In this document: positions 1 through 64,000 of the stretch, piece by piece
Numbering within the stretch: position 1 is the stretch's first letter
Layout: each line of letters starts with the position of its first letter
Assembly: GCA_016187125.1 (NCBI GenBank)
Contig: JACPKF010000009.1
Span: 11,855-75,854 of the forward strand
Direction of reading: 5' to 3'
DNA: 64,000 nucleotides
Source of the DNA: Candidatus Saccharimonadota bacterium
Lineage (GTDB): Bacteria > Patescibacteriota > Saccharimonadia > Saccharimonadales > UBA10212
Notes under the pieces: generated by a model
Told to the model about the DNA's origin: nothing
The model's database searches: none
What the model saw: the letters and a program-made list of their open reading frames with translations, nothing else
Program-made: the position numbers and the translations under genes

Positions 1-68
1 CTAAGGTAAGCAACTATACAAGTGAAACTATTGCCGCTGGCAAAGACGTCCAGCCGGAGCATGCCGAA

Positions 69-1790
69 ATGCTCTATCAACATGGCTTTACAGTGCTGAA
101 AAGGGAGTTGTCACCCGAGCTAGTTTCATCATTTATCCAACAAGCAAGTGCCGAATTATCCCGTAAACACCAAGAAACTGGCCAAGCTGTTTACCAACAA
201 CCATTTATAGAAGCCTTTGAGGCCGCGTTCGCTAAAGAGATCGAGTTTGATAAGGAACTAGGAAAAATTCTTGTAGAAGATTCAGCCGAAGTTGCGGCCT
301 TGCCAGACAATGATGCGGGGGCCCAAAAAGAAGTGACAGCTCCGGCTCCAATTAGCGATGATGATAGGGAGTTTGAAGCTTGGCGAGCAGGCGAGGGTAA
401 CGAGGGGGCCATACCAGAGCCGAGTGATAAATCTAAAGCTGTTGCTTGGGGCGCCGAAACAGAAGAAAATGAAGCCAAAGAACCAGAAAAGTCAGATAAA
501 GAAATCGAATTCGAGCAAGCTTTAGCAGAATGCCAAGATGCGGTTCAACTAAGAACGCTGATTGAGGAGAGAGCTGCAATGATAAAAGCCGAGATCGATC
601 AGCGGAGCATCGACGCCAAAGAGATGATCTATCTAAAAGATAATAACGATGCGCACATATTGAAGACTGCTGAAGCTATGATTACTGCTGGAAATCTTCC
701 GCGTGCTTTAAGCTTGTTAACACAAGAGGGCATCTCAGAGCAACGAAAAGAGGCACTGCTCACCGCCATAGAAAGTCAGTTAGCAGACTCAGCGGCTAGT
801 TGGCTCAGAGGCCGTCATTATTATTATTTGCAAGAAGCGCAATCCGCAATAGATGGAATGCCTTTGCCCGATTCTGATAAGGCACAAATAAGGGCATATT
901 TGGATGCAGATATTTTTAAAATTATTAGCAATGCGGCAAGTAGAGCTAATGAAGGAGATGAAATAGAGAGTGATATCCAAAGTTCTAGGGCACTCGATGC
1001 GTTAGCTTATATTTCAGACCCAGCCTTAGCCGTCAAAATCAAGGAAATCCTCGAGCTTAAAGAACCTCCGGCAATACCCGTCAATATTGAAGAGGATTTG
1101 GTACCCAGTACAATAACAACCATAGAACCCCCGGCTGACGCAAGTATGAAAGAATGGAAGGAATGGTATTTAACAACTCCTGTCGAGAACTTATCTGATA
1201 AGGATTTCGAGCATTATCTTCTAATTAAACTCACTGAAGGAAAACGCATTATTCAAAATGGGTCATTCAGAGCTTATGATGATCTGGGACTTCGGGACAG
1301 AAAGGCGTTTTCGGTTGTTAAGAATATTGAGCGAAAAATCTCTTATAAATCGACCAAAAACCATGACCCTTACAATATATTGAAAAGAGCCTTCAAGAGA
1401 TTAGACAAAAAAGTGCCAAAGGACGAATTAGGGCTGGCTAAAGCATCATTTTGCCCTATTGTTTTAGGGCTAGCAGACTCAATACTTAAACATGCACCAA
1501 AAAGACAGACCCTTGAAATTACCAGCGGAAAAGCTATTCAGCTAATCAATGAGTTTGCTTCGGATGAAGGATCAGCACATATCATGAGAGAAGCACTTGA
1601 TTTAGAGATTTTGATTACGGCTCGTAGAGCCCACCAAAATATGAATTATCCCGGCCAAGATGATACGGGCGGTGATCCTCTAGAAATTGTTAAACATGCC
1701 TCGAGCGAGAGAGTTGCAAAAAGAATGTTGCAAGCGCTAGGAATAAGTCCAGCAGGTACTGAGGGGAGCAATAGTCCAGTCGCTAGATAA
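69..1790 (+). CDS. hypothetical acidic protein, possibly 5'-truncated by the window edge
   Basis: 573-codon ORF, very acidic, no motif I recognise. The frame has no stop between nt 3 and the ATG at 69, so it may start left of the window. Confidence 0.5.
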   Translation: MLYQHGFTVLKRELSPELVSSFIQQASAELSRKHQETGQAVYQQPFIEAFEAAFAKEIEFDKELGKILVEDSAEVAALPDNDAGAQKEVTAPAPISDDDREFEAWRAGEGNEGAIPEPSDKSKAVAWGAETEENEAKEPEKSDKEIEFEQALAECQDAVQLRTLIEERAAMIKAEIDQRSIDAKEMIYLKDNNDAHILKTAEAMITAGNLPRALSLLTQEGISEQRKEALLTAIESQLADSAASWLRGRHYYYLQEAQSAIDGMPLPDSDKAQIRAYLDADIFKIISNAASRANEGDEIESDIQSSRALDALAYISDPALAVKIKEILELKEPPAIPVNIEEDLVPSTITTIEPPADASMKEWKEWYLTTPVENLSDKDFEHYLLIKLTEGKRIIQNGSFRAYDDLGLRDRKAFSVVKNIERKISYKSTKNHDPYNILKRAFKRLDKKVPKDELGLAKASFCPIVLGLADSILKHAPKRQTLEITSGKAIQLINEFASDEGSAHIMREALDLEILITARRAHQNMNYPGQDDTGGDPLEIVKHASSERVAKRMLQALGISPAGTEGSNSPVAR

Positions 1791-2006
1791 GTTCGCTGTG
1801 TTATTAGTCCTCGATTTAGGTGAGTAACCAAGCTTGCAACTTGGTCTAGTTATTAATAATACATATGAATCGAACAGCAATTTTTGCAGCTGAGAATAAT
1901 ACAGTTAAAAATTATGGAAACCGAAGTTGACCACCAAAACGACCTTTTCATTTCGCCCAACAACTAATTTATTCCGACTTTTTTATCTTTCGTTTACTTT
2001 TACTTT

Positions 2007-2050
2007 ACTCCCCTATTCCTATATTCTATAGAATATAGGAATAGGGGAGT
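2007..2050. promoter_or_regulatory. perfect 44-bp palindrome, candidate operator of the ArsR-family gene
   Basis: ACTCCCCTATTCCTATATTCTA / TAGAATATAGGAATAGGGGAGT, 22+22 nt with no mismatch, ending 2 nt before ATG 2053. Confidence 0.6.
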
Positions 2051-2052
2051 AA

Positions 2053-2322
2053 ATGTTGGACATCAAGGAGGTGGAGAAGATAGCCAAGGGGCTCGCGAAT
2101 CATAACCGGATCAAAATTCTACTGGCTTTGGATAAAGAACCGGACATGACCCTGTTCGATATAGCAGGTGAGATAAAAACTGGTTTTAGAAATGTTAGCG
2201 AGCATTCGCGAAAGCTGGTTGCTGGCGGACTGATAACCAAAAAGTACCGAGGCCAAGCTGTCGAGCACAGGCTAACTCAGCGTGGCAAGGAAGCCTTGCG
2301 ATTTTGCAAAGTGATAAAATAA
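2053..2322 (+). CDS. ArsR/SmtB-family winged-helix transcriptional regulator
   Basis: 89 aa with an ArsR-like HTH pattern (LANHNRIKILLAL ... DIAGEI ... VSEHSRKLVAGGLI). Confidence 0.8.
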   Translation: MLDIKEVEKIAKGLANHNRIKILLALDKEPDMTLFDIAGEIKTGFRNVSEHSRKLVAGGLITKKYRGQAVEHRLTQRGKEALRFCKVIK

Positions 2323-2326
2323 CCTC

Positions 2327-2491
2327 ATGAGCAGCCAAACTGCCATCTTTGCCGCGGGGTGTTTTTGGGGTGATCGGCGGCTTCGCCTTATGAGACAAAC
2401 TAAGTTTTTCTCATCACGCCGGGCGCGAGATGAATCCGACGCTCGGGCTGCTCTTTTCCTAGCTCCAAGTGAGGAGCAGAAATCGAAATGA
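2327..2491 (+). pseudogene. 54-codon ORF whose first 15 codons duplicate the MsrA N-terminus (relic or uORF)
   Basis: Translates MSSQTAIFAAGCFWG, then unrelated basic sequence. Its TGA overlaps the msrA ATG (ATGA at 2488-2491). Confidence 0.45.
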
Positions 2492-2973
2492 AAAAGACTG
2501 CGGTATTTGCTGCTGGCTGCTTCTGGGGAGTGCAATATTATTTTGACCAAATACCCGGGGTTTTAAAGACCGAGGCTGGCTACACTGGCGGCCATACTGA
2601 AAATCCATCTTATGAACAGGTTTGTAGCCACAGTACCGGTCATGCCGAAGCCATCAAAATTGTCTTTGATCCGGTAGAAGTTAGTTATGAAACTTTGTTA
2701 AAACAATTTTTCCGGATACACGACCCAACCCAAATAAATCGCCAAGGCCCTGACGTAGGGGATCAATACCGTTCAGCCATTTTTTACACTTCTGCCGAGC
2801 AAAAAAAAGCGGCTCAGAAAATTATCGACGAACTTAACAAAGAAAAATTTGACGGTAAGATTGTCACGGCGCTTGAACCAGCCGGAAAGTGGTGGCCAGC
2901 CGAAGCCTATCACCAGAGATATACTGCTAGGACAGGTTTAGGTATCTGTCATGTAGCTTACGCTCCAATTTAG
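2488..2973 (+). CDS. msrA: peptide-methionine (S)-S-oxide reductase
   Basis: 161 aa with the GCFWG active-site motif near the N-terminus and MsrA-like sequence throughout. Confidence 0.92.
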   Translation: MKKTAVFAAGCFWGVQYYFDQIPGVLKTEAGYTGGHTENPSYEQVCSHSTGHAEAIKIVFDPVEVSYETLLKQFFRIHDPTQINRQGPDVGDQYRSAIFYTSAEQKKAAQKIIDELNKEKFDGKIVTALEPAGKWWPAEAYHQRYTARTGLGICHVAYAPI

Positions 2974-2988
2974 GTTGAGGGAATGCTT

Positions 2989-3062
2989 GCCCAGTAGTAG
3001 ACTTTCGCGTATTTTACAAACTATCCGCTATAGCGGATAGTCGCGAAAGCTCACTACTGGGC
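2989..3062. repeat. nested-palindrome element, family A, copy 1
   Basis: Outer arms GCCCAGTAGTAGACTTTCGCG / CGCGAAAGCTCACTACTGGGC enclose the inner hairpin CTATCCGC-TATA-GCGGATAG. Confidence 0.85.
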
Positions 3063-3068
3063 TTGCCC

Positions 3069-3137
3069 CGCACTAAATCCTGAAGCGAGAAGAGAGAGTC
3101 CGCCAGCCGGCGGATCGAGCATCAAGGTTTTAGTGCG
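3069..3137. repeat. second nested palindrome in the same spacer
   Basis: Outer 9-bp stem CGCACTAAA / TTTAGTGCG around the inner hairpin TCCGCC-AGCC-GGCGGA (3099-3114). Confidence 0.7.
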
Positions 3138-3166
3138 TGGGTGCCATGTTCCATATCAACCTATTT

Positions 3167-3248
3167 AGAGGTCTGTCCTTGGAAAAAACAAAGAGATTTT
3201 TTGTAAAATCACTAAATTTTTCATATTTTTTTCCAAGGACAGACCTCT
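3167..3248. repeat. long-hairpin element, family B, copy 1
   Basis: 22-nt arms AGAGGTCTGTCCTTGGAAAAAA / TTTTTTCCAAGGACAGACCTCT. The loop carries the inner hairpin GATTTT-TTGT-AAAATC. Lies directly 3' of the PEBP gene stop. Confidence 0.85.
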
Positions 3249-3252
3249 TTTA

Positions 3253-3795
3253 CTATTGGGCACTAAAAAGACCAATTAAAGTATGTTTAGCAAGAATGTG
3301 GCCTTGCATGGCTTTTTGCAGCTGGTCGCGGTTGGTAGCCGGCGGCAAGCTTAAAGTTTTGTCCAGGGCGTGAAGTTCGAACATATAACGATGGGTGCCG
3401 GTACCGGCCGGCGGGCAGGGGCCCATGTAGCCATTTTTGCCGCCGTCGTTAACTCCTTGAATGGCTCCGTCCGGAACCATGTTGACATCAATATTGGCAA
3501 CCGACATCGGCATGTCCCACATTATCCAGTGCACAAAGTCACCAGATACAGCATCGGGATCATGGACAACTAGAGCCAAACTTTTAGCGCTGGCAGGAAT
3601 ACCCACAATATTGAGTGGTGGATTAACATTTTGACCCTTGCAGGTATAAGTCGCAGGGATCGCTTCGCCATCCTTAAAAACCGGACTGCCCAGTCGCAGG
3701 TTAGTTTTGGTTAGATCATTACCGTTACTCATTTGTTTATCTCCTTCACTTTTAGTGCTAATAAATCCCAAAATAATAGTGGCGATAGTAACCAC
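3253..3795 (-). CDS. PEBP/YbhB-family (Raf-kinase-inhibitor-like) protein, membrane-anchored or secreted
   Basis: PEBP signatures (VHDPDA, GPCPPAGTGTHRY) after a hydrophobic N-terminus. Starts at GTG; see the finding on the in-frame TGA just upstream. Confidence 0.85.
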   Translation of the reverse strand: MVTIATIILGFISTKSEGDKQMSNGNDLTKTNLRLGSPVFKDGEAIPATYTCKGQNVNPPLNIVGIPASAKSLALVVHDPDAVSGDFVHWIMWDMPMSVANIDVNMVPDGAIQGVNDGGKNGYMGPCPPAGTGTHRYMFELHALDKTLSLPPATNRDQLQKAMQGHILAKHTLIGLFSAQ

Positions 3796-3892
3796 GCCGA
3801 TAACATACAGCCATCAGTTTTTGCGGGGCATATTTGAATCATACTCTAAGACGCTATAACCGGGTAGCCTGATTAATTGCTAGTATTAAGTA

Positions 3893-4297
3893 ATGCTTAA
3901 AGTAAGTTCTAAAACTTTTCTGGCTTTGGTTGGTGAAGCTATCAACGCTATTCCGACTTTGTATCAAAAGCATTTACAGAATGTGGCCTTCATAATCGAG
4001 GATAATCCTTCCCAAGAACAACGCCAAAGATTGAGGCTTAACGACGGAAGTCTACTATTTGGACTATACGAAGGCGTGCCCTTAACCGAGCGTGGCGGCC
4101 GGACTAAACTTTTGCCCGATAAAATCACTATTTTTAAAAAACCGCTGGAACGTGTCAGCCAGAGTCTGCCCGATTTACGTGATCAAATTGCCCATACTGT
4201 TTGGCATGAAGTAGCTCATTACTATGGTCTGGGCCATAAGCGTATCTATGAGCTGGAACAAAAAGCCTCCGAGAATTTACAAAAACACGGCCGATGA
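3893..4297 (+). CDS. small zincin-like metallopeptidase family protein
   Basis: 134 aa with an HExxH motif (WHEVAHYYG) near the C-terminus, typical of minimal zincin-type proteins. Confidence 0.7.
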   Translation: MLKVSSKTFLALVGEAINAIPTLYQKHLQNVAFIIEDNPSQEQRQRLRLNDGSLLFGLYEGVPLTERGGRTKLLPDKITIFKKPLERVSQSLPDLRDQIAHTVWHEVAHYYGLGHKRIYELEQKASENLQKHGR

Positions 4298-4423
4298 TAG
4301 GTTACTGCCTGTCCTTTTGACGAAGGTCATTCTTTGTTTTGTCTGATTGTCAAAGTCTGTGCATAAATATTGCAAAGTTATTGCCTGGGGCATATCATGA
4401 ACTCATTAACTAATGGAGGAGTT

Positions 4424-4726
4424 ATGAAATACTCTAAACAGCAAATGGTGGAGTGGCAAGTCCACTTTTTTGTAGGAGTAGCGGAACTGCTGCTACTACT
4501 GCGCGTAGTCTTGCGGTTCTTCAACGGGAACCCCGACGCGACTTTTGTGCACTGGGTTTACACTAATACCCAAGTGTTAATAGAGCCAGTCCGCAATGTC
4601 TTTGTTTCGGCCGGGGTGATAGAGCGCGGCTGGGTAGTAGACTATGTAGCACTGTTCACCATGGCCGTCTATGCTGCCGCTGGCTACTTGCTGATCGGTT
4701 TACTGAACCGCTGGGTCAAGAAATAA
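4424..4726 (+). CDS. YggT-like small membrane protein
   Basis: GGAGGA sits 4 nt upstream of ATG 4424. Two hydrophobic helices and a YggT-like pattern (LRFFNGNP ... EPVR). The track ORF start at 4370 is judged too early. Confidence 0.6.
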   Translation: MKYSKQQMVEWQVHFFVGVAELLLLLRVVLRFFNGNPDATFVHWVYTNTQVLIEPVRNVFVSAGVIERGWVVDYVALFTMAVYAAAGYLLIGLLNRWVKK

Positions 4727-4795
4727 CCAAAACTCGCGCACCGTCCATTTCCCTAAATTCAAAAAGCAACATACAACACGAAATTGAAAATATAA

Positions 4796-4824
4796 GTGCG
4801 GGTCAGATTGCCCCGCACTTTTTT
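4796..4824 (+). terminator. rho-independent terminator
   Basis: GTGCGGG-9 nt-CCCGCAC followed by TTTTTT. Confidence 0.75.
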
Positions 4825-4848
4825 ATAGGGATGCGCTAAAATAGAGAT

Positions 4849-4944
4849 GTGCAGTTCAAATTCAAAAACAACGGCCTACTGGTTCTAGTAATTGTCATAG
4901 CATTAGCTCTGATATCTTGGCTAGCTGTTATCCTAGCCGGCTAG
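4849..4944 (+). CDS. possible 31-aa hydrophobic peptide
   Basis: GTG-initiated ORF encoding VQFKFKNNGLLVLVIVIALALISWLAVILAG (one TM helix). No RBS seen. Confidence 0.2.
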   Translation: MQFKFKNNGLLVLVIVIALALISWLAVILAG

Positions 4945-4960
4945 ACTGCCTGACCCAGCT

Positions 4961-5016
4961 CTTAGCGCCGAGTGCTTCGCAACTATCCGCCACAGGCGGA
5001 TAGTCTCGGCGCTAAG
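4961..5016. repeat. nested palindrome, related in architecture to family A
   Basis: Outer arms CTTAGCGCCGAG / CTCGGCGCTAAG around the inner hairpin CTATCCGCC-ACA-GGCGGATAG, which has the same core as copy 1 of family A. Confidence 0.75.
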
Positions 5017-5041
5017 TGTTGGACTGATACAATACTAACTA

Positions 5042-5809
5042 ATGGCATATAAGAGATCGCCGGCTTATAAAGTCGGCCAAAAAGAACCATACCGCTTGAG
5101 CCGCAGCAAAATCGAGGATTTTATCCGCTGCCGGCGCTGTTTTTGGCTGGAGGCGCGACTCAAGATCAAAAAACCCTCAACGCCGCCATTTTTAATCAAT
5201 AGTGCGATAGACTCACTACTTAAGGCCGAGTTTGACACTTACCGCGCTAAAAAACAGCATCATCCTTGGCAAATCGAATTTAAAGTTAACGCTAAACCGT
5301 TTACCCATAAGGATTTAGACCGCTGGCGGCACACATTCACAGGCGTTCAACATTTGCACCAACCGACTAACTTGCTAATTTTTGGCGGTGTTGATGATGT
5401 TTGGGTAACACCCGACGGCGAACTGGTAGTGGTTGATTACAAAGCGACGGCCAAGGACGGTGAAATAACGAATCTGGAGGACTCCAAGTGGCATGATGCC
5501 TATCGGCGTCAGATGGAAATTTATCAGTGGCTGCTGCGCGGCGAAGGCCACAAAGTTAGTGATACCGGTTACTTTGTCTACGCCAACGGTATCGCTAAGG
5601 GCAAAGGTTTCTTTAACAAAGTCGAATTTCGAACCAACATATTTCCGTATAAGGGCAGCGACAAATGGGTTGAGCCGACACTGGTCAAAATCAAGCAAAC
5701 TTTAGAAGGCGATATGCCCAAAGAAGACCCTGACTGCGAACACTGCGCTTATGCTCGTTCACGTACCGAACTAACTCTTATAACTCTCCAAAAGAGAAAG
5801 AAACACTAG
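5042..5809 (+). CDS. PD-(D/E)XK nuclease with four Cys (Cas4/AddB-like Fe-S staple), standalone
   Basis: CxxC near the N-terminus (CRRC), a D...VVDYK core, a QMEIYQWLL (QxxxY) motif and a C-terminal CEHC. Confidence 0.7.
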   Translation: MAYKRSPAYKVGQKEPYRLSRSKIEDFIRCRRCFWLEARLKIKKPSTPPFLINSAIDSLLKAEFDTYRAKKQHHPWQIEFKVNAKPFTHKDLDRWRHTFTGVQHLHQPTNLLIFGGVDDVWVTPDGELVVVDYKATAKDGEITNLEDSKWHDAYRRQMEIYQWLLRGEGHKVSDTGYFVYANGIAKGKGFFNKVEFRTNIFPYKGSDKWVEPTLVKIKQTLEGDMPKEDPDCEHCAYARSRTELTLITLQKRKKH

Positions 5810-5811
5810 CT

Positions 5812-5848
5812 ATTTCCAGGGTACGACCCTGGAAATGACCCTGGAAAT
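5812..5848. repeat. REP-like hairpin (left) with duplicated right arm
   Basis: ATTTCCAGGGT-ACG-ACCCTGGAAAT, then a second GACCCTGGAAAT. Confidence 0.85.
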
Positions 5849-5862
5849 GCAGGAATATTGTG

Positions 5863-6477
5863 TTAATAGTTCGCTAGCTCCTCTTTGATTTCATCGAACA
5901 TTTTTTTGTGATTTTCGTAATCCTCTACAAATTTTCTATAATCTATTCGACCGTCAAAGAATTCGAGAATGCTATCGGGCTTCAGCCATTCGGCTTTTTG
6001 ACGTCCTAAATAAAAGGGCAGGCTAGAAAAAGCCCAGCGTTCATAGTTTTTGGGGTTTAAGTGTATATAGCGCGAAATATGCATTAAATAGTTGTCTCGA
6101 TCAATCATGGAGGCCTTAAAACGGCCTTGAAAAACTGGTCCCACGCATTTGTACTTCTTATTGAAGTACATTCCATAAGTAGTTATGACTGATTTAAATA
6201 ACTTTGTCATCGCATCGGAGTTGCGTTGGTAAATAAGTGCGTGAAAATGGTTGGGCATCAGACAAAACACTAAAAGGTCCACCTCTTTTTGTAGCCACGG
6301 ATACTCTCGACCTTTTTTGTCCTGCACAGGCTTGTTGCTTAAGTATCTTTTAAAAAGATTTAAAAACACAGCATAGTCATCGTCATCTCGAAAAACAACC
6401 CCTTTATTGTGGCCCCGTCCATAAACATGATAGTAGCTTTCTTCAAGATAAATTTTATTAACGTTCCTGCCAGGCAT
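5863..6477 (-). CDS. IS200/IS605-type Y1 HUH transposase, REP-associated (RAYT-like)
   Basis: YHVYGRG, LMPNHFHALI (HUH), GPVFQGRF and RYIHLNP motifs. TAGTAT -10 box lies 6 nt before the ATG. Confidence 0.85.
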   Translation of the reverse strand: MPGRNVNKIYLEESYYHVYGRGHNKGVVFRDDDDYAVFLNLFKRYLSNKPVQDKKGREYPWLQKEVDLLVFCLMPNHFHALIYQRNSDAMTKLFKSVITTYGMYFNKKYKCVGPVFQGRFKASMIDRDNYLMHISRYIHLNPKNYERWAFSSLPFYLGRQKAEWLKPDSILEFFDGRIDYRKFVEDYENHKKMFDEIKEELANY

Positions 6478-6503
6478 AAAAATATACTAACAACATATTC
6501 CCT

Positions 6504-6532
6504 CTATTTCCAGGGTCCGACCCTGGAAATAG
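6504..6532. repeat. REP-like hairpin (right)
   Basis: CTATTTCCAGGGT-CCG-ACCCTGGAAATAG, a 13-bp perfect stem. Confidence 0.85.
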
Positions 6533-6555
6533 AAGACGGAATGTAAAATAGGGAT

Positions 6556-7896
6556 ATGTTAGATATTCGGTTTATCCGGGAAAATGCCGAAACTGTTGAG
6601 AAAAAGGCTGAACAAAAGGGCTACAAGGTTGATGTTAAGCATCTGCTGGAGCTAGACGATAAACGCCGTAGTTTGCTGTCTGAAATCGAGGAACTACGTG
6701 CAAAGCGTAATGAACTTTCACAATCCGTAAGCGTTTCTCCTAGTCCTTCGCCCGAAGACGGCGACCAAGATATTATGCCTCCGTCTAAGGAATCTATAGC
6801 TGAAGGCAGGCGAATAAAAGAAAAATTGTCCAAGTTTGGGGCTGAGTTGGAGCCAGTAGATAGAAAGTTTTGGGCTCTGTTGAAGGCAGTACCGAACATG
6901 CCGACCAATGACGTACCAGTTGGTACTAGCGAAGCGGACAACATTGTAGCCAAAGAATGGGGCGAAAAACCGAAATTTGATTTTGAACCTAAAACACATT
7001 GGGAAATTGCTGAAGCCCGCGGGCTGATAGATAAAGAAAGAGCCGCCAAAGTAACGGGCAGTCGATTTGCTTATATAAAAGGTGATCTAGTGCGGCTGCA
7101 ATTGGCCATCATGCAGTTTGTTATAGATAGTCTGACAAGTGAGAACACAATCAAAAAAATTATTCAGGAATTTGGGCTCAAAGGCCTCTCGAGTAAACCA
7201 TTTGTGCCTGTCTTGCCGCCGCTGATGATTAGGACTGAAGTTTTCGATGCTATGGATCGTCTGGAACCCAAGAACGAGCGCTATAAAATAGATAGTGAAG
7301 ATTTGTGGCTGCAGGGCAGTGCCGAGCATACGCTGGGACCATTTCATATGGACGAAGTTTTATCAGCTGATGAGCTGCCCATGAGGTATCTCGGTTATGC
7401 CACAAGTTTCCGTCGCGAAGCAGGCACATATGGCAAAGACACCGAAGGTATTATCCGAATGCACCAGTTCGACAAGTTAGAAATGGAAAGCTTCACACTA
7501 CCGGAAGAGGGGGCAAGAGAGCATAAGTTAATGATAGCTATTCAGGAGTATCTGATGCAGCAACTTGAACTTCCATATCACGTGCTAAAGAAGTGTACGG
7601 CTGATATTGGTAAACCCAATGCCAGCGGTGTCGATTTAGAAGTGTGGTTGCAGGGTCATAAACGCTATCTAGAGACACACACTGCTGATTATATGACAGA
7701 TTACCAGACCCGTCGTCTTAATATTAAGGTTAAAAAAATGGATAAAGAGCCGCTGTTCGTTCATACCAACGACGCTACGGCTTTTGCGCTGGGTCGGACT
7801 ATGATTGCCATCATCGAGAATTACCAACAAGCAGACGGCACAGTCCAAATCCCTAAAGCTTTGCAGCCCTACATGCACGGTCAGACTTCTTTTTAG
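6556..7896 (+). CDS. serS: seryl-tRNA synthetase
   Basis: 446 aa with an N-terminal coiled-coil arm and a class II core (e.g. FRREAG). Pro/Ser-rich extra segment (SVSPSPSPEDGDQD) at the arm tip. Confidence 0.93.
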   Translation: MLDIRFIRENAETVEKKAEQKGYKVDVKHLLELDDKRRSLLSEIEELRAKRNELSQSVSVSPSPSPEDGDQDIMPPSKESIAEGRRIKEKLSKFGAELEPVDRKFWALLKAVPNMPTNDVPVGTSEADNIVAKEWGEKPKFDFEPKTHWEIAEARGLIDKERAAKVTGSRFAYIKGDLVRLQLAIMQFVIDSLTSENTIKKIIQEFGLKGLSSKPFVPVLPPLMIRTEVFDAMDRLEPKNERYKIDSEDLWLQGSAEHTLGPFHMDEVLSADELPMRYLGYATSFRREAGTYGKDTEGIIRMHQFDKLEMESFTLPEEGAREHKLMIAIQEYLMQQLELPYHVLKKCTADIGKPNASGVDLEVWLQGHKRYLETHTADYMTDYQTRRLNIKVKKMDKEPLFVHTNDATAFALGRTMIAIIENYQQADGTVQIPKALQPYMHGQTSF

Positions 7897-7932
7897 ATTT
7901 AATTTCATCCTTAGGTTAAAATAGTATGAAGC

Positions 7933-7996
7933 CAGCACGCTAGCACGTAGCCCCTAGTCCATAGCTAAGTGCTAAGAGCTAACAGCTAAGAGCAAT
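7933..7996 (+). repeat. heptamer-periodic array (stop ladder)
   Basis: TAGCACG TAGCCCC TAGTCCA TAGCTAA GTGCTAA GAGCTAA CAGCTAA GAGCAAT in unbroken 7-nt register. Confidence 0.85.
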
Positions 7997-8011
7997 ATTT
8001 TGGAGGTTTTT

Positions 8012-10639
8012 TTGTTAGGATTGAATACTAAAGTTTTAAAACGAATGCTTGGTGACCCTCAGGCGTCGACGATTAAACGCTTAAAAAAACGCGTTCGCGA
8101 AATTAATGCTTTGGCTGATAAGTATAAAAAAATGAGCGATACGCAGCTCAAAGGCCAGACAGCCGAGCTAAAAAAGCGTCTGGAAAAAGGCGGTAGCCTT
8201 GATAAGATTCTACCCGAAGCCTTTGCGGTTGTTCGTGAAGCTTCAACCCGAACTTTAAAACAGCGGCATTTTGACGTCCAGTTAATTGGCGGCATGGTGC
8301 TGCACGAAGGCGGAGTCGCTGAAATGAAAACCGGCGAAGGCAAGACTCTGGTAGCCACGTTGCCGGTTTATCTCAACGGCCTGGAAGGCCAGGGTGTGCA
8401 TATAGTCACAGTTAATGATTATCTGGCGCAGCGTGACGCTGGATGGATGGGCCAAATTTATGACTTTCTGGGCTTGTCCGTAGGAGTAATTATTCCCGAC
8501 CAGTCTTACATATATGATCCTAAATATGAAAACAAAGACCATTTTGATGAACGCTTTTCTCACCTTCGTCCAGCTACTCGCCAAGAGGCCTACCAAGCTG
8601 ATATAACTTATGGCACCAATAACGAGTTCGGCTTTGATTACCTGCGCGATAACATGGTCCGCGAAGTTGACCAATTGCGCCAACGCGATTTGCATTACGC
8701 CATCGTAGACGAAGTCGACTCTATTTTGATTGACGAAGCTCGCACTCCGCTAATTATTAGCGCGCCGTCGGCGGCCAGCGCTACCGCTTACAGCCAATTT
8801 GCTCGAGTTGTTAGGCAGCTTAAGGAAACGCAGCATTACGAGAAAGACGAGAAACGCCGCAGTGTAATCCTGACCGACGCTGGCGTAGAGTTCGTCGAGC
8901 GTATCTTAGGTATCGAAAATCTGTATTCAACTGATAATTTGCGAACCATTTACCACCTTGAGCAAGCCTTAAAAGCTCAGGTTTTGTTTAACCGTGATAA
9001 AGACTACGTGGTGACTAACGAGGGCGAAATCGTCATAGTCGATGATTTTACCGGCCGCCTACTTAAAGGCCGGCGTTATAACGAAGGCCTGCATCAGGCG
9101 ATTGAAGCCAAAGAAGGCGTGGCAGTCCAAGAAGAATCCATGACGCTGGCCACAATTTCTTTCCAAAATTACTTCCGACTTTATAAGAAACTGTCCGGTA
9201 TGACCGGTACGGCCATGACAGAAAGTGAAGAGTTCCATCAAATTTATAAACTTAACGTTGTTGAGGTGCCGACTAATCAGCCCAATATACGTGACGACTT
9301 ACCGGATCGTATTTATAAATCCGAAGCTGGCAAATATAGGGCCATCACGCGCGAGGTCAAAGAACTTAACAAAAAAGGTCAACCAGTACTGCTTGGTACC
9401 GTCAGTGTTGAGAAAAATGAACTGCTGTCGACACTGCTCAAAAAAGCCGACATAACCCATGAAGTTTTGAATGCCAAAAATAACGAACGGGAAGCCGCAA
9501 TTATTGCCAAAGCCGGTCAAAAAGGTGCCGTTACGCTAGCGACTAATATTGCGGGGCGAGGTACTGATATCGTGTTGGGCAAAGGCATAACCGATCTGGG
9601 CGGCTTATTCGTGCTGGGGTCAGAACGCCACGAGTCACGTCGTATTGACAACCAGCTGCGCGGACGTACCGCACGTCAAGGTGATCCTGGAATCACCCAG
9701 TTTTATGTTTCCTGCCAAGATGATTTAATGCGTGTTTACGGCGGTGATAAAATCGCTGGCCTAATGACTAAATTAAGAGTTGATGAAGACACGCCGATCC
9801 AAAGTCGGATGATTACCAAAAGCCTGGAGGGCGCCCAGAAAAAGGTTGAAGGCTTTAACTTTGATATGCGCAAAAATGTTGTGCAATATGACGACGTCAT
9901 GAACCGTCACCGCAAAGCAATTTATGCTATTCGCCGAGAGGTGCTGCGAGCAGAGGATATTAGTCCGCGGATCAAGAAGTTTATAGCCGAAGAAGCCGAA
10001 TTTTTTTCCAACCACCCAGAATCGTTGAGCGAAAGTTTTGAAGCCATTTTAACCGAAGTATTTCCGTTCGAAGACAAAACGCTCGACAAGCTGTTCGACG
10101 CCGAGGCTAGCAAATTCCAAAAATCTCTGCAAGAGGCTGCCAGCCAGCTATATGCCGATCAGGAAAAGCGTTTTGGCAATGAGGTTATGCGTAAAGTCGA
10201 ACGCGATGTCTATCTGCAGATTCTGGACAATTTGTGGATGCAGCACCTGGAAAACATGGATCATCTGCGCGAGGGGATACACTGGATCAGTGTCGGCCAA
10301 CGTGATCCGTTGGTGGAGTATCGTCGCCAATCTCAGCGGATATTTGACGAAATGCAAATGGTGCTGCGGCACGAAATCGTCAGAGCTATCATGCATGCCC
10401 AACCAATTGAGAAGGAGGTCTTAGAAGAAACAGTCGAGACTGATTTAACTCTCGCAGCTCGTGGTTCGGTTGATAACGCCAGTGAAATTTTAAGCGCCGA
10501 AACTTATGAAGAAAGCGACTTCAAATCAGCAAAAAATGAATCCGCCGCGGCGGACCAAGCTAAACTCCATAACCAGCGTAAAAAAGCCCGTAAAGCCGAG
10601 CGCCAACGCAAGAAGTCGGCTAAGCGCCGCAGAAAATAG
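8012..10639 (+). CDS. secA: preprotein translocase ATPase SecA
   Basis: Full-length SecA-like sequence (MKTGEGKT Walker A, DEVDSILIDEARTPLIIS). GGAGG at 8002-8006 favours TTG 8012 over the track start at 8000; the start is uncertain within 8000-8045. Confidence 0.93.
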   Translation: MLGLNTKVLKRMLGDPQASTIKRLKKRVREINALADKYKKMSDTQLKGQTAELKKRLEKGGSLDKILPEAFAVVREASTRTLKQRHFDVQLIGGMVLHEGGVAEMKTGEGKTLVATLPVYLNGLEGQGVHIVTVNDYLAQRDAGWMGQIYDFLGLSVGVIIPDQSYIYDPKYENKDHFDERFSHLRPATRQEAYQADITYGTNNEFGFDYLRDNMVREVDQLRQRDLHYAIVDEVDSILIDEARTPLIISAPSAASATAYSQFARVVRQLKETQHYEKDEKRRSVILTDAGVEFVERILGIENLYSTDNLRTIYHLEQALKAQVLFNRDKDYVVTNEGEIVIVDDFTGRLLKGRRYNEGLHQAIEAKEGVAVQEESMTLATISFQNYFRLYKKLSGMTGTAMTESEEFHQIYKLNVVEVPTNQPNIRDDLPDRIYKSEAGKYRAITREVKELNKKGQPVLLGTVSVEKNELLSTLLKKADITHEVLNAKNNEREAAIIAKAGQKGAVTLATNIAGRGTDIVLGKGITDLGGLFVLGSERHESRRIDNQLRGRTARQGDPGITQFYVSCQDDLMRVYGGDKIAGLMTKLRVDEDTPIQSRMITKSLEGAQKKVEGFNFDMRKNVVQYDDVMNRHRKAIYAIRREVLRAEDISPRIKKFIAEEAEFFSNHPESLSESFEAILTEVFPFEDKTLDKLFDAEASKFQKSLQEAASQLYADQEKRFGNEVMRKVERDVYLQILDNLWMQHLENMDHLREGIHWISVGQRDPLVEYRRQSQRIFDEMQMVLRHEIVRAIMHAQPIEKEVLEETVETDLTLAARGSVDNASEILSAETYEESDFKSAKNESAAADQAKLHNQRKKARKAERQRKKSAKRRRK

Positions 10640-10700
10640 TAACCAGGAAATAGAAACTAGTATGAGCTACAGTGCCAATCTAGCAATCGACAATAAGTCC

Positions 10701-10735
10701 GCTAATTTCTATTTACTAATTTCTAACTGCTATTT
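10701..10735 (+). repeat. heptamer array directly upstream of the M16 peptidase start
   Basis: GCTAATT TCTATTT ACTAATT TCTAACT GCTATTT. Closely related words occur at 18401-18428 and, on the minus strand, at 60724-60751. Confidence 0.8.
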
Positions 10736-10737
10736 TT

Positions 10738-12021
10738 ATGAAGCATAATGTCTCAGAAGTCCAATTAAAAAATGGTGCTCGCGGGCTTCTAATAGACATT
10801 CCTGGTACCTCCGTGACAAGTTATGAACTCAATTTTAGGGCGGGCGAGTTTTTGGTACCGTATAAAAAGTGGGAAACGGCGCATATTTTAGAGCACATGG
10901 TGTCGGCTGGTGCTAATGAAAAGTATCCCAACCGCAATCTTTTTAACGCCGAGATAAGTAGGAACGGCGCCTACATCAATGCTTACACCAGCTACTACTC
11001 AGTGGCTTATGTCGGTGAGGTCGCCGATTTTGAGTGGGACCGGGTGCTGCGGCTGCAGCAAATTTCTCTGTCCAAGCCACTATTTTTGCAAGCTGAATTT
11101 GATGCCGAGTTTGGCAATATCCACGACGAGTTAATCAGCTTGTCTAATAATCATTTCCGGGCATTATCAGGCAAAATGAGCCAAGATTTCGGCTTTAAAG
11201 TTGCTACTGATTTTGAACGGTCTAAGCTGATGAATAACGTCAATCGCCAGGATCTGATTAAGCACTACAAAAAAACCCATTTTACGCGGAATTTGCGCTT
11301 TGTTATTGCTGGCTCACTGCGTGGCCGTCGAGTGGACGTTAAAAGACTTTTGGAAGAGCTAGAACTGCCAGTAGGATCTGCTCGTTTTAAGTTGCCTGAA
11401 GAAAAAGCCAAAAAACCGGCCAAACCGACCTTTATTGCCAATAAAACTGTGCCTAATATTTATCTGATTATCACCAGCCAGTTCAACGATATAATCTCAC
11501 AAAAAGACGACGACGCCCTCGGTATAGCCAGAGTTATGTTAACCGATACGCTTTATTCTAAAATCTTTGGCCAAGCCCGTGACAAGGGGCTGGTTTACTA
11601 TGTGAGCTCGGGGCATCATATTTCCAGCCGTGTTAGTGAATGGTGGTTGAGCGCTCAGGTGCTGCCTGATAACGCACTAGCTCTCGCGGATATTGTGCTA
11701 GCCGAGGTTAAAAAACTCCAAAATGGCATTATTGATGAAACTGAGCTTGAAATAGCCAAACAATACTCCCTGGGATCTTTTCAACGCTCGATGCAAACTG
11801 TACAGAGTGTGGCTAGCGCCTATTCGCGCTACTTTTTTGACGGGCATATAGAAGACATACGAGCTATGCCGACTCGCATCAAGGCTATCACCAAAAAAGA
11901 TATAGCCAGGGCCATGGCAAAATTATTCTCACAGAAAGTTGGCAGCGTAGGCGTTTTAGGCGGCATGGACGCTTCTATTGCACAGAAGCTTGATGAACAA
12001 TTACAACCCCTTTGGCACTGA
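10738..12021 (+). CDS. M16 (pitrilysin/insulinase) family zinc peptidase
   Basis: Inverted zinc motif HxxEH (HILEH) near the N-terminus; 427 aa two-domain size. Confidence 0.8.
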   Translation: MKHNVSEVQLKNGARGLLIDIPGTSVTSYELNFRAGEFLVPYKKWETAHILEHMVSAGANEKYPNRNLFNAEISRNGAYINAYTSYYSVAYVGEVADFEWDRVLRLQQISLSKPLFLQAEFDAEFGNIHDELISLSNNHFRALSGKMSQDFGFKVATDFERSKLMNNVNRQDLIKHYKKTHFTRNLRFVIAGSLRGRRVDVKRLLEELELPVGSARFKLPEEKAKKPAKPTFIANKTVPNIYLIITSQFNDIISQKDDDALGIARVMLTDTLYSKIFGQARDKGLVYYVSSGHHISSRVSEWWLSAQVLPDNALALADIVLAEVKKLQNGIIDETELEIAKQYSLGSFQRSMQTVQSVASAYSRYFFDGHIEDIRAMPTRIKAITKKDIARAMAKLFSQKVGSVGVLGGMDASIAQKLDEQLQPLWH

Positions 12022-12167
12022 CAGCGGCTTCGCCTTTTGAAGGACAACCAAAGGTTTTCCTTCAACGCCACTTTCGGAGTAAATCCGAATCCCGACTTAT
12101 CGTCGGGACCGTGGCTACTACCTTTCCCTCCAAGCTCTAAAGTGGTTTTTACACTATACTAGCTATT

Positions 12168-13292
12168 ATGGAACAGTTAAAAAAGCGGGTAGAGCAGCTT
12201 CTATCCGAAGTTAAACGGGAGACTGAGAAACTTAATTTAAAAGATCTTGAATCGGAATTGCGGGACCTGAAACAGCAAATGGCCAAGCCCGATTTTTGGC
12301 AAGACCGGCAAAAAGCTCAAGACCTTAGCAAGCGGGAAGCTGATTTAGCTCGGCGGGTTGGACCATGGCAAAAACTGCAGCAGGAAATTTCCGAAACAAA
12401 AGAACTCATTAAATTGGAGGATTCTAGTCTCGAAGAAGAGCTTGCAAATAAAATCTCAATTCTCAATTCCGAGTTCTCAATTCTCAAAAAAGAACTTCGT
12501 TTCCAGGGTCCGTTTGATAATCACGATGTTATTTTAAGTATTTACGCCGGGGCCGGTGGCACCGATGCCCAGGATTGGGCGCAGATGTTGCTACGTATGT
12601 ATGTCCGCTGGGCTGAAAGCCATAAGCTAAAGGTTAAAACTATCGATCAAAGCACCGGCGAGGAGGCTGGCATCAAAAGCGCCACTATCAAAATTTCCGG
12701 TCATTCGACTCTGAGGGATGAGCCCTCAGGCTCAGACTTGAAGAGCGGTGATTTTTTATATGGTAAGTTACAGAGTGAGCAGGGTGTGCACCGGCTGGTG
12801 CGCCTGAGTCCTTTTAATGCCAACAACCTGCGCCAAACCAGCTTCGCCAAAGTAGATATCCTGCCATCTATAGACAAACCTAGTGAAGTTGAGTTAGATG
12901 ACAAGGATCTTAAAATTGACGTCTACCGAGCCGGCGGTCATGGCGGCCAATCAGTCAATACCACAGATTCGGCGGTGCGGGTAACTCATCTTCCAACAGG
13001 CGTTACAGTTGCCATTCAAAACGAGCGCAGCCAGTTGCAAAATAAGGCAACGGCGCTGGGAATCTTGCGCTCAAAACTTGTTCAACTCCAACAGCAGCAA
13101 CACGTGCAAAATCTAGCCGATCTTAAAGGTCCTAACCAATCAGCCGAGTGGGGCAGCCAAATCCGCAGCTACGTCCTGCATCCATATAAACAAGTCAAAG
13201 ATCTGCGCAGCGGCTACGAAACCACCGACCCCCAATCCGTTTTAGACGGCAACCTCGATCCATTTATTAACGCCTGGCTGGAGTGCCCTTAA
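12168..13292 (+). CDS. prfB: peptide chain release factor 2, single uninterrupted frame
   Basis: SPF and GGQ motifs. No internal in-frame TGA or frameshift site. TATACT -10 box lies 7 nt before the ATG. Confidence 0.93.
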   Translation: MEQLKKRVEQLLSEVKRETEKLNLKDLESELRDLKQQMAKPDFWQDRQKAQDLSKREADLARRVGPWQKLQQEISETKELIKLEDSSLEEELANKISILNSEFSILKKELRFQGPFDNHDVILSIYAGAGGTDAQDWAQMLLRMYVRWAESHKLKVKTIDQSTGEEAGIKSATIKISGHSTLRDEPSGSDLKSGDFLYGKLQSEQGVHRLVRLSPFNANNLRQTSFAKVDILPSIDKPSEVELDDKDLKIDVYRAGGHGGQSVNTTDSAVRVTHLPTGVTVAIQNERSQLQNKATALGILRSKLVQLQQQQHVQNLADLKGPNQSAEWGSQIRSYVLHPYKQVKDLRSGYETTDPQSVLDGNLDPFINAWLECP

Positions 13293-13305
13293 ATAAAATA
13301 GAAAA

Positions 13306-13641
13306 TTATCGATACCGTCTCCTGTTGATTTTCTTTTTAGTTGTCCCGGTTGATTTAATGATAGCTAGTCGACCTAAATTAGGTAAAGTATTCTCCCAGA
13401 AACACTCTTGATGTAAATGGTGGTGAGTATATCCTTCTATTCTTCTGAGAGTTTCAACTACGGTATGTTCTGCACCTATGGTAATATCGCCTAAGCACTC
13501 TGCGCATTTATATAACTTACGGGCGATAGATGTATTTGCGTATATCCTCAAGCCTTCTTCAGTAAAAGCGGAAACAGATAACCGTCTACTGGGTAATTGT
13601 CGCTCAATAATTTCTGAACGTAAACTGTCGTTCATACTCAA
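13306..13641 (-). CDS. hypothetical small protein with Cys/His cluster
   Basis: 111 aa with CAEC ... HHHLHQEC and a basic tail; AT-rich; no family recognised. Confidence 0.45.
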   Translation of the reverse strand: MSMNDSLRSEIIERQLPSRRLSVSAFTEEGLRIYANTSIARKLYKCAECLGDITIGAEHTVVETLRRIEGYTHHHLHQECFWENTLPNLGRLAIIKSTGTTKKKINRRRYR

Positions 13642-13695
13642 ACTATATCATATAATGTGGCAAGAGGCAAATAACCATAATCGTGGTCCAGTGTT

Positions 13696-13704
13696 TGTTA
13701 TACT
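13696..13704 (+). promoter_or_regulatory. extended -10 box (TGTTATACT) 7 nt upstream of the ftsE ATG
   Basis: TGnTATACT followed by GGTATAG, then ATG 13712. No SD sequence. Confidence 0.5.
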
Positions 13705-13711
13705 GGTATAG

Positions 13712-14392
13712 ATGATTTTGCTCGATAGAGTAACAAAAACTTATAACCGGCGTGGCGCGGCGCTGGAACGAATTAGCCTTCATGTTGAGCCTAAAGAATT
13801 CGTAATTATAGTTGGTCCTAGCGGCGCTGGTAAATCCACTCTATTTAAGCTGTTGACCAGGGAAGAAAAGCCAACCAGCGGCAAGATAATTGTCGGTGGT
13901 ATGGATTATGAGCACCTCAAAGACAAAGAGATTCCGCTGTTGCGGCGTAAAATTGGAGTAGTTTTTCAAGATTTTAAACTTCTGCCGGCTAAAACCGTCT
14001 TTGAGAACGTGGCTTTCGCTCTGGAAATTGCCGGACTACCAACCCGCGAAATCAAGCACACTGTCCCCAAGGTCCTGGAAGTGGTGGGATTAAAAGGGAA
14101 AGAAAATCATTATCCGCTGGAGCTATCCGGTGGCGAACGCCAACGGGTAGCCATAGCCCGAGCCGTAGTGCGCCAGCCCAAAATCCTAATAGCCGACGAG
14201 CCAACCGGTAACCTCGATCCCAAGAATGCTTTTGACGTCATCAAAGTTTTAGAAAAAATTAACCGTTTTGGCACTACGGTCCTGCTAACAACCCATAACC
14301 AGGAGATAGTTAACTATCTTAGGCGCCGCGTGGTGACAATAAAAGATGGCAAAGTTATCAGTGATCGAGCGGTAGGACAATACAGGGCATGA
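13712..14392 (+). CDS. ftsE: cell-division ABC ATPase FtsE
   Basis: Walker A GPSGAGKST, signature LSGGERQR, Walker B ILIADEPT. Confidence 0.92.
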   Translation: MILLDRVTKTYNRRGAALERISLHVEPKEFVIIVGPSGAGKSTLFKLLTREEKPTSGKIIVGGMDYEHLKDKEIPLLRRKIGVVFQDFKLLPAKTVFENVAFALEIAGLPTREIKHTVPKVLEVVGLKGKENHYPLELSGGERQRVAIARAVVRQPKILIADEPTGNLDPKNAFDVIKVLEKINRFGTTVLLTTHNQEIVNYLRRRVVTIKDGKVISDRAVGQYRA

Positions 14393-14410
14393 CTACGTTA
14401 TTTAATTTAT

Positions 14411-14523
14411 CATTTACCAATTCACATTTACCAATTAAGTATCATTTAACATTTACCAAACCTTCTGATAAATGGCTAATGAACAATAATTTGGCTAATG
14501 GTAAATGGCTAATGGTCAATGGC
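14411..14523. repeat. two opposed heptamer arrays in the ftsE-ftsX spacer
   Basis: CATTTAC CAATTCA CATTTAC CAATTAA ... then AAATGGC TAATGAA CAATAAT ... TAATGGT AAATGGC TAATGGT CAATGGC. The halves are partly reverse-complementary. Confidence 0.8.
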
Positions 14524-14540
14524 ACTGGAGGTGCTAGGTT

Positions 14541-15482
14541 ATGAAATCCGACCATAAATTTATAACTTTAGAGAGAGTTTTTAAAAACGGGTTTATTAAT
14601 TTTGGTCGTAATATCTGGTTGGCGGTCGCGGCCATGGCCATGATGGCAATCACGTTAACGATATTACTGTTTGCGGTCGTAGCCAACGCTACTTTTTCAC
14701 ATACTATCTCGGAAATCACCCGCCATATAGATGTTTCGGTCTATTTAAAAGACAGTGTCAACGACAAGCAGCGCCAAGACTTAATAGATCAAATTCAACG
14801 TATCGATAGCGTGGCGGCAGTCAGTTATGTCAGTAAAGAGCAAGCCCTTAAAACCTACCGGGCTCAAAACATTAATAACCCCGAGCTGCTAAGTGCTATT
14901 TCTGAAACCGAAAATCCCTTGCCAGCGTCACTTAAAATCGAGCCTAAAGACCCGAATCACCTAGGGGAAATAAAAAACTTTTTAGATAAACCGGAAATTG
15001 CTAAGCTACAATCGGATCCAACTTCTTACTCTGGTGATCGCAAAGCGGCCATCGATAAAATCGCCAATGCCACGCACTTTTTCCGACAGGCTGGCATTGC
15101 CGGAATTGCCGTTTTTATAATTATATCGATGCTGATCATCTTTAATACCATTAGGATGGCGATCTTTAACCGCCGCGACGAGTTGATAATAATGCGTCTG
15201 CTTGGCGCCAAGCCTTGGTATATAAAAGGTCCATTCATAGTTGAAACCATGCTTTACGGCATAGTAGCCGCAGTAGTATCATTAGCTGTCTGTGCAGCGC
15301 TCTTTAAGATAGCTAGCTCAACCTTGCAGGCCAGCAGCTTAGGCCTGCTTGATATAAGTTATTCCAATCAGTATTTCAGCAAGAACTTATGGCTGATCTT
15401 AGTAGCGCAAATAGGCGCTGGTATAATAATAGGAGCCGCATCTTCGGCCATAGCCACACGGCGCTATCTCAAACTCAAATAG
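14541..15482 (+). CDS. ftsX: cell-division permease-like FtsX
   Basis: 313 aa with FtsX topology (TM, large extracytoplasmic loop, three C-terminal TMs); adjacent to ftsE. Confidence 0.88.
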   Translation: MKSDHKFITLERVFKNGFINFGRNIWLAVAAMAMMAITLTILLFAVVANATFSHTISEITRHIDVSVYLKDSVNDKQRQDLIDQIQRIDSVAAVSYVSKEQALKTYRAQNINNPELLSAISETENPLPASLKIEPKDPNHLGEIKNFLDKPEIAKLQSDPTSYSGDRKAAIDKIANATHFFRQAGIAGIAVFIIISMLIIFNTIRMAIFNRRDELIIMRLLGAKPWYIKGPFIVETMLYGIVAAVVSLAVCAALFKIASSTLQASSLGLLDISYSNQYFSKNLWLILVAQIGAGIIIGAASSAIATRRYLKLK

Positions 15483-15498
15483 ATAAAAAATTCGTTGT

Positions 15499-15582
15499 GA
15501 GGTCTGCCCTTGCAAAAAGAAAGATAGGTAAAATCTGGTGATTTTGCGCAAAATCTCTTTACTTTTGGCAAGGGCAGACCTC
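15499..15582. repeat. long-hairpin element, family B, copy 2 (inverted relative to copy 1)
   Basis: Arms GAGGTCTGCCCTTGCAAAAAG / CTTTTGGCAAGGGCAGACCTC. The loop is the reverse complement of the copy 1 loop (AAAGAGATTTT-N4-AAAATCAC). Confidence 0.85.
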
Positions 15583-15633
15583 TTTTGCCTAGTTGACAAA
15601 GCTAAATGGGGGTATGGTACTATTAAAGAGTCA

Positions 15634-16749
15634 ATGGTAAAACAAAAAGTCCGAAAATTTGCCTATGGCAGTAGACTGTTAGCAGCGCTAGTACTGAGCA
15701 TTGTTATTGTTGGCGGCACGGCCGGACTTGTGCGAGCCGATCAATTTGATGAGCAAATCCGCAGCTTGCAGGAACAAAATGCCTCAAATCGCCAGACGGC
15801 TAATCAGTTAGCTGTTCAGGCTTCTTCTTATCAGGATGCTGTTGATCGTCTTAGCCTGCAAATCAATAGTATTCGGCAAGCAATTTTAGACTACCAACAC
15901 CAAAGCGACCAGCTTCAACAGCAAATCGAGGTTCAACAGACCGAGCTGGACAGGGAAAAGAAAGTCCTTGGCCAAAATATCAAAACTATGTATCTGGAAG
16001 GCCAAATTTCGACCCTGGAAATTTTAGCCGCCAGCAAAGATCTTAGCGAGTTTGTCGATAAACAGCAGTACCGTAATTCTGTCCAGAGTAAAGTTAAGGC
16101 TACCTATGACAAAATTACTGAGCTAAAACTCGAGTTGCAGCAAAAACAGCGAGAAATTCAGAGCCTCATTAAGGATCAGCAAGCCCAGCAAGCCCAACTG
16201 GACGCATCATTAAACCAACAAAATCAACTGTTGAGTTATACGGAAAGCCAAAAAGCTGGCTATGACTCGCAGATAAAAGCCAATAATTCCCAAATTGCCG
16301 CTTTGCGCGCGGCCCAACTAGCTGCTAACAATCGGCTGGGCGGCTCTGTAGAGCCGGGGGATCCTGGACATGGTGGTTATCCGGCACAATGGGACCGAGC
16401 GCCGCAAGATAGCTTGCTAGATAGTTGGGGAATGTTAAACCGCGAATGTGTTAGTTATACCGCCTGGAAAGTCTTCGAAGCCTATGGCTATATGCCGTAT
16501 TGGGGCGGTGTTGGTAATGCTAATCAGTGGCCAGCCAACGCCCAAGCTGCTGGTATTCCTACCGGCTCGACTCCCAAGGTAGGCTCCGTAGCCATTTCGA
16601 TGGGCGGAGCCTTTGGCCACTCTATGTGGGTAGAAGCCGTTAATGGAAATATCATCCGTGTTAGTCAGTACAATTTCGATCTGGCCGGGCACTATAGCGA
16701 GATGACTGTTAACGGTTCTGGGTTTATTTATATCTATTTTGGACAGTAG
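15634..16749 (+). CDS. PcsB-like secreted coiled-coil protein with C-terminal CHAP peptidoglycan hydrolase domain
   Basis: Signal-anchor-like N-terminus, long Q-rich coiled coil, CHAP Cys/His (NRECVSYTAW ... GHSMWV). ATG 15634 is preferred over the track GTG 15538, which lies inside the hairpin. Confidence 0.8.
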   Translation: MVKQKVRKFAYGSRLLAALVLSIVIVGGTAGLVRADQFDEQIRSLQEQNASNRQTANQLAVQASSYQDAVDRLSLQINSIRQAILDYQHQSDQLQQQIEVQQTELDREKKVLGQNIKTMYLEGQISTLEILAASKDLSEFVDKQQYRNSVQSKVKATYDKITELKLELQQKQREIQSLIKDQQAQQAQLDASLNQQNQLLSYTESQKAGYDSQIKANNSQIAALRAAQLAANNRLGGSVEPGDPGHGGYPAQWDRAPQDSLLDSWGMLNRECVSYTAWKVFEAYGYMPYWGGVGNANQWPANAQAAGIPTGSTPKVGSVAISMGGAFGHSMWVEAVNGNIIRVSQYNFDLAGHYSEMTVNGSGFIYIYFGQ

Positions 16750-16781
16750 GATCACTCGGCCCAAAATCTCTCAGACCTTTC

Positions 16782-16920
16782 GCAAACACTAATGAATATC
16801 TTCTAGCTTGAGTCGCGCCAAAAGAACTCCCTACGGTCAGCCCCTCGTGTTTATAAATGAGACTTGGGACTGACTTTTGGCTTGATTCGACTCTCGCTCA
16901 GCCGATATTCATCGGTTTGC
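16782..16920. repeat. ~139-nt imperfect long hairpin
   Basis: Four paired segments: GCAAAC/GTTTGC, ATGAATATC/GATATTCAT, GAGTCG/CGACTC, GCCAAAAG/CTTTTGGC. Confidence 0.6.
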
Positions 16921-17016
16921 TTGGGGTTTGTTCACTCTTTTCGACTCACTTAACAGAATGCCTATATCCAATCAGGGCTCGTCAGATGTCCGGGAAAAAT
17001 AAGGCGAATGATCTTT

Positions 17017-17092
17017 GCCCAGTAGTAGACTTTCGCGACTGTCCGCCATAAGCGGACACTTTCGCGAAGCGACGCGAAAGCTCACTACTGGG
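17017..17092. repeat. nested-palindrome element, family A, copy 2
   Basis: Left arm identical to copy 1 (GCCCAGTAGTAGACTTTCGCG), inner hairpin TGTCCGCC-ATAA-GCGGACA, right arm CGCGAAAGCTCACTACTGGG. Confidence 0.85.
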
Positions 17093-17131
17093 TTTGATAT
17101 AATTAAGCGTAAGTAATTTGGGAGACTATCA

Positions 17132-18376
17132 GTGGATTATGTAAATCCTGAAGTTCAAGAACATAGCCCTAGCAGCTCCAAGCGATGGCCAGTCTTTAAG
17201 ATCCTGGCTGTATTTTTTTTGACTTTGGCGGTTTTTGGCTTGGGCCTGGAAATTGGCAGGGGTAAGCTTTATGTTCGGGGTCTAAGCACCGGTGAATCTA
17301 AAACCTCGGCTGCACAGCTGGATTATACATCGGTAGATCAGCTGTACACGCTGCTTCGCAATGATTACGATGGTACACTAGATCAAAATAAACTCCTAGA
17401 CGGAGTAAAAAGCGGACTAATAAGTGCCACCGGTGATCCTTATACGCAGTACTTTAATCCTGATGAAGCCAAAACCTTTAATGATCAGTTATCCGGTAGC
17501 TTTACAGGCATCGGAGCAGAGCTAGGCACCGATGCCGACAATAACATTGTGATTGTGTCGCCTCTGGCTGGTTATCCAGCTGAGAAAGCTGGCCTTAAAC
17601 CCAAAGATATTATAGTTGGAATTGATGGTCAGACCACCGCTGGTCTAAGTGTAGATAAGGTAGTCCAAAAAATTCGCGGTCCAGCCGATAGCAAGGTTAC
17701 CCTAACTATAGTTAGGAGTGGAGTAAAACCGATTGAAGTAACCGTTACGCGGGCCAAAATCACTATCGCCAGCGTGGAGTCCAAAGTTGAGGCAGGCATT
17801 GGCTACCTAAAAATCACCCAATTTACTGATGACACCCCAAACCTTGCCAAAAAAGCTGCCGATAGTTTTAGGCAGCAAGCTGTCAAAGCTGTAGTGCTCG
17901 ATCTTCGAGGTAACCCAGGTGGTTATTTAAATGGCGCGGTTGATATTTCCAGTCTTTGGCTTGAGCAGGGCAAGACTGTTGTATCCGAGCGCCGCGGCGA
18001 CAAAATTCTGTCCACTGATTACGCTAAGGGCAATAATGTTCTCAAGGGCTTGCCAACAGTAGTTTTAATAAACGGTGGTAGCGCCAGCGCCAGCGAAATT
18101 ACGGCCGGTGCGCTGCGTGATAATGGTGTCGCCAGTTTGGTAGGCGATAAAAGCTTTGGCAAGGGCAGCGTCCAGCAGGTGGAAAGATTGTCCGGTGGCG
18201 GGGAGCTTAAGGTTACTATTGCCCGCTGGTACACGCCAAGCGGTAAAAACATCGATAAACAAGGCATTAACCCGGATATATCAGTCAATTCAACTGATGA
18301 CGATCAAAAAGCCGGTCGTGACCCTCAAAAAGACCGGGCCATCCAAATTTTACAGAGTAAAATAGGCGGCCAGTAA
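17132..18376 (+). CDS. ctpA: S41 C-terminal processing (tail-specific) peptidase
   Basis: PDZ region followed by the S41 core (DLRGNPGG, GSASASEI, KGS). GTG start with GGGAGA upstream. Confidence 0.88.
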   Translation: MDYVNPEVQEHSPSSSKRWPVFKILAVFFLTLAVFGLGLEIGRGKLYVRGLSTGESKTSAAQLDYTSVDQLYTLLRNDYDGTLDQNKLLDGVKSGLISATGDPYTQYFNPDEAKTFNDQLSGSFTGIGAELGTDADNNIVIVSPLAGYPAEKAGLKPKDIIVGIDGQTTAGLSVDKVVQKIRGPADSKVTLTIVRSGVKPIEVTVTRAKITIASVESKVEAGIGYLKITQFTDDTPNLAKKAADSFRQQAVKAVVLDLRGNPGGYLNGAVDISSLWLEQGKTVVSERRGDKILSTDYAKGNNVLKGLPTVVLINGGSASASEITAGALRDNGVASLVGDKSFGKGSVQQVERLSGGGELKVTIARWYTPSGKNIDKQGINPDISVNSTDDDQKAGRDPQKDRAIQILQSKIGGQ

Positions 18377-18400
18377 TTAGCAAACACTAATCAGGAATTA

Positions 18401-18460
18401 GCTAATTTCTAGTTACTAGTTGCTAGTTTCTGTGATAGTATCTAGTAGTTAATGCTTAAG
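18401..18460 (+). repeat. heptamer array upstream of pyrG
   Basis: GCTAATT TCTAGTT ACTAGTT GCTAGTT TCTGTGA TAGTATC TAGTAGT TAATGCT in one register. Confidence 0.85.
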
Positions 18461-18482
18461 GCAAGCAGGTAGGAGCAAAAGC

Positions 18483-20096
18483 ATGGCATTTGGAGCCAAG
18501 CCTCGTACTAAATATATTTTTGTTACTGGCGGCATGCTATCCGGTGTAGGTAAGGGAATAACGGCTGCCTCTATTGGCACCATTTTAAAAGCCCGCGGCT
18601 TAAAAGTTAATATTCAGAAATGCGATCCTTATCTTAATGTTGACGCTGGCACACTTAATCCAGCCGAGCATGGCGAAGTTTTTGTAACTCACGACGGCAC
18701 CGAAGCCGATATGGACCTTGGTCATTACGAAAGATTTTTAGATACCGAACTTAGCCAAAGCAGCAGCTTGATGTCGGGCAGAATTCTGCGTCAGGTGATA
18801 GATGATGAACGAGCTGGCAAGTACTTAGGTAAAACAGTTCAGATTATTCCTCACGTTACAGCGGCTATCCAGGAATTTATTGAAATCAGTGGCCAAGGTT
18901 TTGAAGCACACATCGTCGAAATCGGCGGTACAGTTGGCGACTACGAAAGCTTGAGTTTTATAGAAGCCATACGTGAAATGGCTATGACAGTCGGACAAGA
19001 GAATTGCTTGTTCGTGCACGTTGTATATATTCCCTATTTGGGAGCTAGTCGAGAGTTCAAGACTAAACCGGCGCAGAACGCTGTTCGGGAGCTAAGAAGC
19101 CTAGGTATCGTGCCGGACGTGTTAATAGCTAGAAGTGACGCAAAGCCACCGCGTTCTGTGCTACCCAAACTTAGTATGTATAGTGGTGTAGACCAAGAAG
19201 CCATAATCCTACTGCCTAACGCACCGACTATTTATCAAGTACCGTTAGCCCTAGAAGCTGCCAAAATTGCCGAAGTCATCAAAAATCGCCTTGATTTTAA
19301 ATATCATCGTCCGGATATGGGAGACTGGAAAAGAGTTGTTAAGAACGCTACTAGCCAATATCGCAAATCAGTCCGCATCGGTGTCGTGGCTAAATATTTA
19401 TACAATCAAGATACCTATATATCAGTTTTTGAAGCTTTGCGAGCCGCGGCTTGGGCCAACGAAACCAATATCGAAATTGTTTGGATTGACGCCGAGGCTC
19501 TACCAAACGACAAAAAAAAGCGCGCCGAGCTAGAAACTTTGGATGGAATTTTAGTACCTGGAGGTTTTGGTTCTCGGGCAATCGAAGGTAAAATTTTAGC
19601 TGCTACTTATGCACTAGATAAAAAGGTACCGTATTTGGGTCTTTGTTTAGGTCTACAAGTAGCCATAATAGCTGCCGCTCGCCGGGGCGGTCTTGCCAAA
19701 GCTAATTCTACGGAATTTGATCCCGGTACACCAGACCCGGTTATTAGCACGATGGCCGAGCAAGTTGGCAAAGAAAACACTGGCGGCAGTATGCGACTAG
19801 GCGATTATAAATGTCTTTTGGGACAGGGTACATTGTCGCGTAAAGTATACGGAGCCAGTGAAATTGTCGAGCGGCACCGCCATCGCTATGAAGCTAATAA
19901 CGCTTACCGTGACCGGTACGATGATTGGAGCATAACTATCAGTGGCCTGTCTCCCGATAGCAATTTGGTTGAGATGATAGAGGCCAGCGGCCATCCATAT
20001 TTTCTAGCCACCCAAGCTCATCCCGAATTCCGTTCCCGTCCGGCCCGGCCACATCCGCTGTTCGTGGGCTTTATCAAAGCCGCTCTCAACAAATAG
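18483..20096 (+). CDS. pyrG: CTP synthase
   Basis: 537 aa with an N-terminal synthetase domain (GGMLSGVGKG) and a C-terminal glutamine amidotransferase (GLCLG, HRHRYE). Confidence 0.95.
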   Translation: MAFGAKPRTKYIFVTGGMLSGVGKGITAASIGTILKARGLKVNIQKCDPYLNVDAGTLNPAEHGEVFVTHDGTEADMDLGHYERFLDTELSQSSSLMSGRILRQVIDDERAGKYLGKTVQIIPHVTAAIQEFIEISGQGFEAHIVEIGGTVGDYESLSFIEAIREMAMTVGQENCLFVHVVYIPYLGASREFKTKPAQNAVRELRSLGIVPDVLIARSDAKPPRSVLPKLSMYSGVDQEAIILLPNAPTIYQVPLALEAAKIAEVIKNRLDFKYHRPDMGDWKRVVKNATSQYRKSVRIGVVAKYLYNQDTYISVFEALRAAAWANETNIEIVWIDAEALPNDKKKRAELETLDGILVPGGFGSRAIEGKILAATYALDKKVPYLGLCLGLQVAIIAAARRGGLAKANSTEFDPGTPDPVISTMAEQVGKENTGGSMRLGDYKCLLGQGTLSRKVYGASEIVERHRHRYEANNAYRDRYDDWSITISGLSPDSNLVEMIEASGHPYFLATQAHPEFRSRPARPHPLFVGFIKAALNK

Positions 20097-20098
20097 TT

Positions 20099-20203
20099 GA
20101 ACATAGAACCTAGATCAAAGATCATTATTTTATCCCCGAACATAGATCATACGATCAATGATCTAAGATCTAATAACGTTCTAGGCTCAAAGATCAATGA
20201 TAT
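20099..20203. repeat. heptamer-periodic spacer (GATC-containing units)
   Basis: GAACATA GAACCTA GATCAAA GATCATT ... CATAGAT CATACGA TCAATGA TCTAAGA TCTAATA ... in one 7-nt register over ~100 nt. Confidence 0.7.
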
Positions 20204-20206
20204 CGT

Positions 20207-20479
20207 TTATTCTACTGTGACTTCGGTACGAGGCATAGTCCGTCCGGAAAAATTTTTAACTTTACGCGGTACAAATTTAACCACACCGTTTTTAGCGGCA
20301 TGAATTGTGAAATTACGACTCATGAATGTACCTTTGCCAGAACGCTTAGTCATACCAATTTGACGAACGATTATATCTCCAGTTTTAACCGTCTGCCCAC
20401 CGGATACTTTGATACCCAGGCGTTGGCCCGGGCTGTCATGAACATTCTTGGCTGTACCGCCGGCTTTGGTTTTTGACAT
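20207..20479 (-). CDS. rpmA: 50S ribosomal protein L27
   Basis: 90 aa with an L27 pattern (KAGGTAKN ... RLGIK ... GDIIVRQ). Confidence 0.93.
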   Translation of the reverse strand: MSKTKAGGTAKNVHDSPGQRLGIKVSGGQTVKTGDIIVRQIGMTKRSGKGTFMSRNFTIHAAKNGVVKFVPRKVKNFSGRTMPRTEVTVE

Positions 20480-20504
20480 GAGTTGCTCCTTCTAGTCGCG
20501 CGAA

Positions 20505-20591
20505 GATTAGTGATTTTTTGATTAACGATTAACGACACGTGTGGTTCTTTAATCCCTAATCCCTAATCCCTAATCGTTCTAATACTAATAG
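20505..20591. repeat. heptamer arrays, including (TAATCCC)x3 straddling the methyltransferase stop codon
   Basis: GATTAGT GATTTTT TGATTAAC GATTAAC ... TAATCCC TAATCCC TAATCCC TAATCGT. The stop (20556-20558) and the last 5 codons lie in the array. Confidence 0.85.
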
Positions 20592-21848
20592 TTCACGAGC
20601 GACGATTTGATCTTCACGAAAATAAATCAATTCGTCGTTTTTAACGTGAACGAAATCTATCCGATTATAGCCCATATCTGTTAAATGGTCAATAACGGGT
20701 AAATGCACAAAACCTTTTTTGTGATAGGTTAAACCTATCACATTTGGGCGCCAGGCTGGCACTGCCAAAGATAGACGTGTACCCTTCGGAATCTGAGCAG
20801 CAATATTACTCAAGAATTTCTTAGTGATGGTGTTAACATCTTGAACTATCTCATTGAGTTTTTGAGGGACTGGCAGCTCACTCAGCGGTCTGCCCAAATA
20901 AAGCTCACTGGCTACAGCGTCGAATTGTTGTTGCCATTTATGATTAGTGGCGTCAGCTTGAAATATCTCGAACCTCGAACCTTGAACGTCGAACCTCGGA
21001 AGCAGCCAATCAAGGTTTGTTTTTGAGAATTCAATCATTCTAGGCTCGATATCGCTGCCAATAGTGTCATACCCCATCAAAAGCGCTTCTTGTAGGATGA
21101 CTCCGGTACCACAAAACGGATCCAAAACACGCAAAGCGCGTGTAGTCTTTAGTCCCAAGTCGCTAGTCGCTAGTTTTTTGACTGCCGACTGCCGACTGCC
21201 GACTGCCGACTCAATCTCGCCGACGGCGAGATTAATTAGTATCTGTGCCAGCTTTGGTGGCAACATCCCCACCCGCGCATCGCGCTTTGGCCGGGCTTGA
21301 TCCCGAGCGGCGTAGGCTTCTATGTCCTGGACAAAAAACGTTTGGGCAAGATATGTTTGGCTACCATTACGAATCGCTAGTAGTTCCCAAGCCCCGCGAC
21401 GGGTAAGTTTATTATGCAAAACTTGAGCGCTGTTTAGCTCAAGCGTCTTATTAGGCACAATTCGAACAGAGCGGCCCTGAGCGCGAATAATCTTTTTGAG
21501 CAATAGAAGATCAGTGTTAAGCTTACTCACGGGCAGTTCCAAACCGTAAAGACTGACGCCCAGCGTAAAGGTGCCCCCCGGTACGTGCTGTAGGTGCCTT
21601 GGGATATTTTCGGTCAGATATTTATATATTTTTTTCCAATCGCTCGCGGGCAATACATTGAGCAATTTAGCAACCTTTAGAGTTCCGCCTAGGCGCTTGA
21701 AATTAATTTCGCCGGCTGGGATATCTAATAAAACGCCGTGTTTAATGGGTTTTATTTGCTCAGCACCATATAGACTCTCAAGCTCAACTAGGCCGAGTGT
21801 CGGCTGACGACCTAAAATACAAACAGACTTGGCTGCAAACTGACTCAT
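20556..21848 (-). CDS. putative SAM-dependent RNA methyltransferase (UPF0020-like core, THUMP-like N-terminus)
   Basis: SAM motif I VLDPFCGTGVILQEA. The family call is weak. Contains in-frame heptamer tracts at 20967-21000 and 21158-21210. Confidence 0.65.
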   Translation of the reverse strand: MSQFAAKSVCILGRQPTLGLVELESLYGAEQIKPIKHGVLLDIPAGEINFKRLGGTLKVAKLLNVLPASDWKKIYKYLTENIPRHLQHVPGGTFTLGVSLYGLELPVSKLNTDLLLLKKIIRAQGRSVRIVPNKTLELNSAQVLHNKLTRRGAWELLAIRNGSQTYLAQTFFVQDIEAYAARDQARPKRDARVGMLPPKLAQILINLAVGEIESAVGSRQSAVKKLATSDLGLKTTRALRVLDPFCGTGVILQEALLMGYDTIGSDIEPRMIEFSKTNLDWLLPRFDVQGSRFEIFQADATNHKWQQQFDAVASELYLGRPLSELPVPQKLNEIVQDVNTITKKFLSNIAAQIPKGTRLSLAVPAWRPNVIGLTYHKKGFVHLPVIDHLTDMGYNRIDFVHVKNDELIYFREDQIVARELLVLERLGIRD

Positions 21849-21898
21849 CGGCCTTTTTAGTATAGCTACTTTGGACGAGCAATATATAATTATCGTTA

Positions 21899-22939
21899 GT
21901 GAGTGAGCAAAAAAAAGCTAAATGGCGAATTTATCTGACGATTTTTACCTTCGCGGCGCTCATCGCGTTAGTCTATAAACTGCGCGCCCAGATTGTTGAT
22001 GTACTTAACAATCTCAGGCACATCCACTCGGCTATATTACTGCTTATCATTCCATTTGAAGTTATAAATTATCACGCTTATGCCGAGCTTTATAAAAGTT
22101 TGTTCGCGACCTTTGGCAGAAAAGTAAAATACTGGCCGATGTACCGCCTGGCCGTGGAGCTGAATTTTGTTAATCAGATTTTACCAAGTGGCGGCGTTAG
22201 CGGCATTTCCTATTTTGGCCTTAGGGCCAAAACTTTCGATATAAGTACGCCAATAGCAACTCTGGCTCAGTTTATTAAAATGATGTTTTTGTATCTTAGC
22301 TTTTTGCCGCTACTGATCCTGGGCCTTTTCTTTTTAGCTATCAAGGGCCATGTAAATAACCTAGTTATCATGGTGGCGACCTTAATAATAACCTTAGTTA
22401 TAGTCGGTACACTGTTGGTTATATACATTATTGGTAGCCGTTCACGAATAAATACTTTTTTGACTCTGCTAACCAAAATTGTTAACGGCGTTATTCATGC
22501 CGTGCGGCCGCATCATCCAGAAACAATCAACATTATCCGTGCCCAAGCAGCCTTTGACGAGCTGCACGATAACTATCAGATTTTCAAAAAGGACCTAACA
22601 AATCTAAAAAAACCGTTCTTATATACCATGCTGGCCAACGCCACCGAAATTGGCGCCTTGTATAGTGTTTATCTGGCGTTTGGTCATCCGGTCAACCTTG
22701 GGGCAGTTATTTTGGCTTACGCTGTAGCTAATTTCGCCGGACTTGTTTCAGTACTGCCGGCCGGAATTGGTATTTATGAAGGTTTGATGACAGCCGTTTT
22801 GGTGGCTACCGGCATCCCAGCCCAACTTAGTATTCCGGTAACGCTTACTTACCGTGTCATAGCGCTGTTCATTCAACTAACCCCTGGTTTTATTCTCTAC
22901 CAAAAGACACTGCACGGCAGTCTGGCAACCAAAAAATAA
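21899..22939 (+). CDS. polytopic membrane protein (UPF0104 / LPG-synthase-TM-like)
   Basis: 346 aa with ~8 predicted TM helices and a GTG start; resemblance judged by eye only. Confidence 0.55.
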   Translation: MSEQKKAKWRIYLTIFTFAALIALVYKLRAQIVDVLNNLRHIHSAILLLIIPFEVINYHAYAELYKSLFATFGRKVKYWPMYRLAVELNFVNQILPSGGVSGISYFGLRAKTFDISTPIATLAQFIKMMFLYLSFLPLLILGLFFLAIKGHVNNLVIMVATLIITLVIVGTLLVIYIIGSRSRINTFLTLLTKIVNGVIHAVRPHHPETINIIRAQAAFDELHDNYQIFKKDLTNLKKPFLYTMLANATEIGALYSVYLAFGHPVNLGAVILAYAVANFAGLVSVLPAGIGIYEGLMTAVLVATGIPAQLSIPVTLTYRVIALFIQLTPGFILYQKTLHGSLATKK

Positions 22940-22940
22940 A

Positions 22941-23435
22941 ATGACCACACTTTGGATTATTTGGGGGTTGGCAATTGCTCTTATCTTAACTTCCGGCGTG
23001 GTACTACTTTTTGGCGCGCCGTACATACCGACTCTCAAAAAACAACAAGCAACCGCTCTTGATCTGCTTGCTTTAAAACCAGGGCAGGTGGTTTATGATC
23101 TGGGCTGCGGTGATGGACGTTTTTTAGCGGCGGCGGCGCGGCGTGGGCTTAGGGCTGTGGGTTATGAACTTAATCCTTTTATGGCACTGATTGCCTGGAT
23201 TAGCACCCGCCGCTACCACCGGCAGGTTAAGGTCAAATGGGGTAATTTTTGGCAGGCCGACATCGGAGAGGCTGACGGTATATTTGTGTTTTTGCTGGAC
23301 CGGTTTATGCCCCGGCTTGATAAAAAGATTAAGGCCGAAGCTAAAGCAGGTATTAAACTAGTTAGCTACGCGTTTAAAATCCCCGGCAAGAAACCGGCAG
23401 CTACAAAGAGCGCGCTGTTTCTTTATATCTACTAG
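22941..23435 (+). CDS. membrane-anchored class I SAM-dependent methyltransferase
   Basis: N-terminal TM helix plus motif I VYDLGCGDGRF. Confidence 0.7.
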   Translation: MTTLWIIWGLAIALILTSGVVLLFGAPYIPTLKKQQATALDLLALKPGQVVYDLGCGDGRFLAAAARRGLRAVGYELNPFMALIAWISTRRYHRQVKVKWGNFWQADIGEADGIFVFLLDRFMPRLDKKIKAEAKAGIKLVSYAFKIPGKKPAATKSALFLYIY

Positions 23436-23436
23436 C

Positions 23437-25329
23437 TTAAGCTGCTAGCCTGATTATTAAAGCGGCTGCAGCACGCGTAACTTTTTCTAAGTCCTGTGGC
23501 GTAGAGTAAGCATCAGGATGGTGGGCAAGGCCGTTGTTACGGCTTGGAGAAAAAAGCATGATTGTTGGCAACCCGGCACGGGCGGCATTTTGAGCATCAT
23601 GGCCGGCTGCACTAAACATGCTTACTGCAGAGCCAACCTCGAATTGATCAATGACATCAAGTGCCTTTAAGGCTAAGTCGTCATCCAGCTCGACTGGGTC
23701 GCCACTACCGGGCAATAGTTCACCAAAGTTAATCTCGGCGGCTGTACCAAGCTTCTTCGTCCGGCACTTAATTTCTTTAATCGCTTGTCCTCTGGTAGGG
23801 GCATCAATTCCTCTAATATCCAATCGAAGCGTTAACTTTCCCTCAGCACTAGTGCTAAAAGTACCGACAGTACCGACAACATTTTTATTAGCTAGATTTT
23901 CCGCTTCTTGATTAACGGCTACGACTAGCTCCAGTGCACTTTTTTGACGCCGGCGCATAGCCTCAGGCTCAAAAAACTGCCCGCCTTGATCGACTTCCTC
24001 AAGAGCTATAGGAGAGTCATCAAACCGCGTCTGATGTTGCCTATGCTGACTGTTACGCGTAAAGATCTGATTCTCGAGTGCTTCTGTTAGCTCTTGTAAC
24101 TCTTCTTCACTGTTGCCACCGACGCGTAGCTCAGCTTTAGTAACTCCTGGTACTTTATTAATTGCTTCGGCTTCAACTTCAATTTTACCGATTGCTACTA
24201 AAAGGGCTGGGATTCCACTGTCTATAATCGGCAGTAAAGTATTCGCTAACTCGACCAAACCATCTGCCCGGTTTTGACTGCCCATTGGCGTGGTACCGGA
24301 ATGATCGGCTTTACCATCAACGGTTAGCTTAAAGTATTTCATATAAGGATAGGTAGTATTATCTAGTGTAAGCGGAGAATTACCTATTCCCACCTCATAT
24401 CGATGGGGTGTAGCTATTGATTCGACTACTCCAATATCAATGCCCATTCTGGCTAAAATATCACCTTGCTCAACATGTGTTTCAATCACAAAGCCAGGCG
24501 CAGCAATCGCGTTACCCTTGGGGCCAATAAAAGGCTGGGTAGTTATATCCACACCCGGGCCCAACGCTTCACGTATGCTTTGATCGGTATCTTTCCGCGA
24601 GCCAAGATCTTTATCTTCCAGACCGTGGAAAATAGCCTTACTACCGAATAGGGCAATGTTGAACCGAGAAGATTCTTCGCCAGTTAGAGATGCAATAATT
24701 ATGTCTGCTGATGGTTTAAAGCCTGCTTCTTGCATAGCTTCAACAGCGATTATCGGACCAACTACTCCAAGTACGCCGTCATACATATCGCTATTCGGCA
24801 CGGTGTCCGTGTGGGATAGGGTCATGACTGCGTTGCGCTCCGGGTCGCTACCTCTTAAGCGTCCAAAGACAGCTAATGGATGGCGGTTATCGATCTCCAG
24901 ACCGGCAATCTCCATCATATTAATGATTGCCATACGGCCTTCGTAATCCGCTTTAGTTAAAGCCGGACGATTAGTTGCGTAGCGCTTTGGTTGCTCAAGA
25001 GTTGGCTCTAAGGCCGTGCCACCAATGCTGGCAATTTCTATCAGGCGCCGCTCAATTTCTTGTCCATCTATAAGACCAAGAGTTGTAAAGGTAAGTTCTT
25101 CTAGCTCGCCCTGGTGAAAGAGATCACTTAAAAGATCACGTGCTCCTTGTGCAGCAGATGGATCTCCGCTTTGTCTATCAGCTTCAGTCATAAGAATATT
25201 ATAAAAACTTTTGACTATATGGTCAAACTCTACTTGATAAGCTGACCTATCTCGTTTACCATAAGCGTATATGGAACCGAGTAACAAAAGTTCTACAATT
25301 TCTTTAGTTGTGATTATTATTTTGGCCAT
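23437..25329 (-). CDS. M20-family amidase (carbamoylase/allantoate amidohydrolase-like) with N-terminal extension
   Basis: SHTDTVPNSDMYDGVLGV and a downstream M20 pattern. The start is uncertain (M47 at ~25191 would remove the overlap with the divergent gene). Confidence 0.7.
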   Translation of the reverse strand: MAKIIITTKEIVELLLLGSIYAYGKRDRSAYQVEFDHIVKSFYNILMTEADRQSGDPSAAQGARDLLSDLFHQGELEELTFTTLGLIDGQEIERRLIEIASIGGTALEPTLEQPKRYATNRPALTKADYEGRMAIINMMEIAGLEIDNRHPLAVFGRLRGSDPERNAVMTLSHTDTVPNSDMYDGVLGVVGPIIAVEAMQEAGFKPSADIIIASLTGEESSRFNIALFGSKAIFHGLEDKDLGSRKDTDQSIREALGPGVDITTQPFIGPKGNAIAAPGFVIETHVEQGDILARMGIDIGVVESIATPHRYEVGIGNSPLTLDNTTYPYMKYFKLTVDGKADHSGTTPMGSQNRADGLVELANTLLPIIDSGIPALLVAIGKIEVEAEAINKVPGVTKAELRVGGNSEEELQELTEALENQIFTRNSQHRQHQTRFDDSPIALEEVDQGGQFFEPEAMRRRQKSALELVVAVNQEAENLANKNVVGTVGTFSTSAEGKLTLRLDIRGIDAPTRGQAIKEIKCRTKKLGTAAEINFGELLPGSGDPVELDDDLALKALDVIDQFEVGSAVSMFSAAGHDAQNAARAGLPTIMLFSPSRNNGLAHHPDAYSTPQDLEKVTRAAAALIIRLAA

Positions 25330-25930
25330 AGCCCTAGTTAGCGCGCTAGCTTTTGGTTTTTGGGCCTTTACCGGCCGCCAGGATTATAAAAACAATTTTG
25401 ATAAAAAGGCCTCTGCTGCCGTGGAGCAAGCCAAGGCGACTCAAAAAATCGAACTGCAAAAACAGTTTGACGAGGCCTCCAAATTACCCTACAAGACCTA
25501 CTCGGGATCTGCGACCTATGGTTCGATTACCTTTAACTATCCAAAGACTTGGAGCGTTTACGTTGATGAAAATTCCAGCCAACCTCTTAATGCTTATTTT
25601 TATCCTGACGTGGTGCCCGGCCTCCAAACTAAAATTGCCTTTGCACTGCGGGTAGAGTTGGTGAACTCGGATTATGCGTCGGTTCTTACTTTGCATGACG
25701 CTCAAATCACGGATGGTACCTTGAAGGCTCGAGCTTACGTACCTCCTAAGATGCAAGGAGTAGCCAATATTCAACCGGGTGTCCGGCTAGACGGTACGAT
25801 ATCTCAGGATAAACAAGGCGCCATGGTAGTTATGAAAGTCCGCGATAAGACTTTAACTATCTACGCAGAATCTAAAGACTTCGTGTCAGATTTTAATACT
25901 GTGCTAGAAAGCTTAACCTTCGCCCCCTAA
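25271..25930 (+). CDS. hypothetical membrane-anchored exported protein
   Basis: 219 aa with an N-terminal TM helix (LVVIIILAIALVSALAFGFWAF); no family recognised. Confidence 0.55.
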   Translation: MEPSNKSSTISLVVIIILAIALVSALAFGFWAFTGRQDYKNNFDKKASAAVEQAKATQKIELQKQFDEASKLPYKTYSGSATYGSITFNYPKTWSVYVDENSSQPLNAYFYPDVVPGLQTKIAFALRVELVNSDYASVLTLHDAQITDGTLKARAYVPPKMQGVANIQPGVRLDGTISQDKQGAMVVMKVRDKTLTIYAESKDFVSDFNTVLESLTFAP

Positions 25931-26125
25931 GCCAAAGTTCAACTCCGGTGCATCGTCAATTCTACATCGCCGCCGATTTTCTTTCGGTGCTATACTTAAT
26001 AAATAACTTTCTAGGGGCAGTATTATTCCGGTTAGACCTTGAGGGAGTAACTCAATAGATAAAATTATGTTAATTACTCAAATATCGTTATTCACTCGAC
26101 TAACACCCGGAAAGGCTCTAACGGG

Positions 26126-26872
26126 ATGAGGAAAAAACAGACCAAGTCTGGAGTCGAGGGGTCTAGTCAACTGTACGGGCTACTGGCTGCTTTGTCTGAT
26201 GATTTAGCCCTGCCACTACTGCAAATTAAAAGCGTTTTGGAGCTTATTTCCTCAGACAATTTTTCTAAAGTCAGCGCTTTGGCTCACGCTCAAACCATGC
26301 TACTTAGTGCTGATAATGGCTTGCAGCTAATCGAGGCTTACCGCTTGGTGCTTAAGGCCGCCGATCCCGATAGTAGGCAATTTGAGCCGGTGGCCATCGG
26401 TGCCGTATTACAGGCTGTTGCCCATGAGTTGAGTCCATACGCCAAGAAATATAACACTGCTCTTGAGGTGGACATTCAACGCAGTTTAACTCCTGTTTTA
26501 GTTCATCAGCCCAGCCTAGTTGCAGCGATTCAAGTTTTGAGCTCCAGTATAATTCGGGCTCAAGCCGCAACTAGCCAGCAAAAAAACTATAGGTTGTTGC
26601 TGGCAGCTCATCGAGTGGGCGGCAGCGATGTTTCCGCTGGGGTTTTTAGCAGTGTGCAAGGTCTCAGCGATCGAACGTTGCGCACGGCTCGGGCGCTTAT
26701 GGGTAGGGCGCGCCAACCACTGCCCAGTGTTCCGGCTGGTGCCGCCAGTGGCGTACTTATTGCCGACATGCTATGCACTGCTATGTGGCAACCGCTCAGG
26801 GCAGCTGCTCACGGTGGCCTACACGGCTTAGTCACCGCCGTACCGATTAGCAAACAACTCCAATTCGTCTAA
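26126..26872 (+). CDS. degenerate histidine-kinase-like protein (phospho-acceptor His and N/G boxes not conserved)
   Basis: LSDDLALPLL occupies the place of the H-box SHELRTPL, and the ATPase-like region lacks Asn/Gly boxes. GC-rich relative to its neighbours. Confidence 0.5.
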   Translation: MRKKQTKSGVEGSSQLYGLLAALSDDLALPLLQIKSVLELISSDNFSKVSALAHAQTMLLSADNGLQLIEAYRLVLKAADPDSRQFEPVAIGAVLQAVAHELSPYAKKYNTALEVDIQRSLTPVLVHQPSLVAAIQVLSSSIIRAQAATSQQKNYRLLLAAHRVGGSDVSAGVFSSVQGLSDRTLRTARALMGRARQPLPSVPAGAASGVLIADMLCTAMWQPLRAAAHGGLHGLVTAVPISKQLQFV

Positions 26873-26993
26873 AAATGCACAGCATTTTTGGCAATATGCA
26901 AAAGGCAATAAGCAATAAGCACTGGGAGAACAGCCTGGCTGCCAACTTTTTGCATATTACATTTTACTTTTTGCTGCGGTCGGAGCTCGATTA

Positions 26994-27380
26994 GTGGCGC
27001 GCATTTTATTAATTGAATCTGACCATATACTAGCCGATGGGATTATAAGAATTTTGGCCCAGGATGGCCATAATGTTGATTGGCACGTCGAGCTGCAGGC
27101 TGCTACCGACAGTGCTGATAAAAAAGCTCCTCAGCTTATCATCATTGATTTAATGCTTGGAGGCCGTAGCGGAGTAGAATTTTTATACGAGTTGCGCAGC
27201 TACCCGGAATGGCACAAGTTGCCAGTTGTAGTTTATTCCAATATTGAGCCGGAAGAATTTGCTGCAAGTAACTTTGGTTTTGCGCAGCTTGAAATTGCCG
27301 CTTATCATTACAAATCAGCTACCTCCTTAAGACAGTTAAAAGATTCGATCAGGACCGTTTTGCAAAGCGTTCGTGTATGA
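26994..27380 (+). CDS. single-domain response regulator (receiver only)
   Basis: 128 aa CheY-like protein with acidic ESD, phospho-acceptor D in IIIDLML, then a conserved S and K. Confidence 0.8.
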   Translation: MARILLIESDHILADGIIRILAQDGHNVDWHVELQAATDSADKKAPQLIIIDLMLGGRSGVEFLYELRSYPEWHKLPVVVYSNIEPEEFAASNFGFAQLEIAAYHYKSATSLRQLKDSIRTVLQSVRV

Positions 27381-27486
27381 GTCCCGTTAGATCCCAAAAG
27401 ACGGTCGTAAATACGGTGGCGGCTGAATCCTGCAACCGCTCTTCAACCGTTGACCAAGCACAGAAGGTTAAGTGGAATCTAACGGG

Positions 27487-28179
27487 ATGAGACATATCAC
27501 AACCCGGGGAATTGTACTGAGCCGAACTGATTTTGGGGAAGCCGACCGCATATTAATATTTTTAACTCCCGACCATGGCAAGGTCCGGGCCATAGCCAAA
27601 AGCGTCAGAAAAAGCCAAAGCAAATTAGCCGGCAGCATTGAAATCTTTAGCGTTAGTGAGGTAACTTTAGTCCAGGGCAGGGGCGAGCTAAAAATCTTAA
27701 TTTCGGCACGGCTGGATAAGCATTTTGGCAATATCGTCAAAGATATTGAGCGGACTAACCTGGCTTACGATTTTATGAACCTGCTCAACCGGGCAACCGA
27801 GGACCAACCAGAACCGGCCTATTTTGAGCTGCTGCGTGAGTCGTTTGGAGCACTTGATAACTCAGAAACAGACATGGCGCTAACTAGCCTTTGGTTTAAT
27901 ATGCAGCTTCTCAAATTGGCTGGCCATATGCCAAATTTACGAACCGACGGTAGCGGAGCCAAATTACAGGTTAGGAAGACCTACACTATTGACTTGGAGC
28001 GAATGCTTTTGCAGCCGTCCCGAAACGGTAGTTTGAGCGCCAATCACATAAAGTTTTTGCGAGTTGGCTTTGCCGCGCGCCGCCCCAAAGTCCTGCAACG
28101 CGTTCAGGAGGCAGGCGTCCTTGCCGCTATTTGCCAGCCGCTTGTCCAAGCTATGCTCAAATCCCACATTCGGATATAA
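27487..28179 (+). CDS. recO: DNA repair protein RecO
   Basis: RecO-like N-terminal OB pattern (GIVLSRTDFGEADRILIFLT). ATG 27487 is preferred to the track start at 27472. Confidence 0.8.
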   Translation: MRHITTRGIVLSRTDFGEADRILIFLTPDHGKVRAIAKSVRKSQSKLAGSIEIFSVSEVTLVQGRGELKILISARLDKHFGNIVKDIERTNLAYDFMNLLNRATEDQPEPAYFELLRESFGALDNSETDMALTSLWFNMQLLKLAGHMPNLRTDGSGAKLQVRKTYTIDLERMLLQPSRNGSLSANHIKFLRVGFAARRPKVLQRVQEAGVLAAICQPLVQAMLKSHIRI

Positions 28180-28249
28180 ATATCCGGACCTAAATTTTAT
28201 TGCTACTAAAACAAACGACCGTTAATTTTGGTAGCAGAAAATAACAGAT

Positions 28250-28819
28250 TTAAATGAAATCGAACTTCTGCTTTAGTTTTTTCTGATTATCAATATGGAT
28301 CACTTCAACATAACTAATATAGCTATCGACATCATAATAAGCAGCAACCGTTTCGATGATTTCCCGGCAAGGGAAGGGGTGCAGCCAAGCACTTTTCTGG
28401 AGCTGATAAAAATCCAGTTGTTTCAATTTATTCATAAAGGAAATACGTGAGTGCCTTATATCTTCGGGAATATCGAAAAAAACAAGCCGCCATTTATGGT
28501 CCCAGGCGTCGGGTCTATTGATAGAAATCTTATCAAACTCTATCTTTTTTAATCTCTTTCGCCCTTTAGGCGTAATTTGTAGGCCGTGTTGGTAGTCGCC
28601 ACGTATTAATTGTTTTGTTTTCATGTAGCTGATGGTGTGCCGCATTTCTCGTTCACGCTGTCTTTTATCAAGTTGTTCCCAAAACATATCGAGAGGTTTC
28701 TCTAGTGCCACAAGTAAGTTTGGGATCAGTAGTCCTCCAGCAATCGAACTGCCGGTGACGAGGAAATTTAAAGTTCCGTCAACAATAGCCGCTGTTCTGT
28801 CTCTCTTGTCCATTTGCAT
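28250..28819 (-). CDS. PaaX-like / Cas2-fold domain protein with N-terminal hydrophobic segment
   Basis: WDHKWRLVFFDIPE ... R ... L ... F ... LQKSAWLHP pattern. Family call is by eye only. Confidence 0.55.
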   Translation of the reverse strand: MQMDKRDRTAAIVDGTLNFLVTGSSIAGGLLIPNLLVALEKPLDMFWEQLDKRQREREMRHTISYMKTKQLIRGDYQHGLQITPKGRKRLKKIEFDKISINRPDAWDHKWRLVFFDIPEDIRHSRISFMNKLKQLDFYQLQKSAWLHPFPCREIIETVAAYYDVDSYISYVEVIHIDNQKKLKQKFDFI

Positions 28820-28909
28820 ATTATTCTACTACTTTTTTGAACGACCGTTAATTTTAGTAGGAGATGTGATGTACTAAACAATAGGGTTCGGATATAATCT
28901 GTAACTAAG

Positions 28910-30238
28910 ATGAGTGTGAAGTTAGATGATATTGTTAGCTTGTGTAAGAGACGAGGCTTTATTTATCAGGGCAGTGAGATTTATGGCGGGCTGGCTGGTA
29001 CGTGGGATTATGGCCCGCTGGGTGTAGCTCTCAAACGCAACATCGTTAATGCCTGGCTTAAATATTTTGTTGATGGCTGGGACGACATGTACCTAATAGA
29101 CAGCGCTATTTTGATGAACCAGAAAGTCTGGCAGGCCAGCGGCCATGTTAATACTTTCCATGATCCGCTGGTGGAATGCAGTAACTGTCATATGCGCTAC
29201 CGCGCTGATAAAATAGACGCTGATAAATGCCCCAACTGCGGCAGGGCCAAGACTTTTGGCAAGCCGCGGCTCTTTAACATGATGTTTAAAACCAATGTCG
29301 GTCCGGTGGATGATGAATCCAGTACTACATATTTACGGGCCGAAACGGCGCAGGGGATGTTTACTAACTTCAAAAATATTGTTGATAGTTTTCAGCCGGA
29401 TTTACCGTTTGGTTTAGCTCAAGTTGGTCGAGCCTTTCGCAACGAAATCAGTCCCCGCGATTTTCTGTTCCGCACAAAAGAGTTCGAAATTATGGAGTTT
29501 GAGTTTTTTATTAAGCCGGATGAGTGGGAAAAGAATTTTGAAAAGTGGCACAAAGATTTTTACAGTTGGTTTAAATATATCGGTCTGCCTAAAGATAAAA
29601 TCAAAGAAATTGAAGTTCCGGCCAGTGACCGAGCGCACTATAGTAAACGCACCATAGACTTTCATTTCGATTTTCCATCTCTGGGCTATGACGAAATCGC
29701 CGGATTGGCTTACCGCACCGATTTTGATCTTAAAAACCACCAAAAAGTTTCTGGCAAAAATCTGGAATATAGGCCTAAGGACGGCGGCAAGCCATTTATC
29801 CCGCACGTTATTGAACCGACTTGGGGCTTGGATCGGCATGTTCTGGCAGTGCTGGCAAATGCTTACTCAGAGGACATGGTGGGCGACCCTTCGACAAGCT
29901 CAGGGCAAGAAAAACGAATATTCTTGAAGTTGCCGGATAAATTAGCACCGGTTAAGGTTGCTGTTTTCCCACTACTCAAGAACAAGCCGGAACTGGTCAA
30001 AAAAGCCCGCGAAGTTTATAAACAGCTGAAAAAAGAAATCCGTGGAACAGTAATGTTTGACGACAACGGCAACATCGGTAAAAGGTACAGACGCCAAGAT
30101 GAAATCGGCACTCCGTACTGCGTAACCATAGATTTTCAAACTCTAGAAGACAATACGGTCACATTGCGCAATCGCGATACCACTGAACAGAAGAGGTGCA
30201 AAATAGAAGCACTCTCGAAGGCTACCAATGGCAGCTAG
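28910..30238 (+). CDS. glyQS: glycine-tRNA ligase (dimeric class II type)
   Basis: RGFIYQGSEIYGGLAGTWDYGPLG N-terminus, class II motifs and a C-terminal anticodon-binding domain. Confidence 0.93.
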   Translation: MSVKLDDIVSLCKRRGFIYQGSEIYGGLAGTWDYGPLGVALKRNIVNAWLKYFVDGWDDMYLIDSAILMNQKVWQASGHVNTFHDPLVECSNCHMRYRADKIDADKCPNCGRAKTFGKPRLFNMMFKTNVGPVDDESSTTYLRAETAQGMFTNFKNIVDSFQPDLPFGLAQVGRAFRNEISPRDFLFRTKEFEIMEFEFFIKPDEWEKNFEKWHKDFYSWFKYIGLPKDKIKEIEVPASDRAHYSKRTIDFHFDFPSLGYDEIAGLAYRTDFDLKNHQKVSGKNLEYRPKDGGKPFIPHVIEPTWGLDRHVLAVLANAYSEDMVGDPSTSSGQEKRIFLKLPDKLAPVKVAVFPLLKNKPELVKKAREVYKQLKKEIRGTVMFDDNGNIGKRYRRQDEIGTPYCVTIDFQTLEDNTVTLRNRDTTEQKRCKIEALSKATNGS

Positions 30239-30947
30239 AAGAGTCTCGAGGTTGGTGGTAGAAATACGCCGAGAAAAAAATTGGTTTCATTTTAACGACA
30301 TAAGAGGATCCCTCGTTGACTTAGCAGGGACCCATGGCTTTGAAAAAATTAAAATGAGCGAAGGAGCATTCACTGTCATCAGTGGTGACTCACAGCATAA
30401 GATATTTATGTCGACTGCGAGCGTAGGTATACAAGTTGATGCAATTCAAAAAATTGACGAAGCTGAAAATTTGCTGGAAACGCTTTATAAATTGCTTGAA
30501 TCCAACTTCCTCAATAAGTCTTTCGGTAATGTAAGATTAGGCACGAAAATAACGACTCTTTTCAGCCCTAAGACCCAAGACATTAACAAAGTTAAAAGAC
30601 TATTTCGAGATAAATTGATGAAGAACTATATTGACGTAGAAGACAGTCTCGGTGTCGATATTGACGACTACGCCTTTGAGTCATTTGACGCAAAATACAA
30701 TGGAAGAAGTTTAAATTTTACTCTAGGTCCAGTTACTACCGAAGAGGCAGTAGGTAAATTTTTTCATGAAAAACTTTATTCTGAAAAATTTGACGCAAAA
30801 ACTGCGTATTTTGCAGAGTTTGACCTTTTTATAACCGAGTTGAAAATTAAAAAAATAAGCGAAATAAAAGAGAATATCTCAAAAAATATGAGCTACCTAG
30901 GGGAGCTTCAAAATAACTTTGAGGGGGTATTCTCGAATGGCTCTTAA
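30228..30947 (+). CDS. hypothetical protein (AT-rich cassette, gene 1)
   Basis: 239 aa. The start overlaps the glyQS stop. No motif recognised with confidence. Confidence 0.5.
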   Translation: MAARRVSRLVVEIRREKNWFHFNDIRGSLVDLAGTHGFEKIKMSEGAFTVISGDSQHKIFMSTASVGIQVDAIQKIDEAENLLETLYKLLESNFLNKSFGNVRLGTKITTLFSPKTQDINKVKRLFRDKLMKNYIDVEDSLGVDIDDYAFESFDAKYNGRSLNFTLGPVTTEEAVGKFFHEKLYSEKFDAKTAYFAEFDLFITELKIKKISEIKENISKNMSYLGELQNNFEGVFSNGS

Positions 30948-31302
30948 GGACTACGGTACAGATTTTAAGAGTACAGCTGATGCTAATGAAGTGGTTGCAC
31001 GTGCATCTGAAGCAGAAGCATATAGAACTTCACGTGGTAGGGAGACGTCTTCAGTCTCTGCCGAGAAAGACTATGGGTTAGGTATCGTCAATGAATTGAT
31101 CGGAAGGATTAAAGCCTCTTTTCCAGAATTTTTTTTGGCCGCCAGCTTCATCGGGTTTGTAGTAATGGTCACATTCGGGAAACTTTCGTTAAATTTTAAA
31201 AATATAGGCTACTATTTTTTTACTATATTCGCACTGTTCCTGTTATATATTATTGCAAAAATTATTGATAAATTTATTTTCAGAAAATTTTTTAATGACT
31301 GA
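30937..31302 (+). CDS. small protein with two C-terminal TM helices (AT-rich cassette, gene 2)
   Basis: GAGGGGG lies 9 nt upstream of ATG 30937. Overlaps gene 1 by 11 nt. Soluble N-terminal half, then FFLAASFIGFVVMVTF and YYFFTIFALFLLYIIAKII. Confidence 0.55.
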   Translation: MALKDYGTDFKSTADANEVVARASEAEAYRTSRGRETSSVSAEKDYGLGIVNELIGRIKASFPEFFLAASFIGFVVMVTFGKLSLNFKNIGYYFFTIFALFLLYIIAKIIDKFIFRKFFND

Positions 31303-31349
31303 AGCACAGCGAGCCTGAATTACAAAAAAACAGAGTAAAATAAAATCAA

Positions 31350-31961
31350 ATGGAACTTGTAGATCTGTCAGTTGTAATTAACGAAGACACGCCAGTTTAC
31401 CCGGGAGATCCGAAGGTTAAAATCCGGCCCCTGGGTGTTTTTGAGAAGGATAGTTACAACGACCATTTGATCACTATACCCAATCACGTTGGTACTCATA
31501 TAGATGCGCCATGGCACATGGTTGCGAATGGCAAGACTCTGGACCAAATACCGATAGATCAGTTTGTTGGCCGCGGCCGGCTTATACAGGTTGAAAATAA
31601 AAAGTTTGATCTAGCGGCAGTTAAGAAAGCCAAGATCAGGCAAGGGGACATAGTCTTATTCCGTACCGGCATGAGCGATGTTTACCATAAAAGTGAATAC
31701 TTTAATTATCCAGAAATGCCGCCAGAAATTGCTAATTACTTGGTAGGCGCTAAGGTCAAAATGGTCGGCGTGGATATGATCAGCCCCGATAAGCAACCCT
31801 ACAAAATACACAGAATTTTGCTTAGCGCAGATGTTTTGATTATCGAAAATTTAACTAACCTTGAACAATTAGTCGGCAAAGAATTTACCATTTACGCCCT
31901 ACCAATTAAACTCCAGCTCGACGGCGCCCCCGCCCGAGTAATTGCCCAAATTGATGACTAA
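31350..31961 (+). CDS. cyclase-family protein (kynurenine formamidase-like)
   Basis: HVGTHIDAPWH metal-binding motif. Confidence 0.8.
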   Translation: MELVDLSVVINEDTPVYPGDPKVKIRPLGVFEKDSYNDHLITIPNHVGTHIDAPWHMVANGKTLDQIPIDQFVGRGRLIQVENKKFDLAAVKKAKIRQGDIVLFRTGMSDVYHKSEYFNYPEMPPEIANYLVGAKVKMVGVDMISPDKQPYKIHRILLSADVLIIENLTNLEQLVGKEFTIYALPIKLQLDGAPARVIAQIDD

Positions 31962-32187
31962 AAAGGTTATTGTCCACGTAAAACCGGGCAGTAAAAAAGG
32001 GCCGCTGGTCGTGTCAGCTCCAAATGGTGATTTAGTTATTTATGTTCGCCAAGCGGCGCTAGATGGGGAAGCTAACAAAGCCGCTCAAGAACTCCTTGCT
32101 CAACATTTTGGGGTGCCTAAGACTAACGTGCAACTAATTTCCGGCAAAAAATCTAAACTCAAACAATTCAAAATAATGATTAACTAG
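31954..32187 (+). CDS. DUF167/YggU-family small protein
   Basis: VKPGSKK ... DGEANKA ... SGKKSKLK pattern. ATG 31954 overlaps the upstream stop. Confidence 0.7.
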   Translation: MTKKVIVHVKPGSKKGPLVVSAPNGDLVIYVRQAALDGEANKAAQELLAQHFGVPKTNVQLISGKKSKLKQFKIMIN

Positions 32188-32354
32188 AAACAGAAGCAAT
32201 ATACTCGTAACAAAATCCAGCGATCGCTGAATTTTGTTACACGATCTATCAGATATAAATCTAACAATACCTAAGGAAACGTGGATAAAAATAGGTTTTT
32301 AGATTCACGGGTATATAGTTCAAGCTGGATCCTAGAATGCGTTATTATTAAAGA

Positions 32355-32825
32355 ATGCTAAATTGTGTTTTTGAGGATGGCGCTCAAGTCTTGCTGCGCC
32401 ATGTTACGGCCGACACTATAATTATTAAAGATGGCAAAATCTTGTTAGTAAAAAGGACAGGCAAATTACTAGAATCTGGCAAGTGGGCGCTGGCCGGCGG
32501 ATTTATGGATCGGGACGAAACAATTGCCGAGGCTGCTACTCGAGAAGTCATGGAAGAAACCGGTTGGAAAATAAAAGACCTGACACTGCTAAGGATTAAT
32601 GATCGGCCTAACAGACCTATGGAGGACAGACAAAATATTGAGTTTGTTCATTTTGCCACTGCGATCGAGAAAATCGGCAAAGCTGACGCGGAATCAAGTG
32701 AACAAAAATGGTTTGATCTTGATAAACTGCCTCCGGCTGAGGAAATAGCTTTTGATCACGCCGATAATATTGAACTTTACAAAAAGTACCTAAAAACCCC
32801 TTTTGGGCTGCCGGTTATAGGCTAA
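32355..32825 (+). CDS. NUDIX hydrolase
   Basis: Nudix box GGFMDRDETIAEAATREVMEETG. Confidence 0.85.
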   Translation: MLNCVFEDGAQVLLRHVTADTIIIKDGKILLVKRTGKLLESGKWALAGGFMDRDETIAEAATREVMEETGWKIKDLTLLRINDRPNRPMEDRQNIEFVHFATAIEKIGKADAESSEQKWFDLDKLPPAEEIAFDHADNIELYKKYLKTPFGLPVIG

Positions 32826-32835
32826 TTTTCAGACT

Positions 32836-33162
32836 ATGGCCTACGATACACATTTGGAAGCAGGAATCGATAAACTGACTTTGCAGTGGGGACTCGGCAA
32901 AAAGCCAATGTTTGGCGGACTTGGATATTTTTTAGGTGGCAACATGTGCTTTGGTATCCATAAGGATGAACTAATTGTACGAGCCACCGAAGAGCAGGGC
33001 AAAGAGCTTTTAAAAGAACCAGGCATGCGTCCTTTTGACATGAGTCGCCATCCCATGAAAACCTGGTTTATGGGCGGCGGCAATGCGATAAGTGATAGCA
33101 ACAACCTACTTAAATTATTAGAAATTGGCCGGGACTACGCCCTAAATCTGCCGCCTAAATAA
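32836..33162 (+). CDS. TfoX N-terminal-domain-like protein
   Basis: 108 aa with a KKPMFGGLGYFLGGNMCFGI pattern. Confidence 0.6.
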   Translation: MAYDTHLEAGIDKLTLQWGLGKKPMFGGLGYFLGGNMCFGIHKDELIVRATEEQGKELLKEPGMRPFDMSRHPMKTWFMGGGNAISDSNNLLKLLEIGRDYALNLPPK

Positions 33163-33184
33163 GTTTTAGAATATACTATAGGTA

Positions 33185-33871
33185 ATGGACAAATCGAAGC
33201 AGCCGCAAATCTATGCCTTTATTGACAGCCAAAACCTTAATGTCAGCACTCAAAAGTTCGGCTGGAAAATGGATTGGCGTAAATTCCGAGAATTCCTGGC
33301 AGCTAAATACGGCGTCACTAAGGCCTATATGTTCATTGGTTATGTGCCGGAATTTCAAGAAATGTATGAATTTTTGCATGATGCCGGCTTTGCCATTGTG
33401 CTTAAACCGACTTTTGATGTGACTCGACCATACACCGGCACAGGCTCTGCGGGTTTGGATGGAGTGCAAGGCGCAGGCGAGCAGCGGACTGAATCGTATA
33501 TGCAATACGGTGAAGGAGCAGCAAAGCCTGCAACGCCGCAATCCGCCAAAAGCGACAGCGGTGTCGGCGGCTCCGCTGACGAGCAGGCTGGCGCGGCCCG
33601 CAAGCCTGTGAAGGGCAATGTCGATGCCGACTTAGTTCTTTGGACAATGAAGGAAATGAAAAATTATGACAAAGCCGTTATAGTATCGGGCGACGGAGAT
33701 TTTTATAGCTTGATAGAATATTTGGAAAAAGAAAATAAGTTGCTTAAGCTTTTAACGCCATCAATTCATTATTCGGGACTGCTAAAGCCGTTTGAGGCTT
33801 ACATAGAACAACTTGGTCAGTACCGCCGCGAACTCAATTACCGCAGCAAAAAAACCAGTCCCAGAAAGTAG
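33185..33871 (+). CDS. NYN/LabA-like nuclease-domain protein carrying a GC-rich in-frame insertion
   Basis: IYAFIDSQNL, KGNVDADLV and VIVSGDGDF motifs. About 60 extra residues fall between the second and third conserved blocks. Confidence 0.75.
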   Translation: MDKSKQPQIYAFIDSQNLNVSTQKFGWKMDWRKFREFLAAKYGVTKAYMFIGYVPEFQEMYEFLHDAGFAIVLKPTFDVTRPYTGTGSAGLDGVQGAGEQRTESYMQYGEGAAKPATPQSAKSDSGVGGSADEQAGAARKPVKGNVDADLVLWTMKEMKNYDKAVIVSGDGDFYSLIEYLEKENKLLKLLTPSIHYSGLLKPFEAYIEQLGQYRRELNYRSKKTSPRK

Positions 33872-33879
33872 GACTGAGT

Positions 33880-34473
33880 ATGAGTCAATTAACGGCTGCA
33901 CAGCTAGCCAAGATGGGCATAGATGCAAATGCCCAGATAGAGACTTGGCAAAGTATTTATAAAAAATCGGTTAAGCTGGCCGATATGATAGCCAAATCCT
34001 GCAAGCATATTAAGCCGGCCGAGCTCTTTGATAAAGTTGTGACAATTCCTAAAGGCGGTCTGTATCCGGCTAATATAGTTACTAGGGAGATTGGCTGCCG
34101 GAGCATCGATATTTTGACAGCTGCCATGGGTTCTTATCCGCCTGGCTCTAACCACCGCCAAAAAATTACTTATGGCCAGCTGCCAAGCCGCGATGATATT
34201 GAAGGTAAAAACATACTGATAATTGATGAAGTTTGCGACAGCGGCAGAACGCTCCTAGACTTAGTTAATAGACTCAAAAGACTGGGTGCCAAGCAAATTA
34301 AAACCGGGGTGTTGCACTACAAACCCGGTAAAAACGAAACCGGTTTTATACCCAATTGGTACGTCGAAGCAACTGACAACTGGATCGTTTATCCGTGGGA
34401 GATTAATGAGTTTAAGGGCCGCAACTCACGCCCTCGGGCTATGAAAAAACCAGCCTGGTCTGATAGAACCTAG
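33880..34473 (+). CDS. purine phosphoribosyltransferase family protein
   Basis: PRPP-binding motif ILIIDEVCDSGRTL. Confidence 0.8.
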   Translation: MSQLTAAQLAKMGIDANAQIETWQSIYKKSVKLADMIAKSCKHIKPAELFDKVVTIPKGGLYPANIVTREIGCRSIDILTAAMGSYPPGSNHRQKITYGQLPSRDDIEGKNILIIDEVCDSGRTLLDLVNRLKRLGAKQIKTGVLHYKPGKNETGFIPNWYVEATDNWIVYPWEINEFKGRNSRPRAMKKPAWSDRT

Positions 34474-34593
34474 CATAAATTGACCTCTTGAATCTAAGTG
34501 GGAATCGGAAGGTGAGCCTTAGTCGAAGGGTGATGTTCGAATTGACAGATTAGCTCAAATATTGTAAATTTATCATCACAAAGGACTTTTTAC

Positions 34594-35040
34594 GTGGTTA
34601 GAAACATAGATACTGGTGCTGAGGTCGTAGTTTATCGAGCGCAACACGTCTTGTTAAATGATAAAGGCTGTCTTCGTAGCGGGGCCTACGAATCTGTTCG
34701 ATATGCGAATTCCTTAGTCCAGCGTAACCTAGGCTTAGTATCTTTAATAGCTTCTGATTCACCTTGGAGGGGTGACTATCCTGGTTTTGCCGAACATCCC
34801 GAAATACTTCGTTTGTTTGGCTGGTTAGAAGTAGAAGTGGGGACGGAGGACCGCATCACCTTGCTTGATACCTATGAAAGGACAGCCAAAGCTTTTGACA
34901 AAGAAAATGATCAACTTTTGGTTATAGAAACTAGTCCTGTGGGGATAGAAGCCGCAAGGAAACTGGGATGTTTAGTTTTTGATTCTATTGATTTTTATGA
35001 GATCAATGCCTACATCCGGGATCACGTTAAGCAGTCATAA
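34594..35040 (+). CDS. hypothetical protein
   Basis: 148 aa with a GTG start. The C-terminal IETSPVGIEAARKLGCLVF is faintly HAD-motif-III-like. Confidence 0.4.
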   Translation: MVRNIDTGAEVVVYRAQHVLLNDKGCLRSGAYESVRYANSLVQRNLGLVSLIASDSPWRGDYPGFAEHPEILRLFGWLEVEVGTEDRITLLDTYERTAKAFDKENDQLLVIETSPVGIEAARKLGCLVFDSIDFYEINAYIRDHVKQS

Positions 35041-35054
35041 ACTATAATGATTAG

Positions 35055-35669
35055 GTGAAGATCGCTAAAACTAGCTTACTGAGACGAACCCAATTTGGCA
35101 ATCCGATCTTACGGACTAAGGCGCGGCAGCTGGCTAAGTCTGAAATCTTGTCGCCAGTGATCAAAAAACTGATTACCGACATGCGCTATACTCTGGCTTA
35201 TAAAAAGTATGGCGTCGGTTTGGCGGCGCCACAAATCGGGCAGGGCGTTGCTCTTTGTATTATAGAAATCAAGCCGACTAAGCTCCGGCCAAAACTGCCT
35301 AAATCAAAATGGGCTAGTCTGATAGTAGTTAACCCAAAGATTGTTAAAGTTTACGGTCGCCGCCAGCAAGTTTACGAAGGCTGTATAAGCTTTGCCGAAG
35401 TCTTTGCTAAGGTGCCGCGCCACAAAAAAATCCGAGTAAAATATTTGAACGAAAAAGCCGCCACTCACCAGAAAGATTTTAAGGGATTAGTAGCCCAGGT
35501 ACTTCAACACGAGATTGATCATTTAAATGGTATTTTATTTGTAGACAAAGTTAAAGATACTAGTTCATACATGACAGCCGCCGAATATAAAAAGCGTATA
35601 GTTAAAAACAAAAAACAATCAACAAAAAACAAAAAACAAAATACAATTAGCGCAGACAATGATAAGTGA
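35055..35669 (+). CDS. def: peptide deformylase with Lys/Asn/Gln-rich tail
   Basis: GVGLAAPQIG, EGCIS and QHEIDHLNG motifs. The tail is encoded by a heptamer tract (35604-35645). Confidence 0.9.
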   Translation: MKIAKTSLLRRTQFGNPILRTKARQLAKSEILSPVIKKLITDMRYTLAYKKYGVGLAAPQIGQGVALCIIEIKPTKLRPKLPKSKWASLIVVNPKIVKVYGRRQQVYEGCISFAEVFAKVPRHKKIRVKYLNEKAATHQKDFKGLVAQVLQHEIDHLNGILFVDKVKDTSSYMTAAEYKKRIVKNKKQSTKNKKQNTISADNDK

Positions 35670-36252
35670 CAAATTTGTAATTCTTGGAGCAACCCTACAT
35701 CTTATTGGCTCCTCGACATATATCCTTCACACAATTCAAGGCAAAACTAAACCAAACCGCGTCAGTTGGTTCATGTGGGCCTTTGCAGCTTTTGTCGCTT
35801 TTGGGGCTGAACTTCATGAGGGTGTAGGCTTACAAGCTTTGATGACTTTTATGGTTGGTTTCAGTCCCTTTCTAATCTTTCTGGCCTCGTTCGTTAACCG
35901 AAGAGCATACTGGAAGATAACTAAGTTTGACATAATCTGCGGTGTACTATCATTACTGGGCTTATTGCTTTGGTTTGTCACAAAGGAGGGAAGTGCTGCA
36001 ATCGCGTTTGCTATTGCCGGGGATACTTTTGCCGGCATCCCTACCTTTAAAAAGGCTTTTAGCCATCCTGAAACGGAAAGCTACTTTCTCTTTTTGATGA
36101 CTGCAATCTACGCTGGTATAACTCTGCTGACAATAGAACATTGGGACTTTGCTACCTATGCTTTTCCGATTTACATTTTTGTAGCAACTATTTACTTATT
36201 TGTGACAGTTAAATTCAGGCTTGGCCCTAGGTTAATGAGGCATACACTATGA
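35659..36252 (+). CDS. hypothetical polytopic membrane protein
   Basis: 197 aa with ~6 hydrophobic helices; no family recognised. Confidence 0.5.
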   Translation: MISDKFVILGATLHLIGSSTYILHTIQGKTKPNRVSWFMWAFAAFVAFGAELHEGVGLQALMTFMVGFSPFLIFLASFVNRRAYWKITKFDIICGVLSLLGLLLWFVTKEGSAAIAFAIAGDTFAGIPTFKKAFSHPETESYFLFLMTAIYAGITLLTIEHWDFATYAFPIYIFVATIYLFVTVKFRLGPRLMRHTL

Positions 36253-36815
36253 GTAAAGTTGGTATTTTCTCCGGGACTTTTGACCCGATTCATATTGGAC
36301 ATATTGCTTTTGCCCTCCGGGCTATCGAAAAAGCCCAGCTAGATAAAGTTGTCTTTTTACCGGAACATGAGCCGCGCCACAAAAGAAAAGTCACCGACTT
36401 TGAGCACCGCATAAATATGCTGAAGATTACAGCAAAATCATTTGAGTTTCTGGAAGTTTTGGAGTTACCAGATTTATATTTCACGGTTGAGCAAACGTTG
36501 CCTGAGCTGCAAAAACATTTTCCCAACGCAAAAATTTCACTATTACTAGGTTCTGATGTAGCAAAAAAAATTCCTGACTGGCCCGGCGTAGCAAGGCTAG
36601 TAGGGAACGTGAGTTTAATAATCGGTCTGCGTCAAAATGATAGCCAAGAAGGCTTACAAAAGCTGTTGGCAGGGATTGAGCCATCATCCAATATTATGTT
36701 TATCAAAACCCGCTACCCAGAAATTACAGCCACCCAGGCTCGTAAAAAACCAGCAGATCAATTAGATCCTAGTGTAGCAGCTTATATAAGGAGCCATAAA
36801 CTCTACGCCGATTAG
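36249..36815 (+). CDS. nadD: nicotinate-nucleotide adenylyltransferase
   Basis: GIFSGTFDPIHIGHI (HxGH) motif; 188 aa. Confidence 0.85.
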   Translation: MSKVGIFSGTFDPIHIGHIAFALRAIEKAQLDKVVFLPEHEPRHKRKVTDFEHRINMLKITAKSFEFLEVLELPDLYFTVEQTLPELQKHFPNAKISLLLGSDVAKKIPDWPGVARLVGNVSLIIGLRQNDSQEGLQKLLAGIEPSSNIMFIKTRYPEITATQARKKPADQLDPSVAAYIRSHKLYAD

Positions 36816-36993
36816 TATCTGACTCTCAAAACATAACTTATTAGACAATATTTCTGCCATTTACAAGGAGGCTCCTTGTAAACAACATCTTGCACAACAA
36901 TCTTTATAATCGAGGATACTAGAGAGTTGACTCAAATAACCTTGAAGAAAGTTACTAAATCAGCGATAGTATATGCAGCAGGAGTAAAAGCCG

Positions 36994-37929
36994 ATGCACC
37001 ATATCTTATCCTCGGATCAGTTCAGCACGAAAGAGATAGAAAAAATATTTGCTCTGTCGGACGAATTTAAAAAGCAACTAGCGGATCCCGGCTCTCGCAA
37101 GAAATTAACTCAACTTTATCAAGGTCGCCAAATGGCGACTCTTTTTTATCAGCCTTCTACGCGGACGCGTTTAAGTTTTGAAACAGCGGCGCTGAAACTT
37201 GGCATGGGTGTGGTTAGTACTGAAGACGCTTTGAGTTTTTCCTCGGCCGCCAAAGGTGAAAGCCTGGAAGATACCATCAAAGTCATTAATGGCTACTACC
37301 CCGACATAATTATTCTGAGACATCACGAGACAGGCGGGGCTAAGCGGGCAGCAGCTGTGAGCAACGTGCCGATAATTAATGCCGGAGACGGTCGTTCTGG
37401 CGAACACCCAACGCAGTCTTTGCTTGACGCTTATACTATCAAGACCAACTATGGCCGGCTGGATAATTTAAAAGTTGTTATGGGCGGCGATTTATTACAA
37501 AGCCGATGTGTCCGCTCACTAGTTTATATATTATCTAAATATAAAAACAATCATATAACCTTCGTGTCAATTCCCGAGTTTCAAATAGGTAATGACGTAA
37601 AAACTACTCTCCGCCGAACCAAAACTAGCTTTGACCAAACCGATAATATGAGAAAAGCCTTTGCCGGTGCCAACGTAATCTATTGGACCCGGCTCCAGGC
37701 TGAATATCTTAAGGGTAAGAAAGCGGCAGTTGCCGGGGGGTTTACGATAGATAAAAGCAGTCTAAAACTGCTGCAAAAGAGAGCTATTATTATGCATCCG
37801 TTGCCTCGGGTGGGAGAAATAAGTCCGGAAATTGACAATGATCCGCGGGCTAAGTATTTTGAACAAGCTGGCAATGGACTTTACATCCGAATGGCGCTGA
37901 TTGATCAGATTCTAAAAAACCGCAAATGA
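36994..37929 (+). CDS. pyrB: aspartate carbamoyltransferase catalytic subunit
   Basis: STRTRLSFE, HPTQ and HPLPR motifs. Confidence 0.93.
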   Translation: MHHILSSDQFSTKEIEKIFALSDEFKKQLADPGSRKKLTQLYQGRQMATLFYQPSTRTRLSFETAALKLGMGVVSTEDALSFSSAAKGESLEDTIKVINGYYPDIIILRHHETGGAKRAAAVSNVPIINAGDGRSGEHPTQSLLDAYTIKTNYGRLDNLKVVMGGDLLQSRCVRSLVYILSKYKNNHITFVSIPEFQIGNDVKTTLRRTKTSFDQTDNMRKAFAGANVIYWTRLQAEYLKGKKAAVAGGFTIDKSSLKLLQKRAIIMHPLPRVGEISPEIDNDPRAKYFEQAGNGLYIRMALIDQILKNRK

Positions 37930-39068
37930 GTGATCCTCAAATTATTACAGTCCCTGGCGCGGTAGATCTGCACGTACACCTGCGCGAACCCAGCACCAAT
38001 AAAGCCGAAACAATCAGCTCGGGCACAAAAGCTGCACTCCTAGGTGGTTTTGTCGCGATCTGCGACATGCCCAATAACCCCGGCAGTCCGACTTGGACGC
38101 TTGATAGGCTGCAAGCTAAGCAAAAAATAATCGAAGAAAAAGCCTATATTCCAGTAGCTACCTATGCCGGCTCCCAGCCAGAGTCAGATAATATTGATGA
38201 ATTAGAAAAAATGGCGGTTAGCGCGATCGGACTTAAATTATACGGCGGAACGACCACTGGCAATGACAAGGATTACAGCCCTGCCGATTTCTTAACGATA
38301 CTTAAAAAATGGAAACAAGTAGCGCCAAATAAACCAATCATGCTGCATTCAGGCAAGGATAATTTAGAGGAATTTATTAAGCTGATAGTAGCGAACAGTG
38401 GCCAGCGGCTGCACGTCTGTCATGTCAACAGTCCAGATGACGTGCACATAATCAGCAAATACAAGAAACATAGTTTGCCTATAACCTGCGGTGTTTGCCC
38501 GCACCATCTTTTTATGGCTAGCCACGATGTAAAAAGCCGCGGCTGGTTTGCCCGGATGAAGCCGCCGCTGATCAGCCAGGACAAGGCCGAAGAACTCTTA
38601 GAAATGCTGGCCAGCGGTCAAATAGATATCGTGGAAACCGACCACGCGCCTCATTCAATTGAAAGTAAGATGGCTACCGGAGAAGAGAATCCTGAGGGCA
38701 TAGATAATCCTAGCCACAAAACTTGCTACGGCGTTCCAGGTTTGGAATTTGCCTTGCCGTTGCTTTTTTATCAAATGAGGCAAGGCCGTTTGACATTAGA
38801 GAGAATAATTGACGCCACATCGACCAAACCGGCCAAGATAATCGGCCTTAAAATTTCTGGAAGGACAAAAGTCACTTGGCAACTAAAAGATTATCGGATT
38901 AATAATGAAAAAACCCAGACCTTATCTGGCTCCGGCTGGACGCCGTACCTGGGTATGCTGGCCAGTGGTAAGGTTAAGGAGGTCACAATTGGCGGCAAAA
39001 CATTAGTAAGGGGTGGCAAAATAACCAGTAAATATCCCAAAGTCATAAACGCCGGCGACGAAATCTAA
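37926..39068 (+). CDS. pyrC: dihydroorotase-like amidohydrolase
   Basis: DLHVHLREP and VETDHAPH motifs. Overlaps the pyrB stop. Confidence 0.85.
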   Translation: MSDPQIITVPGAVDLHVHLREPSTNKAETISSGTKAALLGGFVAICDMPNNPGSPTWTLDRLQAKQKIIEEKAYIPVATYAGSQPESDNIDELEKMAVSAIGLKLYGGTTTGNDKDYSPADFLTILKKWKQVAPNKPIMLHSGKDNLEEFIKLIVANSGQRLHVCHVNSPDDVHIISKYKKHSLPITCGVCPHHLFMASHDVKSRGWFARMKPPLISQDKAEELLEMLASGQIDIVETDHAPHSIESKMATGEENPEGIDNPSHKTCYGVPGLEFALPLLFYQMRQGRLTLERIIDATSTKPAKIIGLKISGRTKVTWQLKDYRINNEKTQTLSGSGWTPYLGMLASGKVKEVTIGGKTLVRGGKITSKYPKVINAGDEI

Positions 39069-39078
39069 AAATCCAAGG

Positions 39079-39095
39079 GCTCACTACTGGGTTTG
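39079..39095. repeat. solo right arm of family A
   Basis: GCTCACTACTGGGTTTG is identical to 17080-17096. Confidence 0.7.
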
Positions 39096-39361
39096 TTACA
39101 ATAAGATTTTACCCGCCGAAACTTCTCACCGTTAGTATGTTACGCCATAGAGCTAAAAACGCCTATTCTAGCCAAATTTACAAATACCTGAGACAATCAT
39201 TCCATAATATGGTGAAAAAAGGTGTGTTTTACCCACCGAAACTTTCTATCACAAAATGTATGGATATTACGCATAAATGAAGAAAACTAACTATTCCGGA
39301 AGCTATCTTTCATACCTGATCAAATCGCTACATAATAAGATAGAAAGTTTAGGTGGGTGAA

Positions 39362-40639
39362 ATGCCAGAAGATACTAAAAAAACATTTCCTAAAGATTTT
39401 TTGTGGGGCGCCAGTACCTCAGCTCATCAGGTCGAGGGCGGCAACCATAACGACTGGACAGTTTGGGAACGGGCTTACGCTGCGGAGCTGGCCAAAAGCG
39501 CCGCCAGCCGCTTGAGCCATATTCCGCTGTGGCCGGAAATTAAAACTCGCGCCCAAGATCCCGATAACTACATTAGCGGGCGGGGTGTTGAGCATTATAA
39601 GCGCTTTGAAGAGGATTTTGATATTGCCAAGAATCTGAATTTTAACGCCTTCCGCTTTGGTATTGAGTGGTCGCGGATCGAGCCTGAGGAAGGGCAGTGG
39701 GACCAGGAGGCTCTAGATCATTACCGCCGCTACATTGAGCAACTTAAAAAACGCGGCCTAGAGCCAGTTGTTAATCTCTGGCACTACAGCTTGCCGGTCT
39801 GGTTTGCTAAAAAAGGCGGCTTTAAACATCGAAAAAATCTGCGTTATTTTGACCGGTATGTGGGACTTATCGCCAAAGAATATGGCCATTTATTAACCCA
39901 CGTTATTACTATCAATGAACCAAATGTTTATGCAACCTTTGGCTACTTAACTAGAGAGCGATTAACAGTTCAGTGGCCGCCCCAGGAAAAAAACGCCGTC
40001 AGTTTTGGGCGTGTTTATTGGAACCTGACACAAGCCCACCGGCGGGCTTATAAAATTCTTAAAGCAGCCCATCCCAAACTGCAGGTTGGGATTGCCGACC
40101 AGTTGGCCAATATTCAGGCTAAACGGCCGCATAACCAGTTAGACGAGCTAACTACTAAAAGCATGCGCTATTTTTGGAACTGGTGGTTTTTGCAGCGTAT
40201 CCGTAAAGAGCAGGATTTTGTGGGTTTTAATTATTACTTTACTGATTACTATACCAAACTGGGCCAGCTTCAAAACCCCAAACTGCCGCTTAATGACTTG
40301 GGTTGGTATATGGAGCCGGAAGGCCTATACCCACTACTTCTACGAGTTTGGGCTCGTTATAAAAGACCAATCATTGTGGCCGAAAACGGGGTAGCCGATG
40401 CTCATGACCAGTATCGCCGCTGGTGGATAGAGGAAACTATCGTGGCTATGGAGAGGGCTATTAGCGAAGGTGTTGATGTTCGAGGCTATTTTCACTGGAG
40501 CCTGCTTGATAATTTTGAGTGGGCTTATGGTTGGTGGCCAAAATTTGGTTTGGTGGCGGTTGACCGTGAGAACGGTATGAAACGGACCGTTCGGGCCAGC
40601 GCTAAGTGGTTCGGAGAAAAAATCGGGAAAATTTCATAA
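39362..40639 (+). CDS. GH1 beta-glucosidase
   Basis: Catalytic NEP (ITINEPN) and ENG (VAENGVAD) motifs. AGGTGG RBS precedes ATG 39362. Confidence 0.88.
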   Translation: MPEDTKKTFPKDFLWGASTSAHQVEGGNHNDWTVWERAYAAELAKSAASRLSHIPLWPEIKTRAQDPDNYISGRGVEHYKRFEEDFDIAKNLNFNAFRFGIEWSRIEPEEGQWDQEALDHYRRYIEQLKKRGLEPVVNLWHYSLPVWFAKKGGFKHRKNLRYFDRYVGLIAKEYGHLLTHVITINEPNVYATFGYLTRERLTVQWPPQEKNAVSFGRVYWNLTQAHRRAYKILKAAHPKLQVGIADQLANIQAKRPHNQLDELTTKSMRYFWNWWFLQRIRKEQDFVGFNYYFTDYYTKLGQLQNPKLPLNDLGWYMEPEGLYPLLLRVWARYKRPIIVAENGVADAHDQYRRWWIEETIVAMERAISEGVDVRGYFHWSLLDNFEWAYGWWPKFGLVAVDRENGMKRTVRASAKWFGEKIGKIS

Positions 40640-40646
40640 ACTAAGC

Positions 40647-40943
40647 TTGACCTTTTTAACAGATTGTGCTAGTATTGACTACGTTATGGCAGATATTTTT
40701 GAAACAAATCCTAATATACCCCCAGATCAGGGGTTGGACCGTTTCTTGACTGATTTTGATACTCGTTTCGCGAAGTATTCGACTCGACTGCGACAAGAAC
40801 GAGAGTCAACTAGCCGCCCACGATCGCACCGCGTAAATGGCGCGGGACCTGTAATAGGGGCAGGCACTTTAGTCGTAGTGTCGCATGCTTTGGGGGCTCT
40901 TAGCGATCCCGAATTACCTGGTAATGGTCCAGTTGCTTCCTAA
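40647..40943 (+). CDS. hypothetical small protein
   Basis: ORF only. The start is uncertain (ATG at 40686 possible). Followed by the terminator at 41026-41055. Confidence 0.35.
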   Translation: MTFLTDCASIDYVMADIFETNPNIPPDQGLDRFLTDFDTRFAKYSTRLRQERESTSRPRSHRVNGAGPVIGAGTLVVVSHALGALSDPELPGNGPVAS

Positions 40944-41025
40944 GGAATAAACTCATAGCGCTCTAGGCGACAGACTTGGCGCTACATATTGCGCATAAGT
41001 AGCATAATCTGAAAAAACTGTGGAT

Positions 41026-41055
41026 AAGTGGTTCGTAAACGGACCACTTCTTTTT
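41026..41055 (+). terminator. rho-independent terminator
   Basis: AAGTGGTTCG-TAAA-CGGACCACTT followed by CTTTTT. A TGTGGATAA 9-mer overlaps its 5' side (41019-41027). Confidence 0.7.
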
Positions 41056-41070
41056 ATAAAGTGCTTGCGT

Positions 41071-41118
41071 GTGGGTAAGAGTGGGTAGTACACTCAGCTC
41101 AGTGGGTAAATGTGGGTA
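41071..41118 (+). promoter_or_regulatory. four GTGGGTA direct repeats upstream of mraZ (MraZ-box-like)
   Basis: GTGGGTA at 41071, 41081, 41102 and 41112 (spacing 10, 21 and 10 nt). Confidence 0.6.
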
Positions 41119-41196
41119 GCCAATCCGCCATCCGCCATCCGGCGGAGTCGGAAGCTCCTCACCAAAAAATAAAAACCACTATTTAAAAGAAAGACT

Positions 41197-41556
41197 ATGG
41201 GAGACTACTTCGAAAGAAAACTCGACGACAAAAGACGGCTGAGCATTCCGGCCGAACTTCGCGACGAGTTTGCTAGCGGAGTGGTAATAACCCGTGGTTT
41301 TAAAAACTATTTACACGTCTATCCTAAATCGGTCTGGGACGATCTGGTCGAGCCGGCTCTTCAAGGTAATATTCTTGATGAGCCAACAGCCGACAAGAAC
41401 GTTAGGTTTAGGATGGGGAAGGTCGAGAGCGAAATCGACGCCAAACAGGGCAGGATCACGCTGGATCAGCACTTGCTGGATCATGCCGGCATCAACCGCG
41501 ACGTTGTGGCGATTCGGGCTGGTAAGTATTGGCGCCTGATGGCAAAGCCGTCTTAA
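41197..41556 (+). CDS. mraZ: transcriptional regulator MraZ (short form)
   Basis: Two DxxxR-type motifs (LDDKRRLSIP, DAKQGRITL); first gene of the dcw cluster. Confidence 0.85.
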   Translation: MGDYFERKLDDKRRLSIPAELRDEFASGVVITRGFKNYLHVYPKSVWDDLVEPALQGNILDEPTADKNVRFRMGKVESEIDAKQGRITLDQHLLDHAGINRDVVAIRAGKYWRLMAKPS

Positions 41557-41591
41557 GTAAATAGACTTCGTACTTTAAAAATTAGCGGCAA

Positions 41592-41660
41592 GCCCAGCAG
41601 TAAGATCTCGCAATATTCGCTATCGCGAATATTTGAGGAAGACGCGAGCTCTACAGCTGG
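41592..41660. repeat. diverged family A-like nested palindrome
   Basis: Arms GCCCAGCAGTAAGATCTCGC / GCGAGCTCTACAGCTGG around the inner hairpin AATATTCGC-TATC-GCGAATATT. Confidence 0.65.
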
Positions 41661-41943
41661 ATAAATAAATTAGAGAACCAACATGAGTTACGCATCTGAT
41701 TTCCTCGGTTATCGGGAAGAGCAGGAGCGGTCCGCCGTAGGCGGATTCGGATTCATTCCGAAAGCGACGATGGGAAACTCCGAAGGGGTGTCCCATTACC
41801 CTCAAGGTTAGCTAATTGGCAGTCAGCCGGTGGGTAATTAGGGTAACATCGTTAACAACACCCTTGTTCATTTTTCAATGTAACACCTCCCAAAACTCCA
41901 CCTCACAAAGTCTCTCACAAGAACTTTAGGAGCCTAGCAGCAA

Positions 41944-42133
41944 GTCCCACCCAATTTGCCTAGCAAATTGGGGAACCCAAATTCATAAATTTGGGTGGGA
42001 CGCGCTCTGAGCTCCACATAAAAACAAAAAACCCCAAAAACAAAAAGCTGGCTGCTAATTAGGTGACCTTGTTCACCCCCACCCAAATTTATGAATTTGG
42101 GTTCCCCAATTTACTCAAGTAAATTGGGTGGGG
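41944..42133. repeat. composite element: two 58-nt CCCACCCAATTT-type modules in inverted orientation around a 74-nt core
   Basis: 41944-42001 is the reverse complement of 42076-42133 except for one hairpin loop. Each module holds two hairpins. Confidence 0.85.
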
Positions 42134-42239
42134 CAAAAAACAAAAACACCAAAAACACCCCACACCTTTTCACGAAGTTTCGTAATCCGCCGCAGGCGGA
42201 CTACTTCACTCAGAAAAGGTAAGGGGCAAGAAAAAAAAG

Positions 42240-43115
42240 ATGGTTGAAGAACCTCAACATGTTCCAGTGTTGCTTGAGTGTGTACTTAAGTATCTTGACC
42301 CGAAGCCAGGAGAATCATATCTGGATCTGACGGCAGGTTACGGCGGACATGCCAGCGCCATGCTGGAAAGAACCTTAAATAGTCGAGCAGTACTCGTTGA
42401 CCGCGACGGGCAGGCGATTGCATATTTGCGCAGGCATTTTAAAGATGCTGAAATTTTACACAGTGATTTTTTGTCTGCCGCCCAGAAACTGGTAGAGCAG
42501 GGGGAACGTTTCGACATGATCCTGGCTGATCTGGGAGTAAGTTCATATCAGCTTGGTAGAGCCGATCGTGGCTTTTCAATCAAACTCTCCGGCCCGCTGG
42601 ATATGAGAATGGACCCCACTCAGCACTTAAGCGCTGATCGAGTCGTTAACGAGTGGGACGAAAAAAGCTTGGCTATTATTTTTCGCGACTACGGGCAGGA
42701 ACCAAAAGCCCGAACTATCGCCCGGAAAATAATAACCAACCGTCCAATCAACACAACCGATAAACTTGCCGCAATTGTCGCTAGTGCTTGGCAAGGAAGA
42801 AGCAGGACTCATCCCGCTACTCGAACATTCCAGGCAATCAGAATAGCCGTCAACGAGGAACTGACTCAACTGGAGCGCAGTCTGCCACTTCTTATAAGGT
42901 TGTTGGTTCCAGGTGGACGCTTGGCTGTTATCAGCTTTCACAGTCTGGAAGATCGGATAATCAAGAGCTTTTTTGCCGAACACGCAGCCGATACTTACGA
43001 CAGCGAGCTTAAGCTTCTGACTAAAAAACCGCTGAGGGCTAGCGACCAAGAAATAGCTTTTAATCCACGAGCTCGGAGTGCCAAGCTCCGAGCCGCAGCA
43101 AAAATAAAAAAATAG
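42240..43115 (+). CDS. rsmH: 16S rRNA (cytosine1402-N4)-methyltransferase
   Basis: HVPVLL N-terminus, LDLTAGYGGHA, DLGVSSYQL and a C-terminal NPRARSAKLR. Confidence 0.93.
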   Translation: MVEEPQHVPVLLECVLKYLDPKPGESYLDLTAGYGGHASAMLERTLNSRAVLVDRDGQAIAYLRRHFKDAEILHSDFLSAAQKLVEQGERFDMILADLGVSSYQLGRADRGFSIKLSGPLDMRMDPTQHLSADRVVNEWDEKSLAIIFRDYGQEPKARTIARKIITNRPINTTDKLAAIVASAWQGRSRTHPATRTFQAIRIAVNEELTQLERSLPLLIRLLVPGGRLAVISFHSLEDRIIKSFFAEHAADTYDSELKLLTKKPLRASDQEIAFNPRARSAKLRAAAKIKK

Positions 43116-43219
43116 AAAGGAACTGTAAAAAAACTCATGCCGATTAAGGTAAAGAGTCAATCCCGGTCTTATAAGGTTCCAGTTAGGATCGTTCACTAAC
43201 GGAGAAAGAGGACCGGTAC

Positions 43220-43250
43220 CCCACCCAATTTTGTAAAAAAATTGGGTGGG
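43220..43250. repeat. CCCACCCAATTT-family hairpin
   Basis: CCCACCCAATTTT-GTAAA-AAAATTGGGTGGG, a 13-bp perfect stem. Confidence 0.85.
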
Positions 43251-43298
43251 AGCCAAAACCCTAAGGGGTAGGCAAAAATAAAAAGAAAAAGAAAAAAT

Positions 43299-43646
43299 AT
43301 GACATATTCAAGCTCAGTATCATACGCTCGTCGAGGTTACGGTCGTCGTAATCAAAACGCTGTATCGCTTATGGCTACCACCAAAAGTCTTGGGCCGGTG
43401 AGCAACACAATCATCCTGATTGTTTTAGCTTGCCTAATAGGTTTGCTATACCTTACACAGGTCACCAAGACTAACAGTTACGGCTATACTATTAATGGCT
43501 TGCAAAAGCAACAAAAAGATCTGCAGCGCCAGAAGGCTGATTTAGAGATTAGCTCAGCTAGACTGCAATCACTTGAGCGCGTAGTCAATAGCAACGCTGC
43601 CAAGAGTTTAGTCTCGGTTGCGCCCTTAGGTACTATTTCCCAATAG
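43299..43646 (+). CDS. ftsL: FtsL-like bitopic division protein
   Basis: 115 aa with one TM helix then a coiled coil, located between rsmH and ftsI. Confidence 0.65.
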   Translation: MTYSSSVSYARRGYGRRNQNAVSLMATTKSLGPVSNTIILIVLACLIGLLYLTQVTKTNSYGYTINGLQKQQKDLQRQKADLEISSARLQSLERVVNSNAAKSLVSVAPLGTISQ

Positions 43647-43678
43647 TAGATTTTCCGAGCTGAAAATCTACTGTTGGG
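43639..43678. repeat. family A-like hairpin overlapping the ftsL stop
   Basis: CCCAATAGTAGATTTT-8 nt-AAAATCTACTGTTGGG. The arms resemble the family A arm CCCAGTAGTAGACTTT. Confidence 0.7.
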
Positions 43679-43788
43679 CAAGAGCTCCCAGGAACCTAAA
43701 ATTTATTAATGAATCCCGCTGCAAGTAAGTATTTTATAAAAGATAAAATCTGCCAATCCAATGGCAGTGGACCAGGACTTCTAACGGG

Positions 43789-45573
43789 ATGAATCCCAAT
43801 TTGCGTCTAAATTCACAACCAACGATTGAGTCAAGCGCCAATCGTCGTTTATGGCTATGGTACGGTATTTTGCTAGCCGTTTTAATCGTGTTTGGCGCAC
43901 GGCTTTTTTACCTGCAAATTGTCCGCCACGATTATTACCGTCAACAGGCTTTATCTAATCAGTTAAAAGAATATACGATTCCGGCAACAAGAGGTGTAAT
44001 TAAGGCTCATGAGGGAAGCCAAATAGCACCGCTGGTTTTAAACGAGAAACTCTACACTCTTTACGCCGATCCGGTTTATATTAGCGACTCCCACGCTGCG
44101 GCTAGCAAAGTGGCGGCTGTTACTCAGGCTGATGCCAAGGAATATGAAAAAGCCATGAGATCACCCAAGACTCGCTACGTAGTATTGGCTAAAAAATTGA
44201 CCGAGCAGCAGAAAAAGCAAATAGAGGCCTTAAAAATAGCTGGCATCGGGACTCAAGCTCAGGACTATCGTCTATATCCTCAAGGCACTCTGGCGGCTCA
44301 GATTTTGGGGTTTGTTAATAGCGATGGCCAAGGCAAATATGGGCTAGAGCAGGCAATGGACGGCACAATGATGGGTACGCCCGGCAAACTCAAAGCCATA
44401 ACTGATGTCAACGGCGCGCCTCTAGCTGCTAGCCGTGACAATATTCAGATCGATCCCAAAGCCGGCAAAGACATAATTTTGACCATAGAGCTTGGCATGC
44501 AAAAACAGCTCGAGACCCTGCTTAAGCAGGGTCTCGATCGGTCTAATAGTAAATCCGGCAGTGTGGTTATTATTGACCCGGGTAGCGGAGCTGTTAAAGC
44601 TATGGCCAACTGGCCGACTTACGATCCAGCCAAGTATTCGGAGGTGACCGACGCCAGTCTTTTCAATAACGGGGCCGTTAGTTCGCCGCTGGAAGTTGGT
44701 TCAATCATGAAAACCCTAACCACCAGTGCCGGACTCGATTTAGGGGTGATTAAACCAGACACTACCTACTTCGATCCGGGGCATTGGGAGCTTGACGCCC
44801 ACCAGATTACCAATGTTGAAGAAATAAGTTCCGGGACTCACTCTGTCCCAGATATAGTTAATCTATCAATCAATACCGGGGCAACTTGGATTTTAATGCA
44901 AATGGGCGGCAAAACCGGCGAGATAACGGCCACCGCCCGCGACCGCTGGTATGATTATATGGTTAACCATTTTCAGCTGGGTAAAGCCACCGGCATAGAG
45001 CAGGGCTATGAAGCTAGTGGCTATGTACCTGATCCCAATAACGGTTATGCGCTGCAGTTGACATATGCCAATACGGCTTTTGGTCAAGCTTTGACCATCA
45101 CACCGCTGCAAATGGCAGCGGCCTTGTCCAGCGTAGTTAACGGCGGAACTTATTATCGACCCTATCTGGTAGATCAAATAGTTGATGAATCTGGCAAGGT
45201 AACCGTCAACAAACCAAAAATTGTCCGCAGTAATGTAGTCTCAGCGGAGGTCGGTCGGCAGGAACGACTACTGATGGAGTATTCTTTGGCCCAGCATCAT
45301 CTTCGCCCACCATTCTCCGCCAACTACAGCGTCGGCGGTAAAACCGGCACGGCCCAGATTGCCAACCCCAACGGCGGTTACTACGACGATAGATATAACG
45401 GTACCTATCTTGGTTTTGTCGGCGGAGATAAACCGCAGTATGTCGTCATGGTACGCATTAATGAACCAAAGGTTGGCAAGTATGCTGGCAGCAGCGCCGC
45501 TCAGCCCTTATTCGCGGACATCGCTCATATGCTGATTGATAATTTTAACGTCCTACCTAAAACTGGACCATAA
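43789..45573 (+). CDS. ftsI: class B penicillin-binding protein (FtsI-type transpeptidase)
   Basis: N-terminal TM helix, PBP dimerisation region and transpeptidase motifs (SIMK as SxxK, SIN as SxN, KTGT). Confidence 0.88.
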   Translation: MNPNLRLNSQPTIESSANRRLWLWYGILLAVLIVFGARLFYLQIVRHDYYRQQALSNQLKEYTIPATRGVIKAHEGSQIAPLVLNEKLYTLYADPVYISDSHAAASKVAAVTQADAKEYEKAMRSPKTRYVVLAKKLTEQQKKQIEALKIAGIGTQAQDYRLYPQGTLAAQILGFVNSDGQGKYGLEQAMDGTMMGTPGKLKAITDVNGAPLAASRDNIQIDPKAGKDIILTIELGMQKQLETLLKQGLDRSNSKSGSVVIIDPGSGAVKAMANWPTYDPAKYSEVTDASLFNNGAVSSPLEVGSIMKTLTTSAGLDLGVIKPDTTYFDPGHWELDAHQITNVEEISSGTHSVPDIVNLSINTGATWILMQMGGKTGEITATARDRWYDYMVNHFQLGKATGIEQGYEASGYVPDPNNGYALQLTYANTAFGQALTITPLQMAAALSSVVNGGTYYRPYLVDQIVDESGKVTVNKPKIVRSNVVSAEVGRQERLLMEYSLAQHHLRPPFSANYSVGGKTGTAQIANPNGGYYDDRYNGTYLGFVGGDKPQYVVMVRINEPKVGKYAGSSAAQPLFADIAHMLIDNFNVLPKTGP

Positions 45574-45621
45574 TCAGCAACGGATGATATAGTAGGCAGA
45601 TTGAGGACAAAATAAACAACT

Positions 45622-46665
45622 ATGACTACCTCCCTCCAAATATTTGCAGATTCTTCCACTATCGAACAAATTTTCATGTTCGGCTTGCTGAGTTTCCTAA
45701 TCAGTATGGTTTTAACTCCAATTTACACAGCCGCTGCCTTTTCTGGTAAATGGTGGAAAAAGCCCCGGACCACAGCCATATCTGGTGAAGTGGCAACGGT
45801 TTATCAAAAACTTCACGCCGCCAAGCATCAACGCAGTATCCCAACAATGGCGGGGATAATTTTTGTCTTATCGGTAGCGTTGGTAACGATAGTTGGTAAC
45901 TTAAGCCGGTCTGAGACTTGGTTGCCACTGGCCGCCATGGTTGGGGCAGGCCTGATAGGACTGCTTGACGACATCATCAATATCAGAGGTATTGGTGGCG
46001 GCATCGCTGGCATGCGAGCCAAGGTAAAGGCTGCCTTGCTGGTCGGCATAGCTTTAATTGGCGGCTGGTGGTTTTTTGCCAAGCTGGGCATAACCGGTAT
46101 TAATATACCGTTTTTTGGCGATTGGCATATCGGCTGGTTGATTATTCCACTGTTTATATTGGTAATTTTTTCGACGGCTGTGGCGGTTAATTTTAGTGAC
46201 GGACTTGACGGATTAGCTGGCGGACTGGTGGCTATTGCCTTCGGTGCTTATACGGTCATTGCCATAATTGAGCAGAAGTATGGACTGGCCGGTTTTTGTA
46301 TGACAGTAGTCGGGGCGCTGCTAAGCTACACCTGGTTCAATATTTATCCGGCCAGGTTTTTTATGGGCGATGTCGGTTCTTTTGCCCTAGGCACGGCTCT
46401 TGGGGTTGTGGCCATGCTAACCAATACGGTATTTCTACTTCCCATAATCGGTCTGGTTTTTGTTGTGGAAGCTGGCTCGGTGGTCATTCAACTTATTTCT
46501 AAGCGGCTTCGGGCCGGTAAAAAAGTTTTTTTGTCGTCGCCGATTCATCACCATTTTGAAGCTATCGGCTGGCCCGAAACTAAAGTAACTATGCGTTTTT
46601 GGATAATCGGCCAAATGGCGGCTTTTACCGGACTGATTTTGTTTATTCTTGGAGGCAATCCGTGA
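45622..46665 (+). CDS. mraY: phospho-N-acetylmuramoyl-pentapeptide transferase
   Basis: Polytopic, with DDxxN-like LLDDIINI, NFSDGLDGLA and SPIHHHFE motifs. Confidence 0.92.
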   Translation: MTTSLQIFADSSTIEQIFMFGLLSFLISMVLTPIYTAAAFSGKWWKKPRTTAISGEVATVYQKLHAAKHQRSIPTMAGIIFVLSVALVTIVGNLSRSETWLPLAAMVGAGLIGLLDDIINIRGIGGGIAGMRAKVKAALLVGIALIGGWWFFAKLGITGINIPFFGDWHIGWLIIPLFILVIFSTAVAVNFSDGLDGLAGGLVAIAFGAYTVIAIIEQKYGLAGFCMTVVGALLSYTWFNIYPARFFMGDVGSFALGTALGVVAMLTNTVFLLPIIGLVFVVEAGSVVIQLISKRLRAGKKVFLSSPIHHHFEAIGWPETKVTMRFWIIGQMAAFTGLILFILGGNP

Positions 46666-47957
46666 GCCTCAGGCCACGCACCAGACCACCTGCGAAATAC
46701 CAAAATTCAATCAGCAGCGTTGAGCAGAGTAGTAGTACCAGCCGCCGCCATCGCCCAGATTACGGAGTTTTTGTTTTAACAAGCCTGCTGCTACTTATTG
46801 GCTTAGTCGTTGTTTACTCGATCAGTCCGGCTCTAGCTGCTTCGCAACATATTAGCCAAAATTATTTTATAACCAAGCAGTTAATTGACGTCGGTTTAGC
46901 CGTGGCCGGCTTTTTTGTAGCTGCCAATTTAGCTATTCGCCGCTGGCAGGGCCTATCTAATCCTTTACTTATAATTGCTCTTTTTGGTTCTGTCTTAGTG
47001 CTAGTTACGCCGATCAACGAACTTTATCCAGCGCACCGTTGGATACGCTTGGGCAGTTTTAGTTTTCAAATTGTAGAGTTGATAAAGCTGGCTCTAATTG
47101 TTTGGCTAGCCAACTTTTTAGCGAGGCAGTGGGCTCTTGGCAAACTAGCTGATCTTAAGGCAACCTTGCGGCCTCTGCTGTTTATTCTTCTAGCCATCGG
47201 TATAGTTGTGGCTAAACTCCAAAGCGATCTAGGCTCGGCCGCTGTAGCCATTGCCATCATGGGGCTTATGGCCTTTATGGTAGGGATACCCCTTAAGAAA
47301 GTGGCCTTAATCAGCGTCGGCATAATTCTTCTTTTAACCCTTGCTATAGCCAGTACTGGATATCGCCGTGATCGCCTAGCTGCATATTTACATCCAGGTA
47401 AAGACTGCCAAGACACATCATATCAAGCCTGCCAAGCACTTATTTCTGTTGGTTCTGGTGGAATATTTGGACTGGGCTTAGGCTACGGAGTTCAGGCCTA
47501 TGGCTATCAACCAGAAGCTGCCAACGACTCAATTTTTGCCATTCTGGCCGAAAAATTCGGCTTTGTTGGCACCACCATGATCATAGTTCTTTACGGCATA
47601 TTTATCGCCAGGCTCAAGAAAATTATTCAACGCAGCAGCGACCAATTTAGTCGGCTAATAGTAGTCGGTGTGCTGGCCTGGCTAAGTACTCAAATGATAA
47701 TTAACATTGGCGGTATGATTGGGCTTCTACCCTTGAAGGGCATAACTCTGCCGCTAATCAGTCAGGGGGGTACTAGCATGGTCTTTTTGACGGTAGCTCT
47801 AGGAATAGTTTTTCAGATTTCGCGTTATACTAGTTACAATGTTACGCAGCCCAAAATCAGTCAACCCAGTTCTACCGGCAGCGACTACGGTAGTTCTGAC
47901 CGGCGGGGGTTCCGGCGGCCATATAACACCCCTACTGCCGCTCGCCCGCGCACTTAA
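46662..47957 (+). CDS. ftsW: SEDS-family lipid II flippase/polymerase FtsW
   Basis: GGAGG precedes GTG 46662, which overlaps the mraY TGA. FtsW/RodA pattern (QPEAANDSIFA, LPLISQGGTS). Confidence 0.85.
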   Translation: MSLRPRTRPPAKYQNSISSVEQSSSTSRRHRPDYGVFVLTSLLLLIGLVVVYSISPALAASQHISQNYFITKQLIDVGLAVAGFFVAANLAIRRWQGLSNPLLIIALFGSVLVLVTPINELYPAHRWIRLGSFSFQIVELIKLALIVWLANFLARQWALGKLADLKATLRPLLFILLAIGIVVAKLQSDLGSAAVAIAIMGLMAFMVGIPLKKVALISVGIILLLTLAIASTGYRRDRLAAYLHPGKDCQDTSYQACQALISVGSGGIFGLGLGYGVQAYGYQPEAANDSIFAILAEKFGFVGTTMIIVLYGIFIARLKKIIQRSSDQFSRLIVVGVLAWLSTQMIINIGGMIGLLPLKGITLPLISQGGTSMVFLTVALGIVFQISRYTSYNVTQPKISQPSSTGSDYGSSDRRGFRRPYNTPTAARPRT

Positions 47958-49053
47958 AAAAAAACAGCCTGGATGCCAGATTATTTACATTGGACTTACG
48001 GGTGATAAGCTTAAGGACCTAAAAGCTGAGCGGGAAATTTTTGACAAAGTTTTTCATATTAAGTCCGGTAAATTTCGCCGTTACCATGGCCAGAGCATTC
48101 TGGCGCATTTAGTCGACATTAAGTCTCTGATTTTAAATTTTCGAGATTTATTTAGAGTGATGAGTGGCACTCTCAGTGCCAGACGGCTGCTAAAAAAACT
48201 TGAGCCTGATGTGGTTTTTTCTAAAGGGGGCTATGTAGTAGTACCCGTAGGACTGGCTGCTAAGATGCTAAAAATCCCAATCGTGACGCACGATTCGGAC
48301 GCAGTTTCCGGTATAGCCAACCGGATTGTTGGACGCTGGGCAAAAGTTCACGCCACAGGAATGCCACCACAACATTACAACTATCCGAAAGACACCATAG
48401 CCTATGTCGGCATACCGATCGCAAAGGACATTAAACCAGTTAATAAAGCTGCTCAGAATGAATTTAAAAAAGCTCAAGGTATACCCGAAAGTGGTGTGGT
48501 GCTACTAATCAACGGTGGCGGTTTGGGCTCCAAGCGGGTTAATGAACTTGTATTACAAATTGTACCTCAACTTTTAGCCCAGTTGCCGGATCTACACGTA
48601 ATTCATATTACTGGTAGCTTGCATGAAGAGGTGATTAAAGCTAAATATGAGACTCTGCTTGGTGAGCCCAGTTTAAAACGGCTAAAAGTACTCGGTTTCA
48701 GTGATGAATTTTCGATAAACACCGGTGCAGCCGATCTGATTATTGCCAGGGCAGGGGCGACGACCCTAGCCGAACTGCAGCTGCAGCAAAAAGCCTGTAT
48801 TATTATTCCAGCGCCGTTTTTAGCCGGCGGTCACCAGCTAAAAAATGCCGAAGTGCTAAAGCAAGCCGATGCGGCTGTGGTTGTTTCCGAAAATATCGAT
48901 CCGCAAGAACTGTTAAAACTGTCCCTAGATCTTTTAAAAGACGCAACTAAAAGGCAACGCCTAGCCAGCAAGATGGCAACTTTAGCTCACCCCCGGGCTG
49001 CGGCTGAGTTAGCCGAAATTATTCTTAATGTCGCCCAACGCCGGCGAGTATAG
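47839..49053 (+). CDS. murG: UDP-GlcNAc:lipid I GlcNAc transferase
   Basis: TGGGSGGHITP N-terminal motif and a C-terminal GATTLAE. The start is uncertain; ATG 47839 overlaps the ftsW tail by ~119 nt. Confidence 0.85.
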   Translation: MLRSPKSVNPVLPAATTVVLTGGGSGGHITPLLPLARALKKKQPGCQIIYIGLTGDKLKDLKAEREIFDKVFHIKSGKFRRYHGQSILAHLVDIKSLILNFRDLFRVMSGTLSARRLLKKLEPDVVFSKGGYVVVPVGLAAKMLKIPIVTHDSDAVSGIANRIVGRWAKVHATGMPPQHYNYPKDTIAYVGIPIAKDIKPVNKAAQNEFKKAQGIPESGVVLLINGGGLGSKRVNELVLQIVPQLLAQLPDLHVIHITGSLHEEVIKAKYETLLGEPSLKRLKVLGFSDEFSINTGAADLIIARAGATTLAELQLQQKACIIIPAPFLAGGHQLKNAEVLKQADAAVVVSENIDPQELLKLSLDLLKDATKRQRLASKMATLAHPRAAAELAEIILNVAQRRRV

Positions 49054-49058
49054 ACAAA

Positions 49059-49937
49059 ATGCGCCAAACTAGCAGAAAGACCGGTCGCCGACGACTGTTT
49101 AAGGCGCGTGGGTCTAGAGTCTTTCTTAATTACTACCGATCTTCCAAACCAGAGACATCAAGTTCTGAGCCGTCTACCCAAAAAATCTCAACTGATTGGT
49201 TAGGCAAAAAACGCCTTCTGTATAAGCTAAGAAATTTTGGGCTGCTGATCTTGCTACTTTGGCTCAGTATTCATAGCCTTATACTCCAACCCTCGCCCCA
49301 AATTTCTTTAAGTAATACGACCTACCGCAGCGCGGCTGATTATAAACAAGCTATCACGCACGAGCTGAAGTCACTTTTAAACCGCAATAAAATTACATTA
49401 AACAAAAAAGCCGTGGAGATTAAACTAAAACGGCAGTTTCCAGAAATAACCAGCCTCAGTATAAATATAGGAGTATTTTCACAAATCCCGCGAGTCAAAC
49501 TGGTCATCGACGGCCCTAGTTTTAATTTAAGCAGCGCCGCGGAAACATATGTAGTTAACGCCCAAGGTGTGGCTGTCGCCAAAAGTGCCAACTTAGCCGC
49601 CTCATCCCAGTTGCCGAATCTAATAGACCAAACGAACTTTAAAGTTGAGCTTGGTAAACAGGTGCTAGCGGCCAGCGAAGTAACTTTTATTAACAATCTA
49701 CTTGCCCAGTGCCGGCGGTCATCAGTTCCAGTAGCTTCATTAACGCTACCACCTTTGGCTCAAGAGTTAGATTTACGAACTGCCGATAAGAGTTACTTGG
49801 TGAAATTTTATTTAGGTGCAGATGCTAGCCAACAAATCGGCCAATTTTTAGCCGCCCGCCACGATTTTGATGTCCGGGGCCAGCAGCCGGCCAGTTACCT
49901 GGATGTGCGCGTACCCGGCAAAGTCTATTTTAAGTAA
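49059..49937 (+). CDS. ftsQ: FtsQ/DivIB-like division protein
   Basis: Basic N-terminus, one TM helix, POTRA-like region; last position in the dcw cluster. Confidence 0.6.
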   Translation: MRQTSRKTGRRRLFKARGSRVFLNYYRSSKPETSSSEPSTQKISTDWLGKKRLLYKLRNFGLLILLLWLSIHSLILQPSPQISLSNTTYRSAADYKQAITHELKSLLNRNKITLNKKAVEIKLKRQFPEITSLSINIGVFSQIPRVKLVIDGPSFNLSSAAETYVVNAQGVAVAKSANLAASSQLPNLIDQTNFKVELGKQVLAASEVTFINNLLAQCRRSSVPVASLTLPPLAQELDLRTADKSYLVKFYLGADASQQIGQFLAARHDFDVRGQQPASYLDVRVPGKVYFK

Positions 49938-51357
49938 TTTTTTCTCTTGCCAACTTATCACTAATGCCGAACCAACCAACGGCGGCGCTAAATAGTGCCA
50001 GGCCAGCGACCGACCACATAGCTACTTGGTAACCGTGATGTGATGCTTGGCGCAGGCTAGGGGACTGTTGGTGCAGGTCCAAAGGCACAGCCGACTTGTC
50101 GGTGGTTGAGCTGGCAAAAATGATCGAAATTATCATTCCAGCGATAGCAATAACGATAAGTCCGCCGATACGGGCGACGGTGTTGTTAAGACCTGAAGCT
50201 ATACCGGCGAATTTAGAAGGCACTGACTTCAAGGCAGTGGTAGTTATGGGTGCAACTATCATAGCTAGGCCCAACGAAAATAAGACTATGCCAAGACTGC
50301 CGCGCAGCCAAATATCGTTTTTTGAATTAATAATCGAAAATAGCAGGCTGCCGGCGGCGATCAAGACCGGCCCAACGGACAGTAGCATTCTGGGGCCATG
50401 TAGATCCGCCAGGCCGCCAAAATAGCGGGCCAGAGCGATCAGGACCAGGCTGGTGGGTACCAGGAACAAGCTGGAGCTAAGCGGTGTCAGGCCCAAGAAC
50501 TGCAGATAAAGCGTGAAATAAATAAAAACGCCGTTCAAGGCTCCATAGAGCAGCAATGTCTCCAGATTCGAAAAACTAAAATTGCGAATTTTGAAAAATT
50601 TGAATGGCAGCATCGGATGCCGGCTCTTTAGCTCTACCGCCACGAAGGCGGCTAAGCTGACTCCACCTATTAGCAGTGTCCACCACAGGCGGCTAAAACC
50701 GGTCTTGGCCCCCTCGACCAGATAGTAGGTCAAAAAACCGAAGCCGGAAGCAATAAGCAGGGAACCGGGTATATCCAGCGGTGTCGGCTCGGCCTCCTTC
50801 TCTTTATCGGGAACAGCCTGCGCCGACCAGTAAATAATAAGAAAGGCCAGGGGCAGATTGATGTAAAAAATATAACGCCAGGAGAGCCACTGGGTCAGGG
50901 CACCGCCAAGCGGCGGCGCTATAACGGTTGAAATACCCGTCAGTGCCGTCCAAAGACCGATGGCTTTGCCGGCGTGATCGCCGTAGACGCTCCTAAGCCA
51001 TGCCAAGCTGTTAGTAGTAACAAAAGCTCCACCTATGCCCTGTAGTACCCTGGCAACTATAATTACGGCTGCATTAGGTGCCAGGCCGGCCAAGACTGAG
51101 GCTAGGGCAAAGCCGATCACTCCATAGTTAAATATTTTTCGGCGGCCGTATCTATCACCTAAAGCGCCGCCGACGAGATATAAAGCGGCTAGCGACAATG
51201 AATAAGACAAAAAGATCCATTGCTCGCCAGCTAAGCCCAGATTTAGGGCTTTTTGCATCGTGGGTAAGGCAACGATCACGGCCGTACCATCAATGAAGGC
51301 TAACGAGGAGCCCAATGCTGTAGCAGCCAGAGTATACTGCCTCTTACTAAGCGCCAT
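49930..51357 (-). CDS. MFS transporter (14-TMS drug:H+ antiporter-like)
   Basis: 475 aa with ~14 TM helices and an MFS motif GALGDRYGRRK. Its stop overlaps the ftsQ stop (convergent). Confidence 0.85.
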   Translation of the reverse strand: MALSKRQYTLAATALGSSLAFIDGTAVIVALPTMQKALNLGLAGEQWIFLSYSLSLAALYLVGGALGDRYGRRKIFNYGVIGFALASVLAGLAPNAAVIIVARVLQGIGGAFVTTNSLAWLRSVYGDHAGKAIGLWTALTGISTVIAPPLGGALTQWLSWRYIFYINLPLAFLIIYWSAQAVPDKEKEAEPTPLDIPGSLLIASGFGFLTYYLVEGAKTGFSRLWWTLLIGGVSLAAFVAVELKSRHPMLPFKFFKIRNFSFSNLETLLLYGALNGVFIYFTLYLQFLGLTPLSSSLFLVPTSLVLIALARYFGGLADLHGPRMLLSVGPVLIAAGSLLFSIINSKNDIWLRGSLGIVLFSLGLAMIVAPITTTALKSVPSKFAGIASGLNNTVARIGGLIVIAIAGMIISIIFASSTTDKSAVPLDLHQQSPSLRQASHHGYQVAMWSVAGLALFSAAVGWFGISDKLAREKIT

Positions 51358-51726
51358 AAAATAGAGTATACTCCTCTTGCCTAGTTCGTTTTTTGTTCAT
51401 TTCGTATAATTTTTGTCTTACAAAAAAACATATAATAATGCCAGAGTAGGGGAATGTCAAATATAACTGCCAAATAGGCAAAGTAGGGGAAATATATAAA
51501 AAGAAATGAAAGACCCAAAAGTCAAATGTTTATAGTGAGCTTATGCAGCTGTGGATAACTATAAGACTTTTCACAGGATTTTTTACATCAGGCTATGGTT
51601 AGCCGATAGCAATGCGGCAATTGAATTTAGAGGGACAGTAGCAGTGAATAAAATCAGTCGAATGCGTCTTCATCCAATAACTTCCCCTTTAGGGAGGTAA
51701 TAGTACTGAGCACCACTTATAGACAA

Positions 51727-51764
51727 ACGTCATGTCGCAAAAGATACATTGTGCGACATGACGT
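51727..51764. repeat. perfect 13-bp stem hairpin in the 594-bp noncoding region
   Basis: ACGTCATGTCGCA-12 nt-TGCGACATGACGT. Confidence 0.8.
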
Positions 51765-51951
51765 ATCAACCGAGTTTCTATATTTCCCTACGCCTTACAC
51801 GTCTAATTTTATTTATTTTTAAGTTTTATTTTTTTTGATTCAAAACTGCTTTCCTTTCCGACAGTATCTCACTTAGATACTTGCTTAGACACTTGCCCAG
51901 CACTATTAATGTTCGCAAAATGTTCTATAGCATCTATGATAGTATTTTTAT

Positions 51952-52626
51952 ATGATCAACAGGACGCTTAGAGTAGCCAGAAATGGGTACCAAGAATCTG
52001 CTTGGACTAAGAGTGAAATTCTAGCTGGGCTCGAACGCTTTTTCGAACTAAATAATCGTTACCCCACATCTCGTGAAATAGACAAGTTTGAGTTTCTACC
52101 AAGCTCACGTTCGCTACAGAGACAGTTTGGAGGACTCGTAGCACTCCGTAAAGAGCTGATTCCCGCTAGTCACGCTGACTTCACGAGAGGTTCTTTTAGA
52201 AGTAACGTTGCTAGTGAAACGTGGCATCGTGCTACGAAGTATGAAGAAGAATTTTTTAATTTTTTACAATTCCATTTTCAGCCTTTTGCTATCCATGAAC
52301 ATAAAATCATAAGACCCGGTAATGTCTCTAGTGATTACTATATTTATCTATCAGAGAAAGAGGGTGTGATTATCGATCTATTTTATGCAGCACATTTACA
52401 TTCGTTAATGGGAGTCGTAAATATTAAATTAAAAAGATATATCGATCTGCCCTTCACTACGTACTTAGTCCTGGTGGGTAATCACGAACTTGGTCTTCAA
52501 GCCTTATTAGATGTCATGGGAAGACGAAAAGTTTCTCTGCCCGAAAATATTTTAGTTGATACCGAGACTCACTTTAAAGAATCAACAGTCTTCGAACTTA
52601 AACAACGGTCAAAGTTTTCTATTTAG
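51952..52626 (+). CDS. homing-endonuclease-associated-repeat protein with possible PD-(D/E)XK-like C-terminal domain
   Basis: WTKSEILAGLERFFELNNRYPTSREID ... LPSSRSLQRQFGG at the N-terminus. The C-terminal E ... D(YYIY) ... IIDLFY ... K pattern is weak. Confidence 0.55.
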   Translation: MINRTLRVARNGYQESAWTKSEILAGLERFFELNNRYPTSREIDKFEFLPSSRSLQRQFGGLVALRKELIPASHADFTRGSFRSNVASETWHRATKYEEEFFNFLQFHFQPFAIHEHKIIRPGNVSSDYYIYLSEKEGVIIDLFYAAHLHSLMGVVNIKLKRYIDLPFTTYLVLVGNHELGLQALLDVMGRRKVSLPENILVDTETHFKESTVFELKQRSKFSI

Positions 52627-54041
52627 TGCAGCTTTATGACGTATTCTACATCTGGAGAAGTTTGATCGTTCTTAGGATCAGCCGCTGGGCTGTTAGCAGG
52701 CCCTATAGGCTTCTTTCTGTTAATGTGTCTGCGTTTACTGGCAGCTTTTATAACGGATGCTTCATCCTCGTACTGGGCGTAAGTTGTCACGGCTTTACCA
52801 ATCCGTTCATGAGAAGCTTGATGTTGGGCTATGTCTGCGGACTCGGGCTGTTTAGCAATTGATGGGCTGCCATTATTTAGACCAGGACTCTCGCTTTGCT
52901 TACTAGGTTCATCAATCGGTTGGCGGGCTAGTGGTTTAGCACTGCTGGGGCTGGCCCAGACAATGTTAGATGTCTCGATTGATGTGTGCGGCAAGTGAAA
53001 GAGACTGGCCAGCTCCTCGATATTTAAAATAAAACCTTTGTCTATAAAGAATCTGGCTTGATACTCCAGCAATTTATCTTTTCTAAAACTGCTATTTTTT
53101 AATATAAAACCGTTTGAATCAATTGTGTTGAAATGCTTAAAGGCGCTTGCTAAGGTCTGTATTCGCAGCCTAGCTGTCCTTTGGTCGTTGCCGCCGTAGT
53201 ACAGTAACCTAATTTTTACTCGATAACCTGGTTTGCTGGTCTTTTGTTTAATAGCGGCAATTCTGGCTTTGTCAGGCTCTGAGAGTTCCGGATCAGCCGT
53301 CCCTCCTCTACTTGATGCTGCAGGCGGCCGTACTAAAGCGGCGAAGGCTTGGCCGGCATAATTCAAGGCTTTGGCTCCACCGGAGCCGGTAAATAGCCTT
53401 CTTTGGCCCTTAATACGGTTTATTACCCTAGTTCCCTTCTGTTGCCAATTGTCTGATATCGGACGAGCCATAATCTGAATCCACATCTGCTCATTATCTT
53501 TGTTGAGCATGGCCAACGGGGTCATAATCGTTGCTAGGGGGTCTGCATCGAAACTTTGAAAAGTCTTGATTGGCATGATTTCGTTATCGGCCAACGTTAG
53601 CTCGGCGCAGTGGATGACTGCTTGGTCTAGCAGCGCTCGTTTCGAATAATCAACTGGCTGTTCATAAATCCTAACGTTGGGATAATGGGCATAAATCTGG
53701 GCTTCTACAAAAGTCTGTAGGTGCCTAGGCGTCCAGATATAAAAGCTGATTCTCTGCTTGATGGCTACAATCTCAAAGCTGAGATACTCTTGCAATGTAC
53801 CAGAGAGACGTAGCTCACGCTTGGGCCGTAAAATTCCATGCAAGGCTGCTAACATCCGCTCGGCGGCCAAGGCTTTTTTGTCGTTGGTCCGCGGCACCTC
53901 GAGTAGTAGCAGTAGATAATCGTCAGCCGCATCGACCTTTCTTCTTAAAAATTTCATCTTGCTTAGAATCCACTTACTTTCCGTAGATTCGTTAATTTCT
54001 GAATACGACTCTGTCAACTTCGACGTCCATTCCAGCCCCAT
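52623..54041 (-). CDS. hypothetical protein, globular ~380 aa plus low-complexity tail
   Basis: 472-codon ORF with no Walker or catalytic motif seen. The family was not recognised. Confidence 0.5.
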   Translation of the reverse strand: MGLEWTSKLTESYSEINESTESKWILSKMKFLRRKVDAADDYLLLLLEVPRTNDKKALAAERMLAALHGILRPKRELRLSGTLQEYLSFEIVAIKQRISFYIWTPRHLQTFVEAQIYAHYPNVRIYEQPVDYSKRALLDQAVIHCAELTLADNEIMPIKTFQSFDADPLATIMTPLAMLNKDNEQMWIQIMARPISDNWQQKGTRVINRIKGQRRLFTGSGGAKALNYAGQAFAALVRPPAASSRGGTADPELSEPDKARIAAIKQKTSKPGYRVKIRLLYYGGNDQRTARLRIQTLASAFKHFNTIDSNGFILKNSSFRKDKLLEYQARFFIDKGFILNIEELASLFHLPHTSIETSNIVWASPSSAKPLARQPIDEPSKQSESPGLNNGSPSIAKQPESADIAQHQASHERIGKAVTTYAQYEDEASVIKAASKRRHINRKKPIGPANSPAADPKNDQTSPDVEYVIKLH

Positions 54042-54132
54042 TCGTTTTTTGGGTTCTAAGGAGGTCCATAACCCTATTGGCTAATTATACATGCCAAAGA
54101 AGCTCTTAAGCTGGCAAGAGGGATAGACTCTA

Positions 54133-54297
54133 GAACTCATTTCAAAACCTACCTTCCTTCTGCGAACCAGATTCCAGGCAATCTAACTGATTTTTGCTTC
54201 GCGATGTACCAATGGGTACAGCTTGTCGCAAGAAATCAGTCATCTTTAACCTGGAATTGAGTCTCTCGAACTCCGAAGGAGGTATTGAAATGGGTTC
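54133..54297. repeat. ~165-nt imperfect long hairpin
   Basis: Centre GTACC-AATG-GGTAC (54206-54219). Paired blocks GAACTCATTTCAA/TTGAAATGGGTTC, ATTCCAGG/CCTGGAAT and ACTGATTT/AAATCAGT. Confidence 0.65.
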
Positions 54298-54306
54298 TAG
54301 TAGAAT

Positions 54307-55338
54307 TTACTCAGCCAATGAGTAAGTAGCTTTAGCTACTCGCTTAAACTGATTCTTGCCCTGAAGATTAAGTAAAATCGTGGTTTCTTTAACTTGGCGG
54401 CTCTTTAAAACCCGGCGTACGATTTCATCGCGGTGCAGCGGTCCAGCTTCTTTTCTTAGCACTTCACTGATGACATCAGCCACAGTACCCCTTTTATAGC
54501 CCCACTCGCGCAGCGCGTAAATCCCCCGGCCGATCAAGACGAAGCGCTTATCTTTAATGAGTTCGTTATGAATAGCTTGAGTAGTTACATCTTTGCGCTT
54601 AAAATCACTACTTTTAATAGCGGCGGCGATTTCGCTAAAGTGCATCGGCTTTTTGCTGTCGTGCAAAATAACATAGATCTTGTCGCGTATATTCTTAGGG
54701 TTAACCATCGGCCAACGGGTCAAACCCCAACGGCCGTGTAAGCTGGCAACATTCTTAGAAATACTGGCCAGAGCCTGCACATGCTGGTGGTCGGTCTTAC
54801 CAATTTCCTTGGCAATGGTTTCGATATCGGTTGGCTTATCAATCTTTTTAATGGCTTCTATAACTTTGCCGACAAGATCACGCAAAGCTTTCTCGGTATG
54901 CTGTTCGACCAAGCCTATAGAATGGAAAAAATCATCATCATCTTCGATAACGGCGACTTTTGGGCTCAAGTGGGCCAAGAAGGCCAGTCGGGCTTGATCA
55001 ACCTTGGTGTTTTCTTTGGTCAGTTTGGACGTGAGCTCAGTCGTCCGGGCCACTTGGCCCATGTCGCTGAGGTGTTTAGCGAGGACCGACTGGACTTCTT
55101 TGATATGGGGCAAGTCCTCGCCAGCGGCTTTCAAACGAGTTATAACGGCCTTTTCCAGCTGTCTGACTCTTTCACGGGTGATACCCAGTAGTTCGCCAAT
55201 CTGTTCCAAGGTCTCGCGGCGATCAAATAAACCGAAGCGTCTCGAGATGATTTCTCGCTCACGCTGCCTATCTATCGTGCCTAAGATATCTTGGACACTA
55301 GATTCTATGTTTAGTTTTGCTGTAGATGATTCTTCCAT
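54307..55338 (-). CDS. sigma-70 region-4 HTH protein with HARE-HTH-like C-terminal domain(s)
   Basis: RRFGL ... TLEQIGELLGITRERVRQLEKAVITRLK, then HFSEIAAAI ... RGIYALREWGY. Confidence 0.65.
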   Translation of the reverse strand: MEESSTAKLNIESSVQDILGTIDRQREREIISRRFGLFDRRETLEQIGELLGITRERVRQLEKAVITRLKAAGEDLPHIKEVQSVLAKHLSDMGQVARTTELTSKLTKENTKVDQARLAFLAHLSPKVAVIEDDDDFFHSIGLVEQHTEKALRDLVGKVIEAIKKIDKPTDIETIAKEIGKTDHQHVQALASISKNVASLHGRWGLTRWPMVNPKNIRDKIYVILHDSKKPMHFSEIAAAIKSSDFKRKDVTTQAIHNELIKDKRFVLIGRGIYALREWGYKRGTVADVISEVLRKEAGPLHRDEIVRRVLKSRQVKETTILLNLQGKNQFKRVAKATYSLAE

Positions 55339-55405
55339 AGTTTTACCCGATCCGCGGCATGATTCCGCTTGAGGCTTATATAATTATAAAACTTTAATTT
55401 TTAAA

Positions 55406-55528
55406 AGTCAAGTCCAGTGGAATAGTTTAGCCTGCGGCTAAAATTCCACGGACTTGTCCCATGGAATTCCACCTCTGGTGGACTAATTTGTGAAAACAAA
55501 TTCGATTCCATTGGGACAGCCCTTGACT
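55406..55528. other. twin nested-hairpin structured element (ncRNA or protein-binding cruciform candidate)
   Basis: Outer AGTCAAG/CTTGACT. Unit 1: GTCCAGTGGAAT[TTTAGCC-TGC-GGCTAAA]ATTCCACGGAC. Unit 2: GTCCCATGGAAT[TCCACC-TCT-GGTGGA, AATTTGT-GAAA-ACAAATT]ATTCCATTGGGAC. Confidence 0.5.
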
Positions 55529-55823
55529 ATATTTATTGTATCACTAAATTGCCTTAGGTGCTGAAGTATGTTTATGTTTGATTTACTACAATAACTATTT
55601 GGTAATCTGTGAAGTATGTGGATAACGTTCGCACTATCTTTTATCAGACCCAGCCAAGAGCAGATTGAAATTAGCTTACGGTTACTAGCCGCGCCTCGAC
55701 AACTCCCTTCGGTCGATCCTCACCATTTTATAGGAAGTTCGGATAAAGTCTCGGCTTTAGTCGGCTAGTAACCCACCAACTTCATCTGTTTTGTCAGACG
55801 TCTGCTAAAAGACAGAGCTCACT

Positions 55824-58217
55824 TTATTTTCGGCGGCGGAATTTCGATTTGGCGGGGGCCTTATCGAGTAGTTCTTGAGCTTGGGCTTTGTCTAAAGTTT
55901 TGGGTTTAGTGCCCTTGGGAATCCGGGCATTCTTTTTGCCATCGCTTACATACGGCCCGTATGGCCCATTTAACACTCTTATCGTGCCAAAATCAGCTAT
56001 TACCTTCTCGGCTATGGCTTGCTTCTTTTGTTCAATCAGCTGCAGGGCCTCTTCTAAAGAAATCGTCAGGGGATCATGGTCTTTGATGCTGACGAATTGC
56101 TTGCCTAGTTTTAGATAAGGCCCGTAAGGACCAATATCGGACGAGATTTCCTCCCCTTCTGCCGATTTACCGACAATCCTTGGCAAGTTAAACATCGGTA
56201 AAGCTTGTTCAAGGGTCACACTATTAAGTTCGCTGCCACTGGGCATTGGCGCGAATCTTGGTTTGAGAACTTTTTTATCTCCTTCTTGGCCTGAGCTTGT
56301 CGCCCTTCGAGTATCCTCTCCTCGAGTCTGAGCGACCTCGGAGTCGAAGACAGGACGACCCTGAGCTTTAGTCGAACGGGTCGAACGGCTGGCGGGATTA
56401 TCTCCCAGTTGCAACACCGGACCGAAGCGCCCATAGCGGGCATAAACTAGTTGTCCGCTTTTTGGATCTTTGCCGAGTTTACGGACTTGCAGGGTTACGT
56501 CGCGGCTGGCCTGTTTAGATTTTTCTATCAAGGGGTGAAAAGCTTTATAAAAACGCTCCAGCATTTCCTGCCACTGATCTTTGCCACCAGCGATGTCATC
56601 CAATTCTTCTTCAGCCCGGGCTGTAAAATCGTAATCAATAATTGAACTAAAATATTTCTGGAGGAAGTCAGTGACGATTTCTGCCAGTTGTGTAGGAATT
56701 AATTTGCCTCTGTCGGCTCCAAGGACTATTTCGGTAATATTTTTGCTGATTTTACCACCTGCCAGCACCAGTTCTATGACCCGACGCGGTTCACCATCTA
56801 TATCAGATTTTTCCACGTAACCGCGAGTTTGAATGGTAGTAATAGTCGGTGCGTAAGTGCTCGGCCGGCCAATGCCTAGTTCCTCGAGTTTTTTGACGAG
56901 CGAGGCTTCGCTATAACGCGCCGGCGCCCGGCTAAAGACTTCCTGAGCGCTCATGGTTTTAAGACTAAGCCGCTGGCCACGGCTTAGCTTGGGCAAAATT
57001 TTGTCTTCTTTACCGCCTCCGTAAACTTTTAAAAAGCCGTCAAATTTCAGGATTTCACCGCTGGCAACTAGCTGTTCATCGCGGCCACTAATGGATATTC
57101 TAGCCTGCGTCTGGTCAATTTGGGCAGGCGCCATTTGGCTGGCGACAGTCCTTTGCCAAATCAGCTGGTAGAGCTTTTGCTGCTGGGTATCGGCCCCGCT
57201 ATTCAAAGACGTCAGTTGAGTCGGTCTGATGGCTTCGTGGGCTTCCTGGGCGCCACGGCTCTTGGTCTTGTATTGACGAACCTGGTGATAATTCTGCCCG
57301 TAAGCCTTTACTATATAATCCCGGGCGGCTTTGATGGCCAAACCTGATAAAGCCACGCTATCGGTACGCATATAAGTTATATGTCCGTTTTCATATAAAC
57401 GTTGGGCGACCGTCATTGTTTGTTTAACACCGTAACCAAGACGCCGAGCGGCTTCTTGCTGCAGGCTACTAGTGGTAAAAGGAGCGCTTGGTGCCCGAGT
57501 AGCTGGTTTTTGATCTACCGATTCGACCGTGAAAGTGGCAGTTTTGGCGGTTTCCAAAAACTCTTGCGCTAAAGGCTCGGTTAGAATTTTTGATGGTAGT
57601 TCGGCTAAAACTTCTTCACCATCTGCATCAAAAATTCCACTTAACTTAAATGAGCCCTCAGCTTGAAAAGCCCTAATTTCTCGCTCGCGCTCAACTGTCA
57701 ACCGTACCGCTACGCTCTGGACTCGGCCAGCCGAAAGTCCGGCTCTGATCTTTTTCCACAGAATCGGACTTAACTCGTAGCCTACTAACCGGTCAAGTAC
57801 TCGTCTAGCCTGTTGAGAATCAACTAATTTTTGATCTACAGTCCGTGGCTTGGCAATAGCGGTGGCTATGGCGGACTTGGTAATTTCATGAAAAACAATC
57901 CGCTTAGTTTTATTGGGATCTATCCCTAGTACAAAACAAATATGCCAAGCTATAGCCTCACCTTCGCGGTCTTCATCGCTGGCCAGCCAAATAGTTTTAC
58001 CTTTAGCTATACTTCTTAGCTGACTAACTATTTTTCCTTTGTCGGGGCTAATTTCGTAGGTCGGCTCAAATTTTTTAGCGATGTCTACGCCGAGCTGTTT
58101 TTTGGGCAGATCGCGGACATGACCAAAACTGCTTTTGACTTCAAAATCATCGCCTAAATAACGAGCAATAGTTTTAGCCTTGGCCGGGCTTTCAACAATC
58201 ATCAGATTCTTAGCCAT
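55824..58217 (-). CDS. topA: DNA topoisomerase I
   Basis: TOPRIM N-terminus MAKNLMIVESPAKAKTI and a type IA core. ATG 58217 is preferred to the track TTG 58247, which lies in the promoter. Confidence 0.93.
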   Translation of the reverse strand: MAKNLMIVESPAKAKTIARYLGDDFEVKSSFGHVRDLPKKQLGVDIAKKFEPTYEISPDKGKIVSQLRSIAKGKTIWLASDEDREGEAIAWHICFVLGIDPNKTKRIVFHEITKSAIATAIAKPRTVDQKLVDSQQARRVLDRLVGYELSPILWKKIRAGLSAGRVQSVAVRLTVEREREIRAFQAEGSFKLSGIFDADGEEVLAELPSKILTEPLAQEFLETAKTATFTVESVDQKPATRAPSAPFTTSSLQQEAARRLGYGVKQTMTVAQRLYENGHITYMRTDSVALSGLAIKAARDYIVKAYGQNYHQVRQYKTKSRGAQEAHEAIRPTQLTSLNSGADTQQQKLYQLIWQRTVASQMAPAQIDQTQARISISGRDEQLVASGEILKFDGFLKVYGGGKEDKILPKLSRGQRLSLKTMSAQEVFSRAPARYSEASLVKKLEELGIGRPSTYAPTITTIQTRGYVEKSDIDGEPRRVIELVLAGGKISKNITEIVLGADRGKLIPTQLAEIVTDFLQKYFSSIIDYDFTARAEEELDDIAGGKDQWQEMLERFYKAFHPLIEKSKQASRDVTLQVRKLGKDPKSGQLVYARYGRFGPVLQLGDNPASRSTRSTKAQGRPVFDSEVAQTRGEDTRRATSSGQEGDKKVLKPRFAPMPSGSELNSVTLEQALPMFNLPRIVGKSAEGEEISSDIGPYGPYLKLGKQFVSIKDHDPLTISLEEALQLIEQKKQAIAEKVIADFGTIRVLNGPYGPYVSDGKKNARIPKGTKPKTLDKAQAQELLDKAPAKSKFRRRK

Positions 58218-58225
58218 ATCAAGGC

Positions 58226-58254
58226 ATATTACGAATAATCCGCTCAATTATCAA
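58226..58254 (-). promoter_or_regulatory. sigma70-like promoter of topA; start codon 8 nt after the -10
   Basis: Minus strand reads TTGATA-17 nt-TAATAT-GCCTTGAT-ATG. Confidence 0.55.
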
Positions 58255-58335
58255 TTCGCAATTTACAATTACCAATCAATGTAACAATGAATCAATGTAT
58301 CATTGAATGAAAATTGAGGCTTGAAAATTGAAAAT
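58245..58335. repeat. 13 heptamers in unbroken register (dprA-topA spacer)
   Basis: CAATTAT CAATTCG CAATTTA CAATTAC CAATCAA TGTAACA ATGAATC AATGTAT CATTGAA TGAAAAT TGAGGCT TGAAAAT TGAAAAT. Confidence 0.9.
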
Positions 58336-58338
58336 TTG

Positions 58339-59202
58339 TCACTGCAGGGTCCAATGCCCAGCGTCAGCTTTGATGTGGCCATTAATCTCCAGCATGCTCA
58401 GGGCGCTGTTCAGAGCTTGTCCGCTCATGCCGGATCGGGCGGCTAAATCATCCTGGTCATTGACGCCGCCTCTGATGAGATCGAATAAAAGTTGTTCTTC
58501 AGTGGTCCCTTTAAAAACTCTTTTAATGGTTCTGGCTTTAGGCTTAAGATTTAGAGCCAAGAATATATCATCCACATCCCTTACCACCCCTGCTCCGCTG
58601 TTGATTAAATTGTTACAACCTTCGCTCGTCGGGCTGTAAATATTACCGGGCACGGCCATGACAGTCTTGCCCTGCTCTAGCGCGAATCTGGCAGTGTGCA
58701 GACTGCCGCTATTTTTGGCCGCCTCGGTTATAACCAGCACATCGGCTAGTCCGCTGACAATGCGGTTGCGAGCAATAAAATTCTCTTTATAAACCTCAGA
58801 CCCCGGGGGATATTCGCTAACAAGAGCCCCACTACTACTGACGATTTGCTTGGCTAGGTTATGGTGTGCGGCGGGATATATTTTGTCCAGCGGCGCCGGC
58901 AAAACCGCGACAGTACAGCCGCCAACCGATAAGGCCGCGCGGTGAGCAGTGGCGTCTATCCCAAACGCTAAACCGCTGATAATTACCACTCCAGCCCTAG
59001 CTAGCTCACCGGCTAGCCGCTCAGTAACTTGTTTGCCATAAGCAGAAGCCTTACGGCTGCCAACAATAGCTACTTTTGGCTTACTGATAAACTCTTGGGG
59101 TGCAATACCTGTCCAAAAAAGCCAGGCCGGTGGCGAATGAATATGAAGTAGAAGCTCAGGATAATCAGGTTCATTAAGCTTAAGGCTATTGACTTTGCTC
59201 AT
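58339..59202 (-). CDS. dprA: DNA processing protein DprA
   Basis: Rossmann-like DprA core (VAIVGSRKAS, GLAFGIDATAHRAAL) and a C-terminal winged-helix-like tail. Confidence 0.88.
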   Translation of the reverse strand: MSKVNSLKLNEPDYPELLLHIHSPPAWLFWTGIAPQEFISKPKVAIVGSRKASAYGKQVTERLAGELARAGVVIISGLAFGIDATAHRAALSVGGCTVAVLPAPLDKIYPAAHHNLAKQIVSSSGALVSEYPPGSEVYKENFIARNRIVSGLADVLVITEAAKNSGSLHTARFALEQGKTVMAVPGNIYSPTSEGCNNLINSGAGVVRDVDDIFLALNLKPKARTIKRVFKGTTEEQLLFDLIRGGVNDQDDLAARSGMSGQALNSALSMLEINGHIKADAGHWTLQ

Positions 59203-59218
59203 ACAATATTAAAAAGTA

Positions 59219-59247
59219 TTGACATAATGACACTTTTTTGCTAATGT
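59219..59247 (+). promoter_or_regulatory. sigma70-like promoter pointing into the 59.25-59.88 kb noncoding region
   Basis: TTGACA-17 nt-TAATGT. Confidence 0.45.
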
Positions 59248-59376
59248 TGCAACTCATAAGCGTTATTTAATGCTTATGTACCTTATACCCCCAAATTTCC
59301 GGTTGTTCGCCAAGGCGGACGACGGAATAAAATGTTTAAGATTCTAAGGTAAGTTGATACCCTCCACTTGCCCTAG

Positions 59377-59460
59377 TCCCACCCAATTTTTTGGTTTTAA
59401 CTTGAGTATAGTAACCAAATTTAATTAATACAATTGTTTAAGCTTAAAAATTGGGTGGGA
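59377..59460. repeat. CCCACCCAATTT-family element with 15-bp perfect arms
   Basis: TCCCACCCAATTTTT-54 nt-AAAAATTGGGTGGGA. The interior shares ACTTGAGTA with the module at 42076-42133. Confidence 0.85.
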
Positions 59461-59689
59461 AATCTTAAACAACTTATTCCCTTTAACTCCTCGCCCGCAA
59501 AAATTTCTTTGAAATTTCGGCGGGTCCTCAACGTGGGTAGACATGCGAGCTCACGCTCGCGTTCCATCGGGCTTGCCTGGTGGACGGCGCTAGACCTTAG
59601 CTTTTCGCGGGTTATTAGATTGCTTTGTCGATGGTGGGGTTGAAGGGTGTAAATTGGGCTTGATTCGCCAGCTGGCGAATCGAGCCCGC

Positions 59690-59737
59690 AATGAACCTCC
59701 AGCGGTGCCCACCCCCTCTGGAGGTTCATTGTTTTCT
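59690..59737 (+). terminator. terminator-like hairpin
   Basis: AATGAACCTCCAG-15 nt-CTGGAGGTTCATT (13-bp perfect stem) followed by GTTTTCT. Confidence 0.55.
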
Positions 59738-59881
59738 GGTGCCCACCTTCCCGTTATTTTCTGCTGAAAATACGGTCAGGCCCGCCTCGGTGCCGTCGCA
59801 CCTGCGGTTTCCGAACTGCCGCCGGCAGTTCTCACCCTCTGGAGGCTCTTCGTAAGGTTGGTTTTCTACTAGGAAGTTAGC

Positions 59882-59910
59882 TTGACAGTAATTAAATTAA
59901 GTTATACAAT
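59882..59910 (+). promoter_or_regulatory. near-consensus sigma70 promoter; ATG 7 nt after the -10
   Basis: TTGACA-17 nt-TACAAT-ATTAGAC-ATG(59918). Confidence 0.6.
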
Positions 59911-59917
59911 ATTAGAC

Positions 59918-60079
59918 ATGTTTAGTAAGGAAGAGTTGGCAAACATGCCTCTCGAATTTTTCGAGAATGACGGATTCTCAGATCCAGGGCTTATAAACGA
60001 CATCAAAATATTGGCTATGGATCAGGTTGAGCTTGTTTTTGTCGACCCTAACGAGTTGCCCAGAATCAACTTAAAATAG
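59918..60079 (+). CDS. 53-aa acidic small protein, probably leaderless
   Basis: Encodes MFSKEELANMPLEFFENDGFSDPG... The ORF starts at the predicted transcription start. Its 3' end overlaps the pth stop by 14 nt (convergent). Confidence 0.4.
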   Translation: MFSKEELANMPLEFFENDGFSDPGLINDIKILAMDQVELVFVDPNELPRINLK

Positions 60080-60704
60080 TGCGGGTGTCGTGAGGGAGTT
60101 GGCCGCTGTAGATGTATTCGGTAATCAGATTGCTGGCTTCGCTCAAAATGAGTGGCAAGTTGCCCTGCTCTTCTTTAGTGAATTTGCTGAGCACGAAATC
60201 GCTGGCGTCAGCCTTTTCGGAGATTTCGTTGCCAATGCCGATACGCAGGCGGCCAAAGTCTTCGCCGATATGTTGGATCAGTGACTTTACGCCGTTGTGA
60301 CCGGCGTCCCCGCCCCCTACCCTTGTTCTAAGTTGTCCAAACGGAATTGCTAGCTCGTCGTAAATCACCAGAGTTGAGAGGTTGTAGACGCGGTAGAACT
60401 TCTGTACGGCGCTGGTGGCTTGGCCGCTCAAGTTCATAAAGGTAGCCGGTTTAGCTAAAATTACTCGATTTTCACCCAGAGTTTTTACGCTAAGCTCAAC
60501 CTTGAGATCCTTTTTTGATATCCACGCTGGAAAATTATTATTCCGGGCAAATTCCTCAATTACCGAAAAACCTATGTTATGCCGCGTCCCAACGTATTCT
60601 TTTCCCGGATTGCCTAGACCGATTATCAACACATTCTTGTTAGTGCCTAGCGTATAAAGCGGCAATTTAGAAGTCTCTTGCGGATTTTTTTGAAACAAAG
60701 CCAT
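60066..60704 (-). CDS. pth: peptidyl-tRNA hydrolase
   Basis: GLGNPG ... Y ... TRHNIGF N-terminal motif and GHNG. Confidence 0.92.
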   Translation of the reverse strand: MALFQKNPQETSKLPLYTLGTNKNVLIIGLGNPGKEYVGTRHNIGFSVIEEFARNNNFPAWISKKDLKVELSVKTLGENRVILAKPATFMNLSGQATSAVQKFYRVYNLSTLVIYDELAIPFGQLRTRVGGGDAGHNGVKSLIQHIGEDFGRLRIGIGNEISEKADASDFVLSKFTKEEQGNLPLILSEASNLITEYIYSGQLPHDTRTILS

Positions 60705-60723
60705 GGCGCATATTATGCGCTGA

Positions 60724-60751
60724 AACTAGTAACTAGAAAATAGTAACTAGT
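60724..60751. repeat. heptamer array upstream of pth
   Basis: AACTAGT AACTAGA AAATAGT AACTAGT. On the gene strand this reads ACTAGTT ACTATTT TCTAGTT ACTAGTT. Confidence 0.85.
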
Positions 60752-60856
60752 ATCTTTCAATTTGGCTTAAACTTCGCACAAAGTTTGATTTCGCTCATGC
60801 TTGCAAAAATTAAATTTCAAGAGTATATCTAGTATCAATACAATAAAGGAGATTTT

Positions 60857-61405
60857 ATGACAAGTGGTGACGAAAGAGTAGCGATGACAGATGTGAGTAT
60901 TGAAGATGCAAGGTTAGAGATGGATGTAGACCTACTTAAAAGAGCTGCGGTTATAATTGGCCCACAAGCTGCAGCTAATGCATTGGATGATTTAGCAACC
61001 TTGGACGACCCTCAATTACAGCGCTCTATTGGAGAAGCGGAACGAGGAGAAATTACTGAGATCGGAAATGAAGCAGAATTTCATTTAGATATTAAGTTAC
61101 CTGAAGGTGAGCCAGAGCGAGTTGAAGCTCTGAGGGCAAAATTAAAAGAATATGCCGCAAGAGCATATAATAATCGCTATAGAGCTCCCGATTCTCCTGG
61201 TGCTTTCTTAGACGCTTGTAAACGAGAAATTTTAAGAAGAGTACTAACTTACGGGCAAATAAATTCTGGGACACTCATTGGTGAACTTGTGCGATGGCCA
61301 GGCTTCAACGTTCAAGATTTTGAACAAGCACTCACTGTTATCGATGATTATTGTACAACAGGTGGACAAAATGTAATTGGTGGTCTTTCTCCTAGAGAAA
61401 CTTAA
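60857..61405 (+). CDS. hypothetical acidic protein
   Basis: 182 aa with AAGGAG RBS and a TTGCAA-17 nt-TATATC promoter upstream. AT-rich; no family recognised. Confidence 0.55.
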   Translation: MTSGDERVAMTDVSIEDARLEMDVDLLKRAAVIIGPQAAANALDDLATLDDPQLQRSIGEAERGEITEIGNEAEFHLDIKLPEGEPERVEALRAKLKEYAARAYNNRYRAPDSPGAFLDACKREILRRVLTYGQINSGTLIGELVRWPGFNVQDFEQALTVIDDYCTTGGQNVIGGLSPRET

Positions 61406-61468
61406 GTTATTGGTGCTAAAAGTTCAAGCTCCGGCCCAAACTTGTTACCAGTTTCAAGCTACCTGTTA

Positions 61469-62776
61469 CTAACGAGTAATAAGTTGCTCGCGGTCGGGGC
61501 CGACGCCGATCATAGTAATCGGAATGCCGATTTCCGCTTCTAAAAAACTAATGAATTTACGGGCTCCCTCGGGTAAATCATTCCAGCTCCGAGCTTGGCT
61601 GACGTCTCCCTTCCAAAGTGGCAGTTCTTTATAAATCGGCTGGCACCGCTGCAGCATGTAAGCCGAGCTAGGCGCCTCTTTTAGTTCTTGCCCTCTGTAT
61701 TTATAAGCTACGGCTACGGGTATGGTTTTCTTAGAAATTTTTTGTAAGGTATCTAGTTTAGTCAAGGCGGCCTCAGTTACTCCGTTGTCGCGAATTGATG
61801 TACGAATCGCCGGCAGGTCTAACCAGCCCACGCCCCTTGGACGTCCGGTTGTGGCGCCAAACTCGCCGTCGATATCGCCCCGGCTACCTCTTAAGTGCTT
61901 AGCTACAGATTCATCATCTATGGCGGTCACAAACGGTCCGCCGCCGACATGCGAAGGTACAGCCTTCATGACGCCAATCACCTTATCTATGTAGTTGTAG
62001 CCAATTCTTAAGCCATTTAAAGCTCCGCCGGTGGTCGGGTGCGAGGATGTTACATAAGGATACATGCCACCGTCGATATCCAGCCATGAAGCCTGGGCGC
62101 CTTCGGCCAGCACCGACTTACCGGCTTGGAGCTGGTCGTTTAGGAGTTTGGCGCTGTCGGCTATATATGGCTTGAGTTTAAGAGCTTCGGCTGTCCAAAG
62201 TTTGGCCTCAGCACCCGCGTCAACTGGCTTAAAATCTTTGATTTGCTGGCCGAGCTGATTAACTTTGTTTATACCTTCGGCCACGGTTTTTTCTAGCAGC
62301 TTCGGATCAATGTCCAGCAGTTCGGCTCGGACTCCCACCCGCTCATATTTATCAGCCGCTACATAGGCGATTCCAGCTTTGGTGCTACCTTGGGCGCCAG
62401 AACCGCCTTCTCGGAGTTCATCCATCAAAATATGGTGCGGCAAAATAAGATGGGCGGCGTAGCTAACAGCCAAGTTCTTAGGTGAGATTTTGATACCCTG
62501 ACTTTGCAGTTGAGCGATTTCAGCCAAAAGCTTAAGCGGGTCAACGTACATGCCGTTGCCGACTACATTTAGGACTTTGGGATAAAGCGCGCCGGCTGGT
62601 ACCTGATGAAAGGCAATCGTTTGGCCTTTGACAAAAATTGTGTGGCCGGCATTGGGTCCGCCGTTATAGCGCGCCACGATATCATGAACTGCCGCCAGTT
62701 TGTCGCTTAGGCGGCCTTTGCCTTCATCGCCCCGCTGCAGGCCAACCAAAATCGTCACCCTTCCCCTTTTTTTCAT
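61469..62776 (-). CDS. purA: adenylosuccinate synthetase
   Basis: GLQRGDEGKG P-loop, GPNAGH and TTGRPRG motifs. Confidence 0.93.
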   Translation of the reverse strand: MKKRGRVTILVGLQRGDEGKGRLSDKLAAVHDIVARYNGGPNAGHTIFVKGQTIAFHQVPAGALYPKVLNVVGNGMYVDPLKLLAEIAQLQSQGIKISPKNLAVSYAAHLILPHHILMDELREGGSGAQGSTKAGIAYVAADKYERVGVRAELLDIDPKLLEKTVAEGINKVNQLGQQIKDFKPVDAGAEAKLWTAEALKLKPYIADSAKLLNDQLQAGKSVLAEGAQASWLDIDGGMYPYVTSSHPTTGGALNGLRIGYNYIDKVIGVMKAVPSHVGGGPFVTAIDDESVAKHLRGSRGDIDGEFGATTGRPRGVGWLDLPAIRTSIRDNGVTEAALTKLDTLQKISKKTIPVAVAYKYRGQELKEAPSSAYMLQRCQPIYKELPLWKGDVSQARSWNDLPEGARKFISFLEAEIGIPITMIGVGPDREQLITR

Positions 62777-62822
62777 TCCTGTAAGAGTTTAAGCAATAGT
62801 TAAATTCTTCGCAAGCATAGTT

Positions 62823-64000
62823 TTATTTTTTGTCGATGAACCAGAATTTAAGGGGGGTGCCGTTTAAGGGCCAAACAGCCCTGAAACTCTTTTCAAGATA
62901 GCGTTTGTAGCTCCAGTGCAGGAATTTAGTCTTTGAGCCAAAGACTTTAAAGCTGGGCATCCCGGAGTTGTCTTCTTGAACAATGTAGTTGAGTTTTGGC
63001 AACTTACCGCGCAAACCGGCCGGTGGGTGCTGGTTGACTGTATGTTGCAGCCAACGGTTTAGCTCCGGAGTTTTAAATCGCAGCCCGCGGCTCTTGGCAA
63101 TTTCCAGAACTAGGTCAAAGATTTTAGCTACATTTTGGCCGGTGGTTGCGCTGGTGAAGATCAGCGGTGCCCAGGGCACAAAGTTGAAACTCTCAGCAAT
63201 TTGGGCTGCCAAATGGTCTTTAGTAAAGCTATCTTTTTCGACCTGGTCCCATTTACTGACGACCAATATTAGGCCATTGCCGGCATCTTTTATCAGTCCG
63301 GCAATTTTTTGGTCCAGCTGAACATTAAGCTCCCGGCCGTCCATAATCAGCAGGCTAATATCTGATTGCTCTATGGCAGCCAGCGCCCGCAGGATGCTGA
63401 ATTGTTCCACGCCTCGCTCTATTTTACCGCTGCGCCGAATACCGGCGGTATCCATAAGTTCAATCTCTTTTGCTTTAAAACGGACTATCGCCCGATTAAC
63501 GTCCCTTGTGGTTCCAGCTTTCTCCGCCACGATGGCCTGCCCCAGTGGAATCGGAGTTTCAAAAACTCCGGCCCGCCCGAGGCGGGCATCCCACGGGGCT
63601 TGTTGTTTTTTAGCCAAAGCGTTAAACAGACTGGATTTGCCGACGTTAGGCCGGCCCAGCAGTGATAAATGAATCCGTGATGAATCACTGCCGATTTTCG
63701 CCTGCGGCAGTTGAGTAGCGATGGCTGACAGGAGGTCGTCTAGGCCTCTTTTTTGAGTCGCGGATGTAGGCATAATTTGTTTTATGCCCAGCTTTCGCCA
63801 TCCATCCAAGTCACGTTTTAGATTCTTATCTATTTTGTTGACAACCAAGATCACCGGCTTCCGGCTTTTTAGGGCAAGCTTGGCTACCCGTCGGTCTTCC
63901 TCGGTCGGTGGCACGTCGGCCTCAACTACAACTACAATTAAAGTAGCGCTATCGGCCGCCTGTTTGATCTGGTCTTGGATACTGAGCTCAAATTCATCCT
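62823..64000 (-). CDS. der: ribosome-biogenesis GTPase Der/EngA, N-terminus beyond the window
   Basis: The frame stays open to nt 64000. Second GTPase domain (GRPNVGKSS, DTAG, SKWD) plus a KH-like C-terminus. A 21-aa insertion lies between G1 and G2. Confidence 0.9.
   Translation of the reverse strand, partial: DEFELSIQDQIKQAADSATLIVVVVEADVPPTEEDRRVAKLALKSRKPVILVVNKIDKNLKRDLDGWRKLGIKQIMPTSATQKRGLDDLLSAIATQLPQAKIGSDSSRIHLSLLGRPNVGKSSLFNALAKKQQAPWDARLGRAGVFETPIPLGQAIVAEKAGTTRDVNRAIVRFKAKEIELMDTAGIRRSGKIERGVEQFSILRALAAIEQSDISLLIMDGRELNVQLDQKIAGLIKDAGNGLILVVSKWDQVEKDSFTKDHLAAQIAESFNFVPWAPLIFTSATTGQNVAKIFDLVLEIAKSRGLRFKTPELNRWLQHTVNQHPPAGLRGKLPKLNYIVQEDNSGMPSFKVFGSKTKFLHWSYKRYLEKSFRAVWPLNGTPLKFWFIDKK

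Follow-up and report, generated by a model that had tools for sequence, protein, structure and literature searches.

A short nested-palindrome element with hairpin interior, a probable MITE, is widespread in Saccharibacteria

Two convergent genes of the window (the whole stretch of 64,000 nucleotides analysed here), msrA (2488-2973, + strand) and a PEBP/YbhB-family gene (3253-3732, - strand), are separated by a 279-bp spacer filled with palindromes, which raises the question of what these palindromes are and how they came to lie there. With a G+C content of about 45%, the window comes from a Saccharibacteria genome, and its genes have housekeeping roles (secA, serS, prfA, the dcw cluster, topA and others). 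The Saccharibacteria live as ultra-small epibionts, and their genomes of about 1 Mb are usually called streamlined. Three distinct nested palindromes lie side by side in the spacer, at 2989-3062 (A1), 3066-3141 (B) and 3167-3248 (C), where an earlier note on this DNA had put them. In three related loci (L094, L095 and L096), with MsrA proteins of 78-79% identity, the stop codons of msrA and the PEBP gene overlap by 4 nt (TTAA or CTAG), and the whole spacer of the window is therefore inserted DNA. It consists of elements of 72, 76 and 82 bp, two 4-bp CTTG duplicates and about 41 bp that are unassigned. Such a spacer would be produced by three palindromic elements piling up between the two genes.

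The first palindrome belongs to a dispersed family, here called family A, whose members in the window are collected in Table 1. Its arms (2989-3009 and 3042-3062) are 21 nt long, 86% complementary, and enclose a perfect 11+11 hairpin. Folded as DNA, A1 reaches -25.3 kcal/mol (z -9.6) and the second full copy, A2, -27.6 kcal/mol; folds of family A lie at -25 to -29 kcal/mol, with z from -8 to -9.6 against shuffled sequence. The interior of A2 likewise holds a hairpin, GTCCGCC-ATAA-GCGGAC, together with a mini-hairpin, TCGC-GAA-GCGA. The left arm of A1, the 21-mer GCCCAGTAGTAGACTTTCGCG, was said in the earlier note to be identical over 21 nt at 17017, and it does recur exactly at 17017-17037; the same 21-mer also matches the opposite arm of A1 (3042-3062) with 3 mismatches. 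Allowing up to 3 mismatches, it has three matches in the window and none in 100 shuffles. The other members named in that note are confirmed too. The solo arm at 39079-39095 is identical to 17080-17096 at 17 of 17 positions, and the two diverged copies, given there as 41592-41660 and 43639-43678, are supported as decayed relatives by a covariance model trained on the two full window copies together with 41 from other loci. The former scores 28.7 bits (E about 2e-5) and has no recognisable target duplication, and the latter scores 30.7 bits on its arms only (E about 5e-6), lacks both an interior and a target duplication, and overlaps the stop codon (43644-43646) of the ORF at 43299-43646. As the earlier note had stated, all window copies are intergenic or, in this last case, overlap a stop codon.

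Table 1 Palindromic elements in the window, followed by family A copies inside genes at other loci
Feature	Position or locus	Strand	Remarks
A1 left target-site duplication	2986-2989		CTTG, read directly; recurs at 3062-3065
Family A copy A1, 72 bp	2990-3061		Covariance model 81.7 bits
A1 left end	2990-3009		CCCAGTAGTAGACTTTCGCG, AGA type
A1 interior	3010-3041		Hairpin ACTATCCGC-TATA-GCGGATAGT at 3020-3041
A1 right end	3042-3061		CGCGAAAGCTCACTACTGGG; reverse complement CCCAGTAGTGAGCTTTCGCG, GAG type
A1 right target-site duplication	3062-3065		CTTG; doubles as the YTTG ahead of the family B copy
Family B nested palindrome	3066-3141		CCCCGCACTAAATCCT ... AGGTTTTAGTGCGTGGG; inner hairpin TCCGCC-AGCC-GGCGGA
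Family C palindrome	3167-3248		22-nt perfect arms AGAGGTCTGTCCTTGGAAAAAA; interior non-palindromic
Variant family A member	4954-5023	-	Covariance model 37 bits, E about 1e-7; not reported in the earlier note
A2 left target-site duplication	17014-17017		TTTG
Family A copy A2, 75 bp	17018-17092		Covariance model 94.8 bits; AGA-type end, then interior, then GAG-type end
A2 right target-site duplication	17093-17096		TTTG; ATATAAT directly after
Solo right end	39079-39095		GCTCACTACTGGG + TTTG; remnant of a lost copy (end itself 39079-39091)
Decayed family member	41593-41661		CCCAGCAGTAAGATCTCGC ... GCGAGCTCTACAGCTGG; inner hairpin AATATTCGC-TATC-GCGAATATT
Short palindrome, arms only	43639-43678		CCCAATAGTAGATTTTC / GAAAATCTACTGTTGGG, 6-nt loop; both arms AGA type
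Copy in ribosomal protein S1 gene	L012		C-terminal tail (Pfam)
Copy in S20 gene	L090		C-terminal tail (Pfam)
Copy in L1 gene	L018		N-terminal extension (Pfam)
Copy in KhpB/Jag gene	L020		After R3H domain (Pfam)
Copy in L21 gene	L058		Insert splits L21 domain into two matched stretches (Pfam)
Copy in L21 gene	L041		Insert replaces gene start (Pfam)
Copy in seventh host ORF	L083		Lys-rich tail; reading frame only, Pfam covered the other six

The variant member shares the two-hairpin interior of the family (ACTATCCGCCTGTGGCGGATA + GTTGCGAAGCA on the - strand) but has other ends (CCCAGCTCTTAGCGCCGAG); CTGA stands on both sides of it, at 4950-4953 and 5024-5027. An orthologous copy with the same CTGA duplication is found in L094 (5443-5512), which makes the insertion an old one. 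The ends of this orthologous pair have gained mismatches, and such decay in an old copy argues against maintenance of the ends by the host.

Family A, very probably a MITE specific to Saccharibacteria, is both new and widespread. A scan of 185,579 species-representative genomes with the degenerate 20-mer CCCAGTAGTRRRCTTTCGCG yielded 15 loci with one to three exact matches per genome, 14 of them from named Candidatus Saccharibacteria, Saccharimonadales or Patescibacteria and one from an unclassified 'bacterium' MAG. The same pattern occurs in 74 metagenome contigs from soil, peat, rhizosphere and groundwater, so that many further copies exist beyond the window; it is absent from the viral contigs searched, and blastn with the whole element gave no match in plasmid or phage records. 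Pairing of the ends resulted in 78 non-identical copies at 63 distinct insertion sites, all found through one exact 20-bp end, and diverged copies are thus hidden from this count. Lengths of 71-91 bp were obtained for 69 copies, most of them 71-76 bp with a second group at 79-91 bp and all without coding capacity, and there are a few relatives of 159-162 bp with slightly different ends. No earlier report of a MITE in Saccharibacteria or Patescibacteria was found in the literature searched, the coverage of which was incomplete.

Flanking target duplications, a check that the earlier note had proposed, are present at most of the 63 sites. The 4-mers on the two sides of an element are identical in 45 of the 78 non-identical copies and agree at three of four positions in 13 more, and the control, the next four bases outward, gives a full match in none of the 78. 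Counted by distinct site, a perfect 4-bp duplication is found at 39 of 63 (about 0.25 expected by chance) and a three-of-four match at 12, and some of the remaining sites have 3- or 5-bp repeats such as TATAA, CAAAA or AAA. Short direct repeats flank all of the well-preserved copies, and the duplicated sequence varies among them, being CTTG and TTTG in the window and, among others, TCAA, CTAA, TAAG, CAGA, TTAT or CTGG elsewhere. Its consensus over 42 perfect cases is palindromic, g-YWWR-c, with G before the duplication in 21 and C after it in 26, as expected if the transposase acts as a complex with two-fold symmetry and cuts with a 4-bp stagger. Empty sites of three kinds are also seen. Where the orthologous L011 reads TTGA-element-TTGA, only one TTGA is present in L026, inside TTGACAAG; the L21 genes (rplU) of L058 and L041 carry their copies at different positions, each without the insert of the other; and the overlapping msrA and PEBP stop codons of L094, L095 and L096 stand opposite the filled spacer of the window. 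In addition, one locus, shared by L014, L047 and L066, shows a nested insertion, with a 74-bp copy lying within a 158-bp relative that is flanked by a repeat of its own. No insertion polymorphism was seen between near-identical strains.

Of 68 copies, about seven fall within genes, in long reading frames (Table 1). All seven are read in the same hydrophilic frame, PSS(E/R)LSR...TRK(S/L)TTG, and sit in Lys/Ala-rich tails or extensions. With lengths of 72 or 75 bp and runs of A (lysine codons) on their flanks, these copies add a net number of nucleotides that is divisible by three. A doubled 52-aa query of the element peptide against a protein database gave one match, a 64-aa R3H-domain fragment, and matches of 24 aa fall below significance. 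Rickettsia palindromic elements (RPE) are mobile repeats that likewise persist in frame in protein-coding genes, as do a few other MITEs (PMC10969869). Both RPE and family A add a hydrophilic peptide in frame, a likeness of behaviour, whereas RPE are about 100-150 bp long, mostly intragenic and found in another host phylum. The in-frame copies in essential ribosomal protein genes would amount to peptide segments added to the core machinery, as in Rickettsia, and may help explain odd ribosomal protein extensions in candidate phyla radiation (CPR) bacteria. Several copies lie exactly on -35 or -10-like promoter hexamers, and family A may therefore also rewire expression.

The two parts of the element are conserved in different ways. 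The 20-bp ends are complementary at 17 of 20 positions, begin with CCC and end with GGG (CCCAGTAGT(R3)C type). They differ in a 3-nt marker, one arm reading ...GT-AGA-C... and the reverse complement of the other ...GT-GAG-C..., in both full window copies and, with one AGA-type and one GAG-type arm each, in 70 of the 78 copies. The exceptions are point variants or pairs that span two neighbouring elements, and the perfect palindromes that AGA/AGA or GAG/GAG pairs would form are essentially absent. In an alignment of 41 short copies from other loci, oriented by the interior and counted for the pairs of a three-helix structure, the 20 outer pairs show no change on both sides and are conserved as sequence. 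Double changes occur in six of the seven pairs of hairpin 1 (TATCCGC...GCGGATA) and in three of the four pairs of hairpin 2 (TGGC-GAA-GCCA or TTGC-GAA-GCAA). The compensatory changes that the earlier note had asked after are thus found in the inner hairpins and not in the outer arms, and of its two-level fold the nested architecture and the covarying inner hairpins stand, while the outer level is kept as sequence. Pairwise identity is 95.8% for the ends (3-nt marker left out), a figure that is inflated because one arm per copy had to match the search pattern, compared with 68% for the interior and 34% for the loop of hairpin 1; the unselected arm seldom has more than two mismatches. Hairpins of the C-GAA-G type are frequent, with GCGAAGC in 15 of 68 copies and GCAAAGC in 13 of 68, and GCGAAAGC is present at the inner end of one arm type only. 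As DNA mini-hairpins, d(GCGAAGC) and d(GCGAAAGC) stand out for their exceptional stability.

Between these asymmetric ends, the interior is found in both orientations. When the 41 copies are all turned so that hairpin 1 of the interior comes first, 21 have a 5' arm of the AGA type and 20 one of the GAG type. The orientation itself is unambiguous, with alignment scores of 18-31 in the same sense (10 for the outlier L016) against at most 6 in reverse. For 20 of the 41 copies, the copy closest to it in interior sequence has its arms arranged the other way; L018_1060 and L041_10515, for example, differ at 2 of 32 interior positions and have their arms swapped. Since such near relatives have opposite arrangements, the interior has been inverted relative to the arm marker many times. 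Most simply, inversion would proceed by reciprocal exchange between the arms within the inner 8 bp (CTTTCGCG), which fits the outcome exactly and would have a parallel in organelle DNA, where hairpin loops are known to invert recurrently. Gene conversion would not give the observed arm arrangement. Among about 10 pairs of loci whose orthologous copies are nearly identical and come from different samples, none shows a flip, and the inversion is therefore not a rapid phase variation. As a compact natural case, the interior could serve the study of inversion between very short inverted repeats.

A similar fold is known from the inverted terminal repeats of the parvovirus AAV, which form a T shape of long outer arms enclosing two small hairpins and occur in flip and flop orientations. 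The similarity to family A in fold and orientations is one of analogy only. In AAV, terminal resolution inverts the whole hairpin at a genome end, and such a process would invert the arm marker along with the interior, contrary to what is observed; the interior of family A inverts relative to a marker within the arms, and does so at chromosomal sites with target duplications.

Taken together, family A is very probably a non-autonomous DNA transposon (MITE), one that presumably depends on a DDE-type enzyme provided in trans. Insertion takes place at a staggered cut, usually of 4 bp and sometimes of 3 or 5, at the palindromic g-YWWR-c target, and repair of this cut leaves the direct repeat that is seen to flank the copies. 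The transposase, presumably of the DDE type, would be supplied by an insertion sequence with matching ends. Ends would stay constant among dispersed copies because only copies that the transposase can bind multiply, and the interior would be retained as hairpins and not as sequence while being inverted repeatedly against the ends. The 20-bp ends, almost unchanged across many species, would imply an active or recently active transposase system in the lineage.

A partner element with such ends was sought as an end pair 0.4-4 kb apart enclosing an ORF, and none was found in the window and about 600 kb of fetched Saccharibacteria DNA; the only end pairs at 400-4000 bp in the 600 kb, whether or not their flanks match, are one made up of two distinct small elements (L030) and one due to chance (L026). 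Among 30 window ORFs compared with Pfam there is no DDE transposase, and only a Y1 gene was found. The ends have the features of the IS1380/piggyBac type, namely CCCAG...CTGGG termini and a 4-bp YWWR duplication with an A/T-rich centre, from which an IS1380/piggyBac-like enzyme may be guessed at as a candidate. Elements of the piggyBac type have CCC termini and a 4-bp TTAA duplication, with the variants TCAA, TAAA, CTAA and TTAG, and the IS1380 transposases are prokaryotic relatives of piggyBac (PMC10813416). These four variants, the CCC/GGG termini and the A/T-rich centre are shared with family A, although TTAA is a stricter target than YWWR, and the likeness lies solely in the sequence of the ends and the length of the duplication.

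A plain DDE cut-and-paste model leaves the compensatory changes of the interior unexplained. Alternatively, family A could owe its movement to a mechanism in which the single strand is recognised when folded into a three-way junction, which is considered unlikely here. Such a mechanism would agree with interior hairpins that are kept by compensatory change, with the mini-hairpin motifs GCGAAGC, GCAAAGC and GCGAAAGC, and with an interior orientation that is random relative to the arm asymmetry even between nearest relatives. Were it true, inversion would be a step of transposition and not an accident, and hairpin recognition would be combined with a staggered cut that generates duplications, a combination not described for bacterial transposons.

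It is very improbable that family A represents an immobile structured RNA or transcription terminator of the host, conserved for its fold. A very stable fold, compensatory changes in both inner hairpins and the position of many copies just downstream or upstream of genes would suit an RNA of this kind, but the outer helix shows no covariation, contrary to a structured RNA, and the flanks, read directly, have no U-tract. Because the direction of the interior is not tied to the asymmetry of the arms, half of the copies would have two A-C mismatches when transcribed, which counts against this explanation, as do the copies in frame within coding sequences. Rfam 15 has no match in the window at the gathering score, and at permissive thresholds the region 2900-3300 has only sub-threshold matches to miRNA-precursor hairpins. 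The related loci manage with overlapping msrA and PEBP genes and no spacer at all, and target duplications and empty sites show insertion, against an immobile RNA.

Even less probable is an origin of family A as REP/REPIN elements mobilised by a RAYT (a Y1 HUH transposase), with the spacer as a BIME-like mosaic. Short extragenic palindromes clustered in spacers near a RAYT-like gene are indeed what a REP/BIME or REPIN-RAYT system looks like, and the ends of family A contain GTAG. At a distance of 2.8 kb, 5863-6477 encodes a Y1_Tnp protein (Pfam 29.8 bits, cutoff 23), and this gene is flanked by inverted hairpins, as RAYTs are; it also matches the NCBIfam model REP_Tyr_transpos, but with 38.7 bits, below the cutoff of 80. 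However, its flanking hairpins (TTTCCAGGGTnCGACCCTGGAAA) have no relation to family A, and neither the window nor the loci contain any further copy of them. REPs and HUH single-strand transposition are not known to make target duplications, and the variable 4-bp duplications of family A largely refute an origin of this kind. The spacer palindromes, moreover, belong to three different families and are not alternating REPs of one. With three families side by side and target duplications present, the BIME-like label of the earlier note has to be dropped; its description of the family as MITE/REP-like stands for the dispersal and the MITE behaviour (target duplications and empty sites) and falls for the REP/BIME part. 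The Y1 gene, a candidate by its proximity, was accordingly rejected as the mobiliser of family A, as its flanking palindrome differs and HUH enzymes make no duplications. Integron attC-type folded single-strand sites used by a tyrosine recombinase are barely conceivable, since the attC-like architecture (an imperfect but conserved outer stem, a constant 3-nt mispair and a structured centre that varies) goes with arms that, read directly, lack a GTTRRRY/RYYYAAC core, with single, dispersed copies instead of cassette arrays, with no integrase adjacent in the window, and with flanking duplications that differ by copy, whereas site-specific crossover uses a fixed core.

As a non-autonomous transposon, family A has the same short, non-coding build as the MITEs described from other bacteria (Correia/CREE of Neisseria, ERIC, RUP, BOX, Nezha, and QMITE1/2 of Coxiella), with which it shares terminal inverted repeats, target duplications, dispersed copies, hairpin potential and occasional in-frame copies (PMC10969869). 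Unlike these, it occurs in another host phylum, is very small (72-75 bp) and encloses, between asymmetric ends, a conserved hairpin pair that can point in either direction. Its uncommon features are this hairpin interior, kept by compensatory change and lying either way, and its residence in frame in ribosomal protein genes. Family A could be used as a marker for strain typing and for the detection of assembly breaks in metagenome-assembled genomes.

The two other palindromes of the spacer are further families. Family C has a second copy in the window at 15499-15582 and a relative in L041 (10923-11002). Family B, with arms at 3066-3081 and 3125-3140 (those of the C palindrome lie at 3167-3204 and 3211-3248), resembles family A in its CCC(C/T)G-type ends, its length of about 75 bp and a hairpin like hairpin 1, while its end sequences differ; its DNA fold has a z of -5.7. 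Further copies of B are found in at least four other Saccharibacteria loci (L021/L074, L064, L091 and L007). No convincing target duplication was seen among the five copies of B and the three of C at hand. A YTTG precedes every family B copy, and as A1 landed exactly in the CTTG ahead of B, the B element was probably the earlier of the two.

Promoter-like hexamers adjoin many copies of family A, the short MITE with 20-bp ends and a two-hairpin interior. With CA or CC coming after the right-hand target duplication TTGA, the sequence reads TTGACA or TTGACC (L011 3221-3228, L091, L061, L072/L076 and L004/L051, all loci from other genomes or metagenome contigs), and TATAAT follows two copies (L030, L057). 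After window copy A2 comes TTTGATATAAT (17093-17103), which is extended -10-like. Family A seems either to insert into promoters or to be retained there. Among 68 copies, hairpin 2 of the interior is frequently GCGAAGC (15) or GCAAAGC (13), and GCGAAAGC is present on the strand bearing the complement of the GAG-type arm. As d(GCGAAGC) and d(GCGAAAGC) form DNA mini-hairpins of exceptional stability, a role of family A as single-stranded DNA is hinted at.

Palindromes and neighboring features discussed here (window positions unless a locus is named)
Feature	Position	Strand	Details
Perfect palindrome	2004-2053		50 bp, 25 + 25 nt, no spacer
Short ORF	2327-2491		directly upstream of msrA
Family B, second palindromic family	3066-3141; L021 7292; L074 4341; L064 1067; L091 1840; L007 1214
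Family C, third family	3167-3248; 15499-15582; L041 10923-11002		~82 bp
Additional palindromic family	39227-39362; 41939-42115; 43224-43246; 59377-59460		based on TCCCACCCAAWTTT / AAWTTGGGTGGGA
Mini-hairpin motifs	17062-17068; 3043-3050; alignment A3 (41 short copies)		family A interiors and arms
IS200-like unit	5811-6533		~723 bp
Inverted hairpin CTATTTCCAGGGTACGACCCTGGAAAT	5811-5850		one flank of Y1 gene; partial additional arm
Y1 (HUH) transposase gene	5863-6477	-	204 aa, inside the unit
Inverted hairpin TCTATTTCCAGGGTCCGACCCTGGAAATAGA	6503-6533		other flank of Y1 gene

Two other palindromic families share the msrA/PEBP spacer with a family A copy. Family B is conserved between Saccharibacteria loci, every copy having YTTG before it and T after it, and no target duplication was resolvable at the copies in the window, L021, L074, L064, L091 and L007. 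Its inner hairpin is similar to hairpin 1 of family A, and the two may form one superfamily. Family C has arms of (A)GAGGTCTGyCCTTGsAAAAA around a conserved, non-palindromic interior, GTGATTTTrCrmAAAATCTCTTT, and its two window copies lie in opposite orientation. The additional family includes a 38-nt pair, 97% complementary, in the mraZ-rsmH gap.

The stop codons of the convergent genes msrA and PEBP overlap by 4 nt in related Saccharibacteria, as TTAA or CTAG (L094 3486-3489, L095 3403-3406, L096 3486-3489); a spacer with a terminator is unnecessary at this junction. Upstream of msrA, a small gene of ArsR/HTH type (2053-2322) has its start codon where the perfect palindrome ends, and the palindrome is possibly an operator. 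The start of the following short ORF, MSSQTAIFAAGCFWG, is similar to the MsrA N-terminus, MKKTAVFAAGCFWG, and the ORF looks like a leftover of a duplicated msrA 5' end.

The product of the Y1 gene scores above the Pfam Y1_Tnp threshold and under the cutoff of the NCBIfam RAYT model. At the position of this unit in relatives L094 and L095, a NUDIX gene instead follows the PDDEXK gene. An arm portion of family C, TTTCCAAGGACAGACC, is loosely similar to a hairpin flanking the Y1 gene, TTTCCAGGGTCCGACC.

Follow-up and report, generated by a model that had tools for sequence, protein, structure and literature searches.

The genes that flank the repeats described here are ordinary housekeeping genes: serS, secA, an M16 peptidase gene, prfB (RF2), ftsE, ftsX, ctpA and pyrG, and further rpmA, a class-I methyltransferase gene, def, mraZ, topA, dprA and pth. 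They lie in the window, that is, the whole stretch of 64,000 nucleotides that was analyzed, which has a G+C content of about 45% and gave no match in searches with Rfam (gathering threshold) and for tRNA and tmRNA. The closest relatives of the window SecA (86%, 84%, and 80% amino acid identity) are encoded in metagenome-assembled Candidatus Saccharibacteria/Saccharimonadales genomes. The whole set of 160 related loci (given below as L001, L002, and so on) was from Saccharimonadales, with the exception of a few MAGs whose titles name other taxa, and on this comparison the window genome is a member of the Saccharimonadales (TM7/CPR). A metagenome scan found no closer relative; its best SecA identity was 80%, versus 86% in the genome collection. 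Genomes of CPR and Saccharibacteria are small and densely packed, and to our knowledge the gain and loss of non-coding DNA in them are poorly described. Since the gene order from serS to the methyltransferase is kept in relatives, orthologous junctions could be compared.

Tandem arrays of 7-nt units occur both in the spacers of this region and inside coding sequences. The arrays and the features associated with them are as follows (positions in the window, strand, description).

7933–7996, + strand: serS–secA spacer array, TAGCNNN ×4, then NNGCTAA ×4.
10630–10660, + strand: left arm of the secA–M16 spacer palindrome, period 14, CAGAAAATAGAAAC; overlaps the secA stop codon.
10701–10735, + strand: right arm of the same palindrome, NCTAATT/NCTATTT, reaching the ATG of the M16 peptidase gene.
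12454–12487, + strand: array inside prfB, TCTCAAT; RF2 amino acids 96–107, putative coiled-coil helix, length-neutral.
14389–14544, + strand: ftsE–ftsX bridge ORF of 51 codons, covering the entire array spacer.
14411–14460, + strand: ftsE–ftsX left arm, CATTTAC/CAATTNA arrays; the word is also present in L003.
14466–14523, + strand: ftsE–ftsX right arm, TGGCTAA/TGGTAAA, period 7/14; reverse complement of the left arm.
18401–18432, + strand: ctpA–pyrG spacer array, NCTAGTT; right arm of a 31-nt palindrome (18371–18432).
20099–20203, no strand assigned: arrays of the convergent pyrG/rpmA spacer, GA[AT]C core; a single long imperfect hairpin is predicted (z = −3.0).
20505–20535, − strand: array upstream of rpmA (L27), GATTAGT/GATTAAC.
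20546–20575, − strand: array at the methyltransferase stop codon, perfect TAATCCC ×3.7 (sense GGGATTA); inverted partner of 20505–20535.
20967–20998, − strand: array in the methyltransferase CDS, CTCGAAC; length-neutral 33-nt patch.
21151–21211, − strand: inverted array pair in the methyltransferase CDS, AGTCGCT ×3 and perfect GACTGCC ×4.6.
26891–26921, + strand: GCAATAA array with a partial inverted partner at 26951–26974.
35604–35646, + strand: array in the peptide deformylase tail, AAAAACA ×6; Lys-rich C-terminus beyond the Pfam domain.
41123–41141, + strand: array upstream of mraZ, ATCCGCC ×2.7.
58244–58336, − strand: dprA–topA spacer, CAATTNN (period 7), AATCAATG (period 8, 58274–58308), and TGAAAAT (period 7).
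60722–60752, no strand assigned: array adjoining the pth start, AACTAGT/AAATAGT, period 7/14.

The period-7 observation in the window is real and statistically strong. There were 13–15 period-7 arrays, compared with 0.3–1.2 in (local) shuffles, and TRF returned 16 period-7 rows for the 64 kb. Autocorrelation over the 8.3 kb of intergenic DNA was 0.291 at lag 7 versus 0.262 after shuffling (z = 6.0), with a second peak at lag 14 (z = 4.9), and coding DNA showed period 3 only. Lag 7 gave 13 self-matching segments and lag 14 gave 12 (about 0.3–0.4 in shuffles). The enriched lags were 7, 14, and 21 only, and lags 5, 8, 10, 11, and 13 were at background. Ten of 15 arrays were intergenic, in a window where intergenic DNA makes up 13% (p = 2e-6), and the other five were coding.

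The original prediction started from eight heptamers read in the serS–secA spacer. All eight are present; their register is 7941–7996, and 7933–7940 is a copy with an 8-nt offset. TRF placed arrays at or within nearly all of the other intervals for which period 7 had been claimed, including those inside coding sequences at 20967–21000, 21158–21210, and 35604–35645. The interval 58245–58335, described as 13 units without a phase slip, instead has period 7 (58244–58272), then 8 (58274–58308), then 7 again (58308–58336). Arrays also exist at 14411–14523, 18401–18460, and 20099–20203, but each of these intervals holds non-periodic or phase-shifted stretches. Two arrays were new, namely 12454–12487 in prfB and 41123–41141, both found by TRF; in the second, the left arm of a TCCGCC…GGCGGA hairpin upstream of mraZ is duplicated as a 7-nt unit. 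The inverted-pair (hairpin) layout and the derivation from near-zero spacers, both described below, had likewise gone unmentioned.

The arrays were also found in independent assemblies. Exact-protein look-ups with L27, FtsE, and DprA yielded ten Logan contigs from six SRA runs (SRR12113383, -384, -385, -420, -424, and -430), which were 100% identical to the window over 12709–30479 and 56337–59520. These intervals contain the arrays at 14411–14523, 18401–18460, 20099–20203, 20505–20591, 20967–21210, 26891–26925, and 58245–58335 and the prfB array; those at 7933–7996, 10701–10735, 35604–35645, and 60724–60751 lie outside them. The period-7 arrays are not an assembly artefact. Six of 20 contig ends fell within arrays (14414, 14443, 21209, and three at 58299), which make up about 1% of the sequence, and these ends may reflect graph branching from length variants. 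Among the assembled contigs of the six samples no copy-number difference was seen, the covered array regions being identical. The same stability was found between L003 and L082, which are 99.5% identical overall and 99.97% identical over the 16 kb that hold all seven arrays (five substitutions); none of the seven had an indel. Between species, the unit number of orthologous arrays does differ.

The units are diverse, with about 60 canonical words in 73 arrays from the window and its relatives; no STRR, TAACTGA, or GGGAATC word is among them. One word family is common to 10630–10735, 18401–18432, and 60722–60752, that is, three of the nine array spacers of the window, and comparison of all array spacers with each other and with the rest of the window gave no similarity beyond this family. 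Units often contain AGCT, CTAG, GATC, or AATT; palindromic 4-mers were present in 37 of 73, only modestly above the intergenic pool (36%). A relation to restriction–modification was considered and rejected, as palindromic 4-mers are not avoided genome-wide (observed/expected 0.9–1.06, GGCC at 0.75 excepted).

Lag-7 arrays reached a density of 0.20 per kb in the window. Its SecA clade, with 392 kb in 23 loci of which 10 had at least one array, gave 0.077 per kb, and 131 loci from other Saccharimonadales gave 0.016 per kb, so that the clade has about five times the density of the others. Other lags that are not multiples of 3 gave 0.005–0.013 per kb. The distribution within the SecA clade is patchy: L003 reached 0.31 per kb, and L005, L007, and L012 had none in 22 kb each.

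Comparison of orthologous junctions revealed that those filled by arrays in the window have spacers of about 0–10 nt in most relatives. The secA–M16 spacer measures 98 nt in the window versus a few to about 20 nt in most relatives inspected, and its NCTAATT word recurs in the orthologous spacer of L010. At ftsE/ftsX, the genes overlap (ATGA) or are at most 20 nt apart in 100 of 114 loci (median −4 nt); the spacer consists of 148 nt of arrays in the window and about 140 nt in L003, with words in common (CATTTAC, TGGC[CT]AA). Because orthologous spacers are short in most relatives, the arrays are, as read from these alignable junctions, derived expansions. They use whatever room exists and hold no fixed regulatory position: at secA the −10 box precedes the array, at pyrG it follows the array, and at pyrG/rpmA the arrays separate convergent genes. 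At pyrG the box concerned is a conserved TGn-extended −10 of the TGTGCTATATT type. At secA, the array 7933–7996 is placed between a conserved −10-like TAAAAT (7917–7922) and a GGAGG RBS (8002–8006), and its left half is reverse-complementary to its right half (TAGC/GCTA). The same TAAAAT is followed by RAGCNNN arrays in L001, L002, and L003 and by a short leader in L004 and L005. Each of the four genomes with arrays (80%–86% SecA identity to the window) has its own variant of an AGC(T) core; the AGC is invariant at 7-nt spacing over five consecutive units, and the 3–4 nt between the cores vary. This invariance could reflect constraint, which is a point against pure slippage.

The ftsE–ftsX expansion has a further property. 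Its spacer is read through by a bridge ORF whose ATG overlaps the ftsE stop and whose TGA overlaps the ftsX ATG, and the arrangement in L003 matches; the probability of such an open frame by chance is 1.5% in the window and 3% in L003. In nine other loci, ftsE–ftsX is expanded by unrelated sequence, and most of these keep the coupling frame open to the ftsX start. At this junction, added sequence seems to be accepted only if it forms a bridge ORF that is translationally coupled.

The arrays in coding sequences show how units evolve. In prfB, codons 96–107 belong to the N-terminal PCRF region (Pfam), which we take to be a coiled-coil helix; as three 7-nt units make 21 nt, or one heptad, arrays can encode an amphipathic helix. 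The units at this site are TCTCAAT in the window, CTCTCAG in L003 and L010, and CGAATCT in L001, and related 7-periodic units or variants are also present in L009, L086, and L096. Within each genome, lineage-specific bases are common to most copies. The site is aperiodic in most other Saccharimonadales, and the protein length is identical throughout. Orthologous arrays thus hold their position while their units change together, a pattern that, on these orthologue comparisons, is concerted evolution. In the methyltransferase gene, the 33-nt patch at 20967–20998 is 7-periodic solely in the window and is matched by an unrelated sequence of equal length in the closest relative, L001; the arrays at 21151–21211 encode a loop of about 20 amino acids that is missing from L010, L012, and L005. 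Two of the coding arrays are length-neutral with respect to their orthologues, which also counts against slippage: units merely gained or lost would not produce this, and out-of-register templated resynthesis or compensating events would be needed.

In most array spacers, an array stands opposite its reverse complement, which makes the spacer an imperfect palindrome. The arms are 58246–58290/58292–58336 (45 nt each, 1 nt apart), 18371–18401/18402–18432, 20154–20177/20178–20201, 10633–10660/10709–10736, and 14411–14433/14499–14521; the dprA–topA spacer is a 45 + 45-nt palindrome over its entire length (z = −3.0). Counting as partner a reverse-complement tandem array with at least 11 of 14 matches no more than 120 nt away, 20 of the 73 arrays had one, compared with 6 of 73 when reversed or complemented control words were used. 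RNA folding of 17 array spacers gave a mean z of −1.31 (p = 0.002 versus shuffles), with z ≤ −2 in seven; in the window alone, z was about −3 in four of nine spacers. About half of the array spacers folded no better than shuffles. The stems are AT-rich and imperfect, have neither GC-rich stems nor T-runs, and were not called as terminators.

Heptanucleotide repeats have been reported to be the most abundant class of long SSR in many prokaryotic genomes; polymerase slippage has been proposed for their excess and linked to the stretch of DNA held in the polymerase active site (Mrazek et al. 2007, as cited in PMC4679880 and PMC4692102). The window arrays show two marks of this class, an excess of head-to-tail 7-nt units and a preference for non-coding DNA, which a unit length other than a multiple of 3 would favor. 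They resemble the prokaryotic repeats, as the two papers describe them, in tandem units, length-7 excess, intergenic bias, patchy phylogenetic spread, and slippage as the proposed origin. They differ in being short (3–8 units), imperfect, and composed of many words, often with an inverted copy, and have shown no copy-number polymorphism so far. Such repeats had been noted as known from heterocystous cyanobacteria and undescribed for a genome of this type. This overstates the novelty, as the class is reported from many prokaryotes (PMC4679880 and PMC4692102); full-text literature searches found no description in Saccharibacteria or CPR. The window arrays are a known repeat class in a lineage for which we found no prior report.

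The STRR of cyanobacteria consist of heptamers such as CCCCAGT, TTGGTCA, and CAACAGT. Like the window arrays, they are families of distinct heptamer words that lie in tandem in the non-coding DNA of a single genome; they belong to another phylum, and STRR arrays are typically longer and more numerous. None of these three words occurs in tandem in the window, and we do not place its arrays in the STRR.

The search for other described heptamers gave similar results. Repeats of GGGAATC in Xanthomonas and GGGGA(C/T)T in Nostoc lie between the same genes in related species, some as inverted pairs (PMC4692102). The likeness to the window extends to intergenic placement, sequence variation, and pairs able to form stem-loops; however, these repeats use a single G-rich word with G-quadruplex potential (PMC4692102), and the window words are AT-rich and diverse. 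Tandem GGGAATC, GGGGATT, and GGGGACT are absent from the window, and the one array with G-runs, (GGGATTA)3.7 at 20550–20575, has three of them, where a G-quadruplex would take at least four at 7-nt spacing. TAACTGA repeats, proposed as regulator sites, are found in marine Beggiatoaceae, some Cyanobacteria, and Bacteroidetes, mostly a few nucleotides upstream of start codons (PMC4679880). They too are stop-containing heptamers near starts, with housekeeping genes included (PMC4679880), a placement shared by four spacers only in the window. They have one dominant word and inverted pairs in 1 of 170 (PMC4679880), whereas the window has many words and pairs are common; TAACTGA occurs eight times singly and never in tandem in the 64 kb, which sets the window apart from that system.

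At the hmw locus of Haemophilus influenzae, RNase III processes a 5′-UTR hairpin whose left arm is (ATCTTTC)n (PMC12721329). The window has the same layout in silico, a heptamer array that pairs with a complementary arm to make a long hairpin: the palindromic arms and the z of about −3 in four of nine spacers agree with it, with no covariation seen. In contrast, hmw is a phase-variable contingency locus with at least 10 units and shown RNase III processing (PMC12721329), and the window arrays are at housekeeping genes, have 3–8 units, and, at secA, may be transcribed in a leader, to judge by the −10-like box and the RBS on either side. REP/BIME and MITE-like elements are also hairpin-forming insertions in intergenic spacers, but they are dispersed copies of a conserved sequence, while the array spacers of the window are mostly unrelated to one another. 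With a word family in only three spacers, the window lacks the many copies and defined ends of REP or MITE families.

We consider it probable that the arrays are heptanucleotide SSRs that arose through slippage and template switching and are mainly a mutational by-product that builds spacers. Slipped-strand mispairing in replication or repair would create 7-bp tandem arrays, short-range template switching would copy them onto the opposite strand, and both processes would keep the units homogeneous. Arrays would accumulate where extra sequence is tolerated: in short spacers, 5′ leaders, and the convergent 3′ spacer; within genes, in a coiled-coil helix and in loops or tails of the protein; and, at one junction, in a bridge ORF that is translationally coupled. 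Effects on expression, for instance through transcript hairpins from inverted array pairs, would be secondary. Slippage was one of the origins first offered for the arrays, and it is favored by the heterogeneous words, the 14/21-nt hierarchy, the concerted units, and the presence of arrays wherever sequence is tolerant; an excess at lags 7, 14, and 21 only is the hierarchy expected when 7-mers, and then 14-mers, duplicate. The derived insertions, the inverted partners, the dependence of density on lineage, the uneven placement around promoters, and the slippage proposed in the literature also count in its favor. We counted against it that copy number did not differ among the contigs of six samples or between L003 and L082, that a 1.8-fold stop excess is not explained by TA content, and that array spacers are on average more structured than shuffles. 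We infer both the slippage/template-switch mechanism and the lack of a dedicated function.

The main rival, or add-on, to slippage is a role of transcript hairpins, to which we give a minor share of credence. As a full explanation, it says that the arrays are selected cis-acting RNA hairpins that set mRNA processing or stability (e.g., through RNase III) or downstream translation, in the manner of hmw, the precedent for it (PMC12721329). The folding excess and the excess of inverted partners agree with this, as does the position of the hairpin base, which joins the upstream stop to the downstream start or promoter in three co-directional spacers (10633/10736, 58246/58336, 18371/18432); arrays are also kept at orthologous positions over 78%–86% SecA identity. 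We nevertheless think selected hairpins unlikely to account for the arrays, since about half of the spacers fold like shuffles, similar arrays lie within coding sequences and in the convergent spacer, and most relatives do with 0–10 nt at those junctions. RNAalifold on the secA leader of four genomes found no compensatory change or covariation, and the composition of the stems is not that of terminators. A consensus scan for promoters and terminators over 7500–27400 made no calls in array spacers, a result that is uninformative for −10-like or terminator roles. The suggestion that the arrays are −10-like gained no support, as array spacers in the scanned range held no promoter-like consensus match and their placement around the −10 is inconsistent (secA versus pyrG).

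A protein-binding lattice had also been suggested; on DNA or RNA, its reader could be, for example, S1, Csp, or a TRAP/HutP-like protein that recognizes a core spaced at 7 nt. The AGC(T) core of the secA leader, kept in four genomes around variable nucleotides, fits such a reader, and so does the position of arrays at secA, ftsX, the M16 peptidase gene, and topA, where they end 0–8 nt ahead of the RBS or start codon, resembling TAACTGA repeats (PMC4679880). A lattice for a single protein is unlikely with about 60 words among 73 arrays, differing by locus, and a word family common to only three window spacers. Arrays also occur in coding DNA, ahead of a −10 box, and in a convergent spacer, and no candidate protein was identified. 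We regard a lattice as very improbable.

It had further been noted that units often carry one stop codon each, so that three or more of them close all three frames of that strand, and translational insulators were among the functions offered. As insulators, the arrays would end read-through and uncouple neighboring genes. Stop triplets are indeed enriched: arrays have 10.4 per 100 nt per strand versus 5.8 in other intergenic DNA (1.8-fold), 57 of 73 units have a stop on at least one strand where 43–44 are expected (p = 0.001), and 10 of 12 intergenic units have one on the sense strand (p = 0.002). The enrichment is therefore upheld and the rule of one stop per unit is not. TA steps were rejected as the cause, because units show no TA enrichment (ratio 1.03), and the stop excess survives conditioning on TA count. 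All sense frames are closed in array spacers other than ftsE–ftsX, which has a frame without any stop. However, the enrichment is equal on both strands, as palindromic cores and inverted pairs predict, unlike selection on translation. Ordinary spacer DNA, at about 5.8 stops per 100 nt per strand, would by our estimate close most frames in about 100 nt, and an array that started in a near-zero spacer would take over the preceding stop codon without any selection; those at 10630–10660 and 20550–20575 overlap stop codons. The ftsE–ftsX case directly contradicts insulation, the spacer being open in exactly the coupling frame in two genomes, the window and L003, as that frame is in most of the nine other expanded junctions. 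Insulation is a weak option, and we hold it to be highly unlikely.

Least probable of all is that a small mobile element of palindromic type (MITE/REP-like), which has internal 7-nt repeats and inserts between genes, left the arrays as its remnants: the spacers differ from those of other genomes by palindromic insertions, three of them have 87%–100% identical stretches of 16–32 nt, dispersed palindromic elements exist in the window genome and its relatives, and one insertion with a 33-nt duplication separates near-identical strains, but no common termini or target duplications surround the arrays, most array spacers are unrelated to each other or to the rest of the window (the all-against-all comparison, on which we rejected a MITE, gave the one shared family and nothing more), the coding arrays are length-neutral, and the units at a locus change in concert with no match to a master copy.

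Returning to slippage and template switching, the array finding does not demonstrate a novel type of regulatory element or a new mechanism, and any function of the arrays is unproven. What it suggests is that a single simple repeat process appears to be behind about half of the window's 70–155-nt spacers and also appends peptide segments to housekeeping proteins, with an activity that varies strongly between close lineages. For specialists, the most notable points are the inverted-pair layout, the concerted and partly length-neutral evolution in essential genes, and the ftsE–ftsX bridge ORF. A more speculative reading, which we doubt, is that the clade has a templated, partly length-neutral “heptamerization,” in which out-of-register resynthesis or strand-switch repair would rewrite sequence into arrays and inverted copies, with hairpins and bridge ORFs retained because they preserve operon expression. 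It may act in essential coding regions too, such as the RF2 coiled coil and the 33-nt methyltransferase patch. If true, a CPR clade would have a mutational or repair signature of its own, and minimal genomes would have a way of acquiring spacer DNA and new peptide segments. With the arrays, a replication or repair property of one clade gains a tractable marker, and as a set of natural insertions they can be used to study how operons cope with growing spacers, through hairpins and through a coupled bridge ORF.

The arrays of 7-nt units also reach into coding sequence. Two patches with 7-nt periodicity, at 12454-12487 in prfB and at 20967-20998 in the methyltransferase gene beside rpmA, leave gene length unchanged relative to the orthologues. 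The prfB patch is common to several lineages, each with its own lineage-specific units; the methyltransferase patch occurs in the window only, and the related Saccharimonadales locus L001 has 33 unrelated nt at the same place. The conserved methyltransferase adjoining rpmA also carries an in-frame, perfect (GACTGCC)x4.6 array at 21180-21211, where gain or loss of one unit would shift the reading frame. Its stop codon is overlapped by another array, which to our eye is telomere-like in appearance. This array has only three G-runs, and an intramolecular quadruplex is therefore not expected.

20546-20575, minus strand: (GGGATTA)x3.7 G-run array

Among the independent Logan contigs, six of 20 ends sit within arrays (contigs L162, L165 and L168-L170; positions 14414, 14443, 21209 and 58299). 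L162 terminates at 21209, inside the (GACTGCC)x4.6 array, and three samples break at the identical base, close to the midpoint of the palindrome between dprA and topA. Possible causes of such ends are length variants, effects of the palindrome, or low coverage.

Comparison with the orthologous sites of four related loci (L001, L003, L007 and L010) revealed conserved promoter-like boxes upstream of pyrG (TGTG-N-TA[GT][AT]AT, 18429-18441) and secA (TAAAAT, 7917-7922). Either side of the -10 element is therefore open to arrays.

Short sub-arrays of period 8 occur within or beside period-7 arrays.

58274-58308: AATCAATG x4
7931-7947: CAGCACGC/TAGCACGT

Dispersed palindromic elements, which fall into several families, are found in the longer spacers of the window. 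Examples are TTGCCCAGTAGTAGACTTTCGCG...CGCGAAAGCTCACTACTGGG, AGAGGTCTGNCCTTG...CAAGGNCAGACCTCT and CCCACCCAATTT...AAATTGGGTGGG. A TCCGCC-N4-GGCGGA hairpin lies within many of the elements.

2987-3065 and 17015-17096: dispersed palindromic element copies
3167-3248 and 15499-15582: copies, with a related one in L001 (about 15870-15990)
41945-42115, 43220-43251 and 59377-59460: copies
5810-5836 and 6504-6532: copies

Several genomes carry in their spacers copies of a GC-rich element of roughly 100 nt (...GATGAGAAACCC[CT]GAA[AG]GGGTGTCT[CT]ATAAGGCG[AG]AGCCG...), which has no Rfam match within the window. The L003 copy forms a 135-nt insertion between the copies of a 33-nt direct duplication, and this insertion is absent from L082, which is 99.5% identical to L003.

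About 12022-12130 and about 2330-2450: GC-rich element, window
About 12640-12740: GC-rich element, L001
6552-6686: GC-rich element, L003

The ftsE-ftsX junction is normally overlapping (median -4 nt, 114 loci). It is expanded in the window, in L003 and in further related loci (L031, L001, L124, L004, L033, L085 and L137).

14389-14544, plus strand: ftsE-ftsX bridge ORF of the window, composed of heptamer arrays
16141-16287: expanded ftsE-ftsX junction, L003

In the expanded junctions, the frame beginning in the ATGA overlap is mostly open up to the ftsX start, regardless of the insert sequence. The result is a small 'bridge ORF', coupled at each end.

Follow-up and report, generated by a model that had tools for sequence, protein, structure and literature searches.

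The closest described system is that of the Rickettsia palindromic elements (RPE), which are about 150 bp long, have the potential for stable hairpins and are scattered through the small genome of a host-dependent bacterium (Ogata et al. 2000 Science, 2002 Genome Res, via PMC10969869). The RPE occupy numerous unrelated housekeeping genes, always in frame, and also intergenic regions; the peptide they encode is conserved only through the DNA, and the positions of insertion fit the fold of the host protein (PMC10969869). Somewhat more remote are the miniature elements of the Correia/NEMIS, ERIC, BOX and RUP groups, i.e., MITEs, which are small, non-autonomous and multi-copy, fold at the RNA level, are sometimes located within genes and carry open frames (PMC10969869).

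The locus analysed here comes from a Candidatus Saccharimonadota bacterium (GCA_016187125.1, JACPKF010000009.1:11855-75854); the window is the whole 64-kb stretch of DNA that was analysed (64,000 nucleotides). Three features define the locus:

33185-33871, + strand: host gene encoding an NYN-domain (LabA/DUF88-type) protein of 228 aa (ORF list, Pfam).
33431-33601, + strand: stretch that is foreign by comparison with insert-free alleles, 57 codons, Y83-R139 (protein and codon alignments).
33448-33602, + strand: family-conserved core of the repeat element (covariance model R1).

The product of the host ORF is 100% identical to NCBI MBI2589348.1 (Candidatus Saccharibacteria bacterium). A Pfam search identifies the NYN domain (PF01936) with an E-value of 1.7e-13, the match being broken into two stretches by the insert, in agreement with the sequence-only reading, which placed the segment in frame within this gene. 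The segment 33439-33610, singled out in that reading as GC-rich, indeed has a GC content of 0.64 compared with 0.453 for the whole window, and among all 172-nt stretches of the 64 kb, the GC maximum starts at position 33435. As bounds, 33439 and 33610 give the right location but not the right ends: the last 9 nt (33602-33610, AAG CCT GTG, encoding K140-P141-V142) are host codons that are also found in insert-free alleles, AAR CCN GTN being common to the empty alleles L007, L008 and L009. Alignments with P0003/L007, P0005/L008 and P0022/L009 reveal that a Pro/Glu/Lys-rich linker of about 19 codons in the empty alleles is swapped for the 57 codons, so that the notion of an insertion stands insofar as a foreign element is present and has to be amended insofar as the linker was replaced, not simply added to. 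The core scores 166.9 bits against covariance model R1 (E 8.6e-39, model positions 1-155) and is recovered by nhmmer with an E-value of 4.3e-41; one example of an element-encoded peptide within the window NYN protein is TESYMQYGEGAAKPATPQSAK. No second copy of the element was detected within the 64-kb window by blastn, tblastn or the covariance model, and an ARAGORN search of the window found nothing.

Comparison of the window protein with its 120 best NYN homologues (median length 193.5 aa) reveals a homologous insert in only six of these, the window protein included. Each of the six carriers is nested among empty relatives, and the nearest relative of a carrier is never another carrier. If the loop is left aside, the identity of the window protein (P0001) is 97% with P0003 and 92% with P0004 and P0005, all of which contain a short Pro/Glu/Lys-rich linker in place of the insert; likewise, the carrier P0002 is 98% identical to the insert-free P0022. 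The empty allele L008 is syntenic with the window, with the gene order NUDIX-NYN-PRTase (phosphoribosyltransferase). The alignment of orthologues, which the sequence-only reading proposed as a check, thus bears it out: the closest orthologues are devoid of the segment, and distant carriers hold the same GC-rich, structure-forming element, not a segment of ordinary composition. Long NYN loops with the motif E.[FY]..[FY]GE.A in P0031, P0034, P0064, P0068 and P0070 were considered as potential decayed copies; the covariance model, run with filters off, finds no match in L062.

The element belongs to a dispersed multi-copy family. A 32-nt pattern derived from the conserved 5' part of the insert matches five GTDB species genomes, all of them Saccharibacteria and none of the matches in an NYN gene, the hosts being a YchF-like GTPase, TsaB, Der (twice) and a Mur ligase. 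A second pattern matches 25 metagenome contigs, among which a profile search recognises 18 genuine and 7 chance matches. Taken over loci and not per genome, nhmmer identifies 43 copies in 36 loci and the covariance model identifies 41; in 9 loci, two copies lie 0.5-2 kb apart. These copies come from independent assemblies (NCBI, ENA, JGI and Logan). The Pfam-supported hosts with in-frame copies are TsaB, TsaE, Der, Mur_ligase_C, UvrA, UvrD/PcrA, DnaG (in two lineages), TruB, Exo_endo_phos/Xth, HAD and two methyltransferases; an internal site in Xth is occupied in both L032 and L037, and in L032, a second copy is located at the N-terminus of the same gene.

The known host range is extended by a profile search in which the encoded peptide was compared exhaustively with 1.84 billion cluster representatives, in place of a word-indexed search that was too insensitive (58-aa profile, 6 matches). 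The exhaustive search retrieves 232 representatives at E<=1e-3, including 84 at E<=1e-10. Most of the 232 are lone ORFs of 50-70 aa, i.e., intergenic copies annotated as genes, and about 35 are embedded in longer proteins, namely an RluD-like synthase, FolD, PrmC, a DNA methylase, malic enzyme, PilM, Dus, DHFR, GATase, a fragment of a Y-family polymerase and a YgjP-like protein, among others; P0247, an HhH-repeat protein with six matched stretches, was taken to be a spurious profile match. Overall, about 26 unrelated host families defined by Pfam are represented, in addition to the intergenic sites. Besides NYN, occupied and empty orthologues are available for UvrD, Xth, TsaB, TsaE and a methyltransferase; these orthologues are 50-70% identical, so that the insertion site is defined only approximately, and it aligns with variable linkers. 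A 17-nt core pattern matches 19 loci in IMG/VR, all of which score below 20 bits with the covariance model, so a phage vector is unsupported. No split or enlarged copy is seen among the loci examined, and the only ORF of the element, which consists of a core of 155 nt and reaches about 170-200 nt with the arms, is the read-through frame.

These observations are best compatible with 33431-33601 being one member of a dispersed family of non-autonomous mobile elements in Candidatus Saccharibacteria whose translation is tolerated and which are analogous to the RPE; we would put the probability of this reading at roughly 0.62. The element would then be selfish and mobile rather than beneficial to the host. 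Its copies would spread both between genomic sites and between lineages, and survival within a gene would require a permissive linker or loop, the sense orientation, and a single open frame that encodes a hydrophilic, uncharged, Cys-poor peptide. The surviving in-gene copies would be translated as a disordered loop (residues 83-139 in NYN), the peptide would have no function of its own, and the fold would be conserved presumably because the mobilising machinery recognises a folded single strand, either RNA or ssDNA. The suggestion made in the sequence-only reading that an element landed in a coding sequence and is tolerated as a surface loop accords well with the copies in other genes and in intergenic regions, the empty alleles at 97-98% identity, the preserved frame, and a pLDDT below 50 for the loop. 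What counts against a mobile element is the lack of target-site duplications (TSDs) and of family-wide terminal inverted repeats (TIRs), along with the presence of a single copy in the window.

The consensus structure, obtained with RNAalifold from alignment A4 that includes 34 distinct copies, is a Y shape composed of a closing helix (P1), arm A (P2-P8) and arm B (P9-P11). Mapped to the window, its parts are the following:

33439-33453, + strand: left arm of the closing helix, CACAGGCTCTGCGGG; the inner part, 33448-33453, belongs to P1, and the outer 9 nt are private to the window copy.
33454-33550, + strand: arm A, helices P2-P8 (RNAalifold, mapped to the window).
33493-33499 with 33505-33511, + strand: apical hairpin of arm A (RNAalifold mapping).
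33552-33594, + strand: arm B, in which P9 is formed by 33552-33559 with 33587-33594.
33564-33571 with 33575-33582, + strand: inner hairpin of arm B, P10/P11 (RNAalifold mapping).
33597-33610, + strand: right arm of the closing helix, CCCGCAAGCCTGTG; 33597-33602 belongs to P1, and 33602-33610 are the host codons K140-P141-V142.

Compensatory changes are observed in 45 of the 51 predicted pairs and are present in all 11 helices. Standard pairs occupy 93.9% of the cells compared with 30-44% when the partners are slid by 1-3 columns, and the covariation score is 0.598 compared with 0.07-0.10; none of 500 shuffles reaches any of these measures. The pairs also carry a signature of polarity: G.U pairs outnumber A.C mismatches (125 vs 31, or 79 vs 31 after the removal of two mainly-wobble columns), which makes the fold a property of the + strand. 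Two U.G pairs are conserved, at alignment columns 13/111 and 51/71. The excess recurs in three intergenic copies lying antisense to the adjacent genes (13 vs 2, from few copies), so that this criterion does not separate action at the level of RNA from action at the level of ssDNA. In the window, the region 33425-33625 folds with -98.8 kcal/mol on the + strand (z = -5.1, with none of 200 shuffles as good) and with -84.1 kcal/mol on the - strand (z = -3.0). A search of the whole window against Rfam 15 at the gathering thresholds yields no matches, and a scan of 33300-33750 at E<=10 yields sub-threshold chance matches only, the best of which, a group II fragment located for the most part beyond the element, reaches 17.5 bits where the threshold is 34.

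A helix closes every complete copy. In the sequence-only reading, the ends of the segment were described as inverted repeats with 14 of 15 positions matching, and the two arms are indeed mutually reverse-complementary over 14 positions, with a single bulged C, and pair beyond chance: the duplex of the window arms has an energy of -38.8 kcal/mol, whereas pairing of the left arm with the right arms of other copies gives -18.9 kcal/mol on average and -31.7 kcal/mol at best. Across the copies, duplexes of a copy's own arms have energies of -13 to -40 kcal/mol, compared with means of -9 to -21 kcal/mol with foreign right arms. The further proposal that these repeats are TIRs of the transposon type does not hold, given that they differ from copy to copy and that the outer right arm is host coding sequence. 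The helix is about 13 bp long on average, with a range of 0-25 bp (greedy count); in the proposed description of the element, it spans about 4-25 bp. The inner 6 bp conform to a loose consensus, TTCGCR/YGCGAA, that drifts by compensatory change, and the outer 6-17 bp are unrelated among copies and complementary within each copy. Direct repeats of k=2 flank the helix in 1 of 32 copies, against 2 expected, and none of the 32 has one for k=3-5; neither a conserved flanking motif nor a shared promoter or terminator context was seen.

One outer arm overlaps conserved host codons in NYN (K-P-V), UvrD (R-R-Y) and Der (D-F, which we take to belong to the conserved G3 region), and in all three genes the opposite arm is its reverse complement and is without a counterpart in the empty alleles. 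In Xth, both arms are inside the inserted stretch, which indicates that an arm made of host sequence is not universal. Template switching at quasi-palindromes is a known mutational process in which one arm of an imperfect hairpin is copied onto the other. This process is a plausible source of the copy-specific arms, which may form or lengthen when one flank serves as the template for the other; in that role, it would keep the arms complementary, extend them into the flanks and overwrite dispensable linker codons. A bolder and still doubtful proposal is that the copy-specific helices are the footprint of integration through a hairpin, snap-back or guide-like pairing, in which the target flank would be copied in inverted orientation (an 'inverted target-site duplication') and the form that moves would be the folded + strand, as RNA or as ssDNA. 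If this were the case, the family would represent a new class of structure-guided mobile elements in CPR bacteria and would go beyond an analogue of the RPE.

The main rival of the mobile-element reading, in our estimate an unlikely one, is a cis-acting RNA module beneficial to the host, e.g., an entry site for RNase III or another ribonuclease, a determinant of mRNA stability, a translation pausing signal or a platform for protein binding, that was recruited into housekeeping mRNAs and operon spacers and is translated as a side effect. The strong covariation in all 11 helices is what such a module would display, and together with the intact closing helices of the in-gene copies, it could mean that the fold benefits the host; however, old copies decay, as illustrated by L005, in which 29 of the 51 pairs are Watson-Crick, the score is down to 80 bits and the closing helix is gone. 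Similarly, the G.U excess on the sense strand and the uniform sense orientation of the in-gene copies are compatible with an RNA function, but the excess persists in at least three intergenic copies whose orientation is opposite to that of the neighbouring genes. Complementarity of the closing helix is retained where host coding sequence supplies one of the arms, and the Xth copies in L032 and L037 retain the structure (152-157 bits) even though their host genes are only about 60% identical. These signs of constraint have to be set against the patchy presence of the element (6 of 120 NYN proteins, with alleles that are 97-98% identical and lack it), the absence of any pathway common to the host genes, and the failure to see a shared promoter or terminator context.

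Among the six NYN inserts, identity at the three codon positions is.65/.66/.57 compared with.73/.82/.42 in the NYN flanks, and identical residues are encoded by the same codon in 67% of the cases in the insert and in 44% in the flanks. Judging by these sequence comparisons, it is the nucleic acid, not the encoded peptide, that is the conserved entity. The window and L001 agree at third codon positions with a frequency of 0.75 within the insert and 0.46 in the flanks; the lower divergence of the insert is confounded by structural constraint, and the value of 0.75 resembles the third-position identity of each of the two genes to its own empty sister (0.73 and 0.77).

Divergence of the insert below that of the host gene would fit a scenario, which we regard as quite improbable, in which occupied loops are moved between lineages as allele cassettes, by natural transformation and homologous recombination through the flanks, with little or no present transposition. 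Several sites are occupied recurrently (NYN in six lineages; Xth, DnaG, Der, TsaB, PrmC and the YchF-like GTPase in two each), and four NYN carriers (the window protein, P0002, P0007 and P0010) have a Tyr in common at the left junction, with Ser before it in P0010 and Pro in the other three. Such recurrence at the same site in divergent lineages could reflect ancient selected insertions or recombined alleles instead of repeated transposition. The replacement of the linker, as opposed to its interruption, points in the same direction, and cultivated Saccharibacteria are reported to be naturally transformable. Nevertheless, inspection reveals no evident L001-like recombination tract beside the window insert, and the YchF-like alleles L010 and P0124, which are about 91% identical, contain copies with quite different arms. 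More generally, the occupation of about 26 unrelated host families and many intergenic sites requires de novo insertion at some time.

Of the 16 in-gene sites, 15 have the element in sense orientation and in one common frame; the remaining one is a half copy at the edge of L014 that lies within the ORF of a TylF-like methyltransferase and is read in another frame. The in-gene copies are all sense-oriented, with an open frame and a length of 3n. The canonical frame is open in 29 of the 34 copies and encodes the most hydrophilic peptide (GRAVY -0.85), which is uncharged and contains 0.9% Cys. One antisense frame, which is open in 27 of the 34 and encodes a hydrophobic peptide (+0.41) with 9% Cys, is never used. 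Intergenic copies occur in either orientation, and in 7 of 16 of them the canonical frame is interrupted by stops. In some copies, compensating indels cause an internal frame switch (YGEGAAQ vs TSKEQSQ) while the DNA remains alignable, which suggests that the peptide itself is not under selection. Thus, the in-gene copies appear to be read through as a disordered protein loop. For the window protein, AlphaFold2 yields a pLDDT below 50 and no secondary structure for residues 86-144, which are flanked by a strand (70-74) and a helix (146-157), with the rest of the NYN fold modelled confidently, so that in the structure prediction, which the sequence-only reading proposed as a check for an exposed loop, the 57 encoded residues form a disordered loop.

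These frame patterns are hard to reconcile with the alternative raised in the sequence-only reading, an RNA-level intervening sequence that is self-spliced or is cut at the closing helix and then ligated, to leave a protein without the loop. The long helix that joins both borders, including the exon-like flank, and the conservation of the structure on the sense strand would suit an element of this kind, but every in-gene copy has an open 3n frame compared with stops in 7 of 16 intergenic copies, a single hydrophilic frame is used although an antisense frame is equally open, and intergenic copies occur in both orientations. Filters on frame and hydrophilicity make sense only if the segment is translated, and because the Rfam intron and ribozyme models are unmatched as well, excision from the RNA must be considered very improbable. 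Specifically, a group I or group II intron or a ribozyme-bounded sequence was rejected given that no catalytic-core model is matched and the open 3n frame is always kept; an intein was rejected given that the insert has only 57 aa (a Hint domain needs at least about 130 aa), that Pfam detects only NYN, and that the insert is predicted to be disordered. Finally, an ordinary low-complexity expansion of the NYN loop or an assembly artefact, without any element, for which it could be said that the loop between KPT and KGN is variable in length across the NYN homologues (proteins of 178-237 aa), is refuted: independent assemblies contain this 155-nt sequence, with its fold, in dozens of mutually unrelated genes and spacers.

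The genomes of Saccharibacteria and other CPR bacteria are about 1 Mb in size and are thought to be poor in mobile elements, and insertions without an explanation are a known feature of their proteins. Some of these would stem from a structured repeat that enters essential genes involved in replication, repair, translation and cell-wall synthesis and is read through. The element also affects annotation, by inflating and splitting Pfam matches and by giving rise to hundreds of spurious 'hypothetical proteins' of 50-70 aa, and its presence or absence could be used as a marker for strain typing. The combination of a covarying fold with copy-specific helices would point to a mechanism of mobilisation or maintenance outside the known transposon chemistry, and such proposals are testable now given that some Saccharibacteria can be grown and transformed.

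Among the known systems, MITEs share with the saccharibacterial element the small size, the absence of a transposase gene from the element and the many dispersed copies. However, MITEs have conserved TIRs, TSDs and a parent IS, whereas here the arms are copy-specific and there is no TSD; lacking both family-wide TIRs and TSDs, the element is not classified as a MITE, and classical cut-and-paste transposition is not indicated. The REP/REPIN-RAYT system and the IS200/IS605-derived PATE are based on recognition of single-strand hairpins, have neither TIRs nor TSDs, and consist of imperfect palindromes in which wobble of the G.T type is tolerated. The G.U bias on the + strand of the present element is compatible with recognition of this type; however, REP and PATE are essentially intergenic, with conserved palindromes of 20-40 nt located beside fixed tetranucleotide targets, and no conserved flanking motif was found here. 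The GC clusters and byps of yeast mitochondria are GC-rich, hairpin-forming mobile inserts in protein genes of an AT-richer genome; the byp elements, reportedly described by Lang and colleagues in PNAS in 2014, are 27-55 nt long and skipped by the ribosome. By comparison, the insert analysed here is 155-190 nt long, is open in frame and has no signature of take-off and landing codons. PARCELs (palindromic amphipathic repeat coding elements) resemble the element in being palindromic coding repeats that are distributed horizontally among small-genome microbes, but they are reportedly arranged in tandem within genes, where they encode amphipathic modules of surface proteins, in contrast to a single dispersed insert that encodes a disordered hydrophilic loop (PMC2996958).

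In the literature searched, such an element is undescribed for Saccharibacteria, TM7, Patescibacteria or CPR, coverage being incomplete and the result amounting to absence of evidence only. In-frame palindromic selfish DNA as such is already known; what appears to be new is the family, its occurrence in this phylum, the covarying Y fold and the copy-specific helices. The RPE share with the element the size, the hairpins, the small genome of a host-dependent bacterium, a peptide conserved only through the DNA, the in-frame dispersal over unrelated genes and intergenic sites, and the positions compatible with the protein fold, the latter being modelled here for the window NYN protein only. With one system found in Alphaproteobacteria and the other in Saccharibacteria/CPR, the likeness would be one of analogy, with no homology implied. 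The saccharibacterial element is GC-rich in a genome with 45% GC and would further stand apart from the RPE in its covarying two-armed Y fold with a G.U bias on the sense strand, in a closing helix that is private to each copy and can include host codons, and in the replacement, not the simple interruption, of the linker that it occupies.

Most of the 232 cluster representatives matched by the profile of the element peptide (the residues encoded in the canonical sense frame of the element) are tiny ORFs because gene callers annotate intergenic copies as proteins. Three such copies, each called as a hypothetical protein of 53-65 aa, fit tightly between co-oriented genes in the compared loci:
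L015, 10036-10190, between rnc and rpsP
L016, 9994-10148, between the genes for a CDP-alcohol phosphatidyltransferase and a PHP protein
L017, 10012-10166, between yqeY and adk

The element also occurs within genes. In locus L032, a single gene for exonuclease III (Xth; 779-1912, minus strand) carries two copies, one at the N-terminus and the other in an internal loop; in the Xth gene of locus L038, the internal site is empty, and no copy was aligned at the N-terminal site. Two genes of the window have orthologues that contain the element:
20514-20930, minus strand, methyltransferase (orthologue in the metagenome locus L028, 50% identity)
63435-63998, minus strand, Der/EngA GTPase, cut off by the window end
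The L028 methyltransferase carries the element in frame, and the window allele, which is empty at the corresponding site, reads AVPAWRPNVIGLTYHKKGFVHLPVID. The Der/EngA gene meets the window end some 15 codons downstream of the site that is occupied in loci L012 and L014. In L014, half copies of the element are present at each end of the examined 8-kb block (1-79 and 7920-8000); the former lies inside a TylF-like methyltransferase ORF, is read in a non-canonical frame and is the sole exception to the frame rule of the element.

The database protein P0247 (696 aa, built of helix-hairpin-helix repeats) includes six stretches that match the element-peptide profile (E 2e-8), but this likeness, of LDGvQGaGe to the HhH motif, is probably spurious, and P0247 was treated accordingly. 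Two more GC-rich islands of the window, 26574-26863 and 50332-50518 (at least 0.60 GC in 172-nt windows), lack inverted repeats of at least 12 nt and yield no match to the covariance model, and therefore are not copies of the element.

A further region, of about 850 nt (59203-60065), encompasses no ORF of at least 80 aa apart from a doubtful antisense one of 102 aa. The relevant features are:
58339-59202, minus strand, adjoining DprA-like gene
59324-59343 with 59461-59480, nested inverted repeat
59377-59401 with 59436-59460, nested inverted repeat
59656-59687, strong hairpin
59689-59731, strong hairpin
The MFE of this region is an outlier given its GC content, and searches for Rfam families and for tRNA/tmRNA detected no match within it. 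Possible identities of the region are an unrecognised RNA gene and a further repeat.

Loops of 40-55 aa are present at the position equivalent to that of the element in proteins of other NYN lineages, namely P0034 (its gene is in locus L062, region 3260-3400), P0031, P0038, P0064, P0068 and P0070. The covariance model identifies no copy of the element in L062, where the NYN gene contains a perfect GC palindrome, CCTGCCGGCAGG (3330-3341), that codes for PAGR; the peptide recurs as PAGRQ in P0038 and as PAGRP in P0068. The loops share the motif E.[FY]..[FY]GE.A, which is similar to the element peptide. A decayed copy of the element, or else a second palindromic insert of small size, may account for the loops and the palindrome.
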